64,000 nucleotides of DNA, from NCBI GenBank assembly GCA_011052815.1, contig DRIG01000095.1, forward strand, positions 8,943 to 72,942, in the 5' to 3' direction. The stretch is from a candidate division WOR-3 bacterium (GTDB lineage: Bacteria > Hydrothermota > Tepidihabitantia > SM23-42). Positions 1 through 64,000 of the stretch are shown here, one piece after another; position 1 is the first letter of the stretch, and the number at the start of each line of letters is the position of its first letter. The notes below the pieces were generated by a model. The model saw only the letters and a program-made list of their open reading frames with translations, did not search any database and was not told where the DNA came from. Position numbers and translations under genes: made by a program.

Positions 1-615
1 ATCACCGGGAGGTGTCTCACCATAATTTTCCCTGATTGCTTTATAAAATTTGATTATCGATTCAAAATCATACCCGGCGCGCATCGCATATAAAATTCCA
101 TATTCATCGGCTTCGAACTCCTGCTGTCTCGAATACCCTTTTTCTAAAATCTGAACGATCTCCGAAGGTATCGCCGCTCTTTCCTCATCCATAAAATTTT
201 TCAATCTCTGCCAGGCGACCGAATGTCTGAGAAAGACATGTGCGATTTCATGACCGAGAATACCGGCAAGCATGGACTGACTCTCTTCTGTTTTCAAAGA
301 ATCCAGAAAATTGAGCATCCCGAGTGTTACATAAATAGGTCCGGCGGGAAGTGCAAAGGCGTTTACAACATCGGTATTCAGAATACGGCAGTCGAAGATC
401 GTACGCAGGTCTGACGCCCTCATTATTTTTCGGGCGATGGGCACAACACGGTTCACCAGGACAGTATCCGTTATTATCTCATTCTGACTTTCTATCAGCT
501 TCACCGCCTCTTCACTGATTTTTACGGCAAACGCCGGTCCGGGTTCGACCTTCTGGCCGAAGACCGGTATAAAAAAACCGACAAAACATATTAAGCACAT
601 CTTAAATATCTTCAT
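1..615 (-). CDS. M48-family zinc metallopeptidase with a signal peptide. It is partial: the C-terminus runs off the window start.
   Basis: The minus-strand translation from the ATG at 613-615 gives a signal-peptide-like N-terminus (MKIFKMCLICFVGFFIPVFG) and an HExxH zinc motif (GHEIAHVFLRH), typical of M48/BepA-like peptidases. The ORF track misses it because it is truncated. Confidence 0.7.
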   Translation of the reverse strand, partial: MKIFKMCLICFVGFFIPVFGQKVEPGPAFAVKISEEAVKLIESQNEIITDTVLVNRVVPIARKIMRASDLRTIFDCRILNTDVVNAFALPAGPIYVTLGMLNFLDSLKTEESQSMLAGILGHEIAHVFLRHSVAWQRLKNFMDEERAAIPSEIVQILEKGYSRQQEFEADEYGILYAMRAGYDFESIIKFYKAIRENYGETPPGD

Positions 616-646
616 ATCGTTTTACCTTTGTCTATAACTGTTTTCA

Positions 647-676
647 GGGGGCACTGCATAAAAAACCAGTGCCCCC
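647..676 (-). terminator. GC-rich hairpin (GGGGGCACTG ... CAGTGCCCCC) downstream of the 688..1392 gene. Likely the terminator of the CHAT operon.
   Basis: A 10-bp perfect stem, 12 bp after the stop codon of the 234-aa gene. G5/C5-stem hairpins recur after other genes in this window. Confidence 0.45.
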
Positions 677-687
677 CATATGTAAAA

Positions 688-1392
688 TTAATCCCAGAGA
701 TTCCAGGTGAACGTCTCGTCTTCACCGATATCCCGGTATATCGGACCCCAGAAATAATCGGTATAAGTACCTTCTCCATATAGTTTGGTATAACCTTCCC
801 AGATTTTATAATATGAATAATAACCCGGAGAAAGGGTTCCCTTGTACCAACCGTCGATATAGATATCTATGGTCCAGGAAGAATAATTGTTAACCCTGAC
901 CCAGCAATATCCTCTGGTCTGGGAAGCGACGAGTTCATATTCTTTGGCGAGCTTCATAAATTCATCGGCCTTCGCATTGTCTCCCAAACCGAAGATTGCA
1001 TCCTTATAAAAATCAGCAACCGCCCGGGCGAGCTTTGCGTTCTTCTGTTCTTTTGCCAATTCACCTACCTCTTCGAGCAATGCGGCGGCGGTGATTATGC
1101 TGCTTTTTTTACCGGACATCTTCTCTGCGCAGAAAAGAAGTGAAACCGCTGCGAGTAAATCATTACCGTCTTTCTGATGACGGGCGTTATCAATCATTTC
1201 ACCGATGTCACCCAGAAAATCATAAGTAGGATCGATCTCATCCTGAATATTTTTATACTTCAATTTCTCCACCGTCAGTTTTTCTGAACCGGTCTTCAGT
1301 TCCTCTCCCTTTCCCTTTTGGGCAAACGTTAATCCGGGGATAACCAGTGCGGCAACCAGTAAGATTGCCAGTATTTTTGTTGCGACTTTCAT
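688..1392 (-). CDS. Secreted hypothetical protein with a W/Y-rich C-terminal domain; third gene of the FecR-like/CHAT operon.
   Basis: N-terminal signal peptide (MKVATKILAILLVAALVIPGLTFA). No recognisable catalytic motifs. It is 94 nt downstream of the CHAT gene on the same strand. Confidence 0.55.
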   Translation of the reverse strand: MKVATKILAILLVAALVIPGLTFAQKGKGEELKTGSEKLTVEKLKYKNIQDEIDPTYDFLGDIGEMIDNARHQKDGNDLLAAVSLLFCAEKMSGKKSSIITAAALLEEVGELAKEQKNAKLARAVADFYKDAIFGLGDNAKADEFMKLAKEYELVASQTRGYCWVRVNNYSSWTIDIYIDGWYKGTLSPGYYSYYKIWEGYTKLYGEGTYTDYFWGPIYRDIGEDETFTWNLWD

Positions 1393-1486
1393 TTTACCTC
1401 CTTTCTTGATTGATCTGTTTTTATATCCCGGTAATCAAAGGTTGGATTGATGCTTATATATATAAAACAACCGTTCTTATTTGATA

Positions 1487-4297
1487 TCATCGCCAATCCC
1501 CGATTACCACAAACGGTGCCCAGAAAAACGGGCGATCGAGAAACTCCTGTTTCTTCAACCACCGCTGGGCATTGCACAAAGCATTCGTCTTATCTGTATC
1601 TTTCAGATTTTGATAAAATCTCATCATCAGAAGGACAGTGGAAAGATCACTGACCTTCCAGAGCGAAGCGACCACGGATGAAGAGCCGGCATATATAAAG
1701 GCGCGGCTTAAACCGGTGAGTTCATCGCCCATCAAGCCGACTTCGGAAAAACCCCGTAATTGACCTGTTTCACATGCCGACAATGTAACAAGGTATGCAT
1801 CGATTTCCAGATTGAAGATTTCCCGTACCTTCAGATAACCGTCGTTCTTTTCATCTTTGGAGAGGATAATACGCGATTCAAGAGCGGAATCACCCGGTGC
1901 AAGTTTTCCATGGGTCGCGAAATGGATGATGTCAAAATCCTTGAGAAATCGCTTTGCATTGGTTTCTGATGGTTGTGGTAATGAACTGTCGGCGTCGGAA
2001 AAGATTCTTAAATCAGGCAGCGCCTTCGTGGCGAGAATGGAATCCGTCTCCTCTTTTGTCCCCGGCAGAGAGAGATCAAACCACTCCGGGTGTTCGGAAA
2101 AATCCGCCTTGGCGAAAATAACCGCTTTCGCTTTCCGGCTTTTGTTCTTTCTCCGGGCGATTTCATATACAGAAGCCGACGGAGCGTAGAATATGTCGTA
2201 TCTGTCAATCAAGAGCGACAAAGGGTCTTTTCCAATGACGATTGCGGCGAACGGAAGATGATGCAAAACACCGTAGGGGATAATGCATAACCTCTCTTTA
2301 TTCTGGATTTCCGTCATCAACGGATTCAAGAGAAATGTATAGAACCATTCTGATAAAACCAGGAGTTCGTCATCAGTATAATTAACCCTGCGTTTGATTA
2401 TCTTACGGTACTTATCAACCTTCTCGTAGATCCGTACCGCCGGAACGTCAATCTTTTTGACACTCAGGCTCGTACTCGTAACGACAAAAACATAAGCGTT
2501 CTTCACACCGATGAAGTACTCAACAATCGCGGTGGCGTCATCCAGTATTGACTGAAGTCGTTTTATTTCAATCGGTTTTACTGATTTCAGAGTAGTGTAC
2601 TCCGGATACACCCGCTCCAGCTCATCTAAGACATTATTGTGTTCCATTATCACATCACGCTGTTCAAGGGTTCCCGCTAAAAATTCAATCTTTTTTTCGA
2701 GCATCTGTTCTTTCTTTATCAACGAAACAACCTCGGAATCCAGGCCTTCTTTACCGGTAAGTTCTGCACCGGCAAGCAGATCAAGAAAAGCCCGCGCCTT
2801 TGCCCGTTCTGCATAGTTGAAAGCCTCCTCTGCTTTTCCTTGCTGATAGTAGATGTTGATAAGCTCTTCGTAGACCCTTATCTTGTTATCAAGATATGCC
2901 GAGCGGAAATCCTGACCCGTGATCTTACCCCGTAAATCTTCAATGATCGCAACCGCGTCGGTCAAAGATTCTATCGCTTCATCAGGTACGCCGCTGCGGT
3001 GCTGGGCAAAACCAAGATTGGCAAGAAGAGACGCCTTCCAGTCTTCCCGTTTAATATTTTCGATCACCCTGTATGCTCTCTTGTAATCAGCCACGGCTTT
3101 TTTATAATCACCCTGGAGCACAAAGAGATTACCCAGATTGCTTAATACCTTGGCTGCACCCAGCCTGTCGTCAATATCTTGATAGAGTTTCAATGCCTTT
3201 TTATAATTCCCCTCTGCGGTTTTATATTCGCCTTTCTTCTCATATAAGACTCCAAGATTATTATAATAATGGGCTTCGCCCTGTTTATCCTTTATTAAAT
3301 CATTTGCCAGATCATAATAGTATAAAGAAGAATCATAGTACGACTCATCTTCTGTCGCCAGCAGGGTATAAACAAAACCGATATTCTGGAAGGTCTCTCT
3401 CTTCCATGTGATATTCTTCATCTTTTCGAAGATATCACGGGCACGAAACAGAAATGTCAGGGCACTGTGATACTTTCCCATAGCAATGTAGAGTAAGGCG
3501 ATATTATGGAGAAGCTCTCCTTCACCGAGGAGGAATTCTTTCCCGGCTTTAATGCTGTCGGCAAGATTCAACGCACACAGAAAATTTCTGTATGCCGCAT
3601 CGTATTCACCCATCCTCCGCTGAACATTTCCGATCTCACGATATGCCTCATAAGCGCTTTTGTAATAACGGTGTTTTAAAGAGAGTGAACAGGAAGCGGA
3701 AAAATACTCCAGGGCGCTGTCACTGACCGCCTGCTGGACGAAAAGAGAACCGAGGAAATAACATCCGTCGATAATGCCTTTTTTATAATCAATGGATTTT
3801 GATCTCTCGACAGCCCGAAGCAGATAATCGCTTGCATCTTTGTATCGTCGCTTTGCCAAAAACAACCTTCCGAGCATCATCAGAACATTGCTCTCGTCTA
3901 TCCGGTCTGAAATCGTCTTTTCCTTCACCCTGCCGATGGTCTTCAATGCATCATTAAAATACTTCTGCGCCCGGGATAACTCGCCCTGGTAAAAAGCGAG
4001 TGAGCCAAAATTCAAATAAATTTTTGCTTCACCGCTTAAGTATTTTTCTTTCTTAAAGATCTTCAGGGCTTCGGTATAATAATCGTCTGCAGCAGCCGGG
4101 TCACCGAAGCATAGCGCGATATTCCCGAGTCCTTTCAAACAAAGACCTCTGTCAATACCCTGGACAGTCTTCAACAGTTCAATATAGATGGTCTCAGCCT
4201 GAGCAAAATTTTCATTATAGAACAGGGAATCAGCAATGTCCAGCAATGAACCAACAGGTTCTTCTTTGGTAATCAGAAAGAATAACAAGAAGATCAT
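1487..4297 (-). CDS. TPR-repeat protein with a C-terminal CHAT (caspase-like) protease domain and a hydrophobic N-terminus.
   Basis: Many TPR-like repeats, then the CHAT His/Cys dyad signatures HFATHG and SACETG near the C-terminus. Its start overlaps the stop of the upstream gene (ATGA). Confidence 0.8.
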   Translation of the reverse strand: MIFLLFFLITKEEPVGSLLDIADSLFYNENFAQAETIYIELLKTVQGIDRGLCLKGLGNIALCFGDPAAADDYYTEALKIFKKEKYLSGEAKIYLNFGSLAFYQGELSRAQKYFNDALKTIGRVKEKTISDRIDESNVLMMLGRLFLAKRRYKDASDYLLRAVERSKSIDYKKGIIDGCYFLGSLFVQQAVSDSALEYFSASCSLSLKHRYYKSAYEAYREIGNVQRRMGEYDAAYRNFLCALNLADSIKAGKEFLLGEGELLHNIALLYIAMGKYHSALTFLFRARDIFEKMKNITWKRETFQNIGFVYTLLATEDESYYDSSLYYYDLANDLIKDKQGEAHYYNNLGVLYEKKGEYKTAEGNYKKALKLYQDIDDRLGAAKVLSNLGNLFVLQGDYKKAVADYKRAYRVIENIKREDWKASLLANLGFAQHRSGVPDEAIESLTDAVAIIEDLRGKITGQDFRSAYLDNKIRVYEELINIYYQQGKAEEAFNYAERAKARAFLDLLAGAELTGKEGLDSEVVSLIKKEQMLEKKIEFLAGTLEQRDVIMEHNNVLDELERVYPEYTTLKSVKPIEIKRLQSILDDATAIVEYFIGVKNAYVFVVTSTSLSVKKIDVPAVRIYEKVDKYRKIIKRRVNYTDDELLVLSEWFYTFLLNPLMTEIQNKERLCIIPYGVLHHLPFAAIVIGKDPLSLLIDRYDIFYAPSASVYEIARRKNKSRKAKAVIFAKADFSEHPEWFDLSLPGTKEETDSILATKALPDLRIFSDADSSLPQPSETNAKRFLKDFDIIHFATHGKLAPGDSALESRIILSKDEKNDGYLKVREIFNLEIDAYLVTLSACETGQLRGFSEVGLMGDELTGLSRAFIYAGSSSVVASLWKVSDLSTVLLMMRFYQNLKDTDKTNALCNAQRWLKKQEFLDRPFFWAPFVVIGDWR

Positions 4298-5250
4298 TTT
4301 CCCCCGTTGAGCAAGGCTTCGTACTGCTCAAGATATCTGTTTCCAAGCCCGGTAAGTCCGTATCTGTTATAGAGAATTGAAAGTGAACGATAAAGAGTCG
4401 GATTATCAGGGTCCATCTCCAGAAGGGTTCTATACTCATTTATCGCATCACCTATCAATCCTTTTTCTTCATATATTTTGGCACTTAAAAAGTGGACGGT
4501 AAAAGGATCAGGACTTTGAGATTTGATATTGTTCAAAATATCATGAAGCTCGTTGATGACATCAGAAGATAAAACCTTGATGTGCCGTTCAGCCGTGCTG
4601 ACTGTGTCATTATCCTTTATTGCCGCAATCTTCAAGAAATAAAATCCCGGTTTAAGTTCGGCTTCATCCTCAGGATAGGTCAGAATCGTATCAATAGTCG
4701 TTCTGCACCAGACAACATCACCCATCTTCATAAGTTGAACAATGTATGATTGAACATCTGGAAATTCCGACCAGACAATATCCGGTCTTCCCGTAAGTAA
4801 TGTACTGTTCCCTGGTTTATAAACGACGATATTCAAAGTATCTTCTTCTCCCCTTACCAGAACCTTTAAACCGCTCTTTTCACCCTCGGCGTTGAATACA
4901 AATAAAGGCGATAATATCGATTTCGTCTCCTGGCCCAAGCCGGTTTCATCGGGAGCGCCCCGAACAACTGTATCTGCAGGTGAAACCTCAATTTTTATAC
5001 TCTCCCCTTTGGTGAGGGAAAGAAGTTTACCGCTGTTGCAGTAAAGAATCGTGACCTGACCGTCGGTATCTGTTCTCAAACTGTCACCGGCGAAAAGCCC
5101 GTCTTCCAGGTGGGCGGGAATAAACTCTTTTTCACCGGCACGGTGAATCTTGACATCCCCTTTGACTGCCGTTATTACAGCAACCGCTTTAATCCCTTCC
5201 TCAACCTCATTCTGCAGGTATAATATCAAGCAGAACCAGAAAACCAGCAT
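4294..5250 (-). CDS. Membrane-anchored FecR-like domain protein with C-terminal TPR; first gene of the CHAT operon.
   Basis: N-terminal hydrophobic segment. A FecR-type beta domain pattern (VKGDVKI...AGDSLRTDTDGQVTILYCNSGKLLSL), then TPR-like helices. It is translationally coupled to the CHAT gene. Confidence 0.55.
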   Translation of the reverse strand: MLVFWFCLILYLQNEVEEGIKAVAVITAVKGDVKIHRAGEKEFIPAHLEDGLFAGDSLRTDTDGQVTILYCNSGKLLSLTKGESIKIEVSPADTVVRGAPDETGLGQETKSILSPLFVFNAEGEKSGLKVLVRGEEDTLNIVVYKPGNSTLLTGRPDIVWSEFPDVQSYIVQLMKMGDVVWCRTTIDTILTYPEDEAELKPGFYFLKIAAIKDNDTVSTAERHIKVLSSDVINELHDILNNIKSQSPDPFTVHFLSAKIYEEKGLIGDAINEYRTLLEMDPDNPTLYRSLSILYNRYGLTGLGNRYLEQYEALLNGGK

Positions 5251-5293
5251 TCATCTCCTTTCAATAAATTATATGCACAGGAAGTACTATGTA

Positions 5294-5321
5294 AGTATAA
5301 CTAATTTTAAATAATTGTCAA
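5294..5321 (-). promoter_or_regulatory. Sigma-70-like promoter for the FecR-like/CHAT operon.
   Basis: On the minus strand: TTGACA (rc of 5316-5321), N16, TATACT (rc of 5294-5299). A GGAG ribosome-binding site precedes the ATG at 5250. Confidence 0.45.
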
Positions 5322-5393
5322 TGATACCCTCATTTTTTTCCTCTAAAAAAGAAATTTTTGTGAAAATCGATGATTTAACTCCATTTGTTGTTG

Positions 5394-5421
5394 TTGACAA
5401 TTATGAAAATTCTAATATAAT
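5394..5421 (+). promoter_or_regulatory. Consensus sigma-70 promoter driving the tRNA Arg-Lys-His cluster.
   Basis: TTGACA 5394-5399, 16-nt spacer, TATAAT 5416-5421. This sits about 175 nt upstream of the first tRNA. Confidence 0.5.
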
Positions 5422-5596
5422 AAATTAAAAATTAAATGGTATGAGGCCTCCACGAATGTTTTTGTCGCCGTTTACAAAAACTGAGTGGAGAATAGGGGGG
5501 AGAATCCCCCATCATTAAGGGGGGTTCAAAGGCTTCCGAAAGGAATTTTTCGGTGTTTAAAAATTCCGTCAGGGAAAAAGGGGGTGCTCCCCCTTT

Positions 5597-5670
5597 GCGC
5601 CTGTAGCTCAGTTGGATAGAGCAACGGATTTCTAATCCGTAGGTCGTGGGTTCGAATCCCTCCAGGCGTG
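5597..5670 (+). tRNA. tRNA-Arg (anticodon TCT)
   Basis: Cloverleaf with GCGCCTG/CAGGCGT acceptor stem, TTCGAATCC T-loop, and anticodon loop TTTCTAA. Confidence 0.85.
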
Positions 5671-5675
5671 TATCT

Positions 5676-5749
5676 GCCCCGCTAGCTCAATCTGGCAGAG
5701 CAACGGATTCTTAATCCGTGGGTTGCAGGTTCAAGTCCTGCGCGGGGTA
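5676..5749 (+). tRNA. tRNA-Lys (anticodon CTT)
   Basis: Acceptor GCCCCGC/GCGGGGT, anticodon loop TTCTTAA, T-loop GGTTCAAGTCC. Confidence 0.85.
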
Positions 5750-5759
5750 TATAGAATGT

Positions 5760-5833
5760 GGTGAGTGTAGCTCAACTGGCAGAGCATTGGACTGTGGTTC
5801 CAATGGTTGGGGGTTCAAGTCCCCTCACTCACC
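5760..5833 (+). tRNA. tRNA-His (anticodon GTG) with the extra 5' G-1.
   Basis: G-1 followed by GTGAGTG/CACTCAC acceptor stem and a C discriminator. Anticodon loop CTGTGGT. Confidence 0.85.
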
Positions 5834-5845
5834 CTTTTTTTTCAA
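5834..5845 (+). terminator. T8 run immediately after tRNA-His; possible end of the tRNA transcript.
   Basis: CCCTTTTTTTTC directly follows the tRNA-His acceptor stem. Confidence 0.3.
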
Positions 5846-5870
5846 TCGGGGGAAATGGTAAGCGGAGAAA

Positions 5871-7034
5871 TCATCTGTTTTTCCGCCAGTATCTTCTTTC
5901 CAGTCGTTTCACCATCTCTTCACGTTTTGCGTAAAGACGGCGCAGAGGGCGCCTTTTGTGTTTTGCCAGCGCATAATGTACAAGCAACGGTAGAGCGACT
6001 GTCGCATCCAGATAACAGACTACGGCATCAGGCAGACGATTGGGATCGACCTTTCCCCAGGACACGGCTTCATGAGGAGTCGCGCCCGAAAGACCACCGG
6101 TGTCAGGACGGGCGTCTGTGATCTGGAGAAAATAATCATGCCCCACATCCGGAATATGAAGGATCTCCTGAATATGGGGTTCGGTCTGAAGCATAAAATT
6201 TTTGGGACTGCCGCCGCCGATGATCACCACTGCCGATTTGTTTTTAGAACTCTTCGCCGCATAAACAATTGCTGCGGTTTCATTGACATCAAGTGACGGA
6301 AGTATGCGTGTACTGAAATTACGAAGTCTGTTCTCTGCAAGGTGCATCCCCAGTGCGGAATCTCCGGGTGCGCTTGTATATACGGGGACCTTTGCCCGAT
6401 ATGCCGCTGCCAGGATTGATGAACCTTTGATATGATTCTTCTCTTCTTCACGCGCCGCATACTTCCCGAGCAGATAATGAAACTCGGCGCTGCCCATCTC
6501 TTTTTGGAACTCATCTTGACTCAATATCTCACGTAACCGCCTGTCTGTCTCAACCAGACAATCAGGATAACTGAGCAGAATATCATAAATTCTCACCACA
6601 TTGTTTTTCTTCAAGTCTGTATCATCAATATGATGAGTCCCCCTGTGCAGTTTAAGATTGAATGCGAAGTGAAGATCATGAAACAGATTCGCTCCTGTCG
6701 ACACAATCCAGTCGACGAATCCGGCATTGATCAAAGGAACAACAGCGGACTTCCCGAGGCCGGCGGGTGTAAGAGCACCGGACAAACTTAATCCAACATA
6801 AACTTTCGGCTCAAGCATCTTTTCCACATAAAGACGACAAGCCTCCTGAATCCGTGCTGCATTATACGCAAGGAACGTCTTATTGATAAGTTCAACAGCC
6901 CTTTCTTTACCGGTTATCGATTTCGGGAAGATTCTGGGACCTTTTAAATATCTATCTTTCAAACGCCTTTTTTTCTTAAGCCATTCAGGGCTGTAGTCAT
7001 ACCCTTTTTTATAAGGTATTCGTTTCTTCCTCAT
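5871..7034 (-). CDS. Deoxyhypusine synthase-like protein (DHS family).
   Basis: Motifs [20 protein letters not shown] and [11 protein letters not shown] match DHS family signatures. Confidence 0.65.
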
Positions 7035-7073
7035 ATCTCTTCAGTAAAAAAACCGCACAATACGAAGTTCTCC

Positions 7074-7961
7074 TTAATAAGCAATGAGGTCTTCATCAAA
7101 GGAGCTCAAAGACCCCTCCACCTGCCAGATCCGTAATTTCATTTCTTTTAATCTTCCCAGAAGGTTATACATATCTTCATTCAGTTCCTTCAACTCGATG
7201 TTTGATATGGTTATCGGATCATGTTTTAAATGAACCCGGTGGATCGGCAAATCGGGAAAATTTCTTAAAAGACGGGGAGTCAAAATCAAGAGATCAATTA
7301 AGGTATACCCCTCTCCTGTCTTTGTGATCTTCAGAGGGTAAAACAACGACTCACTTTTGAATTGATATTGGATCGGTTCATTTGTTACGAACTCTTCAGT
7401 AAGTGAAACAAGATCAAAGACGAACCAGATAAAGCCGTCGGCGATATATTCCTCAATCAACTCTTGCATCTCAGCGGAAATTATATTTTTTTCGACACCA
7501 AGTGACTTAAGATACTTCGCAACCCAATCAACGAACTTCGCACCGTTGATAAGACGGGTTACGGAAATGTCATGGGCTCCGATTTTTTTGTGGAATGTCA
7601 CCTCACCGCCGGGAACGGCTTCCTTCGCACCTTCACCATTCCTCTTGCTCAAACCTGCTGATGAGGCGAGTTTACTGTTGATCAATGCAGTCGCCTTCTG
7701 GAATGTTTTGATATCTCCTTTCTTGACTGCAGGTTCAGCAGGTAAAGGAAGCACTTCCAGAAGGATGGTTGAATCGGATGCGTGAAGATCAGTGCTGAGC
7801 AGAAGAATTTCTTCTTCACCATTCCAGGCGATCATGGCTCTTTGATTCGGTTCGAAAATTTGAACATTGGGGTTAAGTGGAAGCAAACCACGGTCACTGT
7901 ACCCGGGTGAGAGAAAACCAAGCGTGTAGACTGACGTCACGACAAGGATTATTTTTCTCAT
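7074..7961 (-). CDS. Hypothetical exported protein.
   Basis: Signal peptide (MRKIILVVTSVYTLGFLSPG). No motif recognised. Confidence 0.45.
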   Translation of the reverse strand: MRKIILVVTSVYTLGFLSPGYSDRGLLPLNPNVQIFEPNQRAMIAWNGEEEILLLSTDLHASDSTILLEVLPLPAEPAVKKGDIKTFQKATALINSKLASSAGLSKRNGEGAKEAVPGGEVTFHKKIGAHDISVTRLINGAKFVDWVAKYLKSLGVEKNIISAEMQELIEEYIADGFIWFVFDLVSLTEEFVTNEPIQYQFKSESLFYPLKITKTGEGYTLIDLLILTPRLLRNFPDLPIHRVHLKHDPITISNIELKELNEDMYNLLGRLKEMKLRIWQVEGSLSSFDEDLIAY

Positions 7962-8097
7962 ATCCCATTATATAGAGATAAAAATAAAAGTCAATCACTG
8001 AATTCCCGAATTTTTCAAGAAACAAAAAGCGGGATTGAACCGGACGACCGGTTCAATCCCGCTTCTCTTTTTCAGGTTTACGGGAGAAAGAATTTAT

Positions 8098-8553
8098 TTA
8101 CTTTACTTCAACTTCTATCTGCTTCGGTTTCGCCGACTCCGGCTTCGGTAGTGTGATGTTCAACACCCCGTCTTTATAAGTCGCTTTCACTTTATCTGGA
8201 TCGACCTCAGAAGGTAACTCGATGCTTCGACAGAACTTACCGTAGTACCGTTCGATCCTGTGGAATGTTTTGTCCTTGGTCTCTTTTTCCTGTTTCCGCT
8301 CACCGGATACCGAAAGAATATTGTCCTTCACCGTCACCTTTATATCCTCTTTCTTCATACCGGGAAGTTCAGCCTTGACCTCGATATTTCCATTACTCTC
8401 TACGACATCCATCACAGGTGCCCAGAATTCTTCTTTTTCAATCGGCCCTCTACCGAAGAAATTTTCCAGAAGACGATCAAAGTCGTCTCTTAAACTCACT
8501 AAATCTCTGAACGGCTCCCATCTTATTAAATTTCTCTCTTTCATAGATACCAC
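8098..8553 (-). CDS. Hsp20/alpha-crystallin small heat-shock protein, paralogue 1.
   Basis: Alpha-crystallin domain (ELPGMKKEDIKVTVKDNILSVSGERK...). Strong RBS AGGAGG. Shares long identical stretches with the gene at 17156-17602 (~85-90% nucleotide identity by eye over the aligned stretches). Confidence 0.9.
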   Translation of the reverse strand: MVSMKERNLIRWEPFRDLVSLRDDFDRLLENFFGRGPIEKEEFWAPVMDVVESNGNIEVKAELPGMKKEDIKVTVKDNILSVSGERKQEKETKDKTFHRIERYYGKFCRSIELPSEVDPDKVKATYKDGVLNITLPKPESAKPKQIEVEVK

Positions 8554-8740
8554 CTCCTTTTTGGTCTCTCTACCCTTTAGACACCCCGGCAGCGGAAAAG
8601 TTTAGTTCAACAATACTGACTTTTGCTGAAAAAAATAAAGATAGCAATAATCTGCTCTGGTGTGCCGAAGATGCTGATGCGTCGAACTTCCTTGCGATGG
8701 GTTATTGGTTCGGATTTAAATTATGATTGGAGAATAAAAT

Positions 8741-8780
8741 AAAAAACAAAAGGGGGAGTTTACTCCCCCTTTTATTTTTT
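8741..8780. terminator. Bidirectional intrinsic-terminator-like hairpin: GGGGGAG-TTTA-CTCCCCC flanked by T-runs on both strands.
   Basis: 7-bp G/C stem 8752-8769. TTTTATTTTTT follows on the plus strand and TTTTGTTTTTT on the minus strand. It lies downstream of the minus-strand lysine-rich mini-gene. Confidence 0.5.
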
Positions 8781-8790
8781 ATAATACATT

Positions 8791-8931
8791 CTATCTCTTC
8801 TTTTTCTTGGTCTTTTTCTTGGTCTTTTTCTTGGTTTTCTTCTTAGTCGTCTTCTTCTTAGTCTTCTTCTTTGTTACTTTCTTCTTTGTTTTCTTTTTTG
8901 TTTTTTTCTTTGTTTTTCTTTTTGCAGGCAT
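8791..8931 (-). CDS. Small (~47 aa) extremely lysine-rich basic protein with KKKT repeats (MPAKRKTKKKTKKK...). An alternative start at 8943 would add MEVR.
   Basis: Minus-strand ORF missed by the track because it is under 60 aa. GGAGGT sits 4 nt before the ATG at 8929-8931. A consensus promoter lies immediately upstream and a terminator hairpin downstream. Confidence 0.55.
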   Translation of the reverse strand: MPAKRKTKKKTKKKTKKKVTKKKTKKKTTKKKTKKKTKKKTKKKKR

Positions 8932-8952
8932 TCTAACCTCCATTTGTAAATG

Positions 8953-8980
8953 ATTATAACCATAATTTTAATTTTGTCAA
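8953..8980 (-). promoter_or_regulatory. Consensus sigma-70 promoter for the lysine-rich mini-protein gene.
   Basis: On the minus strand: TTGACA (rc of 8975-8980), N16, TATAAT (rc of 8953-8958). This puts the transcription start about 5-15 nt before the start codons. Confidence 0.5.
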
Positions 8981-9196
8981 GACTTTTTTGCGGTGTAGTA
9001 ATTGAATGCTACTGTTTTATTTGTATCATTCCGACGGTAAATCTCCTGTTCTTTACCAACATTCATTAATATATCTTTATTTTAAAATAAACCTTTACTT
9101 CTCTTCTTCTGTCTAAATAAAAAATAACCTTGCAATTTTCCGAATTTTATATTAAATTAACTGATCTGAAGGTTCTGTCCATAACAGGAGGTAATC

Positions 9197-10195
9197 ATGG
9201 AAGGGATGAAGGACGAGATTAAAAAAATCCACGAGGAGATCGAAAAAGAAAGTATTATTGTGCAGACGATAACGAATGAAATCGGCAAGGCGATAGTCGG
9301 GCAGAAATATCTTATAAACAGGCTTCTGGTCGGTCTGCTTGCGGACGGGCATATTCTGATAGAAGGTGTACCAGGACTCGCAAAGACCTATGCCGTACGG
9401 ACCCTGGCCAATGTAATAAAAACCGAATTCCATCGTATCCAGTTCACCCCTGACCTTCTTCCCGCCGATATCATCGGTACAATGGTATATAATCAAAGAA
9501 CCAATGAATTCACGGTAAGTAAAGGCCCCATCTTTGCCAATCTAATACTCGCCGATGAAATAAACCGGACACCACCCAAGGTCCAGAGTGCGCTCCTCGA
9601 AGCAATGCAGGAACGGCAGGTCACGATCGGCGACAAAACCTTTAAACTGGATGATCCTTTTATGGTGTTTGCAACACAAAATCCTATAGAGCAGGAAGGA
9701 ACATATCCACTCCCGGAAGCCCAGATAGATCGTTTTCTCTTGAAGATAAAAATTACATATCCCGATAAAAAAGAAGAGAAAGAAATAGTTGAACGGATAG
9801 CGGTCGCCGGAGAACCGAAAATCAAACCGGTCGTGGATCCAAAGACGATAATCAAAGCCCGGGAGTTGTGCAAAAAAATATATATCGACGATAAAATCAA
9901 GGACTATATCATCGACCTCGTATTCGCCACCCGAGAACCGAAATCTTTCGGCCTGGAGGAACTCTCCGGTTTAATACGCTACGGCGCATCACCACGCGCT
10001 TCAATCTATCTGACCAGTACGGCACGTGCCCTTGCGTTTCTGAAACGCCGTGGTTTTGTAATTCCCGAAGATATAAAAGAACTGGCACCGGATGTCCTGC
10101 GCCATCGAATCATTCTCACTTATGAAGCCGAAGCCGAAGAAGTCACGACCGATGACGTGATCCAGAAAATATTAAGCGGTGTTGAAGTGCCATAA
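9197..10195 (+). CDS. MoxR-family AAA+ ATPase; first gene of the Bat operon.
   Basis: Walker A GVPGLAKT, MoxR-like length and context, strong RBS. Confidence 0.9.
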   Translation: MEGMKDEIKKIHEEIEKESIIVQTITNEIGKAIVGQKYLINRLLVGLLADGHILIEGVPGLAKTYAVRTLANVIKTEFHRIQFTPDLLPADIIGTMVYNQRTNEFTVSKGPIFANLILADEINRTPPKVQSALLEAMQERQVTIGDKTFKLDDPFMVFATQNPIEQEGTYPLPEAQIDRFLLKIKITYPDKKEEKEIVERIAVAGEPKIKPVVDPKTIIKARELCKKIYIDDKIKDYIIDLVFATREPKSFGLEELSGLIRYGASPRASIYLTSTARALAFLKRRGFVIPEDIKELAPDVLRHRIILTYEAEAEEVTTDDVIQKILSGVEVP

Positions 10196-10221
10196 CTGCT
10201 ACTTACTGAACGGAGACGCTG

Positions 10222-11121
10222 ATGGCTTTACTGTCAGCTGAATTTCTGAAGAAGATAAGACGCATCGAGATCCGCACGAAGAAACTGGTCAACACGATGT
10301 TCGCCGGCGAGTATAAATCAACTTTTAAAGGAACCGGTATTGAGTTTCTTGATGTAAGGGAATATCTACCCGGCGACGATGTCAGAACCATCGACTGGAA
10401 AGTAACGGCGCGCATGGGAAAACCTTATGTAAAAAAATTCGCCGAGGATCGGGAATTGACGGTGATCCTCTGTGTCGATGCATCCGGGTCAGGCCGCTTC
10501 AGCACGCGCAATCAATTCAAGCTCGAACAAGCCGCGGAGATAGCCGCAACCCTCGCCTTCTCCGCTGTCAGGAATAATGATAAAGTCGGGCTTCTCTTTT
10601 TCACTGAACAACCGGAAAAATACATCCCGCCGCGTAAAGGAAGATTCCATGTCCTGCGTCTTATTCGGGATATCTTATATTTTACTCCCCGGCACAAAGG
10701 AACGAATCCGATACTCGCCCTTGAATTTCTCATGCACATCCTCAAACACCGCGCGATCATCTTTTTTATAAGTGATTTCATCGGTGATGCCTTCTCGGTC
10801 GATGACCTGCGTATCCCCCTTGGAGTCGTGGCGAGACGCCATGATTTTGTGGTGATAACGATAAATGATCCGATGGAACATCTCCTTCCGAAAATGGGAA
10901 TCGTTGATTTGGAAGATACTGAAACCGGTGAAATAATGACAATCAATACTTCCTCGACGTCACTGCGCAATGACTACCGGGCGCATCGTATGATGGAACA
11001 GGAAAAAAGACAACGGCTTCTGAAATCACTCGGCATCGATTCGATCGAGCTTCTCACATCCGAAGACTTCACTCCGAAACTCCATAAATTCTTTCAGGAA
11101 CGCGCCAGGAGATACAGATAA
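10222..11121 (+). CDS. DUF58 family protein (vWA-like partner of MoxR).
   Basis: Conserved position after moxR. The sequence pattern is typical of DUF58. Confidence 0.8.
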   Translation: MALLSAEFLKKIRRIEIRTKKLVNTMFAGEYKSTFKGTGIEFLDVREYLPGDDVRTIDWKVTARMGKPYVKKFAEDRELTVILCVDASGSGRFSTRNQFKLEQAAEIAATLAFSAVRNNDKVGLLFFTEQPEKYIPPRKGRFHVLRLIRDILYFTPRHKGTNPILALEFLMHILKHRAIIFFISDFIGDAFSVDDLRIPLGVVARRHDFVVITINDPMEHLLPKMGIVDLEDTETGEIMTINTSSTSLRNDYRAHRMMEQEKRQRLLKSLGIDSIELLTSEDFTPKLHKFFQERARRYR

Positions 11122-11123
11122 CC

Positions 11124-12005
11124 ATGCTGTTGCTTATTGTGTTGTTGTCACAGATCGAGATTCACGCCAAGCTCGATAAACACTTCATCAATAAAAAGCT
11201 TACGGTCGGAGAGCCGTTCCAGATAATTCTGACATTAAAATATCCTCACGACCTGGACGTCTCGACTTTCTTCGTGGATTCACTTGAGCCCTTTGTGATT
11301 ATCGATCAAAAGAATAAGATGGTGCGGGAAAAAGGTTATGTCTCAAATGTATATACAATCAAAGCAGCCGCTTTTAAGACCGGTGAGCTGGAAATTCCAC
11401 CATTCAAATTTCTATACCGCCATCATGACGGTATAGATACTTTAAAGAGCAACACCATTCCCATAAGAATTGAAAGTGTCATGCCCGCGGACATGAAAGA
11501 TATAAACGATATCAAAAAAGCAATAGAATTCCCCAACTATCTACCATTGATAATCGCTGCGGTAGTCATCATCGGTGCTCTCCTTGCGTATTTTGCTTAT
11601 AAATTTTTAAAGAGGTTGAAAAAAGAACGCATAATGAGTCGGCCCTTACCCCCTCCCTGGGTGGAGGCGCTTGCCGCGATTGAAAACATTCCTGTCGTGG
11701 AGTGGCTGGAAAAAGGTTTGATCAAAAAATATTATTATACACTTTCCGAAATTTTAAAACGCTATCTTGAACGCCGTTTTGAATTCAACGCCGCCGAGCA
11801 GACGACCACCGAAATAATAAATAATTTGAAGCTCCAGAAAGTTCCATCTTATGACGGTTTTAGGAATTTCTTCACCCAGGCCGATCTGGTGAAGTACGCA
11901 AAATTCACGCCCTCATCGGATGAGATGGAAAAAGCCGTTGATGTCGCAAAAGAACTTATTGATAAAACAAAACCTCAGACAGAAGAAAGGGAGACGAACA
12001 AATGA
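11124..12005 (+). CDS. Hypothetical membrane protein of the Bat operon (DUF4381-like).
   Basis: Single transmembrane segment mid-protein. Sits between DUF58 and batA, as in Bat operons. Confidence 0.45.
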   Translation: MLLLIVLLSQIEIHAKLDKHFINKKLTVGEPFQIILTLKYPHDLDVSTFFVDSLEPFVIIDQKNKMVREKGYVSNVYTIKAAAFKTGELEIPPFKFLYRHHDGIDTLKSNTIPIRIESVMPADMKDINDIKKAIEFPNYLPLIIAAVVIIGALLAYFAYKFLKRLKKERIMSRPLPPPWVEALAAIENIPVVEWLEKGLIKKYYYTLSEILKRYLERRFEFNAAEQTTTEIINNLKLQKVPSYDGFRNFFTQADLVKYAKFTPSSDEMEKAVDVAKELIDKTKPQTEERETNK

Positions 12006-12979
12006 GATTTGCAGAACCGTGGTATCTTCTTCTTTTGCTATTGATTATTCCATTAATCTATCTCGAAACAAAGAAGAAAAGAGCCGCCGTCAGATTCTCG
12101 GACATATCCTTTTTCAAAAACACTGCAAAATACAACCGGATTCTCCATTATCTTCCCATCAGCCTTAATATAGTTGTATTGGTTCTCATAACAATCGGAC
12201 TTGCACGTCCCCAGAAAGGCAGGGTATTTGAAGAGATTGAAACAAAAGGAGTTGATATTATACTCTGTCTGGATATCTCCACGTCAATGAAGGCGGAAGA
12301 TTTCAAACCGAAGAACCGCCTCTTCGTGGCGAAAGAAAAGGCGAAAGAGTTTATCAATAAACGACGGGGCGATCGAATAGGGCTCGTCGTATTCGCCGCC
12401 GACGCACTCACTCAATGTCCATTAACCTTTGACCATAAGATTCTGAACGAACTCATTGACTATGTCGATTTCGGAATTCTTGAAGACGGCACGGCAATCG
12501 GAATGGGTTTGGCGACCGCTGTAGCACGCCTGAAAGATTCCCGGGCAAAAGAGAAAATGATTATACTCCTTACTGATGGAGTAAACAACACGGGCGAGGT
12601 TGATCCGACGAGTGCCGCGAAGATAGCTCAGGCGTATAATATCAAAGTATACTGCATCGGTGTCGGTACCAAAGGAAAAGTTCCGTATCCGGTTGACCAT
12701 CCGATATTCGGACGTCAGTACGCACAGGTGGAGATTGATTTCAATATGGAAACATTAAATGAAATCGCAGCCGCCACCGGAGGACGGGCGTTTCTCGCTT
12801 CGGACGCCGAAGCGCTGGGGGTAATCTATGACGAAATTGATAAGATGGAGCCGACCACGTTCAAAACAACAAAACACACGGTCTATTCGGAAAAAGCCGG
12901 TTGTTTCCTCCTTCCGTCTGTGATAATTTTGATTGTGAATTTTCTCCTCAACATCACAATCTTCAGGAGGTTACCGTGA
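12002..12979 (+). CDS. batA: BatA-like von Willebrand factor A domain membrane protein.
   Basis: N-terminal transmembrane segments, MIDAS motif LDISTSM, vWA fold pattern. Confidence 0.8.
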   Translation: MRFAEPWYLLLLLLIIPLIYLETKKKRAAVRFSDISFFKNTAKYNRILHYLPISLNIVVLVLITIGLARPQKGRVFEEIETKGVDIILCLDISTSMKAEDFKPKNRLFVAKEKAKEFINKRRGDRIGLVVFAADALTQCPLTFDHKILNELIDYVDFGILEDGTAIGMGLATAVARLKDSRAKEKMIILLTDGVNNTGEVDPTSAAKIAQAYNIKVYCIGVGTKGKVPYPVDHPIFGRQYAQVEIDFNMETLNEIAAATGGRAFLASDAEALGVIYDEIDKMEPTTFKTTKHTVYSEKAGCFLLPSVIILIVNFLLNITIFRRLP

Positions 12980-14604
12980 TAAAATGGGCTGAGCCTCACT
13001 ATCTTTCTTTATTGCTGTTAATCCCGCTTTTCATCATCGGAATCATCATTTATATGATGCGTAAAAAGAAAACCTTATCAAAATTCGCCGATGACCATAT
13101 TATACCGAGAATCACCGATACATTAAATAAAAAACTTCAGGTTTCAAAATATATTTTATTGATTCTGGCATTTGCTTTCCTGGTCATAAGCCTGGCACGG
13201 CCTAAATGGGGGGAAAAATTACAAATCTACAAAGGAAAGGGAATCGACGTCGTCATCGCACTTGATGCGTCAAAGAGTATGCTTGCTCAGGACATCAAAC
13301 CGGACAGATTGACCAGGGCGAAAACCGAAATCATCTCCCTGCTCGACAATCTCACCACAGACCGTGTCGGGATAACCGCATTTGCGGGTGAATGTTATAT
13401 TATGTGTCCACTAACGACAGACATTGAAGCTGCAAAACTGTTTTTAAATGTAATCTCTCCCGAAGTGATACCTAAACCGGGTACTGATCTCGAAAAGGCG
13501 ATTTCAGTTTCATGCTCGCTCTTCAACCCTGACGAAGAAACGCATAAAGCACTGATCCTCTTTACCGACGGTGACAATCTGGTGGGTGATCCGATGTCTG
13601 CCGTTGAAAAAATAAAAGATCAGGGAGTAAGACTTTTTACAATCGGTGTCGGAACAATCGAAGGCTCACCGGTTCCGGAAATAGATGAACAGGGTAATTT
13701 CAGTTCTTACAAGAAAGACAAGGATGATAAAATCGTTATGTCCCGATTGGCGGAAAGGCTTCTTATAATTCTTGCAAAGGCAACCGACGGCAGGTATTTC
13801 AGAACTGAGGGAGTCTATATAGATAGATTGGTCGGTGAACTTGACAAAATAAAGAAGAAGGAGATCGGCGGGGGTGAGTATGTGGAATATGAGGAACGTT
13901 ATCAATATTTCCTTACCATCGCATTCATCTTTCTCTTTCTCAATATCTTTCTCACGGATCGCAGAGGCAGGTGGTTTGAAAGGCTGTTCTTACTTTTTCT
14001 GTTTTCTTGCGGTTTGAATTTTGCATATGCCGATGTGGGAGCGAATATGCGGAAAGGAAATCACCTCTGTCGTAAAGGCAAATATGAAGATGCATTACAA
14101 CAATATCAAAAGGCACTGGTTCAGGAACCGGATAATCCGAAGATCCATTATAATATGGCGCGGGCATTGTATAAAACCGAAAAGTATGATGAAGCAATCA
14201 GTGAATTCGAATTAGGACTGCTTATGAAAGATGAAAAGTTCAAAGCAAACAGCTTCTATAATATCGGCAACTGCCAGTTCAGAAAGGGACAGCTCGATGC
14301 CGCAATCAACGCCTACAAAACAGCCCTCCTTTTAAATCCAGACGATATGGAAGCTAAACAGAACCTCGAATTCTGCATCAAATTGAAAGAATCCCTCAAG
14401 AACCAGCCGCAGAGTGATTCTCTCCAGCAGCAGCAACAACAACGGCAACAAAATCAACCGCAACCTCAGCCGCAGAAAAAGAAAGGTGAAATCAATAAAG
14501 AAGAAGCTGAACGGATTCTACAGGCCCTAAAAGATAAAGAAAAAGAGAATCTGAAAAAGTCAAAACAGAAAAGAAAGAAAGAAAATGTGGCGAAAGATTG
14601 GTAG
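12976..14604 (+). CDS. batB: BatB-like vWA + TPR protein. Start revised to the GTG at 12976, overlapping the batA stop.
   Basis: The N-terminus VIKWAEPHYL is paralogous to the BatA N-terminus. MIDAS LDASKSM, C-terminal TPRs, and a Q/PQ-rich tail. AGGAGG lies 6 nt before the GTG. Confidence 0.75.
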   Translation: MIKWAEPHYLSLLLLIPLFIIGIIIYMMRKKKTLSKFADDHIIPRITDTLNKKLQVSKYILLILAFAFLVISLARPKWGEKLQIYKGKGIDVVIALDASKSMLAQDIKPDRLTRAKTEIISLLDNLTTDRVGITAFAGECYIMCPLTTDIEAAKLFLNVISPEVIPKPGTDLEKAISVSCSLFNPDEETHKALILFTDGDNLVGDPMSAVEKIKDQGVRLFTIGVGTIEGSPVPEIDEQGNFSSYKKDKDDKIVMSRLAERLLIILAKATDGRYFRTEGVYIDRLVGELDKIKKKEIGGGEYVEYEERYQYFLTIAFIFLFLNIFLTDRRGRWFERLFLLFLFSCGLNFAYADVGANMRKGNHLCRKGKYEDALQQYQKALVQEPDNPKIHYNMARALYKTEKYDEAISEFELGLLMKDEKFKANSFYNIGNCQFRKGQLDAAINAYKTALLLNPDDMEAKQNLEFCIKLKESLKNQPQSDSLQQQQQQRQQNQPQPQPQKKKGEINKEEAERILQALKDKEKENLKKSKQKRKKENVAKDW

Positions 14605-16345
14605 ACTATTCATCTTAACACAGATAATCTTATTTGCCGAAGAACTGAATTTCACTGCGTCAGTCAACCGAACCGAAGTGGGGCTTGATGAAGCCGTGGT
14701 TCTGACGGTCTCGGTCGAGGGAAATAATATCGATAAAATTCCTTCACCCCAATTACCTGATCTTCCGGACTTCGACATCGGCGGTACTTCATCTTCACAA
14801 TCAACCAGCATTCAAATAATCAACGGGAAATTCACCAAACAACAGTTAATCAACTTCATCTACACTCTATATCCGAAAAAAATCGGTGAACTGACGATTG
14901 GAATTTGTAAATTGGAATTTCAGGGAAAAACATACACCACCCAACCGATAAAAATAACCGTGATAAAAGGAAAAACAAAACCAGCCCGGCCTCCGTCAGC
15001 AGGGCCGGCCCCTTCAGAGCCACGGGTTCCCATCAGTGAAAATTTGAAACTGCTGGCGAGTGTCAATCGTAAAACCATCTATCTCGGAGAACAGGTCAAT
15101 GTCGAATTCAGCCTCTACAATCGATTGAATTTGAGCAATCTTAATCTCACAGAAACGCCGTCGTTCAGCGGTTTTTGGGTGGAGCCGATCTTTGATGCAA
15201 AAAAGATAAATTTCCAAAAGAAGAGCATCAACGGGAAATTATATGAAGTGTGTCTTTTGAAAAAAGCGGCCCTCTTTCCGATGACGACCGGCAAATTGAA
15301 AATCGGTCCGATGAAAATGGACGCGGAAATAGTACAACCTCCCCGTGACTTCTTCGATTTTTTCGGCAGGGCAAAAGTAGTGCAACTCGAATCTGAGCCA
15401 CTCTATATCACGGTCAAGCCTTTACCGGAAACCGGCAAGCCTGAAGAATTCACCGGCGGTGTCGGTCGATTCTCGATGTCAGCGACACTCGACAGAACAA
15501 CTTCTGAAGCGGCTGAACCGATCACCCTGACCATCAAAATCAAGGGAACGGGCAATATCAGGTTGATCGAAAAACCGAAAATTCCTCCAATTTCAGGAGT
15601 TAAAGTTCTCGACCCGGAAACAAAAGACAATGTCAAGATCGTAAATAACCGGGTAAAGGGCTACAAGGAGTTCCGCTATCCTCTTATTCCCCAGGTTGAC
15701 GGCGAACATCTTATTCCATCGATAAAGATCGCTTATTTCGACCCACGGGACAAAAAATATCACACGATAAAGACCGAACAGCTGACATTCACCGCCACCC
15801 GCACCACTGCCGCCGCCGAAGCGGTGCGAGCGGGCGGTCTTAAAATACTGGGCAGTGACATCAATTACATCAAATCCGACAGGCTGCGTCTGACCGCGCA
15901 AAAATATTCTGCAGATTGGTGGGTGCTTCTAATGTATTTTGCATCGTTGATAATCGTCGGGTTATCCCTGATCTACCGTCGTCATCAAGCAAAACTGCTC
16001 ACTGACCGCGCTTATGCAAGAAAATTACGTGCCAATAAAGAAGTGAGAAGAAAGATAAAGGAAGCGGAACGTTGTTTGGCGAAACAGGAAATCCAAAAGT
16101 TTTACGGACTTTTATCGAAGATCCTTATCGGTTATATCGGCGACCGCTTCAATCTTGACACCCGGATGCTCACCAGAGAGCAGTTGACAGAGGAACTGAT
16201 CAAACGAAATGTAAAAGAAGAACTCGTGAAAAGAATATCTACTGTTATCGAACGATGTGAAACAGTACGTTTTTCACCAGGCGGAGAATATGATGAACCG
16301 ATGGATATGCTGCAGCGAATAAAGGAGATTATCCGTGAATTATAA
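14585..16345 (+). CDS. batD: BatD-like oxygen-tolerance protein.
   Basis: Signal peptide, ~586 aa, C-terminal transmembrane segment followed by a charged tail. Canonical position in the Bat operon. Confidence 0.7.
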   Translation: MWRKIGRLFILTQIILFAEELNFTASVNRTEVGLDEAVVLTVSVEGNNIDKIPSPQLPDLPDFDIGGTSSSQSTSIQIINGKFTKQQLINFIYTLYPKKIGELTIGICKLEFQGKTYTTQPIKITVIKGKTKPARPPSAGPAPSEPRVPISENLKLLASVNRKTIYLGEQVNVEFSLYNRLNLSNLNLTETPSFSGFWVEPIFDAKKINFQKKSINGKLYEVCLLKKAALFPMTTGKLKIGPMKMDAEIVQPPRDFFDFFGRAKVVQLESEPLYITVKPLPETGKPEEFTGGVGRFSMSATLDRTTSEAAEPITLTIKIKGTGNIRLIEKPKIPPISGVKVLDPETKDNVKIVNNRVKGYKEFRYPLIPQVDGEHLIPSIKIAYFDPRDKKYHTIKTEQLTFTATRTTAAAEAVRAGGLKILGSDINYIKSDRLRLTAQKYSADWWVLLMYFASLIIVGLSLIYRRHQAKLLTDRAYARKLRANKEVRRKIKEAERCLAKQEIQKFYGLLSKILIGYIGDRFNLDTRMLTREQLTEELIKRNVKEELVKRISTVIERCETVRFSPGGEYDEPMDMLQRIKEIIREL

Positions 16346-16377
16346 TTATTCGGACAGAAGATATCCGGGAGAGTAAA

Positions 16378-17118
16378 ATGGTTTCAATATTGATTATTCT
16401 GACGGCTCTGAATTCAAACATAACTGCGGCTGATTTATATAACGAAGGCAACAGAGCCTATGAAAAAGGAGATTACAAAACCGCTGTTGAAAAATATGAA
16501 GAAGCCGCCTTGAGGATCAGAAATTCTGATCTTTACTACAATTTGGGAAACAGTTATTTTAAAGCGGGAAATATAGGAAAGGCAATCGTCAACTACCGAA
16601 GGGCATATTTCCTCAATCCCCGGGATGGTGATATAAAACATAACTTGGCGTTTGTAAGAAGATATCGTGTGGATAAAATCAACATCATTGAAAGTCCGAT
16701 AACAAAATTTTTCTCGGCGCTCTTCCACTTTCTGACCATAACTGAAGCGCAAAATCTGGCGGCGTTCTCATTTTTCCTCACCGCTGTTCTGGTTTCACTC
16801 TTTCTGATTATGAGAAAAAAAATCTACGGCTATGCAGCGATGGTCACTGTGATATCATTTTTCTTCTTTTTAATCAACTGGCAGATCTGGCGCCGTGAAT
16901 CGATTTCCTCCGATGCAGTGGTGGTCGTACCGGAAGTCACGGCTTTCAGCGGACCCGGTGATGAATACAAAGAAATTCTTGTAATCCACGACGGTGCTGA
17001 AGTGAAAATCCGGGAGATAAGAAACAATTACGCCCTGGTCCAGCTGCCCGGTGGTATCGGCGGCTGGGTCGACCTCAACGGTTTCGAAAAAATCTTCCCC
17101 CTCCCCACCTCCGATTAA
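16378..17118 (+). CDS. batE: BatE-like TPR + SH3b-domain membrane protein.
   Basis: N-terminal TPRs, a transmembrane segment, and a C-terminal SH3-like beta domain. Last gene of the Bat operon. Confidence 0.6.
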   Translation: MVSILIILTALNSNITAADLYNEGNRAYEKGDYKTAVEKYEEAALRIRNSDLYYNLGNSYFKAGNIGKAIVNYRRAYFLNPRDGDIKHNLAFVRRYRVDKINIIESPITKFFSALFHFLTITEAQNLAAFSFFLTAVLVSLFLIMRKKIYGYAAMVTVISFFFFLINWQIWRRESISSDAVVVVPEVTAFSGPGDEYKEILVIHDGAEVKIREIRNNYALVQLPGGIGGWVDLNGFEKIFPLPTSD

Positions 17119-17155
17119 ACTTTTGATTCTGAATTTTTCAGTTGTTCACCTTGAA

Positions 17156-17602
17156 TTATTTAATCTCTACATCAATCTGTCTCGGTTTTTCCTCTTCGAG
17201 TTTGGGCAATGTGATGTTCAACACCCCGTCTTTATAAGTGGCTTTGATCTTGTTTGAATCAACGGTCGACGGTAAAGAAATCGTCCTGCTGAATTTGCCG
17301 TATGAGCGTTCGATCCTGTGGAATGTTTTGTCCTTGGTCTCTTTTTCCTGTTTCCGCTCACCGGAAATCGAAAGGACATTATCACGCACCGTCACCTTTA
17401 TATCCTCTTTCTTCATACCGGGAAGTTCGGCTTTGACAATGTAGTTTTCATTATCTTCCTCAATGTCAATCACCGGTGACCAAAAACCTTCTTTCTCCTC
17501 AGGAAAACCGCTGAAGAAACTTTTGAAAAACCGATCCATATCCGCCCTCAAATTCAGCATATCCCGAAAAGGTTCCCATTTATCCAGAAATTTATCCGCC
17601 AT
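17156..17602 (-). CDS. Hsp20/alpha-crystallin small heat-shock protein, paralogue 2.
   Basis: Near-identical core to the 8098-8553 gene (GERKQEKETKDKTFHRIER). RBS GGAGG. Confidence 0.9.
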   Translation of the reverse strand: MADKFLDKWEPFRDMLNLRADMDRFFKSFFSGFPEEKEGFWSPVIDIEEDNENYIVKAELPGMKKEDIKVTVRDNVLSISGERKQEKETKDKTFHRIERSYGKFSRTISLPSTVDSNKIKATYKDGVLNITLPKLEEEKPRQIDVEIK

Positions 17603-17659
17603 AGCCGCCTCCTTCTATATTTTTGACATCGGAATCCCAAAAAAGTTAAACGCCTCTTC

Positions 17660-18637
17660 TTACGGCAGTTTGATGATTTTGTCCGCAATCCTCCTGTTTG
17701 CGTTCATAAGAAAATAGACACCCGGCGCCAGGATCCTATCTCTGTTATCTCTTCCATTCCAGGTATAGACAGAGGTCGAACCGTTAACTTTATATGTCGG
17801 CGGCAGAACTTTCACCACCCTTCCGGTCATATCAAAGATCTTCAGGTCTTCGTCATCTCCAACTATATCCCCGGTGTATTGAATCGTTATTTCAGCGATA
17901 TCCGTAAAGGGATTCGGTTGAATCGTAAAACAACCGTTTACGCCCCCTTCCATATTTTCCATAACAGCGGATTCTTCAGCCCGCACGATGATGTTGTCAC
18001 ATTTTGTCGAAGCGGTGTCAGCCATATTGAATACATAAATCCCAAAATACCCATGACTTACACTGTCATTTACAATCGGACACTCCGGAAGCAACTGATC
18101 ATCATAATAAGCCCAGATCGAATCGGCTATCACCGTAAGTTTAAACTTATGCCACGAAGATGTCGCAGGAACACCTCCCGGAATTTCAGAATCAAACCAG
18201 TCTTTCAAAACAACCGGCATACCACCAGAACCGATCAATCCCAACCTCAACCGTCCGTCTGCATCAAAATCCGATACAAAACGGTAATAATAACGGGTAG
18301 TGGGGTTCATCCTGATTGCAATTCCGTTATAGGGCCCAACGACACTACTAACCGTGGTATAAATCCAGGCTTCGACCGAGTAATCGGTCAAGTTTGGAAC
18401 TCCTGAATAGGTTAAACCCGCCATCCCCATATACTCATTTGATATACGTCCTGCCCAGAAATCTCCTCCGGGTGTGGTGGAATCCGCAATCACTCCCATA
18501 CTGTCTCCGATACCGAGGCTGTCCGTAAACCAAGGATGCCAGTCAAGTTGCATATTACCGTCTGTAAAATACTCTTCATAAAGCACCTGACTGAAAAGTA
18601 GACCACCTACCAGGATAAAACCTATTATTCTTTTCAT
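17660..18637 (-). CDS. Secreted protein with a T9SS C-terminal sorting domain.
   Basis: Signal peptide. The C-terminal ~80 aa carry a beta-sandwich pattern ending ...GVYFLMNANRRIADKIIKLP. Confidence 0.55.
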   Translation of the reverse strand: MKRIIGFILVGGLLFSQVLYEEYFTDGNMQLDWHPWFTDSLGIGDSMGVIADSTTPGGDFWAGRISNEYMGMAGLTYSGVPNLTDYSVEAWIYTTVSSVVGPYNGIAIRMNPTTRYYYRFVSDFDADGRLRLGLIGSGGMPVVLKDWFDSEIPGGVPATSSWHKFKLTVIADSIWAYYDDQLLPECPIVNDSVSHGYFGIYVFNMADTASTKCDNIIVRAEESAVMENMEGGVNGCFTIQPNPFTDIAEITIQYTGDIVGDDEDLKIFDMTGRVVKVLPPTYKVNGSTSVYTWNGRDNRDRILAPGVYFLMNANRRIADKIIKLP

Positions 18638-18679
18638 AAATACCTCCTTTTCTTCACCTTCTCGACCCTTTGTAAATAT

Positions 18680-19714
18680 TTAAAATCCTATTGTCACGGA
18701 TATCCTGTGAGTCGAGTCAAGGATGTCCATGTCAACATAAGCATAATCAACAGAAATGTCCCGGGAGCCGATCTTCATCTTCATACCGGCTCCAGCCGTA
18801 AACTTCTGGGTATCATAGTTCACTTTATACCCGCCGCGCAGAAAGAACATGTCAAAAAAGCCGTACTCGCATCCCACCTGAATCTTTTCTTCTCCGTCAT
18901 TCGGATGAATTCCATCCACCGAGACATCTAAATGGTGCTCATCACTCGTGAAAAAACCCTCCTCTTTATCAATGAGATTCAAGGCAAGACCCAACTTGAA
19001 CGCCATCGGTAAAGGAAAAGATTCTGTGGTAAGTCGGGCTTCAACATCAGGATTTCCATTGTAATCGGGCCAGGGGTCGGTCTGAACCACCAGATCATTG
19101 CCTGACAGCTGCATCCTGCCGCCGTAATTAACCAAACACATCCCCAATTTCATTCCCTTAAACGGAGTTTTCAGAATTGTTCCGACATCCAGAGCGCCTG
19201 TCGAGGCGGTTTCATTATGAAGGGTCTGTTGAATATATTTACCTGATAACCCGAGTGAAAGCTGGTTTGACAGAAACAGAGAAACGGTAAATCCGAGCAA
19301 TCCGTCGATATAATCGCAGGAAAGTCCTGTTCCCTCCGGTTCTTCAATCGTCGTCATCTCAAAGCTCGTTGAAAGAAATGAACCCCAAAGTCCGAAATTG
19401 ATTCTGGATGTCGGCAGAATAAAAGTAGCATAATCATAATTAAGATCAGCAAACCATTTGGTATGGCCTCCCAGGATATAAACCTTCTTCAATGCTGCTA
19501 TTCCTGCGGGATTATAGTATATGCCAGAGGGATCGTCCGCCAGAGCGACAAAAGCTCCGCCTCTACCCACAGGCCTTGCACCGAATTCGATCTTCAAGAA
19601 CGGTGCGGCGGTTGTGCCCACCTTATTGAAACCGTAGCCTGCAGCGGCGGTGATCAACAAAATGACATTCATCCATAAACTTCCGACTCTTCTCATCTGT
19701 GTAAAAAATCTCAT
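18680..19714 (-). CDS. PorV/PorQ-family T9SS-associated outer-membrane beta-barrel.
   Basis: Signature GARPVGRGGAFVALADD near the N-terminus. Immediately downstream of a large T9SS cargo gene. Confidence 0.6.
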   Translation of the reverse strand: MRFFTQMRRVGSLWMNVILLITAAAGYGFNKVGTTAAPFLKIEFGARPVGRGGAFVALADDPSGIYYNPAGIAALKKVYILGGHTKWFADLNYDYATFILPTSRINFGLWGSFLSTSFEMTTIEEPEGTGLSCDYIDGLLGFTVSLFLSNQLSLGLSGKYIQQTLHNETASTGALDVGTILKTPFKGMKLGMCLVNYGGRMQLSGNDLVVQTDPWPDYNGNPDVEARLTTESFPLPMAFKLGLALNLIDKEEGFFTSDEHHLDVSVDGIHPNDGEEKIQVGCEYGFFDMFFLRGGYKVNYDTQKFTAGAGMKMKIGSRDISVDYAYVDMDILDSTHRISVTIGF

Positions 19715-19724
19715 AAATCTCTCC

Positions 19725-22442
19725 CTATTTTACGATTATAAACTTACCCTTTGCTTTTGTCTGTTCGTCTGTTTTCACCACGAAGATGTATAGTCCATAA
19801 GCGACTTCAAGCCCGTATTTTGTCCGGAGATCCCAGAATTCATAACTGAGATTATTGTTGTGGTTGATTGTGGTTATATGCTCGCCGGCGATATTGTAAA
19901 TCTGAATTTCACATTCTTCCGGCAGGTTTGTAAACATAATCCGTCGATCATAAGGGGTATTTTCAAATCTTGAGTGAAGAATATAAGGATTGGGAACGAC
20001 CTTTACTGAGTTAAGATCAACAGCATCCGAGTTGATGGACGACGGAACCACTGTGAATTGATACTTTATCTTGGAAGAAAACGGTTTGTAAGTGATAATC
20101 GTGAACTCATCGCCTTCTGACGGAGCGATCGCGGTAGCGGGACCGTTTTGGGTCGCGAAATAAACAGCCTCTCCTTTATTATTCCAGCATCCGATTTGAT
20201 CGACAAACCCATAGCTTACGCCAGTAGGATTAGAATTATAGCCTGCTCCGCCCGGAATAAGATCCCAGCCTTCTGGTCCGAAAAGGGGATTACCGGGGTA
20301 AGCATAAGCATAATCCACAAGCCAGGTCGAATCACTGACATCAATTGGATTAAGGGTATCAGTAATATCATATACCCTGATCGGAATTTGGATCGGCGAG
20401 TAATTACCGCCAAAACCATCATCAATCCGGACTGTAGCAGGGTTGTTGTGATCTACGACAATCCGAAAATCGGCATTGCCACTGATGTAAGTATAGATCG
20501 GACCCATAGAGCCGACATAACCGGTCCACCAGGTGAAAGTACAGGTATCACCGCTCACTTTTGTCCAACCCAGGGATTTCACACCACTCTCAGTATTCAA
20601 GAGAGTCAATCTGAAACCATTCACCACCGGGATATTATCCAGTGATGAATCCGATAATTCCTGTTCTGAAAATATTGTTTCTTGAGCGGTCACGTCAAAG
20701 AGATTAAATGTTGTGGAATCCACCCAGGCCGTATCGACAAAAAGGGAATCATTGAAAGTTATCTCATAGGTATGGCCGAGAATCTCTGAGGGATTCAAAA
20801 TAGTAACAACTGCAAGCCCTTCACACGGACCTCCGATAGGTTCAAGTGTATCACCATTCTGGATATAGGCAGGGTTATAACCGGCTGGAGCGGCAGCAGG
20901 GATGACTGATACGATATTCGCCGCTTCGGGTCTTCCTCTGGGATTTTCATAGGAGGGTTCAAGTGAATCAGGATTTTGATTACCCTTGTCATAAGCCGCA
21001 ACACAATACCAATATTCAATGCCGTTATACACGGTGCTGTCAATAAAAGTATGCTGCAAGCCTGTTTCATTTCCCAGTGACTGATAGGGGAATGCCGGGT
21101 CGGTCCCGTAGATTGAGTCGATTAAATCAAATTGAGCAATGGGAACATAACCGACGACCTCTCCTTTTTCATTGGTTATCTCCTTGCCCCACGTCTTTCC
21201 CTGGTCATCACTTCGGTATATTTTATAACCCTCGAAATCATGTTTACCGCTTATGATATCGACTGATGACTCGGAAGGCTGTGGATTCCAGTAAAGAGTA
21301 ACCCTTTGGTCCCCCGGAATTCCGTAAACTGTAGGTGGAGAAGGAGGCCCGCTTCCCTGAAAATAATTATCCGCCATAATCAAGGCTCTATTCAGATTAT
21401 CGAATAAATCAGAAGAATCGCTGCCGCAGATCACGACAATCGTAAACTGCAGTGTATCACCCGGCGCTATTGTTTTAGGCCCAGACGACACAATATAATT
21501 ATAGGCGCTTGTTGAATCCGGCGGCAATGATTGCACGAACGAAGGATCATCGATATGAATATCATCGCCGTGGAAATAGAGTGAAGAATCGATATTCGGA
21601 TCAGAAGGGTCGGAGATTATTATCGGGTAAAGTCTGTAATCGTCACTCGGTTCATCCTGTTTTCGATAATAATGGAAGTCCGTGATTTCCTGATTAAGAA
21701 ATCCCACACCGATCATTCCAAGTGACTGCCATGGTTCCTGAGGGACACCGTCTGCGTCCCAGTAATAAACAAACGTCACCACGGAATCGCGATATAATCC
21801 GATGTAATCATGCATATCATAATCACAACGGAAATTACCGCGAAATCCTAAATAGAGATCATTGAGGGGAGTATTGCGGGTGTTATAGATCTTAAAATCA
21901 TAAAATATGAAATCCTGGGCGTAAATTCTGCCGTAGGAATAACCGGATTGGTTTACCTGGATACCGAAGACATCCTGATCATTAAAAATACAGAACAAAT
22001 CCTGATCAGAAGTAAACTCTCCCTCAACCTCCTCACCGGTCTCAAGATCGCGTCGGTATGGTCCTGGCCAGAAACTTCCGCTGCCGGTTTCAGGCCAGGT
22101 ATCGACATTGTCAGAGGTCGCGAAAATAGGTGTGCCGTCGGGAGTCGTTACATCGCCCGAGTATAAAGAACCATTTGAGCCCTCAAGCGGCGCCCATTCC
22201 GGAGCGGCAAGATCAAGGAACGACTCGATAACCGTATCGTTGCGCGCCGCAAGAAATCCCAATCCCGGACAATATTGATGCTGAAACGGCGCTGAGTTAG
22301 GCCAATGGAATGCCGGAGTAAAGTAGTGTAGATTCGCAATAAGACCGAAATTAGAGGTTACATTGGACAATTCCCCTTTGTCGGAAACACCGACTGCTTT
22401 GTCGGCTTCAGGATATAACAATAAAAATATGATAAAAATCAT
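19725..22442 (-). CDS. Large (905 aa) secreted protein with a T9SS C-terminal domain.
   Basis: Signal peptide. Ends ...GLYIFVVKTDEQTKAKGKFIIVK. Confidence 0.55.
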   Translation of the reverse strand: MIFIIFLLLYPEADKAVGVSDKGELSNVTSNFGLIANLHYFTPAFHWPNSAPFQHQYCPGLGFLAARNDTVIESFLDLAAPEWAPLEGSNGSLYSGDVTTPDGTPIFATSDNVDTWPETGSGSFWPGPYRRDLETGEEVEGEFTSDQDLFCIFNDQDVFGIQVNQSGYSYGRIYAQDFIFYDFKIYNTRNTPLNDLYLGFRGNFRCDYDMHDYIGLYRDSVVTFVYYWDADGVPQEPWQSLGMIGVGFLNQEITDFHYYRKQDEPSDDYRLYPIIISDPSDPNIDSSLYFHGDDIHIDDPSFVQSLPPDSTSAYNYIVSSGPKTIAPGDTLQFTIVVICGSDSSDLFDNLNRALIMADNYFQGSGPPSPPTVYGIPGDQRVTLYWNPQPSESSVDIISGKHDFEGYKIYRSDDQGKTWGKEITNEKGEVVGYVPIAQFDLIDSIYGTDPAFPYQSLGNETGLQHTFIDSTVYNGIEYWYCVAAYDKGNQNPDSLEPSYENPRGRPEAANIVSVIPAAAPAGYNPAYIQNGDTLEPIGGPCEGLAVVTILNPSEILGHTYEITFNDSLFVDTAWVDSTTFNLFDVTAQETIFSEQELSDSSLDNIPVVNGFRLTLLNTESGVKSLGWTKVSGDTCTFTWWTGYVGSMGPIYTYISGNADFRIVVDHNNPATVRIDDGFGGNYSPIQIPIRVYDITDTLNPIDVSDSTWLVDYAYAYPGNPLFGPEGWDLIPGGAGYNSNPTGVSYGFVDQIGCWNNKGEAVYFATQNGPATAIAPSEGDEFTIITYKPFSSKIKYQFTVVPSSINSDAVDLNSVKVVPNPYILHSRFENTPYDRRIMFTNLPEECEIQIYNIAGEHITTINHNNNLSYEFWDLRTKYGLEVAYGLYIFVVKTDEQTKAKGKFIIVK

Positions 22443-22452
22443 TTTGACTCCT

Positions 22453-24975
22453 TTATTGTAATTTTATTCTCATCCCCGCCTTAACGGCACGACGGGGACC
22501 GACATAAGAAGGATTCATTATGTAGTCCTTTGAACCCATAAGCCCGCCTTCTGACTCGCCTGAATCCCATGGTTCACCACTTCTTGGATAGACATAAAGA
22601 GGATTTTTATGATCTGTCAGATTCGTCCCTTTCACAAAAAATTCCAACACAGTTCCGCCTATTTTGAACCCCTGATATGCAATGGCGTCAAACGAATATT
22701 CCCATCCCATCCTTGCTGAATTCTGTTCGACAACAACACCTTCGCTGATATACGGAGTATACGGCAAACCACTGGCAGCGGTGACATTGAAACTCAATCC
22801 CCCTCCTTGTCCGAAGAGAATTTTAAGATTACTCGACAAGGTGTGTCGGCGGTCAAAATCAAGGAAATATTCTTTCAATCTTTCCGGCATCCCGGTGTAT
22901 ACATCATAAAATCCCTGCATTGCAAAAGAATGATTCCCCCGTGCCACCTGATAGGTATAATTGAAACTGAAACCGAAGTGTGAAACGACCTTCCGATTTA
23001 TCGTAACATCAATACCCTGAACACTGCCGAAATCATCATTTGTATATATGATGTAATCGTAAGGGAAACTTCTCACCTCGGTGGTGGCAAGTAAATTTTT
23101 GATATCTTTGAGGAAGAGTGTAATATCAACACCGTAGATCTGCTGAATCGCATATTTAATTCCAACTTCATATGCCGTGGTCCGTTGCGGTTCGATACGT
23201 GGATTACCGACCAATCCATAACGAGGTATACTTTCGGGGTGGGCGATGTAGTTACCGTTAAAATACATTATCTCATAAGGAGGCATCTGGAAGAAATACC
23301 CATAGGCAAAATGCAACATCGCATTATCCGTAATCGGATGGGACAAGCCGAAGCGCGGGGACAATTGATATTTAGGTTCCACCTCTGTGGACGGAGATGT
23401 GGGGTCTTCAATGTCCTCCCACATAACCGTCTTCGGGAAGCAGTAATCAAAACGTAAACCTAAATTCGCCACTAAAGAACGATGTTCGATTTTATCCTGC
23501 AGGAAAACCGCACCATCCATAGGAGTTCGTTGATAATTTTGATAAACCACCGCCCCTCTCGTAAAAAGTTGCTCACGTTTATCAAGAAAAAAATCATGGT
23601 GATTATGTTCGATCCCCCATTTCAGGTTGTGCACTCTGGCGAAATGAAGAGTGAAATCCATTTTAACGACATACTGCTTCGTCGTTGCGAATTGTCTGTA
23701 TATCGGATATCCGGAAACATAGAATTCAGAATAGTTGTCATATACCGGTTCAATAATGGTATCATCACTTAGACCGGGCACCGCTGTTTCGACGCTGTCT
23801 ACAAGGTATCCGACACGGAGGTTGTAGAAAAACGAACCAGCGGGGGCATGGTTGATTCCGACGATCGCCCGCAAATTCTTCCTGGTGGTTACAAGATAGT
23901 TTTCATAGATATATTTATAACGATGACTATAATTCTGTGTCTCTTCATTTACATATTGTCCGTCAATGAAAAGCTTAAGATTCCCGCCGAATTTCCTGGT
24001 TAATTTACCGTTCAGAGAATAAGAAGATTCGTAGCCGAACGGCAGATACGATTCCTCATTTGAATAGTTGCCGCTGAAGGAAAACTTTAAACGCCGGTCA
24101 AAGGGAATCGGCCCCATAACCGCGGCGTTTATCTCTCCAAGAAACGGAGCATCTAAATATTGAGGGTTATACTCGGAGATGTCCGATGAATCCCGATGGG
24201 CGTCATATGCGGTGCTGTCAAGGCTGTTCATCCAATCTTTTTTTCTGTATGGTGATGGATTGAGCATGAAAGAAGTATATTCAAGATAAGTAGAAATCCT
24301 CTCCCCGCCTTCCGGGGTTACGATGTTAACTACACCACTCATCACATTACCGTATTCGGCATTAAAGGTGCCTGACAGGAGCGACATTTCAGAAATAATA
24401 TTCTTATCAAAAATCGGACTGCTTCCCAGCAGTGGATTCGACACCTCAATACCGTCGATGTAATAAGCGAGCTCCCCGCTTCGTCCCCCACGTATATGAA
24501 GTTCACCGGCGCCGTCGGTCGTCACTCCTCCTTGAAGTACAATCACCTCCAGTGGTTTTTCAACGGGCAAGATATCCATTTCACTGCGTGTTATCCGTGC
24601 CTCTTTGGAAGTCATATCGACCTCAATAATCGGACGCTCCGCGACAACGACAACTGGATTCTCCATCTCAATCACAGTGGTCTGTAATTCGAAATTCAAC
24701 AAGGTGGTTCTATCCGTGTAGACCTGAACCTGCTGTTTAATCTCAGCTCGATATCCAATCATCGAAGCTTCAACCTCATAGGTACCCGGCGGAACATTCA
24801 GGATGAAATAATAACCGTTTTCATCAGTGGCACCTCCGATCCCCAGGTCAGGAATAAAGACATCAACACCGACAAGGGGTTCATTGGTTTCAGCATCCTT
24901 TACTGTTCCACTTATTTTACCTACGGTACCTCCGAAAAGAAAAAGCGGTAATAAGATAAAAATTATTTTGTTCAT
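22453..24975 (-). CDS. TonB-dependent-receptor-like outer-membrane protein with an N-terminal carboxypeptidase-regulatory-like domain. Start revised to the ATG at 24975.
   Basis: After a signal peptide (MNKIIFILLPLFLFGG): a CarbopepD_reg-like domain (GTVKDAETNEPLVGVDVFI...NVPPGTYEV), then a plug-like region (HIRGGRSGE...YYIDGI), then a long beta-barrel. An RBS precedes the internal ATG. Confidence 0.65.
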   Translation of the reverse strand: MNKIIFILLPLFLFGGTVGKISGTVKDAETNEPLVGVDVFIPDLGIGGATDENGYYFILNVPPGTYEVEASMIGYRAEIKQQVQVYTDRTTLLNFELQTTVIEMENPVVVVAERPIIEVDMTSKEARITRSEMDILPVEKPLEVIVLQGGVTTDGAGELHIRGGRSGELAYYIDGIEVSNPLLGSSPIFDKNIISEMSLLSGTFNAEYGNVMSGVVNIVTPEGGERISTYLEYTSFMLNPSPYRKKDWMNSLDSTAYDAHRDSSDISEYNPQYLDAPFLGEINAAVMGPIPFDRRLKFSFSGNYSNEESYLPFGYESSYSLNGKLTRKFGGNLKLFIDGQYVNEETQNYSHRYKYIYENYLVTTRKNLRAIVGINHAPAGSFFYNLRVGYLVDSVETAVPGLSDDTIIEPVYDNYSEFYVSGYPIYRQFATTKQYVVKMDFTLHFARVHNLKWGIEHNHHDFFLDKREQLFTRGAVVYQNYQRTPMDGAVFLQDKIEHRSLVANLGLRFDYCFPKTVMWEDIEDPTSPSTEVEPKYQLSPRFGLSHPITDNAMLHFAYGYFFQMPPYEIMYFNGNYIAHPESIPRYGLVGNPRIEPQRTTAYEVGIKYAIQQIYGVDITLFLKDIKNLLATTEVRSFPYDYIIYTNDDFGSVQGIDVTINRKVVSHFGFSFNYTYQVARGNHSFAMQGFYDVYTGMPERLKEYFLDFDRRHTLSSNLKILFGQGGGLSFNVTAASGLPYTPYISEGVVVEQNSARMGWEYSFDAIAYQGFKIGGTVLEFFVKGTNLTDHKNPLYVYPRSGEPWDSGESEGGLMGSKDYIMNPSYVGPRRAVKAGMRIKLQ

Positions 24976-25109
24976 AATGCTCCTTTGATCTTTGATATTA
25001 ATAAAACCGACACCACAAAGGTGCACGAACGGCCTTTGTATTCTGCAACACATTTTGTTTATTTTATAGGATTTCGTTATTTTTATGTTACCGAATAAAG
25101 CCAACCAGA

Positions 25110-25793
25110 TTATCTTATAAGAACAACTTTCTCGGTTAACCTGTAATTCTCTCCTGATATCCGCACAAAATAAACACCAGCTGGAACCGATCGACCTTTT
25201 TCATCTGTGCCATCCCATGGTATGATCGTTTTCTCGGAAAAACAGGCATCTGTTAATCTTTTGACTGTCCGGCCGTTACTGCTGAGAATTTCCAGTTTAA
25301 AAGTCGACGTCTGCACTCCATCACCCAAATTATAAAACGGCTGAATCTTGATCTCGGTTCTGTTTTGAAAAGGATTCGGTTGAACCATCAACTTGAAAGT
25401 CTCATTGGAAAAACAACAATCAGTCTCTGCTGCGCCGACTACGACCGTCCCCTCTTCATTTACCGCTGTCCAGCCGCTGTGGAACAAAGTCTGTCCGCCG
25501 ATTACATAAAGTTTGCCGCCGACCACTCCGATCCCGAATGTGCTCACTGCTGCGGGCAGTGAAGTACTGGATATCCAGGTATCAGCGGTCGCATCATAGA
25601 CTTCCAGACTGTCTATCTCTCCATTGGTATCTTCGCCACCGACGACATAGACTTTTTCTCCAACCGTAGCCACGCCCAAGAAGCTCCGCGGCGTGGGCAT
25701 AGCCGCTTTTGTTTGCCAGTTAATGCCGAACAACATTGAAGACGACAAACAGCTCAATAAAAATATCATAACAATTCTTTTATTCATCATCAC
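25110..25793 (-). CDS. Small secreted Kelch-repeat protein with a T9SS C-terminal domain.
   Basis: Two Kelch-like motifs (VYVVGG / LYVIGG). Ends KGRSVPAGVYFVRISGENYRLTEKVVLIR. Confidence 0.55.
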   Translation of the reverse strand: MMMNKRIVMIFLLSCLSSSMLFGINWQTKAAMPTPRSFLGVATVGEKVYVVGGEDTNGEIDSLEVYDATADTWISSTSLPAAVSTFGIGVVGGKLYVIGGQTLFHSGWTAVNEEGTVVVGAAETDCCFSNETFKLMVQPNPFQNRTEIKIQPFYNLGDGVQTSTFKLEILSSNGRTVKRLTDACFSEKTIIPWDGTDEKGRSVPAGVYFVRISGENYRLTEKVVLIR

Positions 25794-25934
25794 CTCCGTT
25801 ATCCATGCACCTCAACCTAAAACAGCCTTTTTCTTCTGCTATAAGAATAATCCAATCATGTTATTTCTGTGTTATGTGATACCTGGTATTCAAGCTCAAA
25901 TCTTACATCTGCAATATTCTTCTTTTCAGACTGA

Positions 25935-25962
25935 TTGACATCAGGAAAACATTGGCTATAAT
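25935..25962 (+). promoter_or_regulatory. Consensus sigma-70 promoter for the radical SAM gene.
   Basis: TTGACA 25935-25940, N16, TATAAT 25957-25962. Confidence 0.5.
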
Positions 25963-26013
25963 GAATGGTCGTGAAGTTTCTTGATCGATAAACTTAAAGA
26001 AAATGATGAAACT

Positions 26014-26889
26014 ATGCGTTATTACGGTACTGTAATCAGACCGCCGAGCGAGGCGGCGAGTTATCTTCTGCAGATAACCTACGGGTGTTCACATAATAAA
26101 TGCACCTTCTGCCCTACTTATCTTGACAAACCATTTAAAGTCCGTCCCCAGCATGAAGTATTTGAAGACATTCAAGAAGCGCAACGTTTGATGCCCGACA
26201 CCCGCCGGGTATTTCTCTGCGACGGCAATGCAATGGTGCTGAATACCGAATATCTTACGAACGTTTTGAAAGCTCTTGAAACGGCTTTTCCCGCGCTGCA
26301 GAGGGTGGGTATATATGCAAACGCACACGATATCCTCCGTAAATCCATCAAAGAACTACGCACCCTCGTCGCGCATCGTCTCACGATAATCTACATCGGC
26401 CTTGAAAGCGGCAGTGATAAAGTTCTGAAAAAGGTCTGTAAAGGCGCAACCGCCCGGGAGATAATCCAGGCCGTTCAAAAAGCACAGCAAGCAGGATTCA
26501 AGGTTTCTGTCATCGCTCTGCTCGGCCTTGGTGGAACTGATTTATGGAAAGAACACGCTGTATCAACAGGCAGAGCGATCAGCGAGATGAATCCCCGCTA
26601 CTTTTCTCTCCTTACCCTGATGCTCGTTCCAGGTACGATTCTTTACGAACAGCAACAAAAAGGGGATTTCATTCTACCCGATCCTCTTACCATGTTAAAG
26701 GAAATGCGCGTGATCATCGAACATACTGAGATGAAAAGAGGTTGTATTTTCCGCAGCAACCACGCATCAAACTATCTACCACTGGCAGGCACCTTGCCTA
26801 AAGACAAAACACGCCTGCTTGAAACAATCGATCTTGCCCTTAAATCGGGTACGCAGTCATTACGGCCTGAGTATTTGAGGGGATTATAA
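26014..26889 (+). CDS. Radical SAM protein with CX4CX2C spacing. The tool's start at 25981 is a TTG; the ATG at 26014 is more likely.
   Basis: Cluster motif GCSHNKCTFCP. Size (~290 aa) and glycine-rich SAM-binding stretches are consistent with radical SAM. Confidence 0.7.
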   Translation: MRYYGTVIRPPSEAASYLLQITYGCSHNKCTFCPTYLDKPFKVRPQHEVFEDIQEAQRLMPDTRRVFLCDGNAMVLNTEYLTNVLKALETAFPALQRVGIYANAHDILRKSIKELRTLVAHRLTIIYIGLESGSDKVLKKVCKGATAREIIQAVQKAQQAGFKVSVIALLGLGGTDLWKEHAVSTGRAISEMNPRYFSLLTLMLVPGTILYEQQQKGDFILPDPLTMLKEMRVIIEHTEMKRGCIFRSNHASNYLPLAGTLPKDKTRLLETIDLALKSGTQSLRPEYLRGL

Positions 26890-26893
26890 GAAA

Positions 26894-27823
26894 TCAAAAA
26901 GAACGGTAAACCGACGTTCCGTCGATGAATACCGGAATGTAACGTTTATCCCTGAATTGGTAGTAAAAAGAAACAAAGAGATTGATGAACTTGTTCAAAT
27001 CTTCATCTTTTTCCACAAAATCATCCTGAAGATAAATTAAAGTGGCGGCGATTATTATTTTATTCGTGAAGGCTTCAGCAGAATCCAGTTTCCCTTCTTC
27101 ACTCAATTTGATAAGTTTGTTGATACTCTCAAGGACGATCTGAAACTGGTCTTTATATTTAGTGGAAAGCGGTTTTTTGACCACAGCTTTACTTACGCGC
27201 ATAATTGCATCTGTTATTGCACTCTCGAAAAACTTATACTCTCGGTTAATCACGGCTGCATCCTCTGAAGAAACATCATACGGCTGCCAATCGACATTAA
27301 AAACCCGGTTTGTTCCATATAAACCGTAAACACTTGCCAGAAAGGCGACGTATTGATTCAAACCTTCAGACAACTCAGGTTCCAGAAACCCTTGGAGCCA
27401 TTTTAGAATCAAGGCGATGCAGACACGCATCTTGACCTTATCTATTGAAGTCTGTTTGTCTCTTTTTAACTTCTGAAAGATGACCGTGAGTTCTGTCTTA
27501 TCAAGCACTACATTCTTCCCTAATTTTTTTTCAAAATACCCGGTGAGATTTCTTAATCTGAAGTATCTGGTTTTATGGTCACATTCACTGTAAACATGAT
27601 TGACAAAATCCTGCATAAGTTTTTTATCGATTTTTATCACTTTTTGTGATCGGGGTGAACTGGAAAGAAACTTAAGATAAGCGACAAAATTTTCGATGTC
27701 ACGCTGCGTTATGTGTTGTTCAATAAGAAATCTGGTTTTTTCATATAGGATATCGATTATTCTTTCTGCGGAAATTTCTTTCAGCGTATATTTGAGGATC
27801 CTTGCTAAATTTCTGAGATGCAT
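26894..27823 (-). CDS. Hypothetical, mostly alpha-helical protein.
   Basis: ORF with ATG start. No recognisable motif. Confidence 0.45.
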   Translation of the reverse strand: MHLRNLARILKYTLKEISAERIIDILYEKTRFLIEQHITQRDIENFVAYLKFLSSSPRSQKVIKIDKKLMQDFVNHVYSECDHKTRYFRLRNLTGYFEKKLGKNVVLDKTELTVIFQKLKRDKQTSIDKVKMRVCIALILKWLQGFLEPELSEGLNQYVAFLASVYGLYGTNRVFNVDWQPYDVSSEDAAVINREYKFFESAITDAIMRVSKAVVKKPLSTKYKDQFQIVLESINKLIKLSEEGKLDSAEAFTNKIIIAATLIYLQDDFVEKDEDLNKFINLFVSFYYQFRDKRYIPVFIDGTSVYRSF

Positions 27824-27834
27824 TCTTAAGTAAT

Positions 27835-27862
27835 ATATTACTTAAAAAATCACCGAGGTCAA
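27835..27862 (-). promoter_or_regulatory. Putative promoter for the 26894-27823 gene.
   Basis: On the minus strand: TTGACC (rc of 27857-27862), N16, TAATAT (rc of 27835-27840). Near-leaderless. Confidence 0.4.
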
Positions 27863-27874
27863 GCTTTTTATGAC

Positions 27875-27971
27875 GGGGTCAGATCTCGAAACTTGACAAC
27901 TTATCGATTCTTTTCATACAGGGAGCCGAAACGAAATTCGGGGAATTTGTCAAGTTTCGAGATCTGACCCC
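27875..27971. repeat. Hairpin element, copy 1: 25-bp perfect inverted arms (GGGGTCAGATCTCGAAACTTGACAA / TTGTCAAGTTTCGAGATCTGACCCC) around a 47-nt loop.
   Basis: The arms are identical to those of copy 2 at 33190-33324. The loop edges are alignable with copy 2. Confidence 0.75.
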
Positions 27972-27984
27972 ATGTGCCTTCTAA

Positions 27985-29331
27985 CTACCGGACTTTAACG
28001 ATCTTCTGTTTAACCCCATCATCCGTCTCGATAAAGTAAATACCCGGCTCAATTAAACTCGGATTCACCTCCCGCCCGGAAATATCGAACACCCTGCATC
28101 TCTTTCCTCGCGGTAATCGCAACGGTCCGCTGATGACAGTAGCCCCGTGGAAAAATGTCGGCTTCTTTGAAATCTCTTCTTCGACCCCCACATCTGGCTC
28201 AGTCTTGATGAGCCACATATCACCAAGGCCTGCGCCATAACTATAGGTTATTCCTGCGATGACATACCCGCTGTCCGCAGTCGGTGCCACGGAATAACCA
28301 TAGTCACCACTGCTACCGCCAATGGTCATAGACCAGATCAAATCTCCCTGGGTGTCGGTCTTGATAAGCCACACATCACCACTGCCTGCACCGAAACTCT
28401 CGGTACTACCGCCAATAATGTAACCACCGTCGGTAGCCAGTATTATTGAATAACCATAATCATCACTACCACCACCAAAGATCTTGGACCAGACCTGATT
28501 TCCATTACCATCGGTCTTAAGCAACCAGGCGTTCTTTCCGGAGTAAAGAGAAGTGCGAACCCCGGTGATGATGTACCCGCCGTCTGAAGTCTGTTGAACT
28601 GATCTACCTTCATCAAAGAAACTGAGACCAAAGGTCTTGGTCCAAAATGCATTTCCCTGGCCATCAGTACTGATGAGCCATAAATCCCCATTGCCTGCAC
28701 CATAACTGTGGGTTTCGCCGGTGATGACATACCCACCGCTGGTGGTCTGTATTACTGAATAACCACTCTCACTATTGTCACCGCCGAAAGTTCTATGCCA
28801 AAGCATATTTCCCTGTGCATCGGTCTTGATGAGCCAGAGATCAGAAGAACTACTGTAACTTTCAGTTGTTCCTGTAATGATATACCCGCCGTCCGCAGTC
28901 TGTGCCACAGAATAGCCATAGTCATAGCCGTAGGCGCCAAAGGTCTTGGACCAGATCAAATTCCCCTGTGCATCGGTCTTGATGAGCCAGAGATCACTTT
29001 CATCCACACTATAACTGCGGGTTCCACCGGTGATAACATATCCGCTGTCAGAGGTCTGTATCACTGAATAAGCATAGTCACTGCTGTCACCGCCGAATGT
29101 TCTGGACCAAACCTGATTTCCCTGTGCGTCGGTCTTGAGCAACCAGACGTCAAAAGCACCAGCGCCGTAACTGCTGGTATATCCGGCAATAATATATCCG
29201 CCGTCAGCGGTCAAGGCAACCGAACAGGCGCAGTCATTACTGCTTCCTCCAAAGGGTCTGGTCCAGGCTGTGTCCGGTGCCTGGGCAGATACGAACACCG
29301 CCAGTATCAACAACCCTATTATGTAACGCAT
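27985..29331 (-). CDS. Secreted beta-propeller-type repeat protein (about 8 x 48-aa repeats) with a T9SS C-terminal domain.
   Basis: Signal peptide. Repeats follow the consensus DGGYIITG.T.SYG.G..D.WLIKTD.QGN..WS.TFGG. Ends ...EPGIYFIETDDGVKQKIVKVR. Confidence 0.6.
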   Translation of the reverse strand: MRYIIGLLILAVFVSAQAPDTAWTRPFGGSSNDCACSVALTADGGYIIAGYTSSYGAGAFDVWLLKTDAQGNQVWSRTFGGDSSDYAYSVIQTSDSGYVITGGTRSYSVDESDLWLIKTDAQGNLIWSKTFGAYGYDYGYSVAQTADGGYIITGTTESYSSSSDLWLIKTDAQGNMLWHRTFGGDNSESGYSVIQTTSGGYVITGETHSYGAGNGDLWLISTDGQGNAFWTKTFGLSFFDEGRSVQQTSDGGYIITGVRTSLYSGKNAWLLKTDGNGNQVWSKIFGGGSDDYGYSIILATDGGYIIGGSTESFGAGSGDVWLIKTDTQGDLIWSMTIGGSSGDYGYSVAPTADSGYVIAGITYSYGAGLGDMWLIKTEPDVGVEEEISKKPTFFHGATVISGPLRLPRGKRCRVFDISGREVNPSLIEPGIYFIETDDGVKQKIVKVR

Positions 29332-29377
29332 AAATACCTCCTTTCTTTGTTATCCTGTTCCGGCTTCAAACCCCCTC

Positions 29378-29575
29378 CTATTTCAGTTTTCTTACAATAT
29401 CCTGGAAGCGAAAGCCACAGGAATAACAGTATTCGGCAAACGCAACCATTATCGATGCACCGCAATTCGGGCATGCTGAGATTAACTTTATCCCGCAATA
29501 AGGACAGATATTATCTCCTCTCTTTCCGAGATAATTGCATTTAGGACAGATCTTTCTTAAGTTCTTCTTCATCAT
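29378..29575 (-). CDS. Double zinc-ribbon mini-protein (65 aa).
   Basis: Four CxxC pairs (CPKC...CPYC, CPNC...CYSC). A TATAAT box sits 3 nt upstream of the ATG, which suggests a leaderless transcript. Confidence 0.55.
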   Translation of the reverse strand: MMKKNLRKICPKCNYLGKRGDNICPYCGIKLISACPNCGASIMVAFAEYCYSCGFRFQDIVRKLK

Positions 29576-29671
29576 AAAATTATAATCGTGGGCGTTAAAA
29601 AACCGTTAAAAAGAATGATTTACTTTAACTAAATGGAACTTAAAGACTTTTCCGTGATGTCTTAATACAGT

Positions 29672-32600
29672 TTATTCTTCATTGGTGATTCTTTTATAGA
29701 GATTGAAGGTCTCAGCAGCAGGAACGGTGTTTAATTCTTCTTTCAAACTTTTCTCCAGACGATGGAACTGTCTTATCGCACCGGTTCGGTTTCCCTGGTT
29801 ATATAAAGCCTCCATCATAATCCGACAGGCTTGTTCATCATTCGCATCAAAAGAAAGAAGTCGGCGTGCAAAAGAGATTGCCTTCTGCCACTCAATCCGT
29901 TCCATACACCTCATCGCCAGCCAGAATAAAATTTCTCTCATTCTTTCTTTCAACTCAAACTGTTTGTCAACAAGGGAACGGGTGTAAAATTCCGGTAAAA
30001 AATCTCCACGGTATAATGCAACCGCTTTATGCGCACGGTCTTCTGCAAGGTGAAGCTTCCCGTGCCGCTTGAAATTCCGCCACTCTTTAACAAGCGATTC
30101 AAACTCCCAGAAGTCCACTTTCAGCAGTTCACGGTTGAGAGAAAGAAAAGGGCCCTTTTGAATAACGATATTGCCGCCGATGACTTTGTTAAGCCGGGCG
30201 AGAATAACCCGAAAATTCGCCTGTGATTTCTTTTTTGCCATATCCGACCAGAGATATGAAATCAAAATTTCCCTGGTGATGCCACCGGTTCGGGGCTGGA
30301 CTAATAACAAAGCCAGCAGTTCCTGTGCTTTTCTGGATTGCCATTCATTTCTGGTGATCTCTTCCAAATCACCGGCTTTTTTTACGGATAAACCACCAAA
30401 GGTGGTTATCTCAACAGAATTTATTCGAAATTCCTTTAGACGCTCATGAATGAGGTGGACGGCATTGTTGAATTTTTTTACTCTAACTTGTTTATAGAGT
30501 TCAGAAATTCTCGGTGTTGCGCGCATTTCAAAAAGAAGTTCTAAACCCTGTAAAAATATCGCCTCACCGCGAGTACCGCCGATTGCAAGTCCGAACCTCA
30601 CAAATATATCAGTAAGCAGTAATACTTCACCGTTTGCGGACAGAATCTCTTTTGCTTTTTCAAAAAGTTTCAATGCCTCACTGCGACGTCCTTTTTTCAA
30701 AAGAACCTGTGCCTTCTGCGCCAAGGCCCTTGCGAACCGTGGATTGAAATGGTGTTTCTCCGCAAATGTCAGTGATTTATTGACGAATTTCAACGCGTGA
30801 TCTATTTCATTTTTCTTTAAATAAATCATACTTTTGTATATCAACATATCACAGCGAGAATTTATCTCAAGTTTCTCCCCATCTATCTGCTTCAAGGCTG
30901 TTTCCGCTCTCTCAACATCATTCAATTCTAAATACAGCCGTGCAAAACTCAACCGGGCGGTTAAGTCAAGTCTTTGATTGCCTATCCTCTTTGCCTTACT
31001 CTCTGCTTTTTCAAAAAATTCTTTAGCCCGCTGGTATTCGCCTTTAACCAAAAAACAGTAACCCATATAAAGCAAATCAACACCAACAAGCTGTTCCTTT
31101 TGCAGCAATTTTGCTCTCTTTAAAGATTCATAAAATCTAATCAATGCCGAATCCACTTTCCCCATCCTCATTTCGACAAGTCCCAGTTGAGAGTAAGAAT
31201 CACCGAGATAAAAAAGGAGATGGTAATCCTCCGCAATCTTTTTCGCCTGCAGCATAAAATCAAACGCTTTATTTAAATCTCCCTTTGACATGGAGATCGA
31301 CCCGAGATACAAAAACACCTTATACCGCGCCTCGGGCGCCTTATCCTGAGGTATTTCTACAGCCAACCTTTTGGCTTCATCCTCTGCTTCCTTTAGCAGA
31401 CCTTTTCTCATCAACAACAGACAATGTTCCGCCAGCAAAGTCCAGTAAAGTCTGTCATTTTTCTTCACCAATGTTATCGCTTTATTTATATCTTCCTCTG
31501 CCTTTGACAGATCCTGAAGCGACAGCCTCTTATGAAAGAGCAGTCGGTAATGTATTCCGGCGTCTTTTCTTAAATTATTAACTTCGAGTTCCAGCGCGTT
31601 TTTTTCAATATCATCGACCTGGAGGGTGCTTTTTCCTGAGAACCAGAAAAGTTGATTTGATAAAGATTTGATTTTCAGTTTTATCTTATCGGCCATCTCT
31701 TTTTTATCCGCTATTCTTTGCGCAACATTCAAGTATCGTTGTGCAGATAAATATTGATAGTCATCGAACAGTCTTCTGGCTGTATTGAATAGATAAACGG
31801 CGAGCCTTTCTGTTTCTTCAGCAGGTTTTATGTCTTTTATAAGATGAAAGGCTATTTCCTCGCTGCTTGCTCTATTTTTTTTCAGAATACGGGCAAGCCT
31901 TCTGTGCAGTCTGCGTCGTTGATCAGAATTCATCTTATTATAAAACAGGCTTCGGATCAGAGGATGGGTGAATTGTTTGGCATTACCGGAATCTTCTATC
32001 AAGCCTGATGCGGAGAGGACATTTAGAGACCTCAGGAATTGCTTGTCGGACAGTGAATTCAATAGTTTACGAAGTATTGGAAGTTCAAATATTTCACCGA
32101 TTACTGCCGCACCCCGAAGGAATTTCAATTCTGAATCGGATAATCTATAAATACGATAACCTATTATACTCTCCACTGTCTCAGGAACAGGAAAGCTTTC
32201 ATAATCTGTTTCGACGAACCAACGATCTTTGGTTTCATCATAGAATATTATGTTCTGACGAACGAATGTCTTAACAATCTCTTTTATGAACAAAGGATTA
32301 CCCCGCGTGACACTGAAAAGCCAGTGTGTAAAAGAACCGGCGAAGGTGCTTCCGAACATTTGATTCAGGATGGTCATTATTTCTCCCCCCGAAAGGCCAG
32401 GAAGATCAAGGTAAGAAATCAGATGTTCATTATTCAATTCATCTATGAATATTTTCAGAAGTTGATTATTATTTTGAGTAGTCATTGTTGCGACTATCAA
32501 TATGGACTTACCGACCATCCTTCTTATAATGTATTTCAGTAACCCGGTTGATTCATCGCCCATCCACTGGATATCGTCCAGAAGCAGAATCAGTGGTTTG

Positions 32601-33067
32601 GAATTGGATAAATTATCAAAAAATGTTTGAAAAGAATAAAAGAACAGACGATTATCAATGGGGTGTTCCAGAGATTGTATCTCTAATGGATAATACCTTT
32701 TCAATTCAGGAATGAGATGAATAAAATAGGGGGCGATCTCTGGATTCAAAAACTTTACAAACCACCATCGGCGGTTTTCCACTTTGAGTAGATGGTCTTT
32801 AACCATCTGAATAAACGGTGAAAAAGGTTTTGTTTCATCCTTCAACACCCTGCCGTATAGAATGTGAATATTGGAAGCATCAACTTCATCAATAAATCGT
32901 TCAAGAAAGGAAGTTTTTCCGACACCGACTTCACCGCGGACAAGGATAAATCGACCGTTATAGTTTAACGTCTCTTCCAGGTGACTCTTTAACCATTTCA
33001 GTTCTTTTTTTCTTCCGACGAACGGTTCATCGACACCTGTGGTTCTAAATAAAAATTCTTTCTTCAT
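29672..33067 (-). CDS. STAND-type AAA ATPase - TPR - C-terminal SARP (OmpR-like winged helix + BTAD) regulator, 1131 aa.
   Basis: Walker A GEVGVGKTS at the N-terminus, then a long TPR region. The C-terminal ~250 aa have an OmpR-type DNA-binding pattern followed by a BTAD-like helical domain. Confidence 0.7.
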   Translation of the reverse strand: MKKEFLFRTTGVDEPFVGRKKELKWLKSHLEETLNYNGRFILVRGEVGVGKTSFLERFIDEVDASNIHILYGRVLKDETKPFSPFIQMVKDHLLKVENRRWWFVKFLNPEIAPYFIHLIPELKRYYPLEIQSLEHPIDNRLFFYSFQTFFDNLSNSKPLILLLDDIQWMGDESTGLLKYIIRRMVGKSILIVATMTTQNNNQLLKIFIDELNNEHLISYLDLPGLSGGEIMTILNQMFGSTFAGSFTHWLFSVTRGNPLFIKEIVKTFVRQNIIFYDETKDRWFVETDYESFPVPETVESIIGYRIYRLSDSELKFLRGAAVIGEIFELPILRKLLNSLSDKQFLRSLNVLSASGLIEDSGNAKQFTHPLIRSLFYNKMNSDQRRRLHRRLARILKKNRASSEEIAFHLIKDIKPAEETERLAVYLFNTARRLFDDYQYLSAQRYLNVAQRIADKKEMADKIKLKIKSLSNQLFWFSGKSTLQVDDIEKNALELEVNNLRKDAGIHYRLLFHKRLSLQDLSKAEEDINKAITLVKKNDRLYWTLLAEHCLLLMRKGLLKEAEDEAKRLAVEIPQDKAPEARYKVFLYLGSISMSKGDLNKAFDFMLQAKKIAEDYHLLFYLGDSYSQLGLVEMRMGKVDSALIRFYESLKRAKLLQKEQLVGVDLLYMGYCFLVKGEYQRAKEFFEKAESKAKRIGNQRLDLTARLSFARLYLELNDVERAETALKQIDGEKLEINSRCDMLIYKSMIYLKKNEIDHALKFVNKSLTFAEKHHFNPRFARALAQKAQVLLKKGRRSEALKLFEKAKEILSANGEVLLLTDIFVRFGLAIGGTRGEAIFLQGLELLFEMRATPRISELYKQVRVKKFNNAVHLIHERLKEFRINSVEITTFGGLSVKKAGDLEEITRNEWQSRKAQELLALLLVQPRTGGITREILISYLWSDMAKKKSQANFRVILARLNKVIGGNIVIQKGPFLSLNRELLKVDFWEFESLVKEWRNFKRHGKLHLAEDRAHKAVALYRGDFLPEFYTRSLVDKQFELKERMREILFWLAMRCMERIEWQKAISFARRLLSFDANDEQACRIMMEALYNQGNRTGAIRQFHRLEKSLKEELNTVPAAETFNLYKRITNEE

Positions 33068-33152
33068 AAATCAACGATTGTCAGGGAAATACTTACTTCC
33101 AGAGGAGAAAGCAGCTACCCTTCTTAAATTTTTCTGAAGAACAATCTTATAG

Positions 33153-33180
33153 ATTATAAAGAAGCAGCAGTGATAGTCAA
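33153..33180 (-). promoter_or_regulatory. Sigma-70-like promoter for the STAND-SARP gene.
   Basis: On the minus strand: TTGACT (rc of 33175-33180), N16, TATAAT (rc of 33153-33158). It is 10 bp from hairpin element copy 2. Confidence 0.5.
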
Positions 33181-33189
33181 GGGCTTATA

Positions 33190-33324
33190 GGGGTCAGATC
33201 TCGAAACTTGACAAATTATCACTTCTCATTATAATAACTTCGTGGTCAAACCATTGAAAACAGGATTCCGATGTTTTTCACCACAACAAGATGAGGGAGT
33301 TGTCAAGTTTCGAGATCTGACCCC
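33190..33324. repeat. Hairpin element, copy 2: the same 25-bp perfect inverted arms around an 85-nt loop. Ends 2 nt before tRNA-Arg.
   Basis: Exact match to the copy 1 arms. It contains the tRNA-Arg promoter. Confidence 0.75.
33208..33235 (+). promoter_or_regulatory. Consensus promoter of tRNA-Arg(TCG), embedded in hairpin element copy 2.
   Basis: TTGACA 33208-33213 lies inside the left arm. After a 16-nt spacer, TATAAT 33230-33235 lies in the loop. The tRNA starts about 85 nt downstream. Confidence 0.55.
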
Positions 33325-33326
33325 AT

Positions 33327-33400
33327 GCGCCTGTAGCTCAATCGGATAGAGCGACGGACTTCGAATCCGTAGGCTGGGGGTTCAATTCCCTCCAGGCGCG
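33327..33400 (+). tRNA. tRNA-Arg (anticodon TCG)
   Basis: Acceptor GCGCCTG/CAGGCGC, anticodon loop CTTCGAA, T-loop GGTTCAATTCC. Confidence 0.85.
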
Positions 33401-33417
33401 TTTCTGCAACTCAATTT

Positions 33418-36400
33418 TTATTTCTCTTGCCGCTCAAAGAGCGTGTAGAGGACCGGAATAAAGACCAGCGTTAAAAAGGTTGAAAGGACAAGACCGCCGA
33501 TAACCGACCGCGCCATCGGTGCGCGCAGTTCATTACCCGCACCCATTGCCAGTGCCATTGGAATAAGCCCAAATGTCGTGGTGAATGCGGTCATAAGAAT
33601 CGGCCTGAGCCGCACCCGACCGGCCTCGACCACCGCCTTAACCAGCGGCATTCCATGCTCCCGTCGCAACTGGTTTGTGTAAGTGATATAAACAATCGCA
33701 TTATTCACCACAATACCACCGAGCAACAACACTCCCATCAGACTCTGCATATTAATCGTGGTGCCGGTGAAGAAGAGCATCCAGAGTACTCCGATAATCG
33801 CCAGGGGAATTGTAAATATTATTATAAACGGCTCTTTGAAAGACTCGAACTGTCCGACCATTATCATATAAACGAGCACAAAAGCGAGAAGGATGACAAG
33901 CCCGAGGTCGCGGAATGTCGACTGCATCTCTTCAAAACCGCCGCTCAGCTCGATCTGGAAATCAGCCGGTTTTTCAATACTGTTAATTATTTTCTGAACA
34001 TCACGGCCCACACTTCCAGGGTCACGGCCCTCAACATCACCGCTGATCGTCACCACCCGATAATTGTCTTCGTGTTCGATCTCCACGGGGCCTACTGCAA
34101 TTGTATCTTTTATAAAGTTCTTGATCGGCACCTCACCGACCGGCGTTGTTATGGTCATCATCTGTATTTTCTTCAAGTCATCCCGATATCTTTTGTCGAA
34201 TTGTATCTTTATGTCGTACTCCTCACCCTGCTGGCGGAATTGACTGGCGACCACTCCCTCAATGCGCGCCCGTATCGCACTGCCGATCTGATACGGAGTC
34301 AAACCAAAGTTCGCCGCTTTCTGACGGTCGATTATCAGTCTGAATTCAGGTTTTCCTTCTTTTAAGTTTGATTCAAGATTGACCAACCCCTTCACAGATT
34401 TCAACCTTTCCATCAGAGTATCAGACAACAACTTCGCCTCAGCACGGTCATAACCGAAGATCTTGATGATGATGGGTTTACCGCCGAACATCTGCTGAAA
34501 TTCATTCTGTGCAAAGCTCACTTTCAAACCGGGGATGTTGCTGATCTTGGGCCGCAGGTCCCGCTGGATATCTTTGATCGAACGTTTACGCTTTTCCCGA
34601 TAAACAAGTTCCAGCCAGATCTGGGCGGCGTGGGGACCGGGATTACTGGCGAAAAGGCTTGTAAATCCGCCTTCTCCACTGCCGATCGAGGTCGAAAGAA
34701 TCTCCAGTTCAGGTACTTCTTTGAAAATAATTTGTTCAAGTTTACGCACGGCACTATCAGTGACCCAGAGATTCATTCCCACCGGCATTTCAGCCTTTAT
34801 TATGATCTCACCCCGATCGGTCTCAGGACTCAATTCTGTACCGATAAATGGAATAAGCACTAAACTGATAAGAAATACACTGATCGTTCCAAAGATAACA
34901 GTCTTACGGTGACCGAGCGCCCACTGGATAATACGTGCATAGAGATTTTCTATCCTCTCATAGAATCCGCGAACGCGCGTACTGAAACCTTTTTTCTGTT
35001 TTTTAATATCGATCGTTCCGAAACGGACCGAGAGCATGGGGATGATGGTTAAGGCGACGATAAGAGAAGAACCCAGGGCAAAAGTCACGGTCAAGGCAAG
35101 GGGTTTAAAAAAGACTGAAGCGAATCCTTTAACCAGAAGCAACGGCAAAAAGACCGCAACCGTGGTCAGGGTCGAGGCGGTGATCGCGGCACTCACTTCA
35201 CGCGCCCCTTTACTCGCTGCTGTCTTGGGTTCGACGCCCTTTTCTTTCTGGCGGAAAATCGCTTCGAAAACAACGATTGCGGAATCAAGCACCATGCCGA
35301 TGGCGATCGTCAATCCTCCCAGAGATATAATATTCAAACTCATCTTAAAAAGATACATAAAGAACAGGGCGAAGAAGACCGCGATCGGAATCGCCACCGC
35401 CATATAGATCGTCGAACGGAAGTTCGCCAGAAACAGAAAAAGTATGATCACGGCGAGGATTGCTCCGAGAATCAAAGTATTGGCTGTACTCTTCACCGAA
35501 CGCATGATATAATCAGCCTGATTGAACATAACATCAATCTTAACACCGGGAGGCAATTCTTTTTCGATCTTTTCAAGTTCTTTCACCGCTCTGGTGCCGA
35601 CATTTACTGAATTTGCATCACTCCGTTTCTGCACCATACCCCATATTGATTGAACACCATTGGTACGGGCGATCGATTTTATCTCAGCCGCCCGGGATTC
35701 AACCGTTGCAACCTGTGATAAAAGTATGGGAACCCCGTTATTGTTCCCCACCACAGTATTTCGAATTTCATCGAGGTCAGAGTACTGACCGGTCGTCCGC
35801 AGGATATAGACTTTTTTGCCGGTCTCCACACTGCCGATTGGATAATTGATATTATGTGCCTGAATCGTCCGCATAATCTGTTCCGGAGTTATACCGGTGC
35901 CTTTTAACTTCATCGGGTCAAGAACAATCTGAATCTCACGCTGGGTCCCGCCCATTGCATAAGACGCCGCGACGCCGCCGACCCGCTGGATGCGGTCCGC
36001 AATATCATTGGCGATCGCTTCGAGTTCCAGGGGATCGATATCACCCGAGATATTATACATCACCACAGGTTGCTGGGATATATCAAATTTGAAAATCAAG
36101 GGATAATCCGCGCCGTCCGGTAAATACGGTAAAACAAAACCGAGTTTATCCCTTACATCATTAGATGCTGCATCGACATCTGTGCCCCAATCAAATTGGA
36201 GGAAGATATTGGAAATATTCTCTGAGGTCTTCGAAGTTATTTTATCGAGATTATTGACCGTTCCGAGAGTCTTCTCCAGAGGTTCGGTGATCTGTGTTTC
36301 AATCTCTTCGGGTCCGGCACCCGGATAGGTCGTCAGCACGATCATCATCGGAAAAGTAATATTGGGAAAGAGATCGACCGGTAAATTCATTACGGAAATC

Positions 36401-36480
36401 GCCCCGAAAATAATAACTCCCAAAAACACCATTGAAACAGCAAGCGGTCTTTTTATTGAAAGATCCGTTAAATTCATCAC
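33418..36480 (-). CDS. RND-family efflux transporter permease (AcrB-like).
   Basis: 1020 aa, 12-TM RND architecture with two large periplasmic loops and characteristic motifs. Confidence 0.9.
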   Translation of the reverse strand: MMNLTDLSIKRPLAVSMVFLGVIIFGAISVMNLPVDLFPNITFPMMIVLTTYPGAGPEEIETQITEPLEKTLGTVNNLDKITSKTSENISNIFLQFDWGTDVDAASNDVRDKLGFVLPYLPDGADYPLIFKFDISQQPVVMYNISGDIDPLELEAIANDIADRIQRVGGVAASYAMGGTQREIQIVLDPMKLKGTGITPEQIMRTIQAHNINYPIGSVETGKKVYILRTTGQYSDLDEIRNTVVGNNNGVPILLSQVATVESRAAEIKSIARTNGVQSIWGMVQKRSDANSVNVGTRAVKELEKIEKELPPGVKIDVMFNQADYIMRSVKSTANTLILGAILAVIILFLFLANFRSTIYMAVAIPIAVFFALFFMYLFKMSLNIISLGGLTIAIGMVLDSAIVVFEAIFRQKEKGVEPKTAASKGAREVSAAITASTLTTVAVFLPLLLVKGFASVFFKPLALTVTFALGSSLIVALTIIPMLSVRFGTIDIKKQKKGFSTRVRGFYERIENLYARIIQWALGHRKTVIFGTISVFLISLVLIPFIGTELSPETDRGEIIIKAEMPVGMNLWVTDSAVRKLEQIIFKEVPELEILSTSIGSGEGGFTSLFASNPGPHAAQIWLELVYREKRKRSIKDIQRDLRPKISNIPGLKVSFAQNEFQQMFGGKPIIIKIFGYDRAEAKLLSDTLMERLKSVKGLVNLESNLKEGKPEFRLIIDRQKAANFGLTPYQIGSAIRARIEGVVASQFRQQGEEYDIKIQFDKRYRDDLKKIQMMTITTPVGEVPIKNFIKDTIAVGPVEIEHEDNYRVVTISGDVEGRDPGSVGRDVQKIINSIEKPADFQIELSGGFEEMQSTFRDLGLVILLAFVLVYMIMVGQFESFKEPFIIIFTIPLAIIGVLWMLFFTGTTINMQSLMGVLLLGGIVVNNAIVYITYTNQLRREHGMPLVKAVVEAGRVRLRPILMTAFTTTFGLIPMALAMGAGNELRAPMARSVIGGLVLSTFLTLVFIPVLYTLFERQEK

Positions 36481-37361
36481 TCACCCCTTACGATTGGTGC
36501 CACACTCTCTCCGCCCGCCAGCCGTTCCTGTCCTACAATAATAACCGCTTCACCCGGTTTGACTCCGGAGATGATTTCAACGTTCTCATCACCGACCAAA
36601 CCGATCTTGACGTCCCGACGTTCTGCCTTGTCATTTGACACCACAAAGAGATAGTCATCGAGCAGGGCGTCGCGCGGCACAGCGATTACATCTTTCTTTT
36701 CGTCGAGGGTAATGGTAATCCGCGCCGTCATCCCGGGTTTCAACAGCTTTTTACTGTTCTTAACAACCGCTTTCACCGCAACGGTCCGGGTTCTGGGGTC
36801 GATCACCGGACTGATCTCTGATATCTTACCGCTGAATACATCATCAGGAAACGGATCCACCCTTATCTCCACCCTGCTTCCCTTGAAGATAGAACCTATC
36901 AGGTCTTCTGCAATGTTAAAAACCACCTTGACCGTCGAGAATTCAACAACCATCGCCACCGGTGTCTGCGGGGTCACCATGGACCCGACATTGACGAGAA
37001 TTCGGGCGACATTTCCGGAAATCGGAGCTTTAATATACCCTTCTTCATAATTAAAACCGACCGTTTCGTTCCTCAACGCCATAAGGTGGGTGTTTTTGGC
37101 GACATAACTTCCTTCTTTGACATAAATTCTGGTGATCCTGCCCATGGTCTCTGGAAAGACCTGTGCTGTTTTATCGGCATTGATTGTGCCAAGGAGTTCG
37201 TAAGTGTTTTTGACATCGCCTCTCTTCACACGAACAACCTCGACCGCGATCTCCGCCACCTCCTCACTTGCCCGGGAGCCGCTCTTCAATACCGCGATTC
37301 TGATTATGAAACCGATAATTAAAACAGCAATTATTATCAATGTAATAAAAACTTTGCGCAT
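36477..37361 (-). CDS. RND efflux periplasmic adaptor (membrane fusion protein).
   Basis: HlyD/AcrA-like lipoyl and beta-barrel pattern. Overlaps the RND start. Confidence 0.85.
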   Translation of the reverse strand: MRKVFITLIIIAVLIIGFIIRIAVLKSGSRASEEVAEIAVEVVRVKRGDVKNTYELLGTINADKTAQVFPETMGRITRIYVKEGSYVAKNTHLMALRNETVGFNYEEGYIKAPISGNVARILVNVGSMVTPQTPVAMVVEFSTVKVVFNIAEDLIGSIFKGSRVEIRVDPFPDDVFSGKISEISPVIDPRTRTVAVKAVVKNSKKLLKPGMTARITITLDEKKDVIAVPRDALLDDYLFVVSNDKAERRDVKIGLVGDENVEIISGVKPGEAVIIVGQERLAGGESVAPIVRGE

Positions 37362-38633
37362 CTATTCCTCCTTACCGATTGCTTTCTGAATCTCAGCCTT
37401 GGAGCTATAATAATCCTTCAATGCTGAGAGGTAATTTGTTCGTGCCTGCATTGCGGCAAGCTGGGCATCCATATATTCAAGATTTGTCGCAAGCCCGTTC
37501 TTGTAACGTTTTTCAATAATTTCAAATGCCTTTTCCGCCTGACTTACATTCTTTTCGGCGGTGAGGAGTGCCTCTTTTGCCGCAACAAAATTCAAATATG
37601 CTTTTTTGACTTCAAGCCTTATCGCCTTCTTCAAATTTTCCAGTGCAAGCTCAGCCTCCCGCAATTGCAACGCCGCATCTCTTTGCTGGTAGAAATTTTT
37701 AAAACCGGTGAATATCGGAACCTGGAAACCGATGTTGAATATAACATTAGAACCCCATTCGCCGCTCGTAAAACTGAATGGTTTTTTACGCTCATAGGTC
37801 GCTCCGGCGACGACCACGGGAAGATTGGAGCGACGCATAATCGCTTCGTTCAACCGTGCGATTTCCTTTACTTTCATCAAATTTTTGAGCTCTATTCGAT
37901 TAAGGAGTGCTTCGTCGACCAACTCCTCAAGAACAAAATCTTCATCAACCATCTTCAGCTCTCCGGAAATAGTGAAGTCGGCTGCCAAATCCATACCCAG
38001 CAGCATCTTGAATCCCTCACGGGCGAGATTTAATCCGTGTTCGGCCTTGATGACCCGGGGTTTTAAATTTGAAACCTGAACCCGCGCCCGCAGTAGATCA
38101 AACTGCGATACCAGCCCTGCTTTATAGCGTTCTTCAACAGCCCGGGCATGGCGCTTAAGCTGAGCAAGGCTCTTTTGTGAAACCTGAACCATGTCTTCGA
38201 GCACCAGAAGACCGTAAAAAGCATCGCTCACAGCACAACGGAGTTCTTGCTTTTTACGAACCAGTTTGAGCTCGGCGATCTCTTTCCCCAGATCAGAAAT
38301 CTTATAAGCATTATAAATCTTACCCCAGGCAAAGAGCACCTGCTGCAGGGAAACCTGCAGACTGTAGTTTTCATTCTGTCCCATTGGTATCGGCATACTG
38401 TCAAGCTGAAACACCGGGACATCGGTCAGATAAGCGTATCCGCCGGTTGCGGAGATGCTGGGATAAAACGCCGAGATTGCTTTATTGACACCGGTCTGTG
38501 CTCTTGCATACTCGAGCTCAAGCTGCTCGATTTCAGGATTATTCTCCAATGCATAATCAACCGCCTGAACCAAAGTGAAATGGAGGGTATCACCACCACT
38601 GATACTTATAAGCAAAATTAAAATTACTGACAT
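37362..38633 (-). CDS. TolC-like outer-membrane efflux protein.
   Basis: Signal peptide and two OEP repeats of coiled-coil/beta structure. Abuts the adaptor gene. Confidence 0.8.
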   Translation of the reverse strand: MSVILILLISISGGDTLHFTLVQAVDYALENNPEIEQLELEYARAQTGVNKAISAFYPSISATGGYAYLTDVPVFQLDSMPIPMGQNENYSLQVSLQQVLFAWGKIYNAYKISDLGKEIAELKLVRKKQELRCAVSDAFYGLLVLEDMVQVSQKSLAQLKRHARAVEERYKAGLVSQFDLLRARVQVSNLKPRVIKAEHGLNLAREGFKMLLGMDLAADFTISGELKMVDEDFVLEELVDEALLNRIELKNLMKVKEIARLNEAIMRRSNLPVVVAGATYERKKPFSFTSGEWGSNVIFNIGFQVPIFTGFKNFYQQRDAALQLREAELALENLKKAIRLEVKKAYLNFVAAKEALLTAEKNVSQAEKAFEIIEKRYKNGLATNLEYMDAQLAAMQARTNYLSALKDYYSSKAEIQKAIGKEE

Positions 38634-38651
38634 TGTCGCCTCCTTATATAT

Positions 38652-39239
38652 TCAGGGTAAAATTAATTTCAGCCCGAGACCGTTTTCCCATATCTTTTCA
38701 TCCTTGTCGTAAAATCCGTATTTATAAATATCTGAGCTGGCAAGGTAATTATATCTGCTGGAAAATTCTATCCCGATGAATCTCAACGGAATCAATTGTA
38801 AGGTAAATCCGCCGATAAATCCTATATCCCTTTCCTCCATCTTCTCCCCACTGGGAAGCGTGATGACCTCATCATTCAAAAATCCCTTCCAGAGATATAT
38901 CCCGATCCCGGTCTCTGCGGAAAGTCTGACCCACCTTGAATGTATAAACGGCAGGATGTCGAAACTGGTGCAGAGGGTCAGTGGAAGATATTCATAACGA
39001 TACGTGCCGAAAGTCGAGGATCTCTCGAAACTCAACTTCGTCCCTCTGACCTTTAATCCCAGATGGGGAATAAAATCCCTCATTTCAAACTCACCGCTGA
39101 AAGACCACTGTGTTTCTGTCTCTTCCTCATCCTGGAAAAGCTGAAAAACGGAATAGTTCGGTCCCAAGGAAAATTGAATATGCCCACCTTCCTGAATGGC
39201 GAAAACGAGAATGAGCACATTCGTAAAAAGAGCATACAT
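38652..39239 (-). CDS. Hypothetical small outer-membrane beta-barrel-like protein in the efflux operon.
   Basis: Signal peptide and alternating hydrophobic beta pattern. Confidence 0.4.
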   Translation of the reverse strand: MYALFTNVLILVFAIQEGGHIQFSLGPNYSVFQLFQDEEETETQWSFSGEFEMRDFIPHLGLKVRGTKLSFERSSTFGTYRYEYLPLTLCTSFDILPFIHSRWVRLSAETGIGIYLWKGFLNDEVITLPSGEKMEERDIGFIGGFTLQLIPLRFIGIEFSSRYNYLASSDIYKYGFYDKDEKIWENGLGLKLILP

Positions 39240-39240
39240 T

Positions 39241-39831
39241 CTACCTCCTTTGCTTTAGCCCTTCAAAAAATAACTGCAGAACGACCTCTGAGCCGAAATC
39301 GGCTTCGGGTATGATTAAATTCCCCAAAAAAACAGTCCTCATCGTAACGAGAAAATAGAACGCCGCGACATCCGGATCCACCTCACGGAATTCGCCCTGC
39401 TCAATACCTTGCTTGATGATCCGGCTGAGGCTCTTTGTCATCTCAGTCAATCTGGGAGTTATAATCTGCTTCAACTTCTTTAAAACCTTGCTCGACAGAT
39501 GAATATTCTCAAATGTAAACATCGGGTGGGAAACTTTCATCTTTTCTAAATAATTGACAAAACTCTCGGAAATTCGATTCATCTTTTCGGTCGCCGAGCC
39601 CGGCTGGACCGCGATCCGGTTGAATAATGCTGTCGCATTGTTGAGGTGTTCGTTTATTGCGGCGATATATATGGATTCTTTATCATTAAAATAGAGATAA
39701 ACCGTTCCCTTGGCGATATGCGCCGCCCTGGCGATATCCTCGACCGTGGTCCTGAAATACCCCTTTTTCGAAAAAATCCTCAGGGCGCACTTTATTATCT
39801 TATGCCTGACTGTTGTCTCTCTCTTCTTCAT
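39241..39831 (-). CDS. TetR/AcrR-family transcriptional regulator.
   Basis: N-terminal HTH: ALRIFSKKGYFRTTVEDIARAAHIAKGTVYLYF. Confidence 0.85.
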   Translation of the reverse strand: MKKRETTVRHKIIKCALRIFSKKGYFRTTVEDIARAAHIAKGTVYLYFNDKESIYIAAINEHLNNATALFNRIAVQPGSATEKMNRISESFVNYLEKMKVSHPMFTFENIHLSSKVLKKLKQIITPRLTEMTKSLSRIIKQGIEQGEFREVDPDVAAFYFLVTMRTVFLGNLIIPEADFGSEVVLQLFFEGLKQRR

Positions 39832-39875
39832 AATTTTATATATATTTTGACCATCTCACTCAAAAAAGGTTTATT

Positions 39876-39895
39876 CTGACTGACCAGTCAGTCAG
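39876..39895. promoter_or_regulatory. Palindromic operator candidate (CTGACTGAC-CA-GTCAGTCAG) for the adjacent TetR regulator.
   Basis: 9-bp inverted arms with a 2-bp spacer, 45 bp upstream of tetR in the tetR/crp divergent region. Confidence 0.45.
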
Positions 39896-39957
39896 TGTAC
39901 ATTATATCCGAAAACAAAAGAATGTCAAGTTAAAAATGCACCCCTGGAAATTCGCGG

Positions 39958-39985
39958 TTGACTTTGAGTGATTTTTCAATAAAAT
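39958..39985 (+). promoter_or_regulatory. Sigma-70-like promoter for the Crp/Fnr-family gene.
   Basis: TTGACT 39958-39963, N16, TAAAAT 39980-39985. AGGAGG RBS before the ATG at 40008. Confidence 0.5.
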
Positions 39986-40007
39986 AGTATAGTAAAAAGG
40001 AGGTTGT

Positions 40008-40640
40008 ATGGTCGAAGGAATGGAAAGGAAACTTAATCCTGGTGATGTTCTATTTGAAGAAGGTGATAAGGGTGATGTGATGTATCTTATTCGCGAGGGA
40101 AAAATAAAGATTACCAAAGGGAAAGGTGAGGATGAAAAAGTCCTGGCAGTGCTCAAAGAAGGTGATTTTTTCGGTGAAATGGCGATTATCGACGGTTCTC
40201 CCCGCTCAGCCTCAGCGATCGCGACGACCCCGGTCTCCCTGCTGGTCATCGACAAAGAAACCTTCAAATCAAAGATTAAAGAAAACCCTCTTATTGAATA
40301 TGTACTGGAAACACTCTCGAGAAGGCTGCGCACAACCGACGAGCAGATAAGATTATTAACCATAAAAAGTGAAGAACGAAGGGTTGTGGCGTATATAATA
40401 ACCAAAGCCAAGGAAATCGGGAAAAAGACCGATCAGGGCATCGAAATCAGCCCCTTCTCTTATGAGAATCTTGCTCATATTACGGGTATTGAAGAAGGAA
40501 AGATCAAGAACTATGTCGAGAATCTGGAAAAGGCAAACTTAATTACGCTTAAGGATAATGCTGTAATAATCAAAGGAATTGAAGATTTAGATGATTATCT
40601 GAGATATATCGCATTAAAGGAGAAATTCGAAAAGCCGTAA
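40008..40640 (+). CDS. Crp/Fnr-family transcriptional regulator (cNMP-binding + HTH).
   Basis: Cyclic-nucleotide-binding signature GDFFGEMAIIDGSPRSASA. C-terminal HTH. Confidence 0.85.
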   Translation: MVEGMERKLNPGDVLFEEGDKGDVMYLIREGKIKITKGKGEDEKVLAVLKEGDFFGEMAIIDGSPRSASAIATTPVSLLVIDKETFKSKIKENPLIEYVLETLSRRLRTTDEQIRLLTIKSEERRVVAYIITKAKEIGKKTDQGIEISPFSYENLAHITGIEEGKIKNYVENLEKANLITLKDNAVIIKGIEDLDDYLRYIALKEKFEKP

Positions 40641-40703
40641 TCAATAATTCCGATTAATCTGCGCGCCGAAAAAACTCATTTAATCTAAATCAGGAGAGAA
40701 TAT

Positions 40704-41759
40704 TTGCAAAAGAGAAAGGAAGAGGAAAGTAGATTCAAGGAATTGAGTGTTTTATTAACCAAGGCGGAGGTTTTAAAGAACCACAAGGAATACGCCGCAC
40801 TTTCAAAAGAGTATAAAAAGCTGGAACAACTCATTCAAAGATACGAACAGCATGATAAACTCTTAAAAGAGATAGAAGACGTCAAAAAGATACTCAACAG
40901 CGACGATGGAGAACTGAAAGAACTCGCAGCGGTTGAACTGGAGAATCTCAAGAAGAAAGTGAAGAACATAGAATTCGAAATCGACGAACTGTCCAATCCG
41001 GATTATGAAGAGTATAAAAAAAATTGTATCATCGAACTTCGTGCCGGAACCGGCGGTGATGAAGCATCCCTTTTCGCCGCAGATCTCTTTCGAATGTACA
41101 CCAAATATATTGAGAAGAAAGGCTTGAAGTTCGAGGTGCTCTCTTCGCATCATAGTGATATCGGTGGTTACAAAGAGATTATCTTCCTCGTCTCGGGTGA
41201 AAATGCTTATAAATTATTCCATTTTGAAAAAGGCGTCCACAGGGTCCAGAGGGTGCCGATAACCGAAACCGGCGGCAGAATCCATACCTCGACGGTGACC
41301 GTTGCAGTCCTTCCAGAAATCGAGGAAACACAATTCGAAATAAATCCCAATGATTTGAAGATCGACACATTCCGCGCCGGCGGTCACGGCGGTCAGAATG
41401 TAAATAAGGTCTCTTCCGCGGTAAGAATCACCCACATTCCTTCAGGTATCGTTGTAAGTTGTCAGGATGAGCGTTCCCAGCATAAGAATAGAGTGCGGGC
41501 GATGAAAATCTTACGAGCCCGTTTGGCTGCGATTGAGCAGGAGAAGAGACAAAAAGAGATAGAAAAACAACGTCGTCAGCAGGTGGGAACCGGTGAAAGG
41601 AGTGAAAAAATCAGAACGTATAATTTCCCGCAAAACAGAGTGACGGATCACAGAATCGGACTCAGCCTCTATAATCTGGATAATATTCTTGAAGGAGACC
41701 TGGATCCGATCATAAAAAGCCTTGAAGAATATGAAAAACGCAGTAGCACAAGTAAGTAA
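40704..41759 (+). CDS. prfA: Peptide chain release factor 1 (TTG start).
   Basis: [17 protein letters not shown] (RF1 PxT-type region) and the GGQ motif [11 protein letters not shown]. Confidence 0.9.
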
Positions 41760-42570
41760 AGAGTTGAATATATCACGGGCAGAAGCCGAATTGATTGTCG
41801 CCGCGCTCCTTGAGAAACCGAGGTTCGAACTCTATTTGAAAGGAGAACTCGATGAACCGCGACGCCGTGCTTTGAAGATAAAAATCATGCAACTGCGTAA
41901 AGGGATACCGCTTGAATATCTTACCAAAAAAGTCCAATTTTTAAATTATACTTTGAATATCTATCCGGGCGTCTTCATCCCCAGGCTCGAAACAGAATAT
42001 TTTGTTGAAATAATCGGCAGGCTCGTGAAGAAAACACCCGTCGCGATCCTCGAAATCGGAACAGGTTCAGGCGCCCTGGCTATCGCCCTTTCTTCGTTGT
42101 TCCCGAAGAGTTCCATCATCGCCACCGACATATCCCCTGCCGCACTCAGCTGTGCCCGCCAGAACATCAAACAATACAATCTTGAAAAGCAGATCAAACT
42201 TGTCCGTGGTGATATGTTGAACGCCTTCTCGACGCCATTCGATTTAATCGTTTCAAATCCGCCTTATATTCCCGATTCACGCCTCAAATCCCTGCCTGAC
42301 AGCGTAAAATATTTTGAACCGATTCTGGCGATAGCCGGTGGTAAAAACGGTATTGATTTTACAAAACGGATGCTTTTGCAAGCCGTGAAACAAATCACTC
42401 CCGATGGAATGATCGCCGTTGAAATCGATGAAGATGCGGTCGATCCATTGAAGGACTTTATCCAATCAGACCTCTCCGCAAAATTCCTGTTCAAAAAGGA
42501 TTTATTCAACAGGAATCGTTATCTTTTTATAGGAAACTTTAATAATGAAAAAAGTAAAGATAGTAATTAA
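41731..42570 (+). CDS. prmC: Release-factor glutamine N5-methyltransferase PrmC/HemK. ATG at 41731 preferred over the tool's TTG at 41722.
   Basis: NPPY motif (VSNPPYIP). SAM-binding EIGTGSGA. Confidence 0.85.
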
Positions 42571-43327
42571 TTTAAAGAAAAAATCTGCAAGCCGTATATT
42601 AAAAGATACCAAGGCATTATTGAAAGCAAACGGATTCACTTTTTCAAAAAGACCGGATTTTGTGATCGCCATGGGCGGTGATGGAACATTATTACATGCC
42701 GCCGCACTTTATTGCAAAAAAGGAATACCGATTCTCGGAGTGAACTCAGGCGGTCTCGGCTTCCTTACTGATGTGACATTAGAGCAGCTGCCGGATATGC
42801 TTATGCGAATCAGAAGGAAGAAATTTGTCCTGGAAAAAAGGATGATGGTAGCCGCGAAGTTCGACAAAACCATCCTCTATGCCTTGAATGATCTGACGAT
42901 AATAACAAGAATACCCGGCCGGGCAGTGGAATTCCTCGCCGCCATAAATAATGAATATCTCTGTCGGTTCATCGCCGACGGCATAATAATCGCCACACCT
43001 ACGGGTTCAACGGCTTATTCCTTAGCGACAAGCGGTCCGATCCTGCAGCCCCATACTGAAGCGATCATCGTAACGGCGATCGCACCCCATACCCTTTCCG
43101 TAAGGCCCATTGTGTTGCCCGCCGACAGCACGGTTGAGATAACGGTCGGTAAAAAAGGTAAAGCCGTTCTTGTGGCTGACGGGCAGAGAAGTAAATCCGT
43201 AAAAAACGGTCAAACGATAAAATTCAAAAAGGCGAAATTCCATGTAACTCTCATCAAACCCCACCATACAACCTTTTTCAAGACCCTGCGCGAAAAGATG
43301 AAATGGGGAGGCAGGGAGGATGCTTAA
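42545..43327 (+). CDS. nadK: NAD+ kinase.
   Basis: GGDGT motif (AMGGDGTLLHAA), NDLTI, ~260 aa. Confidence 0.85.
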   Translation: MKKVKIVINLKKKSASRILKDTKALLKANGFTFSKRPDFVIAMGGDGTLLHAAALYCKKGIPILGVNSGGLGFLTDVTLEQLPDMLMRIRRKKFVLEKRMMVAAKFDKTILYALNDLTIITRIPGRAVEFLAAINNEYLCRFIADGIIIATPTGSTAYSLATSGPILQPHTEAIIVTAIAPHTLSVRPIVLPADSTVEITVGKKGKAVLVADGQRSKSVKNGQTIKFKKAKFHVTLIKPHHTTFFKTLREKMKWGGREDA

Positions 43328-44978
43328 GTTATTAAAGGTCAAGAACTTTGCACTGCTGGAAGACCTCACCATCGAATTTGAATCCGGTTTGACCGTAATC
43401 ACCGGTGAAACGGGAGCGGGAAAATCGATGATCGTCGAAGCCGTCGCCACATTGTGCGGCAATCGGATGGAAGAGGTATTGATCAGAAGCGGCAAGAACT
43501 TCGCCGAAGTGACCGGAATCTTCAGCATAACTCCGGTACTGACGAAGAAGCTGGAAAAAGCCGGGATTGAAACGGATTCGGAAATGATTATAAGACGCAA
43601 AATCGAACGTGGAAGAAGACAGAACGCATATATAAACGACCAGATTGTAAGCCTGAATCTGTTGCGGGAGATTTCACGTGAAACAATAGATCTCATCGGA
43701 CAATATGAACATCAATCTCTCTTTTATCCGAAAAATCATCTGGTGCTTCTGGACTCATTCGCCGGCGTCGATAATTTAAAGAAGGAATATAATACCAACT
43801 ACTCTGAATATCGCAGACTGCAGGGGAAATTACAGGAACTTCTTGAAGCGGTAAGACAGAAAGATGAAAGGGTAGAATATTTGAGGTATCAAATCGACGA
43901 GATTGAAAAGGCGAATATCCAGCCAGGTGAAGAGGATGAATTGCTTGAAGAACAGAACCTACTCGTGAGCAGTGAGAAACGCACCATACTCTCCACGGAA
44001 ATCGTGAACAGATTGTATGAGGCGGACGGCTCGATAATTGAAAATCTGGCTGCGGTGAAAAAGTTGTTTGATGATCTCTGTGAATACGACCCCAAACTTT
44101 CACAGAACAGTAAGGAACTGGAAACCGTCATTTCCTCAATCGATGAAATTTACAGACAAATCAGCAGTTATCGCGAACAGATAGAATTTTCCGAAACAAG
44201 ACTCGACTATGTCCAGGGAAGATTGGAAACAATAACAAAGATAAAGAAGAAGTATGGAAAGAGCCTCGATGAAGTCTATGATTATCTGCTGACCGTAAAA
44301 AAAGAATTATCTATGATAGAAACACGTGATGAGGAAATAAGCCGGGTTAAAAACCAGATTACCGACATCGAAAAGAAATTGATGAAACAAGCCGATGAAC
44401 TTTCGGCGCGGCGACGGACGGCTGCGGAATCATTGAGAAAAAAAATTTTGAATATCCTGTCACAGCTGGGTATGAAAAAAGCCGATTTTGAAATTTCGAT
44501 AAATCATAAAGAACTTGGAGAAAACGGTAAAGAGGATGTTGAATTTTATATTTCGACAAATCCCGGCGAGGAATTGAAACCCCTGAGGAAAGTGGCTTCA
44601 GGTGGAGAAACATCACGGATTATCCTCGGGCTCAAAACAATATTGTCCGAAGTCGACAAAATCCCCACCATCATATTTGATGAGGTCGACACAGGCATCG
44701 GCGGCGGCATTGCGGAAGCCGTCGGTGACCTCCTGGCGAAAATCAGCAGACAACACCAGATCATCTGCATCACCCATCTCCCCCAAATATCGATATTCGC
44801 CGACAGTCATATCCTCGTCGAAAAAAAGATCAAGGGAAAAGAAACCTTTACGAAAGTCACGAAACTGGATAAAGAAAAAAGAAAGCAAGAGGTCGCCAGA
44901 ATGCTCGGCGGCAGGGAAATAACCGAAAAGACAATCGAACACGCCGCTGAATTTCTGGAAAGAAGGCGGAAACGATGA
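43320..44978 (+). CDS. recN: DNA repair protein RecN.
   Basis: N-terminal Walker A GETGAGKS. Coiled-coil middle. C-terminal SMC-like signature and Walker B. Confidence 0.9.
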   Translation: MLKLLKVKNFALLEDLTIEFESGLTVITGETGAGKSMIVEAVATLCGNRMEEVLIRSGKNFAEVTGIFSITPVLTKKLEKAGIETDSEMIIRRKIERGRRQNAYINDQIVSLNLLREISRETIDLIGQYEHQSLFYPKNHLVLLDSFAGVDNLKKEYNTNYSEYRRLQGKLQELLEAVRQKDERVEYLRYQIDEIEKANIQPGEEDELLEEQNLLVSSEKRTILSTEIVNRLYEADGSIIENLAAVKKLFDDLCEYDPKLSQNSKELETVISSIDEIYRQISSYREQIEFSETRLDYVQGRLETITKIKKKYGKSLDEVYDYLLTVKKELSMIETRDEEISRVKNQITDIEKKLMKQADELSARRRTAAESLRKKILNILSQLGMKKADFEISINHKELGENGKEDVEFYISTNPGEELKPLRKVASGGETSRIILGLKTILSEVDKIPTIIFDEVDTGIGGGIAEAVGDLLAKISRQHQIICITHLPQISIFADSHILVEKKIKGKETFTKVTKLDKEKRKQEVARMLGGREITEKTIEHAAEFLERRRKR

Positions 44979-45565
44979 ACCGGGAACAGAATATCAACGA
45001 CATCATCAAACAGGGAAAAGGATTGACCGCTGTTCTGTTCAACAGTTCTATCACCGTAGCCAATGTTATAACGGTCTCAAGACTTCTCCTTCTTCCGTTT
45101 ATAATCTATTTCATCATCACCGGTCAGCGGACCACCGCCTTCATCATATTGCTGATCTCCCTGCTTTCAGATGCGGTCGACGGTTACCTCGCAAGAAGAT
45201 TAAAGCAGGAATCAGAAATAGGAAAATATCTTGATCCGCTGGTCGATAAAATTTCATTAACTACGGTGTTGATTACACTTTTTTTGATCAAAGCGATACC
45301 CTTATGGGGGATTATAATTATCGTATTAAGGGATGTCCTGATTCTTATAGGAAGTTTTGTCCTGTTGAAGCATAAGTCGAAAGTTTTCAAGTCCCATGTC
45401 GTCGGTAAAATCACCGGAGTAATTCTCGGAGCGATAATCTGTTCCTTCACATTGAACTGGAACAAGTTAGGGGAAATATTACTCTACATAAGCATACCGG
45501 CGATAGTGGTGTCATTCGGGATTTATCTGAAAAGATACATAAGTACAATGAAAGGAGCAGAATGA
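44975..45565 (+). CDS. CDP-alcohol phosphatidyltransferase family protein (PgsA-like).
   Basis: Motif DAVDGYLARR...G...D. Multiple transmembrane segments. Confidence 0.75.
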   Translation: MNREQNINDIIKQGKGLTAVLFNSSITVANVITVSRLLLLPFIIYFIITGQRTTAFIILLISLLSDAVDGYLARRLKQESEIGKYLDPLVDKISLTTVLITLFLIKAIPLWGIIIIVLRDVLILIGSFVLLKHKSKVFKSHVVGKITGVILGAIICSFTLNWNKLGEILLYISIPAIVVSFGIYLKRYISTMKGAE

Positions 45566-46368
45566 AGCCAATATTTTTTACAAAGATGGAAGGGTCGGGA
45601 AATGACTTCTTGATTATTGATAATTACAACGGTTTGATCAACGAAACACTCACCGCTCCGGAAATCCCCGGCCTTGTCAAAAAAATAGCAAATCGCAATC
45701 TCGGTGCCGGGGCTGACGGTGTGCTTTTCGTTGAACAATCAAAGGATTTCGCATTCGGTATGAAATACTTCAACCGTGATGGAAGTGAAGCGGAGATATG
45801 TCTCAACGGTGCACGATGTATCGTCAGTTTCGCCCATAGACTGGGATTGATTCAAGAAAAAGGAAAATTCCTGTCGGCTTCGGGTCCGTTGGGGTTTTAT
45901 TATAAAAACGGGAATGTTAGTATTGAAGTACAACCGCCGGTCGAGATCAAGTTGAATTTCAGTTTTACGATGAAACGAAAGAAGTACCGCGCCAATTTCT
46001 TGAAACTCGGTGTGCCGCACTGCGTGATCTTTGTGGATTCTTACGAAAAGATAGACGTCAAAGAGTTGGGGCGTGAAATCCGCAATCATCGTACTTTCAA
46101 GCCCGACGGCGTGAACGTCAATTTTGTGAAGGTCGAGAACAACAACTCTCTGTTCATCCGAACCTACGAACGCGGCGTGGAAGACGAAACATTATCATGC
46201 GGTAGTGGCGTCCTGGCGTCCGCATACATCGCGACAAAACTCTTTCTTACGGAATCTCCGGTAACCTGCAAAACCCAGGGCGGTGACCTGCTTGTAACGA
46301 TAAAGGACAAACTCTATCTTGAAGGACCGGCGCGTGTCGTATACGACGGAGTATACTATATAGAATAG
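45562..46368 (+). CDS. dapF: Diaminopimelate epimerase.
   Basis: GSGNDF near the N-terminus and a second catalytic Cys in SCGSG. Confidence 0.85.
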   Translation: MKPIFFTKMEGSGNDFLIIDNYNGLINETLTAPEIPGLVKKIANRNLGAGADGVLFVEQSKDFAFGMKYFNRDGSEAEICLNGARCIVSFAHRLGLIQEKGKFLSASGPLGFYYKNGNVSIEVQPPVEIKLNFSFTMKRKKYRANFLKLGVPHCVIFVDSYEKIDVKELGREIRNHRTFKPDGVNVNFVKVENNNSLFIRTYERGVEDETLSCGSGVLASAYIATKLFLTESPVTCKTQGGDLLVTIKDKLYLEGPARVVYDGVYYIE

Positions 46369-46413
46369 CGACCGATCATCATCTCTTCAGGGTTCTTAAA
46401 GTTCTGATTTTGT

Positions 46414-47610
46414 TCAGCGGTTCAGAAGAACACGTTCAATTCGGGGTAGAGCCCATATAAGTTCTTCTTTTTTTATGGTCAACGGCGGGGCGAACCGGAC
46501 GACCATCGCGTGGGTCTCTTTCGCAAGAATCCCCTGGTTCATCAATTTCTCACAGTACGGACGTGCCTTCTTCTTCAATTCAACGCCGATCAATAAACCC
46601 TTACCCCTTACTTCTTTAATAATCGGGCTCTTAATCTTACGCAGTTCCTCCATAAACCAGTTTCCCAGACGGAAGGCGCGCTGAGCCAGTCTCTCTTTAA
46701 GGATAACCTCAAGCGCTGCAATCCCTATGGCTGAGGCTAAAGGGTTGCCGCCGAATGTGGAGCCGTGGTCACCGGGATGGAGTACATTCATAATCCGATT
46801 ATTACACAGAATCGCTGAAACCGGATAAAAGCCGCCGCTTAAGGCTTTACCCACGATGGTGATATCGGGTTTCACCCGCTCATAATTACAGGCGAATAAT
46901 CTACCGGTGCGGCCGAGCCCGGTCTGTATTTCATCTGCAATGAATAAGACATTATTTTTCTTACAGATCCTGGCGCATTCCCGAAGGTAACCGTTGTCAG
47001 GAACAATCACACCTCCCTCACCCTGAATCGGCTCAACCAGGAAACCGACTGTATTCCTGGTGATCGCCCTGCTCAAAGCCCGTGGGTCGTTATAAGGGAT
47101 GATCTTAAAACCGGGAGTAAACCCGCCGAATCCTTCGCGGTATTGTGCTTCTGATGAGAAACCGATGATCGTTGTTGTTCGACCATGAAAATTATTTTCA
47201 CAAACAATAATCTCCGCCCGATTCTTTGTAACCTTTTTCTTCAAATACCCCCATTTCCGCGCCACTTTAATAGCGGTCTCAACCGCCTCGGCACCGGAAT
47301 TCATCGGCAGAGCCTTTTCATAACCAGTGAGTGTGCAGAGTTTTTTCAAAAAAGGACCCATCCGGTCATTATGGAACGCCCTTGAAGTAAGGGTCAACCT
47401 CGCCGCCTGTTTTTTCAACGCCTTGACGATATGCGGATGACAATGTCCCTGATTAAGAGCCGAGTACGCACTCAGCATATCAAGATACTTATTCCCTTCG
47501 ACATCCCAGACCCACACTCCTTTTCCTTTTGTCAGAACGACCGGTAAAGGTTTGTAATTGCGGGCGCTGAATTTCTCGGTCAACTTTATAAAAGCCTTAT
47601 TTTTTTTCAT
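46414..47610 (-). CDS. Ornithine aminotransferase-like class-III aminotransferase. ATG at 47610 with GGAGGA RBS preferred over the tool's GTG at 47637.
   Basis: YLDMLSAYSALNQGHCHPHIV matches the OAT family. Confidence 0.8.
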   Translation of the reverse strand: MKKNKAFIKLTEKFSARNYKPLPVVLTKGKGVWVWDVEGNKYLDMLSAYSALNQGHCHPHIVKALKKQAARLTLTSRAFHNDRMGPFLKKLCTLTGYEKALPMNSGAEAVETAIKVARKWGYLKKKVTKNRAEIIVCENNFHGRTTTIIGFSSEAQYREGFGGFTPGFKIIPYNDPRALSRAITRNTVGFLVEPIQGEGGVIVPDNGYLRECARICKKNNVLFIADEIQTGLGRTGRLFACNYERVKPDITIVGKALSGGFYPVSAILCNNRIMNVLHPGDHGSTFGGNPLASAIGIAALEVILKERLAQRAFRLGNWFMEELRKIKSPIIKEVRGKGLLIGVELKKKARPYCEKLMNQGILAKETHAMVVRFAPPLTIKKEELIWALPRIERVLLNR

Positions 47611-47689
47611 AAATCCTCCATTCTGAATAAATTCCACTACGTCAGATTATACTTAATTTTGCTGATTTTTCAAGAGAAGACAGAGGATT

Positions 47690-50185
47690 TTATAAACGCA
47701 ATTTTATCGCTGCAATGCAAAGCAGAACAGAAAGCACAAGGGTAATAATTGAAATAACCGAACCGATGTTAAAATACGGTGATATGTACTTGAAGACGAC
47801 TTCGTGATCGCCCGCCGGAACATGTACGGCGCGAAACGTATAATCTGCGCGATAAAGCTCTTGTTCCTTTCCGTCGACAAAGACCTTCCAGTCAGGATGC
47901 CAGTTGTCTGCAAGCACCAGAAATCCCGGATAAGGAGTCTCAATACCACAAACAACCTCATTGGCGGAATACTTTATGATTTCAGCCGGCACCATGGGCA
48001 GACCTCTTTTCAATCCGGAGACCGACGGTTCTTTTTCAAGAATCACCGTCGCCTCTGGTTCATATTCCGGAGATTTCAGAATATCAAGAATCGCAGAGTC
48101 TTTCGCAACCAGATAATCAGAAACAAGATAAGCGCGCGGCAGAAAACCGCTGTTTCTGTAAACCGAATATTGCCGTCCCCTGAATACAAGGTTGAATTCA
48201 GAAAAATATTCTCTCAATCCGATGATCGTCTGTTGCGATTGCGGATCATATCGTGAGATATCCTCCGGCAGTATCGGTCCGATAATATATTTTATATTAA
48301 GCATATTAATGAATTTATAACAGAACCGATCAGTGGAATCCGTCTGTCCCGGAAGAGTAAAAAGATTAGCCGGGCTGAACATAACACTCGTGCCGGCACC
48401 GATAAAATCCTGATAGCGTTGAATGGGATTGGGAATATAGCCTCCGACGCTCTGGATGTCGTGATACAAAAAATACAGATCTCTCGCATGTTCACAGTAT
48501 AAAGTCGGAAAAACCCTGAATACAGCCTTGTCCTTTTTTATGAATCTCACGACATCGTCTGCAGCATAATATTTTGCCGGTGCGGGTGCCGACGGTAGAA
48601 ACTTTCTCATAAGCGGCAGTTGATCAAAAAGTGTTATTATTATCGCAATAACGGCGAAGTTCCACAGCCTGAGCCGTTTGTTCAATCCGAGAAAGACCAC
48701 TGCAAGAATCATGACTGAAAAGAGCAGGCTCCGCCAGATCCCCATGAGGAAATTGGGGAAATTTTTGGAAATAAGCATAAGTTTCATCTCGGCTGCTCTC
48801 TTACCCCATTGATTGATTAACTGGGAACCAAAGGATTGCTGCATTGATGTCACAATCGAATCACTGCCTGCGGCACAGATCAGACCGGTAATGAGTAACG
48901 CACCTGCTATGATACCGCTGATTATTAAAAAGTTGCGCTGTACAAATTTCCGGTTCTTGATTTTATCCGGGTGGACGATTAAGTTGTCAAACCCGATGGT
49001 TCCAAGGACCACAAATGCGAAACTTACAAGATAAAAAATCAATGAGGGTGCACGTGTCAATTTAAATCCCGGTACCAGAGTATAAAAGATACGAAATACC
49101 GGTGTCGCACCACCGAGTGCGACAAGAAGAGCAATCAAGGATGCAATGGTATAAAATTTAACATACCTCTTTTTCCAGAAAAGAATGATCGTAAAGACCG
49201 ACAGAATAAGGGCAAGCAGTCCGAAGTACTCAAGATGTATCTTGAAAGTGTTGAATCCCCAATAATTATCGAGTATACCTGAATATCCGGGAATGACAAG
49301 GTCGATCAATTCCAACGGCGGCATTGCCCAGGATACCGCATATTCATACCCGCGTTCCACGCCCCGGGCGACAATCCCCAGACCGCCCAGAACCGGCAGC
49401 CAGACCGCAGCCATCAGTAAACAGAGCACTGCAATCGAGAAAACTCCGTACCCGACAAATCGAAAATAATCTTTTTTGCTCAGTTCTTTACGCCGACTGA
49501 TGAAATAATAAAGAACATAGCAGAGGATGAACAAAAGACTGTAGTAAGTTATCTGAAAATGGCCTTCATAAAATGTGAAGGCAGCGGCAAAACTGAACAG
49601 CAGGAAGAACAAAATCTTTTTTGTCCGCAATCCGCGGTGTATGAAAAAAATCAAGAGAGGAAACATCGCGACACTTGCGGCGCGTCCGGCATGGCCCGCC
49701 ATGGGAGTCGTGGCAAGATTACCGATGAACTGATAGATGACGGCACCCACTGCAGCGCTGTACTGCGACAGGCCGATTTCTTTTAAATAAAGATATGTCC
49801 CGAGCCCGGCGAGAAAGAAGAAGATGATGAATGTCAATGCCAGAACGACATGCGGCGGGATGAATACTCTTAGCTGAGCAAGCGGTGCCAGAGGTCCTCC
49901 AACAGGTGAACCGAGCACCGGAACACCGCCGAAAACATGAGGATACCACAGGGGCATTTCCGGCTGTTCCACGGTCCACGCTTCAAACGGGTAACCGCCG
50001 TTCAAATAATCAGAACCTCCGATCATCTTATTGCTATTCAAGAAAGAGGCGAAGTAAAGAAGCGGCAAGAGAAAGAGGAGAATAATAATGATTTTATCCC
50101 ATTGTTTCTCAATAAAGAACGGCTCCGCGGAAACAGTCGTCTCTTTTTTGTTCTTTATCTTCCTCTTTTTCTTCTTCTTTCCCAT
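47690..50185 (-). CDS. Large polytopic membrane protein, YfhO-like putative glycosyltransferase.
   Basis: 831 aa. Lys-rich cytoplasmic N-terminus, more than 10 transmembrane segments, large C-terminal extracytoplasmic domain. Confidence 0.5.
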   Translation of the reverse strand: MGKKKKKRKIKNKKETTVSAEPFFIEKQWDKIIIILLFLLPLLYFASFLNSNKMIGGSDYLNGGYPFEAWTVEQPEMPLWYPHVFGGVPVLGSPVGGPLAPLAQLRVFIPPHVVLALTFIIFFFLAGLGTYLYLKEIGLSQYSAAVGAVIYQFIGNLATTPMAGHAGRAASVAMFPLLIFFIHRGLRTKKILFFLLFSFAAAFTFYEGHFQITYYSLLFILCYVLYYFISRRKELSKKDYFRFVGYGVFSIAVLCLLMAAVWLPVLGGLGIVARGVERGYEYAVSWAMPPLELIDLVIPGYSGILDNYWGFNTFKIHLEYFGLLALILSVFTIILFWKKRYVKFYTIASLIALLVALGGATPVFRIFYTLVPGFKLTRAPSLIFYLVSFAFVVLGTIGFDNLIVHPDKIKNRKFVQRNFLIISGIIAGALLITGLICAAGSDSIVTSMQQSFGSQLINQWGKRAAEMKLMLISKNFPNFLMGIWRSLLFSVMILAVVFLGLNKRLRLWNFAVIAIIITLFDQLPLMRKFLPSAPAPAKYYAADDVVRFIKKDKAVFRVFPTLYCEHARDLYFLYHDIQSVGGYIPNPIQRYQDFIGAGTSVMFSPANLFTLPGQTDSTDRFCYKFINMLNIKYIIGPILPEDISRYDPQSQQTIIGLREYFSEFNLVFRGRQYSVYRNSGFLPRAYLVSDYLVAKDSAILDILKSPEYEPEATVILEKEPSVSGLKRGLPMVPAEIIKYSANEVVCGIETPYPGFLVLADNWHPDWKVFVDGKEQELYRADYTFRAVHVPAGDHEVVFKYISPYFNIGSVISIITLVLSVLLCIAAIKLRL

Positions 50186-50234
50186 CGCTATTTAGAGTAT
50201 AGATAAAATCCGGTAAGAGTCAAGATATGCCTAT

Positions 50235-51152
50235 TCATCCGATTCTCCTTTTTCCTTCCGCTTTTCTCTTCACCAGGAGACCGATGAAAAAGACGACTAC
50301 CTCAAAGACGGTTATCCAGACCCGCGAAATAAAACTGATTGCAATCGCAAGGGGGGTCGGCAGAAGAGGCGACAGAAGTAAAGTCATCATACCCTCACGC
50401 ACACCGAGGCCACCGGGAGCGAAAAGAACGATGAATCCACTCATCCAGGACAGAGTGTAAGCACCCCCCAGATTGAATATTTCACCAAAGGAGATCGGCA
50501 TAATGGCGTTTATCAAAAAATAGAATCCAATGATCTGGGCGCACCATAAACCGAAAAAATATACTGATAAATTAAGCAGTTTTTTATATTCAATTGTAAG
50601 TTTGATTTCTGGTTTCTTCAATACCTTCAGACCGAAATTCGTCAATCTATTGAGAAAATAAGGGTGAAGCATAAAGAGAAGCACGACTACAATCAAGATC
50701 AATATCAAAGGATTTACAGAAACAGCTTTCTGGGTAAGTGCAATCGCGCTCAGAAATATAATCATACTGGTCAGTAAGAGCAGACAGGTTTCAATGATGA
50801 CGCTCAGGAAGACGATACCACTATTCAGCTTCTTTGTTTTGCAGAGGTAGACACGACCGAGGGTATACCATATACCACCGGGAACATATTTTGCCAGCTG
50901 GGAGGTCGTAATAATCCAGAACGCCTCGCTGAAACGTATATCTTCACCCAATTCCCGCAATATCTTCGCCCAGACGAGGACAAAGATGAGAAGATAGATA
51001 GACAGCCAGATAAAAGAAATGGCGAGTTCAGCAAAACCGAAGCGTAATTTTGAAAAAGGAATTCTCTGCCAATTAGTCACCAATGTGGTAATAAGAAAGT
51101 AGAAAATCAATAAAATAATGAGTACGGAAACAATCCGGCGGATGGTCTGCAT
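50235..51152 (-). CDS. Flippase-like / lysylphosphatidylglycerol-synthase-TM-region family membrane protein. ATG at 51152 preferred; the tool's start at 51170 is a TTG.
   Basis: About 8 transmembrane segments and a KYVPGGIWYTLGR-type motif. Confidence 0.45.
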   Translation of the reverse strand: MQTIRRIVSVLIILLIFYFLITTLVTNWQRIPFSKLRFGFAELAISFIWLSIYLLIFVLVWAKILRELGEDIRFSEAFWIITTSQLAKYVPGGIWYTLGRVYLCKTKKLNSGIVFLSVIIETCLLLLTSMIIFLSAIALTQKAVSVNPLILILIVVVLLFMLHPYFLNRLTNFGLKVLKKPEIKLTIEYKKLLNLSVYFFGLWCAQIIGFYFLINAIMPISFGEIFNLGGAYTLSWMSGFIVLFAPGGLGVREGMMTLLLSPLLPTPLAIAISFISRVWITVFEVVVFFIGLLVKRKAEGKRRIG

Positions 51153-51214
51153 ATTATAAATATATATCAATTGCTGGGCTTGTCAACAACCGCCCGATAT
51201 ACGTGTCCGATTTA

Positions 51215-51242
51215 TTGACAACAGTAGTGAATTTTATATAAT
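51215..51242 (+). promoter_or_regulatory. Consensus sigma-70 promoter for the aminotransferase / phosphomutase / deiminase gene string.
   Basis: TTGACA 51215-51220, N16, TATAAT 51237-51242. AGGAGG RBS at the ATG at 51260. Confidence 0.5.
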
Positions 51243-51259
51243 TATAAAAAAGGAGGAAA

Positions 51260-52672
51260 ATGAAAAAAATAGACTATACTTCACCGGAAATAGGTCCCAA
51301 TGCAGAGAAATTGATTGAACGGGATAAAAAGGTCATGTTCGGTGCCCATACACGAACACGGGAAATCCCGCTTGTCGTCGATTATGCGAAAGGTGCACGT
51401 ATTACTGATGTAGACGGTAAAACCTATCTTGATTTCGGAGCGGGATTCGCCGTCGTCGGTACAGGACACTGTCATCCTGAAGTCATCGCCGCGGTTAATA
51501 AACAGATGAACCGTTTAATTCATATCTCAGGCTGTGATTTTTATTATGAACCCCAGATTCAACTTGCTGAAAAACTTTTTCAAATCACTCCCGGTAAATT
51601 TGAAAAACGTGTATACTTTGGAAACTCCGGTGTTGAAGGCGTCTCCGCAACGATAAAGATCGCCCGTCACTTTACCCGCCGGCCGCGTATGATAAGCTTC
51701 CTCGGAGCGTTCCACGGCAGAACATTTTCCGGTATGTCCATGGCCGGCAGTAAAAAAATACAACGTGCTCATTTCTCACCCCTGATACCCGAGGTCACGC
51801 ACACACCTTATCCCTATTGCTATCATTGTATTTTCAACGAAACATATCCCCATTGCATTCGAAAGGAATTCGAAGGTATTCCCCTGGTTTACTGTCTGTC
51901 ATATTTAACCGACGTAATATTTGAAAGACTTATTGATCCGGAAGATGTCTCACTGGTCCTCGTGGAACCGATTCAAGGTGAAGGTGGTTATATCGTACCA
52001 CCGAAAGAATTTCTTCCCGCCCTCCGTAAAATCGCCGATAAGTACGGAATAATCCTCGCTTTTGACGAAATTCAGTGCGGTCTGGGAAGAACCGGTAAAT
52101 GGTTCGCCTGCGACCATGTAGATGTGGTGCCTGACATAATAATAATAGCTAAAGCAATCGCTTCGGGTCTGCCGATGAGTGCCACTGTAAGCCGTGCCGA
52201 ACTACAGGATCCGGAACTTGACGAGCGTGCATGGCATCACGGTGCTCATGGTTCGACCTTCGGCGGCAATCCGGTTATAGCCGCCGCCGGTATCGCCTCC
52301 CTTAAATTAATAGAGAACGGTCTGATCGAGAACGCCGCAAAGATCGGTGAATTTTTAAAACAGGGGATGATTGAAATTATGAATCGACATACAATCATCG
52401 GTGAAGTACGAGGTCTTGGACTCATGGTCGGGCTTGAACTTGTGAAGGACAAAAAAACAAAAGAAAATTTCCCCAGGGTCGTGACTGATAACGGGAAGAA
52501 CATCAAAGAAGTGATAACCGGGGAATGCTTTAAAAGAGGATTGATACTGTATGGCGCGGGCTTCAACTCCCTGCGTATGTCCCCTCCTTTAATCATAACC
52601 AAAGATGACGCAGAGGAAGCATTACGAATCATCGAAGAAGTCATCACCTGGGTGGAGAAACAGATTTTATGA
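51260..52672 (+). CDS. Class-III (GabT-like) PLP aminotransferase with a Cys/His-rich insertion.
   Basis: Aminotransferase class III pattern. Insertion PYPYCYHCIFNETYPHC. Confidence 0.75.
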   Translation: MKKIDYTSPEIGPNAEKLIERDKKVMFGAHTRTREIPLVVDYAKGARITDVDGKTYLDFGAGFAVVGTGHCHPEVIAAVNKQMNRLIHISGCDFYYEPQIQLAEKLFQITPGKFEKRVYFGNSGVEGVSATIKIARHFTRRPRMISFLGAFHGRTFSGMSMAGSKKIQRAHFSPLIPEVTHTPYPYCYHCIFNETYPHCIRKEFEGIPLVYCLSYLTDVIFERLIDPEDVSLVLVEPIQGEGGYIVPPKEFLPALRKIADKYGIILAFDEIQCGLGRTGKWFACDHVDVVPDIIIIAKAIASGLPMSATVSRAELQDPELDERAWHHGAHGSTFGGNPVIAAAGIASLKLIENGLIENAAKIGEFLKQGMIEIMNRHTIIGEVRGLGLMVGLELVKDKKTKENFPRVVTDNGKNIKEVITGECFKRGLILYGAGFNSLRMSPPLIITKDDAEEALRIIEEVITWVEKQIL

Positions 52673-54009
52673 TCAATCCGACAATCTTCAGGGAATATGA
52701 TATACGGGGTATCGCTGAAACCGATTTGACGGATGAAAATGTCTATCTCTGCGGTCGCGGATTCGGGAGCTATTATATCTCCCAGGGAACGAAAAAAGTA
52801 ATCATCGGCCGTGATGTCAGGTTATCATCACCGAGGATTACCGAAGCACTGCAAAAGGGTTTGAATGATTCCGGTTGCGAGGTGATTGAAATCGGAGAAG
52901 TACCCACGCCGATCCTTTATTTTGCACTCTATTATTATAATATAGGAAGCGGAATAATGATCACTGCAAGCCACAATCCTAAGGAATTCAACGGTTTCAA
53001 AATCTGTTTGAACAAAAGCACCATCTACGGTGAAGAACTTCAGAAATTAAGGGGGATTATAGAAGAAAAGAAATTTTCATCAGGGAAAGGTTCGGTCGAG
53101 AAACGGAATATAATTCCGGCTTACATCGATCATGTCACTCAACAGGTAAAAATCAAACGGAAGCTAAAGGTGATTTTCGACACCGGTAATGGAACATGCG
53201 GGCCGATAATCGAGCAGATGATGAAAAGGATGCCTGTTGAATATGATATTCTCTTCAAGGAGCCCGATGGAAACTTTCCAAATCACCTGCCTGACCCGAC
53301 AGTGGTCAAGCATATTTCAAAATTGATAGAGGCTGTAAAGAAAAACGAAGTCGATTGCGGCATCGGATTCGACGGTGACGGAGACAGAATCGGGGTGATC
53401 GATGAAAACGGTGAGATAGTATGGGGTGATATTCTTCTCGCGATCTACGCCGAATCGGTTCTGAAGATAATACCCGGGGCGAAGATAATATTTGAAGTGA
53501 AATGCTCCAAGGGATTGATTGAAAGAATTGAAGAATTGGGCGGCACACCTTTAATGTACAAAACCGGCCATTCTCTCATCAAGGCGAAAATGAAACTTGA
53601 GAATTCACCTTTGGCCGGTGAGATGTCGGGCCACATCTTCTTTGCTGATAAATATTACGGGTTCGATGATGCACTCTATGCCTGTCTCAGGTTGCTTGAA
53701 ATATTGGGCGACAACGAAAAATTATCCGCATTAGCCAACAAAGTCCCAAAGTACTATTCAACCCCGGAAATACGGATTGAAACAACCGATGAGAAAAAAT
53801 TCGAGATCGTCGAAAGATTCAAAGAATCTTTTAAAAAAACTTACAAGGTTATTGACATCGACGGCGTCAGGATAGATTTCTCTGACGGCTGGGGACTTAT
53901 CAGACCGTCGAATACCCAGCCGGTGCTTGTCCTGAGATTTGAAGCAAAGACCGAAAAAAGGTTGGAAGAAATAAAAAGATTGTTTTTTGACAAATTAGAA
54001 AAAATGTAA
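52669..54009 (+). CDS. Phosphomannomutase/phosphoglucomutase family enzyme.
   Basis: TASHNP phosphoserine loop, GFDGDGDR metal loop, GEMSGH sugar-binding loop. Confidence 0.85.
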   Translation: MINPTIFREYDIRGIAETDLTDENVYLCGRGFGSYYISQGTKKVIIGRDVRLSSPRITEALQKGLNDSGCEVIEIGEVPTPILYFALYYYNIGSGIMITASHNPKEFNGFKICLNKSTIYGEELQKLRGIIEEKKFSSGKGSVEKRNIIPAYIDHVTQQVKIKRKLKVIFDTGNGTCGPIIEQMMKRMPVEYDILFKEPDGNFPNHLPDPTVVKHISKLIEAVKKNEVDCGIGFDGDGDRIGVIDENGEIVWGDILLAIYAESVLKIIPGAKIIFEVKCSKGLIERIEELGGTPLMYKTGHSLIKAKMKLENSPLAGEMSGHIFFADKYYGFDDALYACLRLLEILGDNEKLSALANKVPKYYSTPEIRIETTDEKKFEIVERFKESFKKTYKVIDIDGVRIDFSDGWGLIRPSNTQPVLVLRFEAKTEKRLEEIKRLFFDKLEKM

Positions 54010-54030
54010 TAAAAATAATAAGGAGGTATT

Positions 54031-56649
54031 ATGTCTGTTCTGTTCTGCACCGTGATTCTGTTGATTCAGACAAATGATCCATTCCTCCCCCGATGGATGA
54101 CACCTGAAGAGAGCTTGATGATTGACAAAATCGGGCAGGGACATATCATCACCGCCCCTCCCGGTGGATGGGTCGAAACTCCGGGTGAATTTGAACCGTT
54201 GAAAGGTGTCTTCATCACCTGGATATGGAATCAATACAATTCCGTATTCCGGGAGATAGTGCGTGAAGTCGTGGAAGTATCAAGGGTATATATTGTGGTT
54301 GGCTCGAGCAGTGAGCAGACCAACATCACAAATTATCTCCAGAGTAATGGTATACCACTTGATTCGGTGACATTCTACATCTGGCCCAGAAATTCAATAT
54401 GGATGCGTGATTACGGACCCTGGTTTATCCGTAAAGAGGATAATTCAGAGGGGATTGTTGACTTCATCTATAATAGACCAAGACCGAGTGATGATACCAT
54501 TCCCTGGCGTATCGGTCAGCAATGGGGGATCCCGGTCTATGGTTCACCCCTTACCCATCCCGGTGGCAACTTTATGGTCGACGGTCTGGGTACCGGGTTT
54601 TCCAGCAACTTAATCTATGATGAAAATCCATCATACACCCCTGAGGAAATCGATTCCCTTATGCTTGAATACAACGGCCTTGAACAGTTTATTGTACTGG
54701 ACTCGATGATAACCGAATATACCAAACATATCGACCTCTGGGCAAAGGTACTGAATGATACGCTTGTGATGGTCGGCGAATATACCAATACAAACCATCC
54801 TGACTATCAAACGCTCAACAACAACGCCGATTCGATCTCCCGTTGTAAAAATCGTGAAGGTCAACCCTACCGTGTGGTGCGCATTCCCATGCCCTATTCC
54901 ACCTCAAACGCTCCTCCTTCTTATCTCAACTCACTCTTTGTCAACAATAAAGTACTCGTGCCGCTCTGGGGAGAACCGGAAGATGATACGGCCCTCTTCA
55001 TCTACCAGCAGGCATTACCCGGATACACCATCGTGGGAATCGACTGTTCTTCAATGGCGGGTTCAGGAGGTGCGATACACTGCATCACAATGCAGGCACC
55101 GAGCCCCAGATTCATACATATTCTCCATTATCCTTTAACAGATACTGAAGACACCTTGAATCCCTATCGTGTTCGGGCGCGTATAACCACTTCCAACACA
55201 CTCCAGACCGATTCAACCGTGATTTTCTATAAAATCAACAGCGGTTCTTTCACCACCACTCCCCTCTCAGTGGTAAGCGACACACCGGGTGTCTATGCAG
55301 GCTATATACCCTCTCAATCCGCCGGTGACACAGTACATTATTATCTCCTTGTGAAAAACAACGATGGTGTCAGACGGACCTCACCGGTCCATGCGCCTGC
55401 ACATATCTACTCATTCCTCGTGGGTCCTGACGCCGTTCCGCCGGAAATAATCCATACACCGTTGAGTGACCAACTCGTATCTAATTGGCCCGCTCATGTT
55501 ACCGCCACGGTAACGGATAATTCAGGAGTGGACTCAGTAATTCTTGAATATTCAATAAACAGTTCTCCTCAGTCTCCGATATTGATGCAGAATACAGGCG
55601 GCGATCTCTACGAAGCGGACTTCGCGGGAACCGTCAATGTAGGCGATTCAATATTCTATCGTATAAAAGCGGTCGACGGTTCGGTAAATCACAATACAGC
55701 ATACCATCCGCCTTCAGGTTACCATTCCTTCGCAATCATTGACAAAATTCCTGTCGGCATATGGGAGCCCGACCAGACACCAATTACAAGTACACCCCTC
55801 ATAAACTTCCTCGACAGTGCGGGAATCGCCTATGAATACAACACCTCTTACCCGACATTTGATCTATATACCTGTATATTCATATGCCTGGGTGTCTACT
55901 CAAACAACTATCAATTGACCAATGCACAGGCGAACGATCTGGTTTCATACCTGAACAACGGCGGTAGATGCTACATGGAAGGCGGTGACGCCTGGTGCTA
56001 TGATCCGGCAGGAAGTATCTATCGAAGTTATTTCGGAATAAGCCAGGTCGACGACGGCAGCACGATGACCGGTAATATCAACGGAGTCAGCGGGACATTC
56101 ACTGAAGGGATGTCTTTCGCCTATGCAGGTGAAAACAGTTATATGGATCGGATCGCCCCTGTCTCACCGGCGTTTACAATATTCACGAACGGCGGATACA
56201 ACCGCACTGTTGCATACGATGCCGGCACATACCGAACCATCGGTTCGTCGTTTGAACTCGGCGGCTTGACTGACGGCGCCTCACCAAGCACGAAATCAGA
56301 ACTCATCCAGCAGATTCTTATCTTCTTCGGTATAATTGTCGGGTCAGAAGAAGAACAAAGATTCGAAAAATCCCAGGTCGACCTTACTTCTGTCACGCCG
56401 AATCCCGTACGCCGTGACGTTACATTCAATATCAGTCTTCAGAAAAAATCCGACGTCAGAATCGATATCTACAACGTACTCGGTCAGCGGGTTAAATCTC
56501 TGGAATTCAAATCGCTCAAAGCGGGCGGCCATAATATAGAATGGAATTTACACGACGATAGAAATAGAATGCTGGCGCAGGGAGCGTATTTCTACCGTGT
56601 TACAACGGATAAGGGAGTAACGACAGGAAAAATCCTTTTGATAAAATAA
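54031..56649 (+). CDS. Agmatine deiminase / Porphyromonas-type peptidyl-arginine deiminase family enzyme, fused to extra beta domains and a T9SS C-terminal domain.
   Basis: Signal peptide. An AguA-like N-terminus (TPGEFEPLKGVFITW). Catalytic Cys motif GGAIHCITMQ at about residue 345. About 400 aa of Ig-like domains. Ends ...GAYFYRVTTDKGVTTGKILLIK. Confidence 0.7.
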   Translation: MSVLFCTVILLIQTNDPFLPRWMTPEESLMIDKIGQGHIITAPPGGWVETPGEFEPLKGVFITWIWNQYNSVFREIVREVVEVSRVYIVVGSSSEQTNITNYLQSNGIPLDSVTFYIWPRNSIWMRDYGPWFIRKEDNSEGIVDFIYNRPRPSDDTIPWRIGQQWGIPVYGSPLTHPGGNFMVDGLGTGFSSNLIYDENPSYTPEEIDSLMLEYNGLEQFIVLDSMITEYTKHIDLWAKVLNDTLVMVGEYTNTNHPDYQTLNNNADSISRCKNREGQPYRVVRIPMPYSTSNAPPSYLNSLFVNNKVLVPLWGEPEDDTALFIYQQALPGYTIVGIDCSSMAGSGGAIHCITMQAPSPRFIHILHYPLTDTEDTLNPYRVRARITTSNTLQTDSTVIFYKINSGSFTTTPLSVVSDTPGVYAGYIPSQSAGDTVHYYLLVKNNDGVRRTSPVHAPAHIYSFLVGPDAVPPEIIHTPLSDQLVSNWPAHVTATVTDNSGVDSVILEYSINSSPQSPILMQNTGGDLYEADFAGTVNVGDSIFYRIKAVDGSVNHNTAYHPPSGYHSFAIIDKIPVGIWEPDQTPITSTPLINFLDSAGIAYEYNTSYPTFDLYTCIFICLGVYSNNYQLTNAQANDLVSYLNNGGRCYMEGGDAWCYDPAGSIYRSYFGISQVDDGSTMTGNINGVSGTFTEGMSFAYAGENSYMDRIAPVSPAFTIFTNGGYNRTVAYDAGTYRTIGSSFELGGLTDGASPSTKSELIQQILIFFGIIVGSEEEQRFEKSQVDLTSVTPNPVRRDVTFNISLQKKSDVRIDIYNVLGQRVKSLEFKSLKAGGHNIEWNLHDDRNRMLAQGAYFYRVTTDKGVTTGKILLIK

Positions 56650-56667
56650 TAAAGAAATCTTTAAGAA

Positions 56668-56955
56668 TTACATACCGGGAATAGGAAAACCTGTAATCGA
56701 TCGGAAACTTTCCCGGGTCGCTTCAGTTACCTTGCTCTTTGCGTCATTCAGGGCGGCGAGAATAAGGTCTTCGAGCATTGAAACGTCTTTTTCTTCGATT
56801 ATCTGCGGATCGATCTTTACAGAAAGGACATTCTGTTCACCGTCCATCTCGATCTTCACCATACCGCCACCGGCGCTTCCCTCGATTCTTATCTTCCTCA
56901 ACTCTTCCAGCAGTTTTGCCTGCAATTTCTGGGCTTCCTTTAAAATATCTTTCAT
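56668..56955 (-). CDS. ybaB: Nucleoid-associated protein YbaB/EbfC.
   Basis: 95 aa, conserved YbaB family sequence, immediately downstream of dnaX. Confidence 0.85.
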   Translation of the reverse strand: MKDILKEAQKLQAKLLEELRKIRIEGSAGGGMVKIEMDGEQNVLSVKIDPQIIEEKDVSMLEDLILAALNDAKSKVTEATRESFRSITGFPIPGM

Positions 56956-58403
56956 CGTATCTCCTCTCCGTCAAAGAGAACCTTTATTGATTTCACCAGG
57001 TCATTATCAACCTTTTGTTTTTCAACGACCTCGACATGCAGTTTGACATCAGAGCCGAAGAGTTCCTGGAGTACGGCTTCAATCTTTTTACGATGATCAA
57101 TCAACTGTTTTTTTGAAAATTCATTATCCACCAGAACAGTCACCCGATCATCAATCTTTTTTATTTCTGCTTTATGAATAATCCCCGCCAGTTTCGGACT
57201 TATCCTCTGTAGTTTTTTGAATATCCTGTCTCCGGGATCGTTGCTGTTCACATCCCCGTTCTCTTCAGAACCGGAATTCCTGATTTTCTTCGCTTCGTTC
57301 TCTCTTGTTCCACGTCCGGTTTCGGAAAAGATCAAAACCAACTGACTGAAGAGCAGTTCCAGAGCAATTCGAATATTGACCGACCTCCTGATGAGCTCTT
57401 CAAACCGCAGGCAGACTTCAAGAATATTTATAATGTCCGACTTGCTTAAACTCATCTTTCTCAAAAGTTCAATCTCCTCGGCATTCAGCTCTACAAATTC
57501 ATCAGGGATATTAATTCTAAAGAGAAGTGCTGCTCGTGTAAAATTGGTGAAGCCACGATAAATTTCAAGTGGATCGGCTCCGTCTTCTATACCTTTATTC
57601 AACAAAAGAATAACCTGTTTTAAATCACCGGCGACGACTCCCTTTAGTATATCAAAATAAAAGCTGCTGCTTAGGAATCCTATCAGCTGAAAAACATCTT
57701 TCTCAGTAATTTCACCTTCTACAAACGACGCCAGTTGCTCAAGAATACTTTCACCGTCCCGGATACTGCCGTCCGCGCGAATGGCGATGTAGTGTAGAGC
57801 ATTCTCCGTAATCTTAAGATTCTCCTTCCCGGCGATCAAAGCCAAGCGGGAACTGATTTCCTTAAGGGACAGTCTTTTAAAGACGAATCTCTGACAGCGC
57901 GACAAGATGGTCGCCGGAACCTTCATCGGATTTGTGGTGGCGAAAATGAAGATCACCTTTGGAGGCGGTTCTTCAAGGGTTTTCAATAAGGCGTTAAACG
58001 CCTCCTGGGTCAACATATGAACCTCATCGATGATATAAATCTTATATCGCCCGTGAATCGGTGAATATTTCACCCCTTCTCTTAAATTCCGAATCTCCTC
58101 AATACCGCGGTTTGAAGCGCCGTCGATTTCCACAACATCGATACTTCTGCTCAACGTGATCTCACGACAGGAAGTACATTTCTGACAGGGTTCGAGTGTA
58201 GGACCATTCTCGCAATTCAAGCTTTTTGCAAGAATTCTCGCTGTCGTCGTCTTGCCGACGCCGCGCGGACCCGCGAAGAGAAAGGCATGGCCTATTCTAC
58301 CGCTTCTGATCGCACCCTTCAACGAAAAAACAATATGGTCCTGTCCTGTCAACTCATCAAAATTCTGTGGTCGGTACTTCAATGAAATAACACGATGTGC
58401 CAT
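56952..58403 (-). CDS. dnaX: DNA polymerase III subunit gamma/tau.
   Basis: Walker A GPRGVGKTT, zinc module CQKCTSC, clamp-loader domains. Confidence 0.9.
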   Translation of the reverse strand: MAHRVISLKYRPQNFDELTGQDHIVFSLKGAIRSGRIGHAFLFAGPRGVGKTTTARILAKSLNCENGPTLEPCQKCTSCREITLSRSIDVVEIDGASNRGIEEIRNLREGVKYSPIHGRYKIYIIDEVHMLTQEAFNALLKTLEEPPPKVIFIFATTNPMKVPATILSRCQRFVFKRLSLKEISSRLALIAGKENLKITENALHYIAIRADGSIRDGESILEQLASFVEGEITEKDVFQLIGFLSSSFYFDILKGVVAGDLKQVILLLNKGIEDGADPLEIYRGFTNFTRAALLFRINIPDEFVELNAEEIELLRKMSLSKSDIINILEVCLRFEELIRRSVNIRIALELLFSQLVLIFSETGRGTRENEAKKIRNSGSEENGDVNSNDPGDRIFKKLQRISPKLAGIIHKAEIKKIDDRVTVLVDNEFSKKQLIDHRKKIEAVLQELFGSDVKLHVEVVEKQKVDNDLVKSIKVLFDGEEIR

Positions 58404-58498
58404 ATTTACCTCATTAAATGGATATATTCAAATTCTCTTTTAACATCACATTCAACCGTAAATTTGCAGATAACCCTGTTTTGAAATTCAGATTGAAT

Positions 58499-58787
58499 CG
58501 GTCGTGCACTCCCTTCGCCAGTCTCTCCAGGAACAGAAAGGCGAAGAGCTCAGACCAGGTTTCCTTATGACCGGCCCATTTCTACTTACCGCTGCTTCTT
58601 TCCAGACCTGACGGGGTTTGTAGCTGGTACCATCATAAGACCCAATCCTCAACACTCTTCAACTCCTCACTGTCGCCCCTGAAAAGTACTGTCTCAAATG
58701 GAGCCTTCAGTCCCGCATAAGCGGATTTCGGGTCATCCGCCAAACGGCGGATTCAAGGCACCGCTAACTCCCCACTTAGCACGACCG
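58499..58787 (-). ncRNA. ffs: Signal recognition particle RNA, long (Bacillus-type) form with an Alu domain.
   Basis: The reverse complement begins GGUCGUGCUAAGUGGGGAGUUAGCGGUGCC (5' Alu motif). It contains the domain IV motif GUCAGGUCUGGAAAGAAGCAGC and ends GUGCACGACC, which pairs with the 5' end. It sits immediately upstream of dnaX, as in many bacteria. No ORF in the region. Confidence 0.75.
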
Positions 58788-58790
58788 AAT

Positions 58791-59792
58791 CTATCGGACA
58801 AAATCCAATTTGTCAAATAAAAATTCGTTCGGTTTTATACCGCAGGTGCCGATTCCCAGCTTAACCAGTTTTGTCTGCAGATTCTCCACATTCTTTAAAT
58901 TTATCTCAGCAAGTCTCTGATACTCAGGTGTTCGGATATTATGCACCAATTCCGACTCATGAGGCCAGTTATTGATCTTTATTATAACTTTCTTACAGAT
59001 TTCCGGATTCCTCGTTATATAACTTAATGTAGCATCCAGTGCATTTTTTAATCGTATCCCTGCCAGTTTATTCTCTTCCTTGACATAACTCTTGCGCATT
59101 ACAATCGCCGTATAGGGAAAAGACGACGAGATGATGTACATAGAAATAAGACCCTCAAAAAGTATCTTGTTTCCTTGATACAGCATATATCCTCGATACG
59201 GATCGATCAGATACACGGCATCCACTTCTTTATTCGTAAATGCGGTCGCAAGCTGTTCCGGTTCCAGCAGCACTTTTTTCACTCTGGTGATCTTCTCCTT
59301 TTCGGCAAGCTGGGAAAGAATCAAATCAACAATATACTCATCCTGTTTCAGATATCCCAATCTTTTCCCTTTGAGATGACCCAACCTTCTAATCTTCGAT
59401 TTCTCGGGAACTATTATCGCGTCCAGAAGCTTACCCGACCTCAGTTCAAGAGAAGCACACACCTTCACCGTATCACCGTCGATCGCCGGGGAGAGCAGAA
59501 GGTTATACCACGGTACCGCGACAATGTCATAAAGGCCGTCTTTTAACCCCTGCAGGGGGTCTCCTGTAACCTCGACGAATTCCGGTTCGATCTTTTCGAT
59601 GACAAAATACTGTCGTGACGTATCTTCTTCAGCGACATAAAAAGGTACTGAAGCAAATGATTTATCAACACCGATCTTTATCTGTGAGGGTAATGACTCT
59701 TTGTATTGGGGATAACCGACGACGAAGAGCAAAGCGATGATACCCAAAAAGATGAGAACATTCAATATTCTTTCTCTCGCCTTTATACTCAT
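58791..59792 (-). CDS. Membrane-anchored periplasmic substrate-binding-like protein (NMT1/SsuA-like fold suspected).
   Basis: N-terminal transmembrane anchor. IKIGVDKSFASVPFYVA pattern. Confidence 0.4.
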   Translation of the reverse strand: MSIKARERILNVLIFLGIIALLFVVGYPQYKESLPSQIKIGVDKSFASVPFYVAEEDTSRQYFVIEKIEPEFVEVTGDPLQGLKDGLYDIVAVPWYNLLLSPAIDGDTVKVCASLELRSGKLLDAIIVPEKSKIRRLGHLKGKRLGYLKQDEYIVDLILSQLAEKEKITRVKKVLLEPEQLATAFTNKEVDAVYLIDPYRGYMLYQGNKILFEGLISMYIISSSFPYTAIVMRKSYVKEENKLAGIRLKNALDATLSYITRNPEICKKVIIKINNWPHESELVHNIRTPEYQRLAEINLKNVENLQTKLVKLGIGTCGIKPNEFLFDKLDFVR

Positions 59793-61015
59793 TGTTGCTC
59801 CTTTTGCAATTTGTCTGCCTTTGTAAGATACTCAAGCGCTTTTTTATTATTGCCGATTTCACGGTAACAGTAAGCGAGATTCGTCATCGCCTCGATATTT
59901 TTGGGACTGAGAACCAGAACCTTACCTTCATAGAGATCAATCGCCTTCTTATATTTCTTCAATTGTGTATAACAGACCGCCAGGTAGAACCACGCATAGA
60001 TATCATCCTCTTTCAATTTTGTGATCGTCTCAAACTTCTTGATCGCCTCTTGATATTTCTTGGCTCTCAAAAACAATTCTCCGGCATAGAACAATGCATC
60101 CAGATCATCAGGAACAAAGGTAAGGCTGGTCAGTATGTTCTTTAAAGCCGTACTGTCATCGCGCAGATTATAATAAGCCATTCCCAGTAAGTAATAGGAA
60201 CGCGCCAGACCGTCATTACTCTTGTAAAATTTCTCCAGTGCCCGTTCCACTGCACCCAGACCGCCGTCATGGCCGAGTTTTACCTTTACTATCTCATCGA
60301 GTTTTTTGCGGTTGTTTTTCTTGTCACGCCATAGTCTTAAAATTTCATGCTCCAGTTCTTTATCGGGTGAGGGAAGATTGGAGAATAAAACTTTTTTATT
60401 CAATTCATTTGTAGTTATGTAATTCTTTATAGCCTCCTCGAAGTACACCATACTACTGTCATATTTTTTGCTTTCGAACAGCGATTTTCCAATGAGAAAA
60501 TGAACATCGGGATTATCTGGATCCACTTTCAATGCCTTTGTATACTGTTCTTTCGCTTTATCGATCTCGCCCGTTTGATGGTATATCGCGCCCCGCAGGG
60601 TGTATGTCCGTGCATCCGACGGATTAATCTTTTCGGCGTACTTCAAATCTTTCAAAGCATCCTCATACTTCCCTTTGGTAAATAAATCCCTTGCTGCATA
60701 GTAAAAAGGTTGATAATAATACTGTTCACTATTTGGTTGTTTGGCAAGCCATGTGGACATCTTTAATGAATCAATTTCAAACGCCTTGATTAAGGCGTCA
60801 GATGCAGGCTGCCAGTTTCCAAGTGCTATTTCACTTCCTCCCAAAATAGCGAAAAGTTCAAAGTTGCTGGGGTCATTCTTTATTCCCTCTAAGCAGACTG
60901 CTTTTGCCCGCTGAAAATCCTGTCGGTTGAAATATTCAATGCGTGCGGTATTCAGAGAAGGCGACGGGCACCCTATAAAAAGAACAATAAAACCCAACAA
61001 TATCAGTTTCTTCAT
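59789..61015 (-). CDS. TPR-repeat lipoprotein.
   Basis: Lipobox LFIGC after the signal peptide. Multiple TPRs. Confidence 0.6.
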   Translation of the reverse strand: MKKLILLGFIVLFIGCPSPSLNTARIEYFNRQDFQRAKAVCLEGIKNDPSNFELFAILGGSEIALGNWQPASDALIKAFEIDSLKMSTWLAKQPNSEQYYYQPFYYAARDLFTKGKYEDALKDLKYAEKINPSDARTYTLRGAIYHQTGEIDKAKEQYTKALKVDPDNPDVHFLIGKSLFESKKYDSSMVYFEEAIKNYITTNELNKKVLFSNLPSPDKELEHEILRLWRDKKNNRKKLDEIVKVKLGHDGGLGAVERALEKFYKSNDGLARSYYLLGMAYYNLRDDSTALKNILTSLTFVPDDLDALFYAGELFLRAKKYQEAIKKFETITKLKEDDIYAWFYLAVCYTQLKKYKKAIDLYEGKVLVLSPKNIEAMTNLAYCYREIGNNKKALEYLTKADKLQKEQQ

Positions 61016-61108
61016 TTTACCTCCTTAATTACTATTCTATTTAATTTTTCGTGAAAGTCAACACCCAGATATAAGCTTCAAAAACCACTGATTTTCTAAA
61101 TAAAACTC

Positions 61109-62440
61109 TTGATTTTTCGTATAATCAGCCTATTATTTAACCATATGTGGAGTCTCTGCATAATCAACTTCCTGGTTTCACTGTCTTTCAGTCCGTTTAT
61201 AAAAGATTCTATTGTCTACGCCGTGGATATACCGACCAGGACCTTTATGGCACAATCTCTGAATGGAGAGATCGTCGATCACTGTATGGATAATTTCTTA
61301 TATGCACTCACCGGTCGATACCTCTACAAAATAGACCCGGATAATCTGTCGGTCTGCGACCGAATACCCCTGCCCCAACGATTCAACCATCTGACCACCA
61401 ACAAAGAAAAAATAATATTGATCTCTTCAGAGGAGATTGTTCTACTCAATAAAACCAATTTTGCCTTTGAGGCGGGCATTGGAATCGAACGAGGGGATTA
61501 TTATCCTCTTGTCACTTCAGAAGGCAGCAGTATCGTAAGGCACGGTTCAAGAATTTACCTTGCAATTGATTCTGATAAAAAAAGTATTATCAAGATTTTC
61601 GACCTATCAAACGGAAGGCTCGTTAAAAAATCAACGCTCAGCCGTATTCTGGATTACCGGTATGATTCCAAAGAAAATCAATTGACCATCCTCGGATTCA
61701 ATAAAAAGTTAACGATTTATACGCTCGGTCTTAAAAAGCGGAAAACGCTCAATCTAAATTTTCAGGCAACCGGATTTATAAAATATGACGGAGGTTATCT
61801 TCTGCACAACAAGGAAGGTCTGTTTTTTATCGACGAATCCGGCAGGCTGATTGATTTCCTGCCGTTATTAAATCAGAAGAAAGAAGAACTCGGGAAATTG
61901 CTCTTCCTCACTGAAAAAGGAATTTTATCCGTGGATTCTCTGACGCTCAGACCGAATTTCATTCTGAAGAACAGCGGGAAACTCAAAGACATTCTTTATG
62001 TCGATTATGTGAATTATGCTCTGGGAGTCGACGACGGCGGAAGATTCTATCTCATTGGTCTGAAAGACAGAAAGATCGAACCGATTATGAAACGAAAACC
62101 GGTCGTTGAAGAGATTAAACCGGTGGTCTCCGTAAAAAAATCCGATTCACTCTGGTATTTCCAGCTCGGCGCATTCAATAATTATGATAATGCATTAAAA
62201 CTGTTCAATGAACTTCGGCAAAAGAATATTCCGGTCTTCATCGATTCAACCGGGTTATACCGTATCAAACTGGGAGGCTTTATAAAAAAAGACATCGGTA
62301 TTGAAATCATTGAAAAATTACAACTCAACGGCTGGTTCATTTTCCAAAAAAAGCTCATCCAGTACGGAACGAGCAGGTTCTATATCGGCTCAGAAGAATA
62401 TATATTAAAGAACGGTGTAATAACAAGGAGGAAGATATGA
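61109..62440 (+). CDS. Exported protein with a C-terminal SPOR domain. The tool's start is a TTG; the ATG at 61145 is an alternative.
   Basis: The C-terminus WYFQLGAFNNYDNALKLF...LYRIKLGGF matches the SPOR peptidoglycan-binding fold. Confidence 0.55.
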   Translation: MIFRIISLLFNHMWSLCIINFLVSLSFSPFIKDSIVYAVDIPTRTFMAQSLNGEIVDHCMDNFLYALTGRYLYKIDPDNLSVCDRIPLPQRFNHLTTNKEKIILISSEEIVLLNKTNFAFEAGIGIERGDYYPLVTSEGSSIVRHGSRIYLAIDSDKKSIIKIFDLSNGRLVKKSTLSRILDYRYDSKENQLTILGFNKKLTIYTLGLKKRKTLNLNFQATGFIKYDGGYLLHNKEGLFFIDESGRLIDFLPLLNQKKEELGKLLFLTEKGILSVDSLTLRPNFILKNSGKLKDILYVDYVNYALGVDDGGRFYLIGLKDRKIEPIMKRKPVVEEIKPVVSVKKSDSLWYFQLGAFNNYDNALKLFNELRQKNIPVFIDSTGLYRIKLGGFIKKDIGIEIIEKLQLNGWFIFQKKLIQYGTSRFYIGSEEYILKNGVITRRKI

Positions 62441-62814
62441 AAAAAATCATCAAGACCGACAAGGCACCTGCGGCAATCGGTGCCTATTCCCAGGCAATTG
62501 TAGCAGGAGATTTTGTCTTCACCGCCGGTCAAATTGCAATCTCACCGGAAACCAATCAGATGCTTGAAGGAGATGTGGCAGAACAAACAAAACAGGTGCT
62601 TGAAAACATCAAAGCCGTTCTCAATGCAGCGGGAAGTGATCTGTCAAAGGTGGTCAAGGCAACGGTGTATTTAACTGCACCCGAACATTTTGCTCCGATG
62701 AATGAAGTTTACAGTCGATACTTCGCTGAAGAACCGCCCGCCCGGGTCGCCGTTTTTGTAAAGTCATTACCTAAAAACGCCCTTGTGGAAATAGATGCAA
62801 TCGCCTGTTTATAA
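62437..62814 (+). CDS. ridA: RidA/YjgF family reactive-intermediate deaminase.
   Basis: 125 aa. Conserved AIGAYSQA...VFTAGQI...VYL pattern. Confidence 0.85.
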   Translation: MKKIIKTDKAPAAIGAYSQAIVAGDFVFTAGQIAISPETNQMLEGDVAEQTKQVLENIKAVLNAAGSDLSKVVKATVYLTAPEHFAPMNEVYSRYFAEEPPARVAVFVKSLPKNALVEIDAIACL

Positions 62815-63487
62815 AACGATCGAAAAAGAACTGGGAGTAAGATTCAAACGGCGGTCATTGTTGAAAAGAGCACTGACGCACTCCTCTTATATCCAGGATC
62901 AACCGACATCCGGTTTATCCTCAAATGAAGTGCTTGAATTTCTCGGCGATGCGGTTCTTGAATTAATTACAAGAGAATATCTGTACAAAAAATTTCCTGA
63001 CGCGACTGAAGGAAAACTCAGCAAAATGAAGAGGAACTACACGAGCACCGATGCACTTTATCGTTTTGGAATGAGTTTGAATATTGGAAGATTTCTGCTG
63101 ATGGATAAAGGAGAAGAACAGACCGGCGGTAGAAAAAGGGTTTCTAATATCGCCGGCGCAATGGAAGCGATCATCGGTGCCCTGTATCTTGATCAGGGAT
63201 TAAGTGCCGTCAAAAAATTCCTCGACCGTACCCTATTTAGAAAAATAATTGCAGAACAGAAAGATTATAAATCATATCTGAATGAGTGGATAATGAAAAA
63301 GCAGTATACTCTCTCCTATAAGGTCATCAAAGAAACCGGACCTCAACACGATAAAAAATTCCATGTCGCCCTCTATGTGAACAACAAAAAAGTCGCTACT
63401 GGCTGTGGAGAAACGAAGAAGAGGGCTGAACAGAAAGCCGCGGAGAAATTTTTGAATAAATTATCCGTCACTCCTGATGAACACTAA
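62795..63487 (+). CDS. rnc: Ribonuclease III.
   Basis: Signature EFLGDAVLEL plus a C-terminal dsRBD (KKFHVALYVNNKKVATGCGETKKRAEQKAAEK). Confidence 0.9.
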   Translation: MQSPVYKTIEKELGVRFKRRSLLKRALTHSSYIQDQPTSGLSSNEVLEFLGDAVLELITREYLYKKFPDATEGKLSKMKRNYTSTDALYRFGMSLNIGRFLLMDKGEEQTGGRKRVSNIAGAMEAIIGALYLDQGLSAVKKFLDRTLFRKIIAEQKDYKSYLNEWIMKKQYTLSYKVIKETGPQHDKKFHVALYVNNKKVATGCGETKKRAEQKAAEKFLNKLSVTPDEH

Positions 63488-63592
63488 AACCGGCGAAGTT
63501 CTTTTTTTGCCACACATCCTGATTCCCTATTCGGTTTTGTGGACCAGCAGGTAATAATATAAAGACTTTTCGGGCTTCATTTAAATTAAATC

Positions 63593-63620
63593 TTGACATG
63601 TTTGAAATTATATGTATAAT
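63593..63620 (+). promoter_or_regulatory. Consensus sigma-70 promoter upstream of the last gene.
   Basis: TTGACA 63593-63598, N16, TATAAT 63615-63620. About 140-nt leader. Confidence 0.5.
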
Positions 63621-63767
63621 CTCACAATATGCAGGATGTGGTTATTGGTTGCACCCCGTTAAGACTCTTTTTATCGTCGAGAAAATAGTCTATGTTAAAA
63701 GAGGAGGTGGTGCAAAATAAAAAAAGAAAAGTTGGAAGCAAAGACAGGCATAATAAAAAGGAGGTAA

Positions 63768-64000
63768 GATGAAATATGCCATAGCAATTGCGATAATGCT
63801 GTCATTGTCATTCGGATTGGTAACTGAATCATTCAGGTACCAATCAACCGCTCAGCTCTTTGAGGACGACTATGACCTGATCTTTGACCCGGCAAGGATT
63901 CCAGAGATTCAGGGTTCCCGTTTATGGACAGGTCTTGCGAATTTTGTTACAAGCGATGAAGAGCTCTTCTCCAACAACAGCCAGCCTTATGTTCTGCTCG
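63768..64000 (+). CDS. Hypothetical exported protein; the 3' end is truncated by the window.
   Basis: RBS AAGGAGGT, an ATG at 63768, and a signal peptide (MKYAIAIAIMLSLSFGL). Confidence 0.5.

What the first reader, a model, noticed from the sequence alone, without database searches (positions are those of the whole stretch)
647..5321. Exported FecR-like / TPR-CHAT protease / secreted-protein operon
One predicted promoter (5294-5321) and one terminator hairpin (647-676) enclose three same-strand genes:
- a membrane-anchored FecR-like + TPR protein;
- a 936-aa TPR protein ending in a CHAT caspase-like domain (HFATHG...SACETG), with a hydrophobic N-terminus and ATGA start/stop coupling to the first gene;
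- a 234-aa signal-peptide protein with a W/Y-rich C-terminal domain.

CHAT proteases are known as effectors of gasdermin and Craspase-type systems, but those are cytoplasmic. All three products here look exported and there is no gasdermin, Cas or ECF sigma factor nearby. This suggests a periplasmic or surface proteolytic signalling or processing module of unknown function. The third protein is a candidate substrate or partner.
Basis: partly seen in the sequence, partly recalled or inferred. Interest (0 to 1): 0.65.

Follow-up and report, generated by a model that had tools for sequence, protein, structure and literature searches.

The report
Exported caspase-like protease operon in WOR-3
The three genes are real, but they are the front half of a conserved seven-gene operon of exported proteins in WOR-3 bacteria, built around caspase-like (CHAT) proteases and including a previously unnamed small secreted protein family that usually sits next to exported cysteine proteases in other phyla.

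Summary
The three minus-strand genes, the ATGA overlap, the promoter-like site and the hairpin are all present. The interpretation needs correcting in four ways.

1. The unit is larger. In the same organism and in every WOR-3 relative with enough flank, the order is A, B, C, D, E, then G (F is a small gene next to G in two genomes). D is an M48 peptidase with TPRs, E is a TPR protein with a probable outer-membrane barrel, and G is a second TPR-CHAT. The window cuts D.
2. The hairpin is a conserved element between C and D with no U-tract. It is not the operon end.
3. Gene A is not a Pfam FecR and has no membrane anchor. It is an MtxA-like periplasmic protein: a small beta domain, a conserved disordered linker, an Ig-like domain and a TPR domain.
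4. B keeps the His-Cys dyad. Its orthologues carry classic signal peptides, but this genome's copy has a degenerate one.

Gene C has no gasdermin fold. It belongs to a family of about 412 clusters with no Pfam model. Seven of nine contexts place it beside a cysteine protease (CHAT, C14 or C39).

The most likely function is regulated proteolysis in the cell envelope. Periplasmic TPR-CHAT already has a precedent in DdvA.

The parts
5294..5321 (-). Promoter-like site TTGACA-16-TATACT upstream of gene A. A second, overlapping 10/12 site lies at 5295..5268.
   Evidence: It lies in the 345-nt region between A and the divergent tRNA genes. Function is not shown.
4294..5250 (-). Gene A, 318 aa: an exported MtxA-like protein.
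4993..5181 (-). A, N-terminal small beta-sandwich domain (aa 24-86), MtxA_N / retention-module-like.
4834..4974 (-). A, linker (aa 93-139). Disordered in the model but conserved in sequence (SPLFAFSA.GE..G.K.LVRGEED). Candidate docking or cleavage segment.
   Evidence: pLDDT below 50 for residues 93-139. F117, E124, V132, R133, E136 and D137 are invariant in both orthologue sets; G134 is invariant in 10 and nearly invariant in 12. The proposed role is inference.
4309..4824 (-). A, Ig-like domain (aa 143-226) followed by a TPR-like domain (aa 229-314).
   Evidence: This is the same two-domain arrangement as the MtxA crystal structure (PMC4439547).
4294..4297 (-). ATGA overlap of A's stop codon with B's start codon (translational coupling).
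   Evidence: The 4-nt overlap is kept in 9 of 11 related loci.
1487..4297 (-). Gene B, 936 aa: TPR-CHAT caspase-like protease.
   Evidence: A CHAT profile built from B and G hits Csx29/TPR-CHAT at E 8e-13 and DdvA (8rot) at E 2e-5. Orthologues carry classic signal peptides such as MKKAIFLIFFSVGFFFFSSSKA|YEID. This copy's own N-terminus is degenerate.
1496..2353 (-). B, CHAT domain (aa 649-934) with catalytic His796 (1910-1912) and Cys842 (1772-1774).
   Evidence: PF12770, 190.9 bits against a cut-off of 24. The dyad is invariant in 9 B and 3 G sequences and in 12 sequences that include two from an unrelated locus.
688..1392 (-). Gene C, 234 aa: a secreted two-domain protein with a signal peptide (aa 1-24), a helical repeat (about aa 49-157) and a W/Y-rich beta sandwich (aa 160-234). 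It belongs to an undescribed family linked to exported cysteine proteases.
   Evidence: Model pLDDT is 87.7. Only generic fold matches were found. 412 representative clusters match at E<=1e-3. No Pfam family was found in 60 members.
1090..1116 (-). C, exposed loop SGKKSSIIT (aa 93-101) following the family-wide invariant E90. Candidate protease contact or cleavage site.
   Evidence: The loop lies between helices 76-93 and 102-116. E90 is invariant across 60 diverse members, and G94, K95, K96 and T101 are invariant or nearly invariant in the 24 WOR-3 sequences. The proposed role is inference.
647..676 (-). Conserved intercistronic stem-loop between C and D. It is not an operon terminator.
   Evidence: -23.2 kcal/mol, z -5.1. 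There is no U-tract. A hairpin at the same position is present in 6 other loci from 5 distinct genomes, with different stem sequences that keep pairing. Gene D follows within 50-75 nt.
1..615 (-). 5' part of gene D (574 aa in full): signal peptide, M48 zinc peptidase (HEIAH), TPRs and a small C-terminal domain. BepA-like architecture. It runs off the window start.
   Evidence: The full gene is read in L005. PF01435 E 6e-21. PDB 3c37 E 2e-16 and BepA 6ait E 5e-9.

Best explanation
The finding is the promoter-proximal half of a conserved seven-gene operon of candidate division WOR-3. All seven products are exported, and none has a membrane-spanning segment beyond its signal peptide.

The genes, in order:
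- A: an MtxA-like periplasmic adaptor or sensor.
- B: a TPR-CHAT protease.
- C: a small secreted partner protein.
- D: an M48 metalloprotease with TPRs, BepA-like in architecture.
- E: a TPR protein with a probable outer-membrane beta-barrel.
- F: a small exported protein.
- G: a second TPR-CHAT protease.

Proposed mechanism (inferred). The TPR arrays assemble these proteins into a proteolytic complex in the periplasm or at the outer membrane. A is made in fixed ratio with B through start/stop coupling. A docks on or gates B through its Ig-TPR module or its conserved flexible linker. C is the dedicated partner of the caspase-fold protease, either a regulator or pseudosubstrate or a cleaved substrate. 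The conserved hairpin after C sets the amounts of A, B and C relative to D through G. Because the operon encodes no inner-membrane component, the output most likely stays in the envelope, as processing or destruction of envelope or surface proteins.

Shown here: gene content, synteny, domain identities, the conserved catalytic dyad, signal peptides in orthologues, and C's linkage to proteases.

Inferred: the physical complex, who cleaves whom, and the physiological trigger.
For: Synteny:
- A-B-C-D-E is kept in every WOR-3 locus with enough flank except L017, where E directly follows C. G follows in L001, L002, L004, L005, L012 and L015.
- Upstream neighbours differ between genomes: tRNA genes, glnA or DUF1844. 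This places the 5' boundary at A.

Export:
- C, D, E and F have canonical signal peptides in this genome.
- A and B orthologues also have canonical signal peptides.
- No internal hydrophobic helix typical of a membrane span was found.

Protease competence:
- The His/Cys dyad is invariant.
- The CHAT profile hits Csx29 at E 8e-13 and the periplasmic DdvA at E 2e-5.
- D carries HEIAH and matches M48 and BepA.

Gene A is MtxA-like. MtxA is a periplasmic protein of unknown function encoded next to a CHASE2 cyclase (PMC4439547).

Gene C's family is linked to exported cysteine proteases:
- L019: CHAT, C, CHAT, with a divergent FecR/MtxA_N protein and a CHASE2 cyclase.
- L020: C followed by a C14 peptidase.
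- L024: C followed by C14 and two S8 peptidases.
- P0049 contig: C, C14, trypsin, C14.
- L023 and L030: C14, TPR-CHAT, a WD40 protein and C.
- L025: C followed by a C39_2 peptidase.
- Most of those proteases have signal peptides or a lipobox.

The hairpin is conserved with covarying stems.
Against: - Nothing here shows a physical complex or any cleavage event.
- In this genome A, B and G start with only 10-12 uncharged residues and have no basic n-region, so their export is atypical and unverified. No signal-peptide predictor was available.
- E's barrel is inferred only. The support is a signal peptide, a C-terminal Phe conserved in 7 of 7 orthologues, alternating hydrophobic patterns, and no Pfam or PDB match.
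- One group of C-family loci (L026, L027, L029) has a histidine kinase and response regulator beside C and no adjacent protease. The protease link is therefore frequent but not universal.
- The context sample is small: 9 distinct contexts.
- L017 lacks D between C and E.
Confidence: 0.5

Rival explanations
1. Periplasmic protease-gated effector system, analogous to the gasdermin-caspase systems. A trigger sensed by the TPR, WD40 or MtxA-like modules activates the CHAT or C14 protease. The protease cleaves C, and cleaved C damages the envelope or otherwise executes a defence or cell-suicide response.
For: - C lies immediately upstream of caspase-fold proteases, as bacterial gasdermins do. This comparison rests on my own knowledge of gasdermin operons.
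- The associated protease set (C14, CHAT, trypsin-like, S8 subtilase) and the sensor-type repeats (TPR, WD40) resemble those operons.
- C has a family-wide conserved exposed GKK loop.
Against: - C does not have a gasdermin fold.
- PADLOC defence models do not match any of the seven proteins beyond generic TPR hits.
- No mobile-element or defence-island context is present. The operon sits among housekeeping genes and is conserved across WOR-3 species. That pattern is more typical of core physiology than of defence.
- C is the most conserved member of the cluster, which is unusual for a conflict-system effector.
Confidence: 0.17
2. Housekeeping envelope biogenesis and quality control. The operon is a lineage-specific outer-membrane protein or surface-protein assembly and proofreading system. 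The BepA-like D and the CHAT proteases degrade or mature stalled substrates at the E barrel.
For: - D has the M48-plus-TPR architecture of BepA and matches BepA structures at E 5e-9.
- D's C-terminal domain gives a faint BamE-like match at E 0.04.
- E looks like a TPR protein with an outer-membrane barrel.
- The operon is conserved in all sampled WOR-3 species and lies among housekeeping genes.
Against: - CHAT and C14 proteases are not known parts of any outer-membrane assembly pathway (my own knowledge).
- The C-protease pairing recurs in other phyla without D or E. The core pair therefore does not depend on a BepA-like or barrel partner.
- E's barrel is unverified.
Confidence: 0.18
3. Trans-envelope signalling relay. 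A acts like MtxA or FecR and passes a periplasmic signal, generated or shaped by CHAT proteolysis, to a CHASE2 receptor or anti-sigma factor encoded elsewhere in the genome.
For: - MtxA is encoded next to a CHASE2 adenylate cyclase (PMC4439547).
- FecR-domain proteins pair with CHASE2 kinases in Burkholderia (PMC5192318).
- In L019 a FecR/MtxA_N protein and a CHASE2 cyclase lie divergent to a CHAT-C-CHAT triad.
- DdvA couples a periplasmic TPR-CHAT to an ECF sigma factor.
- In L026, L027 and L029, C lies next to a two-component system.
Against: - No CHASE2 protein, anti-sigma factor, ECF sigma factor or histidine kinase lies in or next to the operon in any WOR-3 locus, or among the window ORFs scanned.
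- None of the seven proteins spans the inner membrane.
Confidence: 0.1
4. In this particular genome B, and possibly A and G, are not exported, because their signal peptides have decayed. Here the CHAT proteins would act in the cytoplasm or be non-functional.
For: - A, B and G start with Met followed directly by 9-11 hydrophobic residues. They have no K or R and no clear AXA-type cleavage site.
- No upstream in-frame start codon exists.
- Orthologues have longer, canonical signal peptides.
Against: - The same sequence was assembled independently from two other runs.
- All domains and the catalytic dyad are intact.
- All three atypical N-termini keep a hydrophobic core at exactly the position of the orthologous signal peptides.
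- C, D, E and F are clearly exported. Partners split across two compartments would make little sense.
Confidence: 0.05

Closest known systems
[quoted passage not shown]
   Same: Both have a TPR-CHAT module with a His-Cys dyad located in the periplasm. The CHAT profile from this operon hits 8rot at E 2e-5. In both cases the trigger and the substrate are unknown.
   Different: DdvA is fused to a zinc-binding anti-sigma domain and a transmembrane helix, and it pairs with the ECF sigma factor DdvS next to CBASS and CRISPR genes. B and G are free soluble exported proteins with no transmembrane helix, no sigma factor and no defence genes nearby.
Csx29 / TPR-CHAT of type III-E CRISPR (Craspase)
   Same: It is the closest solved CHAT by sequence, at E 8e-13 to the profile. 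Both have a TPR-CHAT architecture and an aligned catalytic Cys motif.
   Different: Csx29 is cytoplasmic, binds Cas7-11 and cleaves Csx30. No cas genes were seen among the window ORFs scanned, the NCBIfam Csx29 score is 53.5 bits against a cut-off of 300, and the orthologues here carry signal peptides.
MtxA of magnetotactic bacteria (PDB 4z29; PMC4439547)
   Different: mtxA is followed by a CHASE2 adenylate cyclase. Here the partner is a translationally coupled TPR-CHAT protease. Sequence identity is only about 19%. MtxA's own function is unknown, so the match transfers no function.
BepA (YfgC) of E. coli: a periplasmic M48 metalloprotease with a TPR domain
   Same: Gene D has a signal peptide, an M48 domain with HEXXH, and TPRs. 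It matches BepA structures at E 5e-9 and a Geobacter M48 peptidase at E 2e-16.
   Different: D has an extra C-terminal domain of about 130 aa (CAP_assoc_N-like, E 1.7e-5). It is embedded in a CHAT operon. Orthology to BepA was not established.
Bacterial gasdermin-protease operons
   Same: A small protein is encoded next to a caspase-like, CHAT, trypsin-like or subtilase protease that carries repeat domains.
   Different: C does not have a gasdermin fold. All components here are exported. No defence-model matches were found.
LapA/LapG adhesin-release system and the MpIBP retention module (PDB 5ix9)
   Different: There is no giant repeat adhesin in the operon, and no LapD, LapG or type I secretion gene was seen in the parts of the window scanned. 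The protease is of a different clan. The similarity is in fold only, and the scores are below cut-off.

Membership tests
CHAT domain proteases (PF12770; caspase-fold, clan CD) | CHAT domain match above the curated threshold | tested here: met
   B scores 190.9 bits against a cut-off of 24. G scores 223.7 bits.
CHAT domain proteases (PF12770; caspase-fold, clan CD) | Catalytic His-Cys dyad | tested here: met
   HFATHG and LSAC[EQ]TG are invariant in 9 B and 3 G sequences. H177 and C223 of alignment A9 are invariant in 12 sequences.
CHAT domain proteases (PF12770; caspase-fold, clan CD) | Peptidase activity | not testable with these tools
   Requires biochemistry.
Craspase / Csx29 (type III-E CRISPR) | NCBIfam Csx29 model above its cut-off, and an adjacent Cas7-11 (gRAMP) gene | tested here: not met
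   53.5 bits against a cut-off of 300. No cas genes were found in the neighbouring or large ORFs of the window.
DdvA-type anti-sigma TPR-CHAT | N-terminal zinc-binding anti-sigma domain, a transmembrane helix, and a cognate ECF sigma factor | tested here: not met
   B and G begin directly with a short hydrophobic leader and then TPRs. They have no membrane-spanning helix. No sigma factor gene is present in any WOR-3 locus.
DdvA-type anti-sigma TPR-CHAT | TPR-CHAT located in the periplasm | tested here: inconclusive
   Orthologues have classic signal peptides. This genome's copy is atypical. No predictor or experiment was available.
FecR (PF04773) sensors / anti-sigma factors | Pfam FecR domain match | tested here: not met
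   No hit for the window protein. Only 1 of 12 orthologues matched, at E 0.19.
FecR (PF04773) sensors / anti-sigma factors | Cytoplasmic anti-sigma domain with a transmembrane anchor, and a partner ECF sigma factor and TonB-dependent transducer | tested here: not met
   A has a cleavable-type signal peptide followed directly by the beta domain. No sigma factor lies in or next to the operon. The one TonB-dependent receptor seen lies about 17 kb away.
MtxA family | Full-length similarity to MtxA: N-terminal domain, Ig-like domain and TPR-like domain, with a signal peptide | tested here: met
MtxA family | Adjacent CHASE2 adenylate cyclase gene | tested here: not met
   No CHASE2 gene is present in any WOR-3 locus. 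It is present only in the unrelated locus L019, beside a CHAT-C-CHAT triad.
Bacterial gasdermin systems | A gasdermin-fold protein next to the protease | tested here: not met
BepA-like M48-TPR peptidases (gene D) | M48 domain above the cut-off with HEXXH, plus TPRs and a signal peptide | tested here: met
   PF01435 scores 75.5 bits against a cut-off of 20.3. The HEIAH motif is present, TPR_1 matches at E 5e-15, and the signal peptide is MKIFKMCLICFVGFFIPVFG. Orthology to BepA was not tested.
LapA-type retention module | NCBIfam retention-module model above its cut-off, with LapG, LapD and type I secretion genes in context | tested here: not met
   18.8 bits against a cut-off of 50. Only fold similarity to 5ix9 was found. 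No such genes are in the operon.

The most novel reading that the evidence does not exclude
The C family, which has no Pfam model and about 412 clusters at 50% identity across WOR-3, Ignavibacteriota, Eremiobacterota and unassigned lineages, is the dedicated partner of exported caspase-fold proteases. It would be either a protease-gated envelope effector or a built-in inhibitor. Together with MtxA/FecR-like sensors it would form a 'periplasmic caspase' pathway: a regulated proteolytic cascade that operates entirely in the bacterial envelope. It would be mechanistically parallel to the cytoplasmic gasdermin and Craspase systems but unrelated in its effector.
Probability: 0.2. Interest if true: 0.85.

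Novelty: new variant of a known kind. Interest (0 to 1): 0.6.

Why it matters
Caspase-like CHAT proteases in bacteria are currently understood through cytoplasmic immune systems such as Craspase and the gasdermin activators. The one periplasmic example is DdvA, and its signal and substrate are still unknown.

This operon offers several things:
- A free-standing, exported TPR-CHAT pair whose partners are fixed by synteny. That gives concrete candidate substrates or regulators to test: A's conserved linker and C's GKK loop.
- A name and a context for an unannotated secreted protein family, which recurs next to exported C14, CHAT and C39 proteases in several phyla.
- A second partner class for the orphan MtxA fold. 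It was previously tied only to CHASE2 cyclases. One locus, L019, contains both partner types.

If the envelope-proteolysis reading holds, it would open a route to learning what periplasmic caspase-like proteases do. It would also help in annotating hundreds of 'hypothetical' genes in uncultured lineages.

Tried and rejected
Interpretations considered and rejected:
- FecR membership for A. Pfam gave no match.
- Craspase. The Csx29 model scored far below its cut-off and no cas genes are present.
- A known defence system. PADLOC gave only TPR hits.
- The hairpin as operon terminator. It has no U-tract and is conserved between C and D.

Searches that did not help:
- The afdb50 fold library was not available.
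- A word-indexed homologue search with A, both as a single sequence and as a profile, returned only WOR-3 orthologues. I therefore could not survey how widespread MtxA-like plus CHAT pairs are.
- Metagenome locus scans with broad C-family alignments failed because no conserved stretch was found. The narrower alignment returned only 5 loci.
- E's C-terminal 423 aa gave no Pfam or PDB sequence match. E could not be submitted for structure prediction because it lies outside the window.
- Literature searches for exported orthocaspases or CHAT proteins with signal peptides returned nothing relevant beyond DdvA.
- One translation call used the wrong frame, and two calls used wrong coordinates.
Full report
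**What is in the window.** ORF listing confirms three minus-strand genes.
- A lies at 4294..5250 and encodes 318 aa.
- B lies at 1487..4297 and encodes 936 aa.
- C lies at 688..1392 and encodes 234 aa.

A's stop and B's start overlap as ATGA. The region upstream of A (5251-5595) holds an 11/12 sigma-70-like site on the minus strand at 5321..5294. It also holds a 12/12 site on the plus strand that serves three divergent tRNA genes at 5596-5834. Promoter-like matches are common in this sequence, with 25 found against 15.9 expected in 9 kb. The site is therefore plausible but unproven. C's exact sequence is deposited as a hypothetical protein of a candidate division WOR-3 metagenome-assembled genome.

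**The unit is larger than reported.** A fourth same-strand gene starts at position 615 and runs off the window. It encodes a signal peptide and an HEIAH zinc-peptidase motif. Two independent assemblies of the same sequence extend beyond the window start (L005 and L006). They give the order below.

| Gene | Length (aa) | Content |
|---|---|---|
| A | 318 | MtxA-like periplasmic protein |
| B | 936 | TPR-CHAT protease |
| C | 234 | small secreted protein |
| D | 574 | M48 peptidase, TPRs, small C-terminal domain |
| E | 652 | signal peptide, TPRs, 420-aa C-terminal region ending in Phe |
| F | 156 | small protein with a signal or lipoprotein-like leader |
| G | 1247 | TPRs and a second CHAT domain (223.7 bits) |

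The order A-B-C-D-E is kept in every related WOR-3 locus with enough flanking DNA. One locus, L017, lacks D. G follows in L001, L002, L004, L005, L012 and L015. The genes upstream of A differ between genomes (tRNA genes, glnA, DUF1844), so A is the first gene of the unit.

**The hairpin.** The stem-loop at 676..647 is strong: -23.2 kcal/mol, z -5.1, and none of 200 shuffles folded as well. It has no U-tract and the terminator scan did not call it. A hairpin at the same place, between C's stop and D's ribosome-binding site, is present in L001, L002, L003, L012, L013 and L015, which come from five distinct genomes (L002 and L003 carry the same sequence). The stem sequences differ but still pair. 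For example, the window has GGGGGCACTG/CAGTGCCCCC, L012 has GGGGCACGG/CCGTGCCCC, and L001 has GGGTGCCCCGC/GCGGGGCACCC. It is therefore a conserved intercistronic RNA element. It most likely sets the ratio of A, B and C to D through G, or stabilises the upstream transcript. That role is inference. It is not the end of the operon.

**Gene A.** Pfam gives no FecR match for the window protein. Among 12 orthologues only one matched, at E 0.19. Eleven of the 12 orthologues match MtxA_IG-like, best E 5e-6. Several also match MtxA_C and DUF7354, which one search lists as MtxA_N. A profile of A matches the MtxA crystal entry 4z29 along its full length, E 5e-6, residues 20-308 against 19-300.

The AlphaFold model has pLDDT 78.5 and shows four parts.
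- A small beta domain at residues 24-86.
- A disordered segment at residues 93-139.
- An Ig-like sandwich at residues 143-226.
- Five TPR-like helices at residues 229-314.

The disordered segment carries residues that do not vary across all orthologue sets: F117, E124, V132, R133, E136 and D137. That pattern is typical of a docking or cleavage motif (inference).

Orthologues begin with ordinary cleavable signal peptides, for example MHRLLSILLSFVIFAFC|ED. A is therefore a soluble periplasmic protein, not a membrane-anchored one. MtxA itself is periplasmic, has no known function, and is encoded upstream of a CHASE2 adenylate cyclase (PMC4439547).

**Gene B.** The CHAT domain and TPRs are unambiguous. 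The catalytic His (HFATHG, His796) and Cys (LSACETG, Cys842) are invariant in nine B and three G sequences. They are also invariant in two CHAT proteins from an unrelated locus. A profile of these CHAT domains hits Csx29/TPR-CHAT structures at E 8e-13 and the periplasmic anti-sigma factor DdvA (8rot) at E 2e-5.

B orthologues have canonical signal peptides, such as MKKAIFLIFFSVGFFFFSSSKA|YEID and MKGKIKLNDRYSIVVIIFSFFFAHA|YEID. This genome's copy starts MIFLLFFLITKEE. That is a 9-10 residue hydrophobic run with no basic residue, and no upstream in-frame start is available. A and G of this genome show the same truncation. Export of the family is well supported. Export of this particular copy is inferred.

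- Designed helical repeats match the helical domain.
- No Foldseek hit reaches E<=0.001.
- There is no gasdermin match.

The word-indexed search suggested a WOR-3-only family of 24 clusters. An exhaustive HMM search of 1.84 billion representatives gave a different picture.
- 412 clusters matched at E<=1e-3 and 75 at E<=1e-10.
- Most of the 150 best hits are full-length proteins of 225-250 aa.

None of 60 diverse members matches any Pfam family. Named members come from Ignavibacteria, Ignavibacteriales and Eremiobacterota genomes. E90 is invariant family-wide. In the WOR-3 set the exposed loop that follows it, SGKKxxxIT at residues 93-101, is also conserved.

**Genomic context of distant C homologues.** I examined nine distinct contexts, counting WOR-3 as one.

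| Context | Genes around C |
|---|---|
| WOR-3 | CHAT upstream and CHAT downstream |
| L019 | CHAT(826), C, CHAT(1853); divergent FecR/MtxA_N protein and CHASE2 cyclase |
| L020 | C followed by Peptidase_C14 |
| L024 | C followed by Peptidase_C14, then two S8 peptidases |
| P0049 contig | C, C14, trypsin, C14 |
| L023 / L030 (Ignavibacteria) | C14, TPR-CHAT, WD40 protein, C |
| L025 | C followed by Peptidase_C39_2 |
| L026 / L027 / L029 | C followed by a histidine kinase and response regulator; no adjacent protease |
| P0069 contig (too short to judge) | ECF sigma gene and a 232-aa neighbour |

Seven of nine contexts have an adjacent cysteine protease, and six of nine have a caspase-fold one. 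Most of those proteases carry signal peptides or a lipobox. This is a small sample, but the base rate of such neighbours is very low. I conclude that C belongs to an undescribed family functionally tied to exported cysteine proteases. L019 also links the CHAT-C pairing to the FecR/MtxA_N plus CHASE2 pairing known from MtxA.

**Genes D through G.** D matches M48 peptidases (3c37 at E 2e-16) and BepA (E 5e-9). It has TPRs and a further C-terminal domain. E's C-terminal 423 residues match nothing in Pfam or the PDB. E has a signal peptide, no hydrophobic helix, many alternating-hydrophobic stretches, and a terminal Phe in all seven orthologues. It is therefore a probable outer-membrane barrel, but that is inference only. 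None of the seven proteins has a membrane-spanning helix beyond its leader.

**Surroundings.** The rest of the window encodes housekeeping and envelope functions.
- A deoxyhypusine synthase homologue, Hsp20 and a Bat-like operon.
- A TonB-dependent receptor and an AcrB-type pump.
- RecN-like and DNA polymerase III subunits, among others.

No cas, gasdermin, CHASE2 or ECF sigma genes were found among the 20 ORFs scanned. PADLOC gives no defence-system match beyond TPRs.

**Most likely mechanism.** The operon encodes an envelope-resident regulated-proteolysis module, and TPR arrays provide the assembly scaffold. The proposed roles are as follows.
- A is made in step with B through start/stop coupling. 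It is the adaptor or sensor that docks on or gates B.
- C is the protease's dedicated partner, either a regulator or pseudosubstrate or a cleaved substrate.
- D, E and G extend the module to the outer membrane.

Because no component spans the inner membrane, the output most probably remains in the envelope. I put 0.5 on this general picture. The composition and location parts are much firmer than the assignment of roles. The rivals and their confidences are listed here.
- A gasdermin-like protease-gated effector system (0.17).
- A housekeeping envelope biogenesis or quality-control system (0.18).
- A relay to an unlinked CHASE2 receptor or anti-sigma factor (0.10).
- Loss of export in this genome (0.05).

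**Comparison with known systems and novelty.** Periplasmic TPR-CHAT is not unprecedented. DdvA of Myxococcus xanthus has one, with an intact dyad and an unknown trigger (PMC11506125). The premise that CHAT proteases are cytoplasmic is therefore out of date. The elements below are, as far as these searches show, undescribed.
- The free-standing exported TPR-CHAT pair.
- Its coupling to an MtxA-like protein.
- The seven-gene architecture.
- The C family and its recurrent linkage to exported cysteine proteases.

I rate it a new variant of a known kind, with interest 0.6.

Noticed in passing
window 647-676 (minus strand); L001, L002, L003, L012, L013, L015 C-D intergenic regions: The stem-loop between C and D is conserved in position. 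Its stem sequences differ between genomes but still pair. It has no U-tract, and in several loci its 3' arm abuts D's ribosome-binding site. It looks like a conserved RNA element for transcript stability, attenuation or translation control.
   Followed up: partly
window 4834-4974 (gene A, aa 93-139): This linker is disordered in the structure model yet carries residues that do not vary across orthologues (F117, E124, V132, R133, E136, D137). It is a candidate docking or cleavage motif for the co-translated CHAT protease.
   Followed up: partly
window 5215-5250, 4268-4297; L005 9095-9130: In this genome A, B and G all start with Met followed directly by 9-11 hydrophobic residues and have no basic n-region. 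Their orthologues, and C through F of the same operon, have canonical signal peptides. This is an unexplained lineage-specific trimming of three leaders.
   Followed up: partly
L019 1-16000: In an unassigned metagenome contig a CHAT-C-CHAT triad lies back to back with a FecR/MtxA_N protein, two unknown exported proteins (364 and 802 aa) and a CHASE2 guanylate/adenylate cyclase. This joins the CHAT and CHASE2 partner types of MtxA-like proteins in a single locus.
   Followed up: partly
L026, L027, L029 (C-like gene at about 1748-2497, 3416-4165 and 10001-10747): One Ignavibacteria-like group of C-family genes is followed by a HisKA/HATPase kinase and an OmpR-type response regulator instead of a protease. 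An exported-looking WD40 protein lies a few kb away.
   Followed up: partly
L025 10001-12534: A divergent C-family member in a 7.6-Mb contig is followed by a Peptidase_C39_2 papain-like protease and an unannotated 239-aa protein.
   Followed up: no
window 5596-5834 (+) and 5394-5421 (+): A tRNA-Arg(tct), tRNA-Lys(ctt), tRNA-His(gtg) cluster is transcribed divergently from the operon. A perfect 12/12 sigma-70-like promoter lies upstream of it.
   Followed up: no
window 5871-7034 (-): A deoxyhypusine synthase homologue (PF01916, E 1e-67) in a bacterial genome, next to a DUF2330 protein and an Hsp20.
   Followed up: no
window 9197-17118 (+): A Bat-like operon: MoxR-type AAA_3 ATPase, DUF58, BatA/VWA, VWA-TPR, BatD and a TPR protein.
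   Followed up: no
window 8024-8067 and 8739-8782: Two long, perfect bidirectional terminator-like hairpins (17-20 bp stems with T tracts on both strands) flank the Hsp20 gene.
   Followed up: no
window 54031-56649 (+): An 872-aa protein with a Porphyromonas-type peptidyl-arginine deiminase domain (PF04371, E 1e-53).
   Followed up: no
window 29672-33067 (-): A 1131-aa protein with AAA_16 ATPase, MalT-like TPR and BTAD transcriptional-activator domains (a STAND/SARP-like regulator).
   Followed up: no

What the first reader, a model, noticed from the sequence alone, without database searches (positions are those of the whole stretch)
8791..8980. Strongly expressed poly-lysine mini-protein (KKKT repeats)
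An unannotated ~47-aa ORF, MPAKRKTKKKTKKKTKKKVTKKKTKKKTTKKKTKKKTKKKTKKKKR, is about 70% Lys. It has a perfect TTGACA-N16-TATAAT promoter, a GGAGGT RBS and a G/C hairpin terminator.

The features point to a very abundant basic protein. Candidates include a histone-H1-like nucleoid or condensation protein, or a polyanion-binding (RNA or polyphosphate) factor. Such genes are usually missed by length filters.
Basis: partly seen in the sequence, partly recalled or inferred. Interest (0 to 1): 0.5.

Follow-up and report, generated by a model that had tools for sequence, protein, structure and literature searches.

The report
Conserved oligolysine microprotein gene, WOR-3
A tiny gene with its own promoter and terminator, in an uncultured WOR-3 bacterium, encodes a 46-residue peptide that is two-thirds lysine; related bacteria keep the gene, so it is real, but its probable role as a charge-neutralising binder of DNA or RNA is untested.

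Summary
On the minus strand there is a perfect TTGACA-N16-TATAAT promoter, a GGAGGT-N4-ATG start, a 46-codon ORF (8931..8791; 30 Lys, 2 Arg, 10 Thr) and a strong hairpin terminator.

I traced homologues of the adjacent Hsp20 gene to their contigs. This gave eight distinct versions of the mini-gene in six WOR-3 lineages (Hsp20 identity 99-74%). All keep the promoter, the SD-ATG spacing, a 30-46 aa ORF with 65-73% Lys+Arg and no acidic or aromatic residue, and the terminator.

- **Selection on the peptide:** substitutions are almost all at third codon positions. Window vs L236 has 12 synonymous and 2 Lys/Arg changes. Indels are whole codons.
- **Conservation island:** flanking intergenic DNA is only 44-45% identical, but the stretch from promoter to start codon is 94% identical.
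- **Codon choice:** Lys codons are biased to AAG, so A-runs stay at 7 or fewer.
- **Not a leader peptide:** there is no antiterminator, and the downstream gene is convergent in four lineages.

The function is inferred only. The peptide is most likely a histone-H1-tail or protamine-like polycation that binds DNA, or perhaps RNA. "Very abundant" is unproven, because perfect promoters are common in this genome. No known family matches.

The parts
8981..8990 (-). A-rich tract directly upstream of the -35 hexamer (CAAAAAAGTC); may act as a UP element
   Evidence: The run of A is invariant in seven aligned orthologous units. Its function is inferred.
8975..8980 (-). -35 hexamer TTGACA
   Evidence: Identical in all eight orthologues.
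8953..8958 (-). -10 hexamer TATAAT, 16 nt after the -35
   Evidence: It reads TATAAT in the window, L239, L240, L236 and L237, and TATACT in L245, L248 and L252.
8936..8941 (-). Shine-Dalgarno GGAGGT, 4 nt before the ATG
   Evidence: GGAGGT-N4-ATG is invariant in all orthologues. The MoxR gene at 9197 has the same spacing.
8791..8931 (-). Coding sequence: 46 codons plus TAG. The product has about +32 net charge and a mass of 5.6 kDa.
   Evidence: The frame, the start codon and the composition are conserved in relatives. Window vs L236 shows 12 synonymous and 2 nonsynonymous differences, distributed 0/2/14 by codon position.
8798..8921 (-). 12-nt (TKKK) tandem array inside the CDS, about 9 units. 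The three 3'-most units are identical in DNA.
   Evidence: Near-identical strains differ here by whole-codon indels, giving 46, 43 and 42 aa.
8739..8782 (-). Intrinsic terminator: GGGGGAG-TAAA-CTCCCCC followed by a T-run. It is symmetrical, so it can act in both directions.
   Evidence: A GGGGGAG/CTCCCCC hairpin is kept in seven versions; L252 has GGGGG/CCCCC.

Best explanation
This is a genuine monocistronic gene for a 46-residue oligolysine microprotein. It belongs to a family of 30-46 aa proteins in one sub-clade of the candidate phylum WOR-3.

**Shown.** A consensus sigma-70-type promoter, a short leader of about 15 nt, a consensus SD and a terminator frame the ORF. The coding mRNA is purine-only and unstructured. 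Selection acts on the encoded peptide: its composition, its frame, and a small residue (T, A or V) about every fourth position.

**Inferred.**
- Lys codons are biased to AAG to avoid slippery A-runs, which points to heavy or accurate translation.
- The product (+20 to +32 net charge, no acidic or aromatic residue) is disordered when free. It is helix-prone once its charge is neutralised.
- It acts purely by electrostatics, binding nucleic-acid phosphates without sequence specificity.
- The most likely target is chromosomal DNA. The peptide would work like the C-terminal tail of histone H1, a protamine, or chlamydial Hc2, neutralising charge and compacting or stabilising the nucleoid.
- Repeat slippage changes its length and charge between strains.
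For: **Gene signals:**

**Conservation across six lineages** (Hsp20 identity 99-74%):
- L239, 43 aa, and L240, 42 aa
- L236, 43 aa
- L237, 37 aa
- L245, 30 aa
- L248, 31 aa
- L252/L253, 43 aa

The unit aligns from the -35 hexamer to the terminator.

**Purifying selection:**
- Window vs L236: 12 synonymous and 2 K/R changes, distributed 0/2/14 by codon position.
- L245 vs L248: 5 synonymous and 1 nonsynonymous.
- All indels are whole codons.
- Within the gene, all 14 differences between units are at position 3.

**Conservation island:** promoter to start is 94% identical, against 44-45% for the flanking intergenic DNA and 75-77% for the neighbouring genes.

**Codon choice:**
- AAG:AAA is 19:11 in the ORF and 203:389 in large ORFs of the window (P = 0.001).
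- The longest A-run is 7 (P = 0.004).
- The same pattern holds in L239, L236 and L237.

**mRNA:** the coding part is unstructured.

**Composition:** all eight members have 65-73% K+R and no D, E, F, W or Y.

**Structure prediction:** AlphaFold predicts one continuous helix, residues 3-45.

**Parallel with Hc2:** length polymorphism by repeat number is also reported for the lysine-rich repeats of chlamydial Hc2 (abstract of PMC2848022, listed).
Against: - No experiment or expression data were available. DNA binding is inferred only from charge.
- Such a polycation would bind RNA, ribosomes or polyphosphate as readily as DNA.
- No homology to Hc1, Hc2, linker histone or any other Pfam, NCBIfam or PDB entry.
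- The gene is missing from the syntenic region in sister WOR-3 lineages (L241-244, L250, L251, L254, L004, L005). It is therefore not a universal chromatin component of the phylum.
- The perfect promoter is not exceptional in this genome.
- The AlphaFold helix for a low-complexity poly-Lys sequence without an alignment is weak evidence.
- The codon alignments used a scoring scheme that favours synonymous matches, and low-complexity alignments are ambiguous. The plain nucleotide alignment shows the same third-position pattern.
Confidence: 0.5

Rival explanations
1. The peptide is RNA- or ribosome-associated. It could be a tiny accessory ribosomal protein, or an RNA chaperone or counter-ion that binds rRNA or mRNA instead of DNA. 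Known comparisons are eL41, bTHX and bS22, or the disordered Lys-rich RNA-binding region reported for PhaF.
For: - It has the same size class and charge as the smallest ribosomal proteins.
- It has strong translation signals and a monocistronic unit.
- It lies next to stress genes. In sister lineages that lack the mini-gene, an RRM_1 RNA-binding protein sits just upstream of the same Hsp20 gene. A cold-shock-domain gene is nearby in L245 and L252.
- A disordered H1-like region acting on RNA has been reported for PhaF (abstract of PMC12818456, listed).
Against: - Ribosomal proteins are normally sequence-conserved, fixed in length and phylum-wide. This peptide is a slipping repeat of 30-46 aa with a patchy distribution.
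- No Pfam or NCBIfam ribosomal family matches.
- It is not in a ribosomal-protein operon.
Confidence: 0.25
2. The peptide is a partner of polyphosphate granules or another polyanion. It would act as a counter-ion or scaffold for polyphosphate, as reported for the H1-like protein AlgP in Pseudomonas.
For: It has extreme positive charge. AlgP, a Lys-rich repeat protein, associates with polyphosphate granules (abstract of PMC9239181, listed).
Against: No ppk or other polyphosphate gene was identified among the nearby genes that I examined. AlgP has KPAA-type repeats and is much larger, and no homology was found.
Confidence: 0.07
3. The peptide is an exported or surface-acting polycationic peptide, either antimicrobial or cell-penetrating. 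It would be a ribosomal analogue of epsilon-poly-lysine.
For: Polycationic peptides are membrane-active. Bacterial homopoly(amino acid)s are known (PMC9606270, listed).
Against: - It has no signal peptide and no hydrophobic residues.
- No transporter, immunity or maturation gene is next to it in any of the six lineages.
Confidence: 0.04
4. The ORF is a cis-acting leader peptide or attenuator. Translation of the Lys-rich ORF would sense Lys-tRNA supply or ribosome stalling and control read-through of the terminator into the downstream Hsp20 gene.
For: In the window the ORF, a terminator and then Hsp20 lie on the same strand, 238 nt apart. The ORF holds 30 Lys codons.
Against: - The purine-only coding RNA cannot pair with the terminator, and no antiterminator fold exists.
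- In L237, L245, L248 and L252 the next gene after the terminator is convergent. In L237, L245 and L252 Hsp20 lies 2.4-7 kb away.
- Lys composition and peptide length are under selection well beyond what a sensor needs.
Confidence: 0.03
5. The region is not a protein gene. It would be a polypurine tandem repeat that matters as DNA (H-DNA or triplex) or as a small non-coding RNA, and the open frame is incidental.
For: - Sequences encoding (KKKT)n are common simple repeats. The pattern has 72 matches in viral contigs, many of them on giant-virus (GVMAG) contigs and most in incidental short frames.
- Stop codons are rare in purine tracts, so all frames tend to stay open.
Against: - The SD-N4-ATG is conserved and always sets the Lys frame.
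- Differences concentrate at third codon positions, and G falls at position 3 in 20 of 23 cases.
- Indels are whole codons.
- The repeat units differ between lineages (TKKK, AKKK, KAKKKTKAKPKR), but Lys+Arg content stays at 65-73%.
- No Rfam family matches except sub-threshold hits on the terminator hairpin.
Confidence: 0.03

Closest known systems
Chlamydial histone H1-like protein Hc2 (hctB; Pfam HC2 PF07382) and Hc1 (PF07432)
   Same: It is a bacterial low-complexity protein rich in Lys with Ala, Thr, Val and Arg spacers, built from short tandem repeats. Repeat number and protein length vary between strains, as reported for Hc2 (PMC2848022). It presumably acts by electrostatic condensation of DNA.
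   Different: - No detectable sequence relationship (no Pfam hit at E <= 10 for seven members tested).
- It is 30-46 aa, against 165-237 aa for Hc2.
- Charge density is higher: about 3 of every 4 residues are Lys.
- It comes from another phylum, and no developmental cycle is known.
C-terminal tail of eukaryotic linker histone H1, and protamine-like sperm proteins
   Same: It is a disordered polycation with a small residue between Lys clusters. Such tails are helix-prone when bound to DNA, and they neutralise charge and compact DNA.
   Different: It has no globular winged-helix domain (PF00538 does not match) and no S/TPKK proline motif in most members. It is a free-standing peptide and not a tail. 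It is rich in Lys, whereas true protamines are rich in Arg.
AlgP/AlgR3 and PhaF of Pseudomonas, and the Lys-rich tails of actinobacterial HU (MDP1, HupS), TopA and Ku
   Same: These are bacterial Lys-rich repeat regions that bind DNA, RNA or polyphosphate without sequence specificity (papers listed).
   Different: In those proteins the repeats are of KPAA or PAKKA type and are attached to folded domains or lie in much larger proteins. Here the repeat is the whole protein.
Smallest basic ribosomal proteins (bTHX, bS22, bL34, bL36, eL41)
   Same: They are 25-46 aa and very basic, and length filters often miss them.
   Different: Those proteins are Arg/Lys-mixed, non-repetitive, fixed in length and widely conserved. 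This family is repetitive, variable in length and patchy in distribution. It matches no ribosomal model.

Membership tests
Hc2 / Hc1 chlamydial histone H1-like proteins | Sequence match to Pfam HC2 (PF07382) or Hc1 (PF07432) | tested here: not met
   hmmscan against Pfam-A gave no family at E <= 1 for the window protein and none at E <= 10 for seven family members. Low-complexity bias filters lower the sensitivity.
Hc2 / Hc1 chlamydial histone H1-like proteins | Lys-rich short tandem repeats whose copy number varies between strains | tested here: met
   The array has 12-nt TKKK units. Near-identical strains carry 46, 43 and 42 aa variants.
Hc2 / Hc1 chlamydial histone H1-like proteins | Binds and condenses DNA | not testable with these tools
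   This needs EMSA, condensation assays or expression in vivo.
Eukaryotic-type linker histone H1 | Globular winged-helix domain (Pfam Linker_histone PF00538) | tested here: not met
   The protein is 46 aa of low complexity only, with no Pfam match. AlphaFold predicts a single helix and no globular domain.
AlgP-type polyphosphate-granule H1-like proteins | KPAA-type repeats in a large protein | tested here: not met
   The repeats are TKKK, AKKK or KAKKKTKAKPKR in proteins of 30-46 aa.
AlgP-type polyphosphate-granule H1-like proteins | Association with polyphosphate granules | not testable with these tools
   This needs localisation or binding experiments.
Small basic ribosomal proteins (bTHX, bS22, bL34, bL36 and similar) | Match to a ribosomal-protein model | tested here: not met
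   No Pfam or NCBIfam hit.
Small basic ribosomal proteins (bTHX, bS22, bL34, bL36 and similar) | Conserved sequence and length | tested here: not met
   Length ranges from 30 to 46 aa.
Small basic ribosomal proteins (bTHX, bS22, bL34, bL36 and similar) | Broad phylogenetic presence | tested here: inconclusive
   The gene is absent from the syntenic region in several sister lineages. A copy elsewhere in those genomes could not be excluded.
Small basic ribosomal proteins (bTHX, bS22, bL34, bL36 and similar) | Physical presence in the ribosome | not testable with these tools
   This needs ribosome purification with mass spectrometry, or cryo-EM.
Amino-acid attenuator leader peptides (his, trp, thr type) | Alternative antiterminator and terminator RNA structures | tested here: not met
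   The terminator hairpin is the only sizeable structure the transcript forms. The coding part is unpaired.
Amino-acid attenuator leader peptides (his, trp, thr type) | Regulated operon immediately downstream on the same strand | tested here: not met
   The downstream gene is convergent in L237, L245, L248 and L252.

The most novel reading that the evidence does not exclude
The family is a ribosomally made oligolysine that serves as a bulk cellular polycation. It would be a genetically encoded substitute for, or partner of, long-chain polyamines, driving condensation or coacervation of DNA, RNA or polyphosphate under stress.

It might also be modified on its lysines by the deoxyhypusine-synthase-like enzymes. 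In every lineage where the contig reaches that far (all but L236, L239/L240 and L248), these are encoded in the Hsp20-DUF2330-DS block, about 2 kb away in the window and 4-10 kb away in L237, L245 and L252 (with ornithine/arginine decarboxylase in L245 and L252). That would be a new class of bacterial microprotein with no folded domain.
Probability: 0.1. Interest if true: 0.75.

Novelty: new variant of a known kind. Interest (0 to 1): 0.5.

Why it matters
**Size and composition.** If the peptide is made, it is among the most lysine-dense natural bacterial proteins that stand alone. It is in effect a gene-encoded oligolysine, and selection conserves its composition more than its sequence.

**What it would add.**
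- A minimal, domain-free member of the bacterial H1-like or protamine-like nucleoid proteins, from a phylum with almost no experimental biology.
- A natural test case for how bacterial ribosomes and RNA polymerase handle near-continuous Lys codons. The AAG bias and the cap on A-runs suggest selection against slippage.

**Blind spots it exposes.**
- It is too short for the protein collections searched here. In both look-ups of sequences this short, no exact sequence under 50 aa was on record.
- HMM-based searches cannot see it because of low-complexity filtering.
- Trypsin would cut it into fragments too small for standard proteomics.
- Gene callers disagree on it. It was called in some records but not in L248 or L253.

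Tried and rejected
**Searches with the peptide that found nothing**
- Searches of the 5.8-billion-protein collection, the 1.84-billion representative set, Pfam, NCBIfam and PDB all returned nothing.
- These nulls say little. Low-complexity filtering removes such hits, and the collections appear to hold no protein under about 50 aa. Only a 70-aa over-called version of the L245 gene is present.

**Synteny searches**
- A search from MoxR in GTDB genomes found the nearest genomes, WOR-3 MAGs at 83-84% identity. They have a different upstream neighbourhood and no Lys-rich ORF.
- A search from Hsp20 in JGI metagenomes found no Lys-rich ORF near the closest hits, at 77-69% identity.
- These two results at first suggested an orphan gene. 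Tracing Hsp20 homologues through the larger assembly index then found the orthologues.

**DNA pattern search**
- A search for (KKKT)3 in viral contigs gave 72 hits. Most are incidental low-complexity repeats, many on giant-virus contigs, so the pattern is not specific. I ran no further search on it.

**Readings rejected**
- The attenuator reading was rejected from the RNA fold and the comparative gene order.
- The non-coding RNA reading was rejected: Rfam hits are only sub-threshold matches to the terminator.

**Other dead ends**
The single-sequence model is one helix, too simple for a fold search.
- A literature search for the sample accessions found nothing.
- No paper describing such a microprotein was found.

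Full report
**1. What is in the sequence**

On the minus strand of 8739-8990 lies a complete small transcription unit.
- An A-tract is followed by TTGACA (8980-8975), a 16-nt spacer and TATAAT (8958-8953).
- GGAGGT (8941-8936) is followed by four bases and ATG at 8931.
- A 46-codon ORF ends with TAG at 8793-8791.
- 21 nt after the stop comes the hairpin GGGGGAG-TAAA-CTCCCCC and a T-run.

The product is MPAKRKTKKKTKKKTKKKVTKKKTKKKTTKKKTKKKTKKKTKKKKR. It has 30 Lys (65%), 2 Arg and 10 Thr, no acidic or aromatic residue, a net charge of about +32 and a mass of 5.6 kDa.

The predicted transcript folds only at the terminator and a small stem at its 5' end. The purine-only coding part is unpaired.

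**2. Is it more than chance?**

- The window holds seven perfect TTGACA-N16-TATAAT sites against 0.01 expected. Perfect consensus promoters are therefore a real signal in this genome.
- They are also common. They precede two tRNA loci and genes for a radical-SAM protein, a TetR regulator and an aminotransferase.
- The promoter is thus good evidence for transcription, but not for exceptional abundance.

The ORF is a 12-nt tandem array of about 9 units.
- Among the nine ACN-AAR-AAR-AAR units, all 14 differences are at third codon positions and none at the 72 first and second positions.
- 20 of the 23 G residues are at codon position 3.
- A drifting non-coding purine repeat would not show this pattern.

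**3. Source organism**

The adjacent Hsp20 protein is identical to one from an NCBI record named 'MAG TPA: candidate division WOR-3 bacterium', on a contig of 79,256 bases. The nearest GTDB genomes by MoxR are WOR-3 MAGs at 83-84% identity. The exact mini-protein is encoded on four independently assembled contigs.
- Two are identical to the window.
- A third is 98.7% identical. All three of its differences lie upstream of the promoter, at 9024, 9038 and 9067.

**4.

Direct protein searches were blind, for two reasons.
- The peptide is filtered out as low complexity.
- The collections appear to hold no proteins this short.

The first two synteny scans found no counterpart. I then searched for Hsp20 homologues and fetched their contigs. 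This produced orthologous mini-genes in six lineages.

| Locus | Hsp20 identity | Length | Sequence |
|---|---|---|---|
| L239 | 99% | 43 aa | as the window, with whole-codon indels in the repeat |
| L240 | 99% | 42 aa | as the window, with whole-codon indels in the repeat |
| L236 | 86% | 43 aa | MPAKKKTKKKTKKKTVKKKKVTKKKTKKTTKKKTKKKTKKRKR |
| L237 | 80% | 37 aa | MPAKKKAKRKAKKKTKKKKKVVRKKKTKKKAKKKKKR |
| L245 | 79% | 30 aa | MAAKKKAKKKVMKKKAKPKKKTKKAKKRKK |
| L248 | 76% | 31 aa | MAAKKKAKKKVMKKSAKPKKKTKKKAKKRKK |
| L252/L253 | 74% | 43 aa | MAAKRKKKKVTKKKTKAKPKRKAKKKTKAKPKRKAKKKTKKKR |

Every version keeps these features:
- TTGACA, a 16-nt spacer, and TATAAT or TATACT
- GGAGGT-N4-ATG
- a G5/C5 hairpin terminator

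Substitution patterns point to selection on the peptide.
- Window vs L236: 12 synonymous and 2 Lys/Arg differences, distributed 0/2/14 by codon position.
- L245 vs L248: 5 synonymous and 1 nonsynonymous.
- Every indel is a whole number of codons.

Between the window and L236, identity varies sharply by segment.

| Segment | Nucleotide identity |
|---|---|
| MoxR and Hsp20 coding sequences | 75-77% |
| Flanking intergenic DNA | 44-45% |
| Promoter to start codon | 94% |
| Mini-ORF | 75% |
| Stop codon to end of terminator | 78% |

The unit is therefore an island of constraint.

What is conserved is composition and pattern, not exact sequence or length. All members have 65-73% Lys+Arg, no Asp, Glu, Phe, Trp or Tyr, and a small residue about every fourth position.

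The gene is absent within 10 kb of Hsp20 in several sister lineages (L241-244, L250, L251, L254). Most of those carry an RRM_1 gene just upstream of Hsp20. The family is therefore restricted to a sub-clade, or it has moved elsewhere in those genomes.

**5. Translation-related signal**

- Lys codons are AAG:AAA = 19:11 in the ORF, against 203:389 in large ORFs of the window (P = 0.001).
- The longest A-run is 7, where synonymous resampling gives a mean of 11 (P = 0.004).
- The same holds in L239, L236 and L237 (P = 0.0006-0.013). It is weak in the two shortest members.
- From general knowledge, runs of AAA promote ribosome and polymerase slippage. The bias therefore fits a sequence that is really translated.

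**6. Mechanism**

*Shown:* a conserved, independently transcribed, protein-coding microgene under selection for an extreme polycationic composition.

*Inferred:* the peptide is disordered when free and helix-prone when its charge is neutralised. AlphaFold gives one helix, residues 3-45, with pLDDT 94. That is a weak result for a low-complexity sequence run without an alignment. The peptide would bind polyanions without sequence specificity.

I rank DNA and nucleoid binding first, with confidence about 0.5. It would compact or stabilise DNA like an H1 tail, a protamine or Hc2. The reasons are the free-standing repeat architecture and the strain-level length polymorphism, which parallels chlamydial Hc2 (PMC2848022, listed).

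The rivals rank as follows.
- **RNA or ribosome association, about 0.25.** This is the main rival. It fits the small size, the stress-gene neighbourhood, and the RRM protein that occupies the same position in lineages lacking the mini-gene. The repeat instability and patchy distribution argue against a core ribosomal protein.
- **Polyphosphate binding, about 0.07.**
- **An exported antimicrobial role, about 0.04.** No signal peptide, transporter or polyphosphate gene supports this rival or the polyphosphate one.
- **A leader peptide or attenuator for Hsp20, about 0.03.** No antiterminator can form. In four lineages the next gene is convergent, and in L237, L245 and L252 Hsp20 is 2.4-7 kb away.
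- **A purely non-coding repeat or sRNA, about 0.03.** The codon-position pattern and the conserved SD-ATG contradict it. Rfam matches only the terminator, below threshold.

**7. Comparison with known families**

Functionally the nearest are these:
- chlamydial Hc2 and Hc1
- the H1 C-terminal tail and protamine-like proteins
- AlgP and PhaF
- the Lys-rich tails of actinobacterial HU, TopA and Ku

By size the nearest are the smallest ribosomal proteins. Membership in any of these families failed where it could be tested.
- No Pfam, NCBIfam or PDB match.
- No globular H1 domain.
- No KPAA repeats.
- Not fixed in length.

I therefore file it as something that probably works like an H1 tail or Hc2, but is not a member of those families.

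**8. Novelty and verdict**

I found no description of a free-standing 30-46 aa bacterial protein with about 65% Lys. The gene is called inconsistently: it is missing from the gene calls of L248 and L253.

I rate it a new variant of a known kind, a minimal domain-free bacterial polycationic nucleoid-type protein. Interest is 0.5. The gene is real and unusual, but its function is unproven and its phylogenetic range is narrow.

Noticed in passing
window 5394-5421(+), 8953-8980(-), 25935-25962(+), 33208-33235(+), 39901-39928(-), 51215-51242(+), 63593-63620(+): There are seven perfect TTGACA-N16-TATAAT promoters in 64 kb against 0.01 expected, all with a 16-nt spacer. They precede tRNA loci and ordinary genes (radical SAM, TetR, class-III aminotransferase). 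This lineage seems to use near-consensus promoters with a 16-nt spacer very widely.
   Followed up: partly
window 5596-5834 (+): A tRNA cluster Arg(TCT)-Lys(CTT)-His(GTG) lies behind a perfect promoter, 3 kb from the mini-gene. Lys(CTT) and Arg(TCT) read AAG and AGA, which supply 21 of the 32 Lys and Arg codons in the mini-ORF. This may be coincidence.
   Followed up: no
L156:1661-1993; L243:9595-9894; L250:9602-9895; L254:9597-9893: In most WOR-3 lineages that lack the Lys-rich mini-gene (not L241/L242), a small RRM_1 RNA-binding protein sits directly upstream of the orthologous Hsp20. In L156 it has an Arg/Gly-rich tail. This could be a positional counterpart or only a difference in synteny.
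   Followed up: partly
window 5871-8553 (-); L237:3001-5646; L245:7822-13298; L252:10001-15259: The block Hsp20 - DUF2330 - deoxyhypusine-synthase-like (DS) is conserved across WOR-3. In L245 and L252 it is expanded with an ornithine/arginine decarboxylase and a second DS paralogue, so it is a polyamine-pathway neighbourhood close to the Lys-rich gene.
   Followed up: no
window 8024-8067: A long, perfect 17-20 bp bidirectional hairpin (AAGCGGGATTGAACCGG-loop-CCGGTTCAATCCCGCTT) follows Hsp20. It is much longer than an ordinary terminator stem.
   Followed up: no
window 17156-17602 (-): A second Hsp20 paralogue is present. A 39-nt stretch inside it (17399-17437) is 95% identical to the first copy. 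This is where short-read contigs L001 and L002 break.
   Followed up: no
window 9197-17118 (+): A MoxR-DUF58-BatA/BatB/BatD-TPR operon (Bacteroides aerotolerance type) runs divergently from the mini-gene. The divergent arrangement with MoxR is kept in five of the six lineages that carry the mini-gene.
   Followed up: partly
window 58502-58784 (-): A large-type bacterial SRP RNA is present (Rfam RF01854, 131 bits).
   Followed up: no
L084-L155 (viral contigs): Simple repeats encoding (KKKT)n are frequent in viral contigs, many of them giant-virus (GVMAG) contigs: 72 loci match (KKKT)3. Most lie in incidental short frames or as tracts inside larger proteins.
   Followed up: partly
L245:5250-5462; L248:8900-8995; L253:2564-2695: Gene callers treat the family inconsistently. 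It is over-called as a 70-aa protein in L245, not called at all in L248 and L253, and called correctly in L236, L239, L240 and L252. The exact-sequence look-ups found none of the eight sequences of 41-147 aa tried, seven of them 50 aa or shorter; only the 70-aa over-call of the L245 gene was on record.
   Followed up: yes

Follow-up and report, generated by a model that had tools for sequence, protein, structure and literature searches.

Why should two long palindromes with identical ends bracket a block of genes beside a tRNA gene, and what does this arrangement tell us about how the block came to be there? The locus lies within a stretch of 64,000 nucleotides from an uncultured WOR-3 bacterium that was analysed as a whole (the window). 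As the original prediction had stated, the two copies of the palindrome enclose three genes; all are read from the minus strand. The largest encodes a STAND regulator (29672-33067) with an AAA_16 NTPase domain, TPR repeats and a C-terminal SARP module, in which a winged helix and a BTAD domain (residues ~913-1127) match AfsR residues 50-262. The second encodes a double zinc-ribbon (DZR) protein of 65 aa (29378-29575), a conserved partner of the STAND gene, and the third, here called the cargo, a repeat-rich, SBBP-like beta-propeller (27985-29331; UniRef name, T9SS type A sorting protein) whose stop codon lies 13 nt from the first palindrome.

Palindromes with identical arms and divergent loops

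The 25-mer GGGGTCAGATCTCGAAACTTGACAA is found on the plus strand at 27875-27899 and 33190-33214, and its reverse complement at 27947-27971 and 33300-33324. Copy 1 (27875-27979, plus strand), which resembles an attL joint, thus comprises a left arm, a 47-nt loop (27900-27946), a right arm and, at its right end, a putative 8-nt relic, ATGTGCCT (27972-27979), which reads AT followed by the tRNA's first 6 nt, one of them altered. Copy 2 (33190-33324, plus strand), which resembles an attR joint, has an 85-nt loop (33215-33299) between its arms and ends 2 nt before the gene for tRNA-Arg(TCG), on the plus strand at 33327-33400 according to Rfam and at 33326-33401 according to ARAGORN. Direct reading and a search of the sequence bear out the predicted four perfect arms and two loop lengths, as the tRNA annotations do for the spacing to the tRNA gene. 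The repeated unit is a perfect palindrome of 97-135 bp that begins and ends as GGGGTCAG...CTGACCCC, and its stem has 25-27 bp without a mismatch. Between the four copies of the arm identity is 100%, whereas the loops can be aligned only in patches, and this contrast implies sequence-level constraint on the arms. Alignment also confirmed that the loop edges of the two copies correspond and that CCCCATG[T/C]GCCT follows both. The similarity that had been claimed for the left flanks is not significant by comparison with shuffled sequences (local alignment score 22, against a mean of 19 and a maximum of 31 for the shuffles). Immediately outside the arms, copy 1 has TGAC and ATGT and copy 2 has ATAG and ATGC, and no target-site duplication is present at either copy, even with the flanks swapped.

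No other match to GGGGTCAGATCTCGAAACTTGACAA with up to 3 mismatches occurs in the 64-kb window (0 expected in 100 shuffles), nor do partial sites or half-sites of the arm, and no third copy of the palindrome with up to 6 mismatches was found in ~75 kb of the genome, that is, the window plus ~11 kb. Scans of sequence collections returned 0 matches, one of these scans having overlooked JGI contigs that hold a 20-mer of the palindrome, and the family was not found in 1.24 Mb of related loci. The hairpin repeats are not an assembly artefact, because independent Logan assemblies reproduce both of them: copy 1 in assemblies of two SRA runs (L001 and L002), and copy 2, base for base, in a contig from SRR7802876 (L013, a contig recorded for 2 samples). 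The samples carrying the allele with the block, the filled allele, are SRR7802876 and SRR7787041.

Strains that lack the block

Two contigs from JGI samples, L061 (3300033150) and L062 (3300033148), match the window at 96.8-98.7% identity along 7-21 kb and show the gene order AcrB, tRNA-Arg, one palindrome and a gene of 309 aa, without any match to the STAND, DZR or cargo genes. The 309-aa gene (p309; 26894-27823, minus strand), to which no function is assigned, lies next to the palindrome on the left, whichever allele is present. Missing from both contigs is a variable segment of 5,315 bp (27906-33220), which, as a consequence of a 31-nt repeat, can equally be written as 27875-33189. In the BLAST alignment, positions 1-9949 of L061 correspond to window positions 43127-33190 and positions 9919-12330 to window positions 27905-25495, so that the two segments overlap by exactly 31 nt. 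The block, with its genes for a STAND-SARP regulator, a double zinc-ribbon protein and a secreted beta-propeller, is a strain-variable presence/absence polymorphism of 5.3 kb, known so far as one locus with two allele types.

The single palindrome of the empty site, which we call E, is a hybrid of the two copies in the window, and the joints of the block are hybrid too. It consists of the left flank and left arm of copy 1, a C at position 26 and TTATC, followed by the loop and right arm of copy 2 and the tRNA. Copy 1 and E agree from the outer flank through the left arm to base 26 (C) and the TTATC after it, and the remainder of the copy 1 loop is unique to the window allele; copy 2 is identical to the E of L062 from TTATC onward, with base 26 alone differing (A vs C). 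Because E follows copy 1 up to base 26 and then continues as the loop of copy 2, the exchange point falls within 31 nt, namely the left arm, base 26 and TTATC. With a perfect stem of 27 bp around a loop of 81 nt, E occupies the space that separates tRNA-Arg(TCG) from the promoter of the 309-aa gene, and the promoter and leader of the tRNA lie inside it. In a sister species, the promoter of the 309-aa gene is conserved and homology begins exactly at the GTCA beside the arm. Homology upstream of the gene reaches precisely to the outer end of the left arm and goes no further, which marks E as a discrete element.

The empty allele is not a mis-join of the filled one, because the combination of C26, TTATC and the copy 2 loop is absent from the filled allele, and no k-mer of at least 21 could create it. 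The empty allele was found, moreover, in two samples whose flanks have SNPs of their own. L061 also carries a 10-bp tandem duplication at the boundary between the right arm and the tRNA, which a crossover in the left arm does not account for. The suggestion that the repeats are the footprint of a cassette inserted into the tRNA-Arg promoter region is upheld to the extent that members of the same species have an empty site with a single hybrid palindrome; the direction of the event, insertion or deletion, is a matter of interpretation, to which we return below. Relatives that carry the same three genes without the repeats had been named as an argument against insertion. Such arrangements do occur in distant relatives, and they are overridden by the empty site within the species.

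Regulatory readings of the palindromes

Leftward promoter-like sites had been predicted beside both copies, and both are present, at distances from the arms of 9 and 12 nt rather than 10-12 bp. That of the STAND gene (TTGACT-16-TATAAT, 33153-33180, minus strand) is separated from the outer end of the copy 2 left arm by 9 nt and belongs to the variable segment; that of the 309-aa gene (TTGACC-16-TAATAT, 27835-27862, minus strand) is separated from the outer end of the copy 1 left arm by 12 nt and is native to its gene. A further observation, absent from the original prediction, concerns the tRNA-Arg promoter (TTGACA-16-TATAAT, 33208-33235, plus strand), which matches the consensus at 12/12 positions: its -35 box falls within the copy 2 left arm, its -10 box in the loop. 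The promoter of the window's other tRNA operon, at 5394-5421, is similar.

These positions, with arms upstream of two leftward -35 boxes and one arm overlapping the -35 box of the tRNA promoter, would suit a shared operator or upstream activating site, at which a regulator such as the STAND-SARP protein, with its winged-helix and BTAD module, binds the 25-nt arms to control all three promoters; the sequence-specific constraint implied by perfect arms beside diverged loops would suit it as well. We nevertheless regard this role, the first one proposed for the repeats, as highly improbable. Strains without the STAND-SARP gene retain the palindrome with identical arms, and neither a similar palindrome nor a sequence resembling the arms is present at ~20 orthologous STAND-DZR loci in related phyla. 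The sites that SARPs bind are direct repeats in tandem, spaced ~11 nt apart and overlapping the -35 box. The arms contain no SARP-type tandem repeats and are situated at roughly -45 to -70; a shift of 3 nt between their spacings (9 vs 12) alters the helical face, and the 64 kb hold no further half-sites.

Could the palindromes act as RNA instead? On minus-strand transcripts a duplex of 25-27 bp might terminate transcription, insulate tandem operons from each other (the cargo from p309, and the AcrB operon from STAND) or be processed by RNase III between them. Each copy is located between the stop of the upstream minus-strand gene and the next promoter. The predicted minus-strand hairpins are stable (-54.7 and -63.9 kcal/mol, z-scores -7.7 and -9.2), and a gene for RNase III is present at 62795-63487. 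Against these points, no U-tract follows the stem on either strand, the arms are identical rather than co-varying and show no compensatory changes, and the tRNA leader by itself has no significant structure (z = 0.06). In the Rfam search only the tRNA reaches its gathering threshold, and the hairpins, which belong to no Rfam family, match generic miRNA-precursor models only, at 32-42 bits against thresholds of 95 bits. An RNA element would also leave the indel unexplained, and the duplex may be a mere side effect of the palindrome; we consider this reading very unlikely. An intrinsic terminator in the strict sense was rejected, with loops of 47-85 nt, no T-run after the stem and no call by the terminator scan.

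A last regulatory possibility is that the 25-bp inverted repeats flank a flippable segment carrying a -10 box, which would switch a strong promoter between tRNA-Arg and the STAND operon. By symmetry, a flipped copy 2 loop would indeed turn the same TTGACA-16-TATAAT leftward. The orientation of the loop is, however, identical in four independent assemblies from three strains, copy 1 has no -10 box in either orientation, a recombinase would have very little room for synapsis on segments of 47-85 bp, and no invertase gene is nearby. The probability that we assign to such a switch is close to negligible.

Origin of the block and comparison with known mobile systems

The left arm of copy 2 pairs with the right arm of copy 1 over 28 nt, and the left arm of copy 1 with the right arm of copy 2 over 27 nt, both at 100%, whereas the stem within each copy is 25 nt. 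Longer pairing across copies than within them is what a reciprocal crossover between two perfect parental palindromes would predict, and the pattern fits such an event. One of the two predicted parents does occur in nature: it is E, whose stem measures 27 bp. An inversion model, worked through by hand, failed to reproduce the cross-copy pattern.

We propose that the hairpins are the left and right joints of the block, formed when a circular form of the block, carrying a palindrome of its own, recombined into the resident E, a reading to which we assign a probability of about 60%. The block would then sit inside a resident palindromic element. The hypothetical circle would have carried a second, equally hypothetical palindrome, I, which would have shared its 25-nt termini with E, enclosed a loop of 41 nt in a stem of 28 bp and been flanked by ATGTGCCT. 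A single reciprocal crossover between I and E, within the five nucleotides TTATC that adjoin the left arm on its loop side, would have yielded copy 1 as E-left plus I-right and copy 2 as I-left plus E-right. The tRNA would retain a complete promoter after this exchange; the reverse reaction would regenerate E, and the excised circle would have the joint ...CTTGACAAATTATCGATTCTTTTC.... The 25-nt arms may be the recognition sequence of a recombinase encoded elsewhere, or they may provide homology for a host recombination system. No integrase, transposase or other recombinase was detected by Pfam and NCBIfam searches in the 64-kb window and ~11 kb beyond it, the three genes of the cassette included, in agreement with the original prediction. 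The block is in this sense an islet without an integrase, placed 5' of a tRNA gene, and the hairpins are its att-like joints. The match of the end of copy 1 to the tRNA 5' end is short (AT + GTGCCT vs GCGCCT, 7/8) with no similarity beyond it, and the repeat lies mostly upstream of the gene.

The same alleles could have arisen by plain deletion, if the filled arrangement is ancestral, two dispersed palindromes of the MITE or REPIN type chanced to flank the block, and the JGI strains lost it through RecA-dependent recombination between the left arms. The composition of the block is not foreign (GC 42.4%, against 43.9% with a standard deviation of 1.1% for 5.2-kb windows; tetranucleotide distance rank 11/118), and because STAND and DZR form an old conserved pair in related phyla, the block could be ancestral and lost in the JGI strains. 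Near-identity over 31 nt at the joint and the lack of a nearby recombinase also suit a deletion, as do elements with discrete ends, identical termini and different interiors. Yet deletion needs a crossover in, or repair across, the 5 nt past position 26 instead of the 25-nt arm, and it leaves the longer cross-copy pairing unexplained. The dispersed elements that it assumes have no third copy in ~75 kb, no target-site duplication at either joint and no partial sites elsewhere in the window. The argument for direction rests mainly on one informative base, position 26, and a RecA crossover in the arm followed by heteroduplex repair across this position could yield the same E. We infer insertion by way of a circular intermediate, and we hold simple loss to be a real, if rather unlikely, alternative.

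How does an insertion of this kind compare with known mobile systems? The description of the repeats as MITE-like is apt for their discrete ends and identical termini. Neisseria Correia elements and enterobacterial ERIC sequences are MITEs with long terminal inverted repeats and promoter elements. In architecture they resemble the palindromes in size (~100-150 bp), in ~25-bp terminal inverted repeats with discrete ends, in short and long forms that differ inside, in an intergenic position with a -35 box within the repeat, and in transcripts that would form duplexes of the RNase III type. Unlike MITEs, the palindrome has no target-site duplication, and its two copies in ~75 kb both lie at one indel, with no partner transposase found. 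REP/REPIN doublets likewise combine two inverted units of ~25 nt with a less conserved spacer, are intergenic and make no target-site duplication. Here, in contrast, there is no RAYT (Y1 transposase) in the window, the copy number is not high, and the arms are poor small hairpins by themselves, without a conserved 5' tetranucleotide of the GTAG type.

The resemblance to tRNA-associated genomic islands extends to a strain-variable block adjoining a tRNA gene, direct repeats at both bounds, and an unoccupied site with one copy of the repeat in related strains (L061 and L062). The usual position of such islands, as Williams is said to have described in 2002, is the 3' part of the tRNA gene. Our block lies 5' of the gene, on the promoter side; repetition of tRNA sequence is limited to 6 nt, the repeat is a perfect palindrome containing the tRNA promoter, and the cargo is a conserved chromosomal regulatory module of native composition rather than a set of phage or conjugation genes, without an integrase or a relic of one. 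In islands, the tRNA stays intact and the far repeat has a tRNA fragment (PMC4383910); here the tRNA is intact, and the AT plus 6 nt (7/8) at the far end may be such a fragment. Elements that keep attL and attR in the absence of integration genes are defined as CIMEs (PMC5704250), and the block, with attL- and attR-like joints and no integration genes, is similar in this respect.

A further parallel is with integron cassettes, in which the mobile unit is likewise a set of genes plus one imperfectly conserved palindromic site. Integron attC sites have conserved ends and a variable centre, measure 57-141 bp, carry RYYYAAC and GTTRRRY core sites and need extrahelical bases. The palindromes share the conserved ends and variable centre and a location just 3' of the last ORF, and the proposed circular intermediate and crossover at one edge of the palindrome are similar as well. 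They have no RYYYAAC or GTTRRRY core sites, their stem is perfect and without extrahelical bases, the crossover falls at the loop-proximal rather than the outer end of the arm, no IntI or attI is present in the window, and the cassette has three genes and a promoter of its own. It is conceivable, if improbable, that the palindromes are attachment sites of an undescribed, hairpin-dependent system of cassette exchange. If so, each block would bring a single palindrome, constant in its 25-nt termini and free to vary between them, and would enter the resident tRNA-promoter palindrome as a circle by means of a recombinase encoded elsewhere that cuts at the loop-proximal edge of the arm, and the system would be a functional analogue of integron attC cassettes, unrelated to them in sequence, structure rules and target.

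Two palindromes around a three-gene block

The 25-mer GGGGTCAGATCTCGAAACTTGACAA occurs on the plus strand at 27875 and 33190, and its reverse complement begins at 27947 and 33300; the four arms form two palindromes, copy 1 (27875..27979) and copy 2 (33190..33324), whose arms enclose loops of 47 nt and 85 nt, respectively. The loop edges can be aligned between the copies, ATG[T/C]GCCT directly follows both, and tRNA-Arg(TCG) begins 2 nt past copy 2. Further matches to the 25-mer with up to three mismatches were absent from the 64-kb window, as they were from 100 shuffles, and sub-motifs of the arm gave only weak, chance-level matches elsewhere in the window. Single-strand folding of the palindromic elements gave z-scores near -8. 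Copy 1 was recovered in Logan assemblies (independent assemblies of SRA runs) of two runs and copy 2 in one Logan contig, on record in 2 samples; because independent assemblies reproduce both copies, we regard the palindrome structure as real. The sequence read, the mismatch search and the Logan assemblies confirm the original prediction that four 25-nt arms form two hairpins around three genes, while the similar flanks that it described outside both copies did not hold up, the extended flank homology between copy 1 and copy 2 not being significant.

The window is ordinary core chromosome of a candidate division WOR-3 MAG (locus tags ENI34_09240 to 09255), coding for RF1, a methyltransferase with a PrmA/MTS-type domain, NAD kinase, a RecN/SMC-type ATPase, DapF and DnaX, and further holding RNase III (62795-63487), a large, Bacillus-type SRP RNA (58502-58784), an RND efflux operon and a Bat operon. 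Two Hsp20 paralogues (8098-8553 and 17156-17602) are 78% identical across 300 nt. Domain annotation and Pfam columns revealed no recombinase or transposase genes in the window. The block between the palindromes consists of three minus-strand genes, encoding a STAND NTPase with TPR repeats and a C-terminal SARP module (29672-33067; the module comprises a winged helix and BTAD and matches AfsR residues 50-262), a 65-aa double zinc-ribbon protein (29378-29575) and a repeat-rich SBBP-like propeller annotated as a T9SS cargo (27985-29331). PADLOC found no defence-system match among them except a marginal BrxD P-loop, and a record look-up of the 65-aa zinc-ribbon protein and of AcrB (with the chosen start codon) returned no entry. 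Beyond copy 1 lies p309, a 309-aa gene (26894-27823, minus strand) whose product has no Pfam, NCBIfam or PADLOC match; its 68 homologues, some annotated by JGI as 'soluble cytochrome b562', are apparently confined to WOR-3-type MAGs.

A point overlooked in the original prediction is that copy 2 contains the tRNA promoter: its left arm supplies, at the inner end, the -35 of TTGACA-16-TATAAT (33208-33235), a promoter that matches the consensus at 12/12 positions, faces tRNA-Arg and closely resembles the promoter of the window's other tRNA operon (5394-5421). The homologous stretch of copy 1 has no usable -10. That other operon, Arg(TCT)-Lys(CTT)-His(GTG) (5394-5834), has the consensus promoter TTGACAattatgaaaattctaaTATAAT and a leader of ~170 nt, with the G/C-rich hairpins GGGGGGAGAATCCCCC and GGGGGTGCTCCCCC shortly before the first tRNA.

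The block-free site in conspecific strains

Homologues of p309 that are 98-99% identical occur in two JGI metagenomes, on contigs L061 (34 kb) and L062 (7 kb), which share 96.8-98.7% identity with the window on either side of the block. Their gene order is AcrB, tRNA-Arg, one palindrome (hereafter E) and p309, and tblastn found no STAND, zinc-ribbon or cargo gene on either contig. Since the flanks match and the three genes are lacking, the window carries 5,315 bp absent from conspecific strains, which supports the earlier reading of the cassette at tRNA-Arg as an insertion footprint. A second strain-level length polymorphism, of ~550 bp, lies inside a repeat protein, a Kelch-repeat T9SS cargo of 227 aa in the window (25110-25793) and 397 aa in L061 (12089-13282).

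The two BLAST segments on either side of the block overlap by exactly 31 nt, made up of the left arm, one base and TTATC. Outside its left arm, E has the p309 promoter, as does copy 1, where copy 2 has the STAND promoter; base 26, directly after the left arm, is C in E and copy 1 and A in copy 2. Past TTATC, E has the 85-nt type of loop found in copy 2, copy 1 having the 47-nt type, and its right arm leads into the tRNA as in copy 2, the corresponding part of copy 1 being the relic ATGTGCCT. Apart from strain-specific changes, base 26 is the sole difference between E and copy 2 of the window, so that the exchange would fall after base 26 and before the point where the loops begin to differ, within TTATC. 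On this comparison the exchange point lies within the 31 nt, and probably within these 5 nt, provided that base 26 is informative and not an independent mutation. The diagnostic joint of E reads ...GAAACTTGACAACTTATCACTTCTCATTATAAT...; nowhere does the filled allele combine C26, TTATC and the copy-2 loop in this way. As the empty allele was, moreover, found in two samples, each with its own SNPs, it cannot be an assembly mis-join.

A proposed exchange between palindromes and its direction

Pairing of arms is longer across the copies than inside them: the left arm of copy 2 pairs perfectly with the right arm of copy 1 over 28 nt, and the left arm of copy 1 with the right arm of copy 2 over 27 nt, as against 25 nt inside either copy. 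This is exactly what one reciprocal crossover would produce if both parents were perfect palindromes in direct orientation. E, with the 27-bp stem observed in L061 and L062, would be one of them, and the other a hypothetical palindrome I, with a 28-bp stem, the loop of copy 1 and then ATGTGCCT. The block would have existed as a circle joined at I, with the predicted joint ...GAAACTTGACAAATTATCGATTCTTTTCATAC...AATTTGTCAAG..., and we favour integration of this circular block into E, or the exact reversal of that integration. Judged from these sequences, the two hairpins are attL-/attR-like joints of a strain-variable block, which resides in a palindromic element containing the promoter and leader of tRNA-Arg. 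Models in which the cassette, or a larger stretch between the palindromes, was inverted were worked through and cannot yield the arrangement C...A / A...C with the tRNA outside the pair. Nor does the crossover resemble a Xer/dif-like site, since it lacks an 11-6-11 palindrome.

The second edge of the palindrome shows additional variation. Strains that are 97-98.6% identical differ at the 10-nt junction of right arm and tRNA-Arg, for which three states exist: the window has CATGCGCCTG, L062 has CGTGCGCCTG (~5703-5712, a T-to-C change; plus strand CCCCGT), and L061 has a perfect 10-bp tandem duplication, CATGCGCCTG-CATGCGCCTG (~9796-9815). In addition to these states, copy 1 bears the diverged relic CATGTGCCTT; this far joint has AT followed by 6 nt from the 5' end of the tRNA. 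The three states hint at repeated cutting or slippage at this edge; a left-arm crossover leaves them unexplained. The four arms are identical while the interiors differ, a feature for which the favoured account likewise gives no reason. A transposon-like insertion at a 10-bp target CATGCGCCTG, with L061 as the excision footprint, would need loop 1 in the resident palindrome, but it is loop 2 that the empty sites carry. Tn3-like ends (GGGGTC...) were also rejected, as a duplication of 5 bp is lacking and the element falls far short of the necessary size.

As to direction, a less likely alternative is that the filled state came first and that RecA recombination across the 31-nt repeat removed the block from the JGI strains. 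An ancestral block would accord with two results, its native composition and the conservation of the STAND and zinc-ribbon pair in ~20 loci of related groups (WOR-3, Stahlbacteria, Aegiribacteria, Fermentibacteria, TA06). In these groups a STAND gene (AAA_16, TPR, C-terminal SARP) is directly followed by a 60-84-aa double zinc-ribbon gene (29378-33067 in the window; L003-L034 in relatives), often with a T9SS beta-propeller gene next; the closest relative (L003/L014) has its zinc-ribbon and cargo genes in inverted orientation with respect to STAND. In a 56%-identical relative, the enlarged STAND-to-zinc-ribbon intergenic region holds an inverted repeat with 18-nt arms, ATTTGTCATTGCGAGACC ... 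GGGCTCGCAATGACTAAT, and a 147-nt spacer (L006 13494-13676, L007 3884-4066), which may be an unrelated palindromic insertion.

The nature of the palindrome and its parallels

Relatives carry the STAND and zinc-ribbon pair without the palindromes, and neither arm-like sequence nor an adjacent tRNA-Arg(TCG) was found in the ~20 loci, which makes the palindromes specific to this species. No palindrome was found at p309 homologues in 41 other metagenome loci or in a 71%-identical sister species. In the latter, homology upstream of p309 breaks off precisely where the left arm has its outer end, so that E is a discrete element with defined ends; the p309 promoter itself is kept there (L104).

The same comparisons remove the tempting idea of a palindromic operator for the adjacent SARP. 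The palindrome is unchanged in strains without the SARP gene, relatives keep that gene without the palindrome, and the arm has no SARP-type direct repeats, with no other half-sites in 64 kb; we reject this reading. An RNA element on minus-strand transcripts would accord with the very stable duplexes predicted for them and with the RNase III gene in the window; however, there is no U-tract after the stem, no covariation and no Rfam family match, and the tRNA leader alone is unstructured. Of the MITE-like element also proposed, the termini and discrete ends agree, but a target-site duplication, a third copy in ~75 kb of this genome and a transposase are all absent; the MITE reading is kept only as a way to describe the palindrome family. 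An inverton is at odds with the single orientation in four independent assemblies of three strains, and an integron attC with the absence of core sites, extrahelical bases and IntI.

Exact scans gave 0 matches for an arm 20-mer in genome_contigs and for an 18-mer in viral_contigs, and no plasmid or phage sequence matched the whole element in BLAST. The 20-mer scan of metagenome_contigs also returned 0, yet L061 and L062 contain the 20-mer (overlooked: Ga0366835_1001890, Ga0366832_1035397), so this null is unreliable and does not mean absence from JGI data. The cargo-protein family is too widespread for same-genome paralogues to be recognised, and a literature search for an equivalent already described found nothing relevant.

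Set side by side, the filled and empty alleles are a clear natural record of a gene block 'before and after' its gain or loss in WOR-3, a candidate phylum without genetics. Unusually, the joint is a long, perfect palindrome, lies on the side of the tRNA gene where its promoter is and has no integrase in cis. If the exchange is enzyme-driven, this would be a type of recombination site that island-finding tools do not seek, as these look for integrases and for fragments of the tRNA 3' end. If, instead, the block was lost by plain homologous deletion, a palindromic repeat of 25-31 nt would suffice to make a conserved regulatory module (STAND-SARP, zinc ribbon and secreted propeller) dispensable and variable within a species. 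Overall, the locus is an islet beside a tRNA gene that has no integrase; its att-like repeat, a perfect palindrome located 5' of the tRNA, includes a promoter. In being without integration genes it resembles a CIME (PMC5704250).
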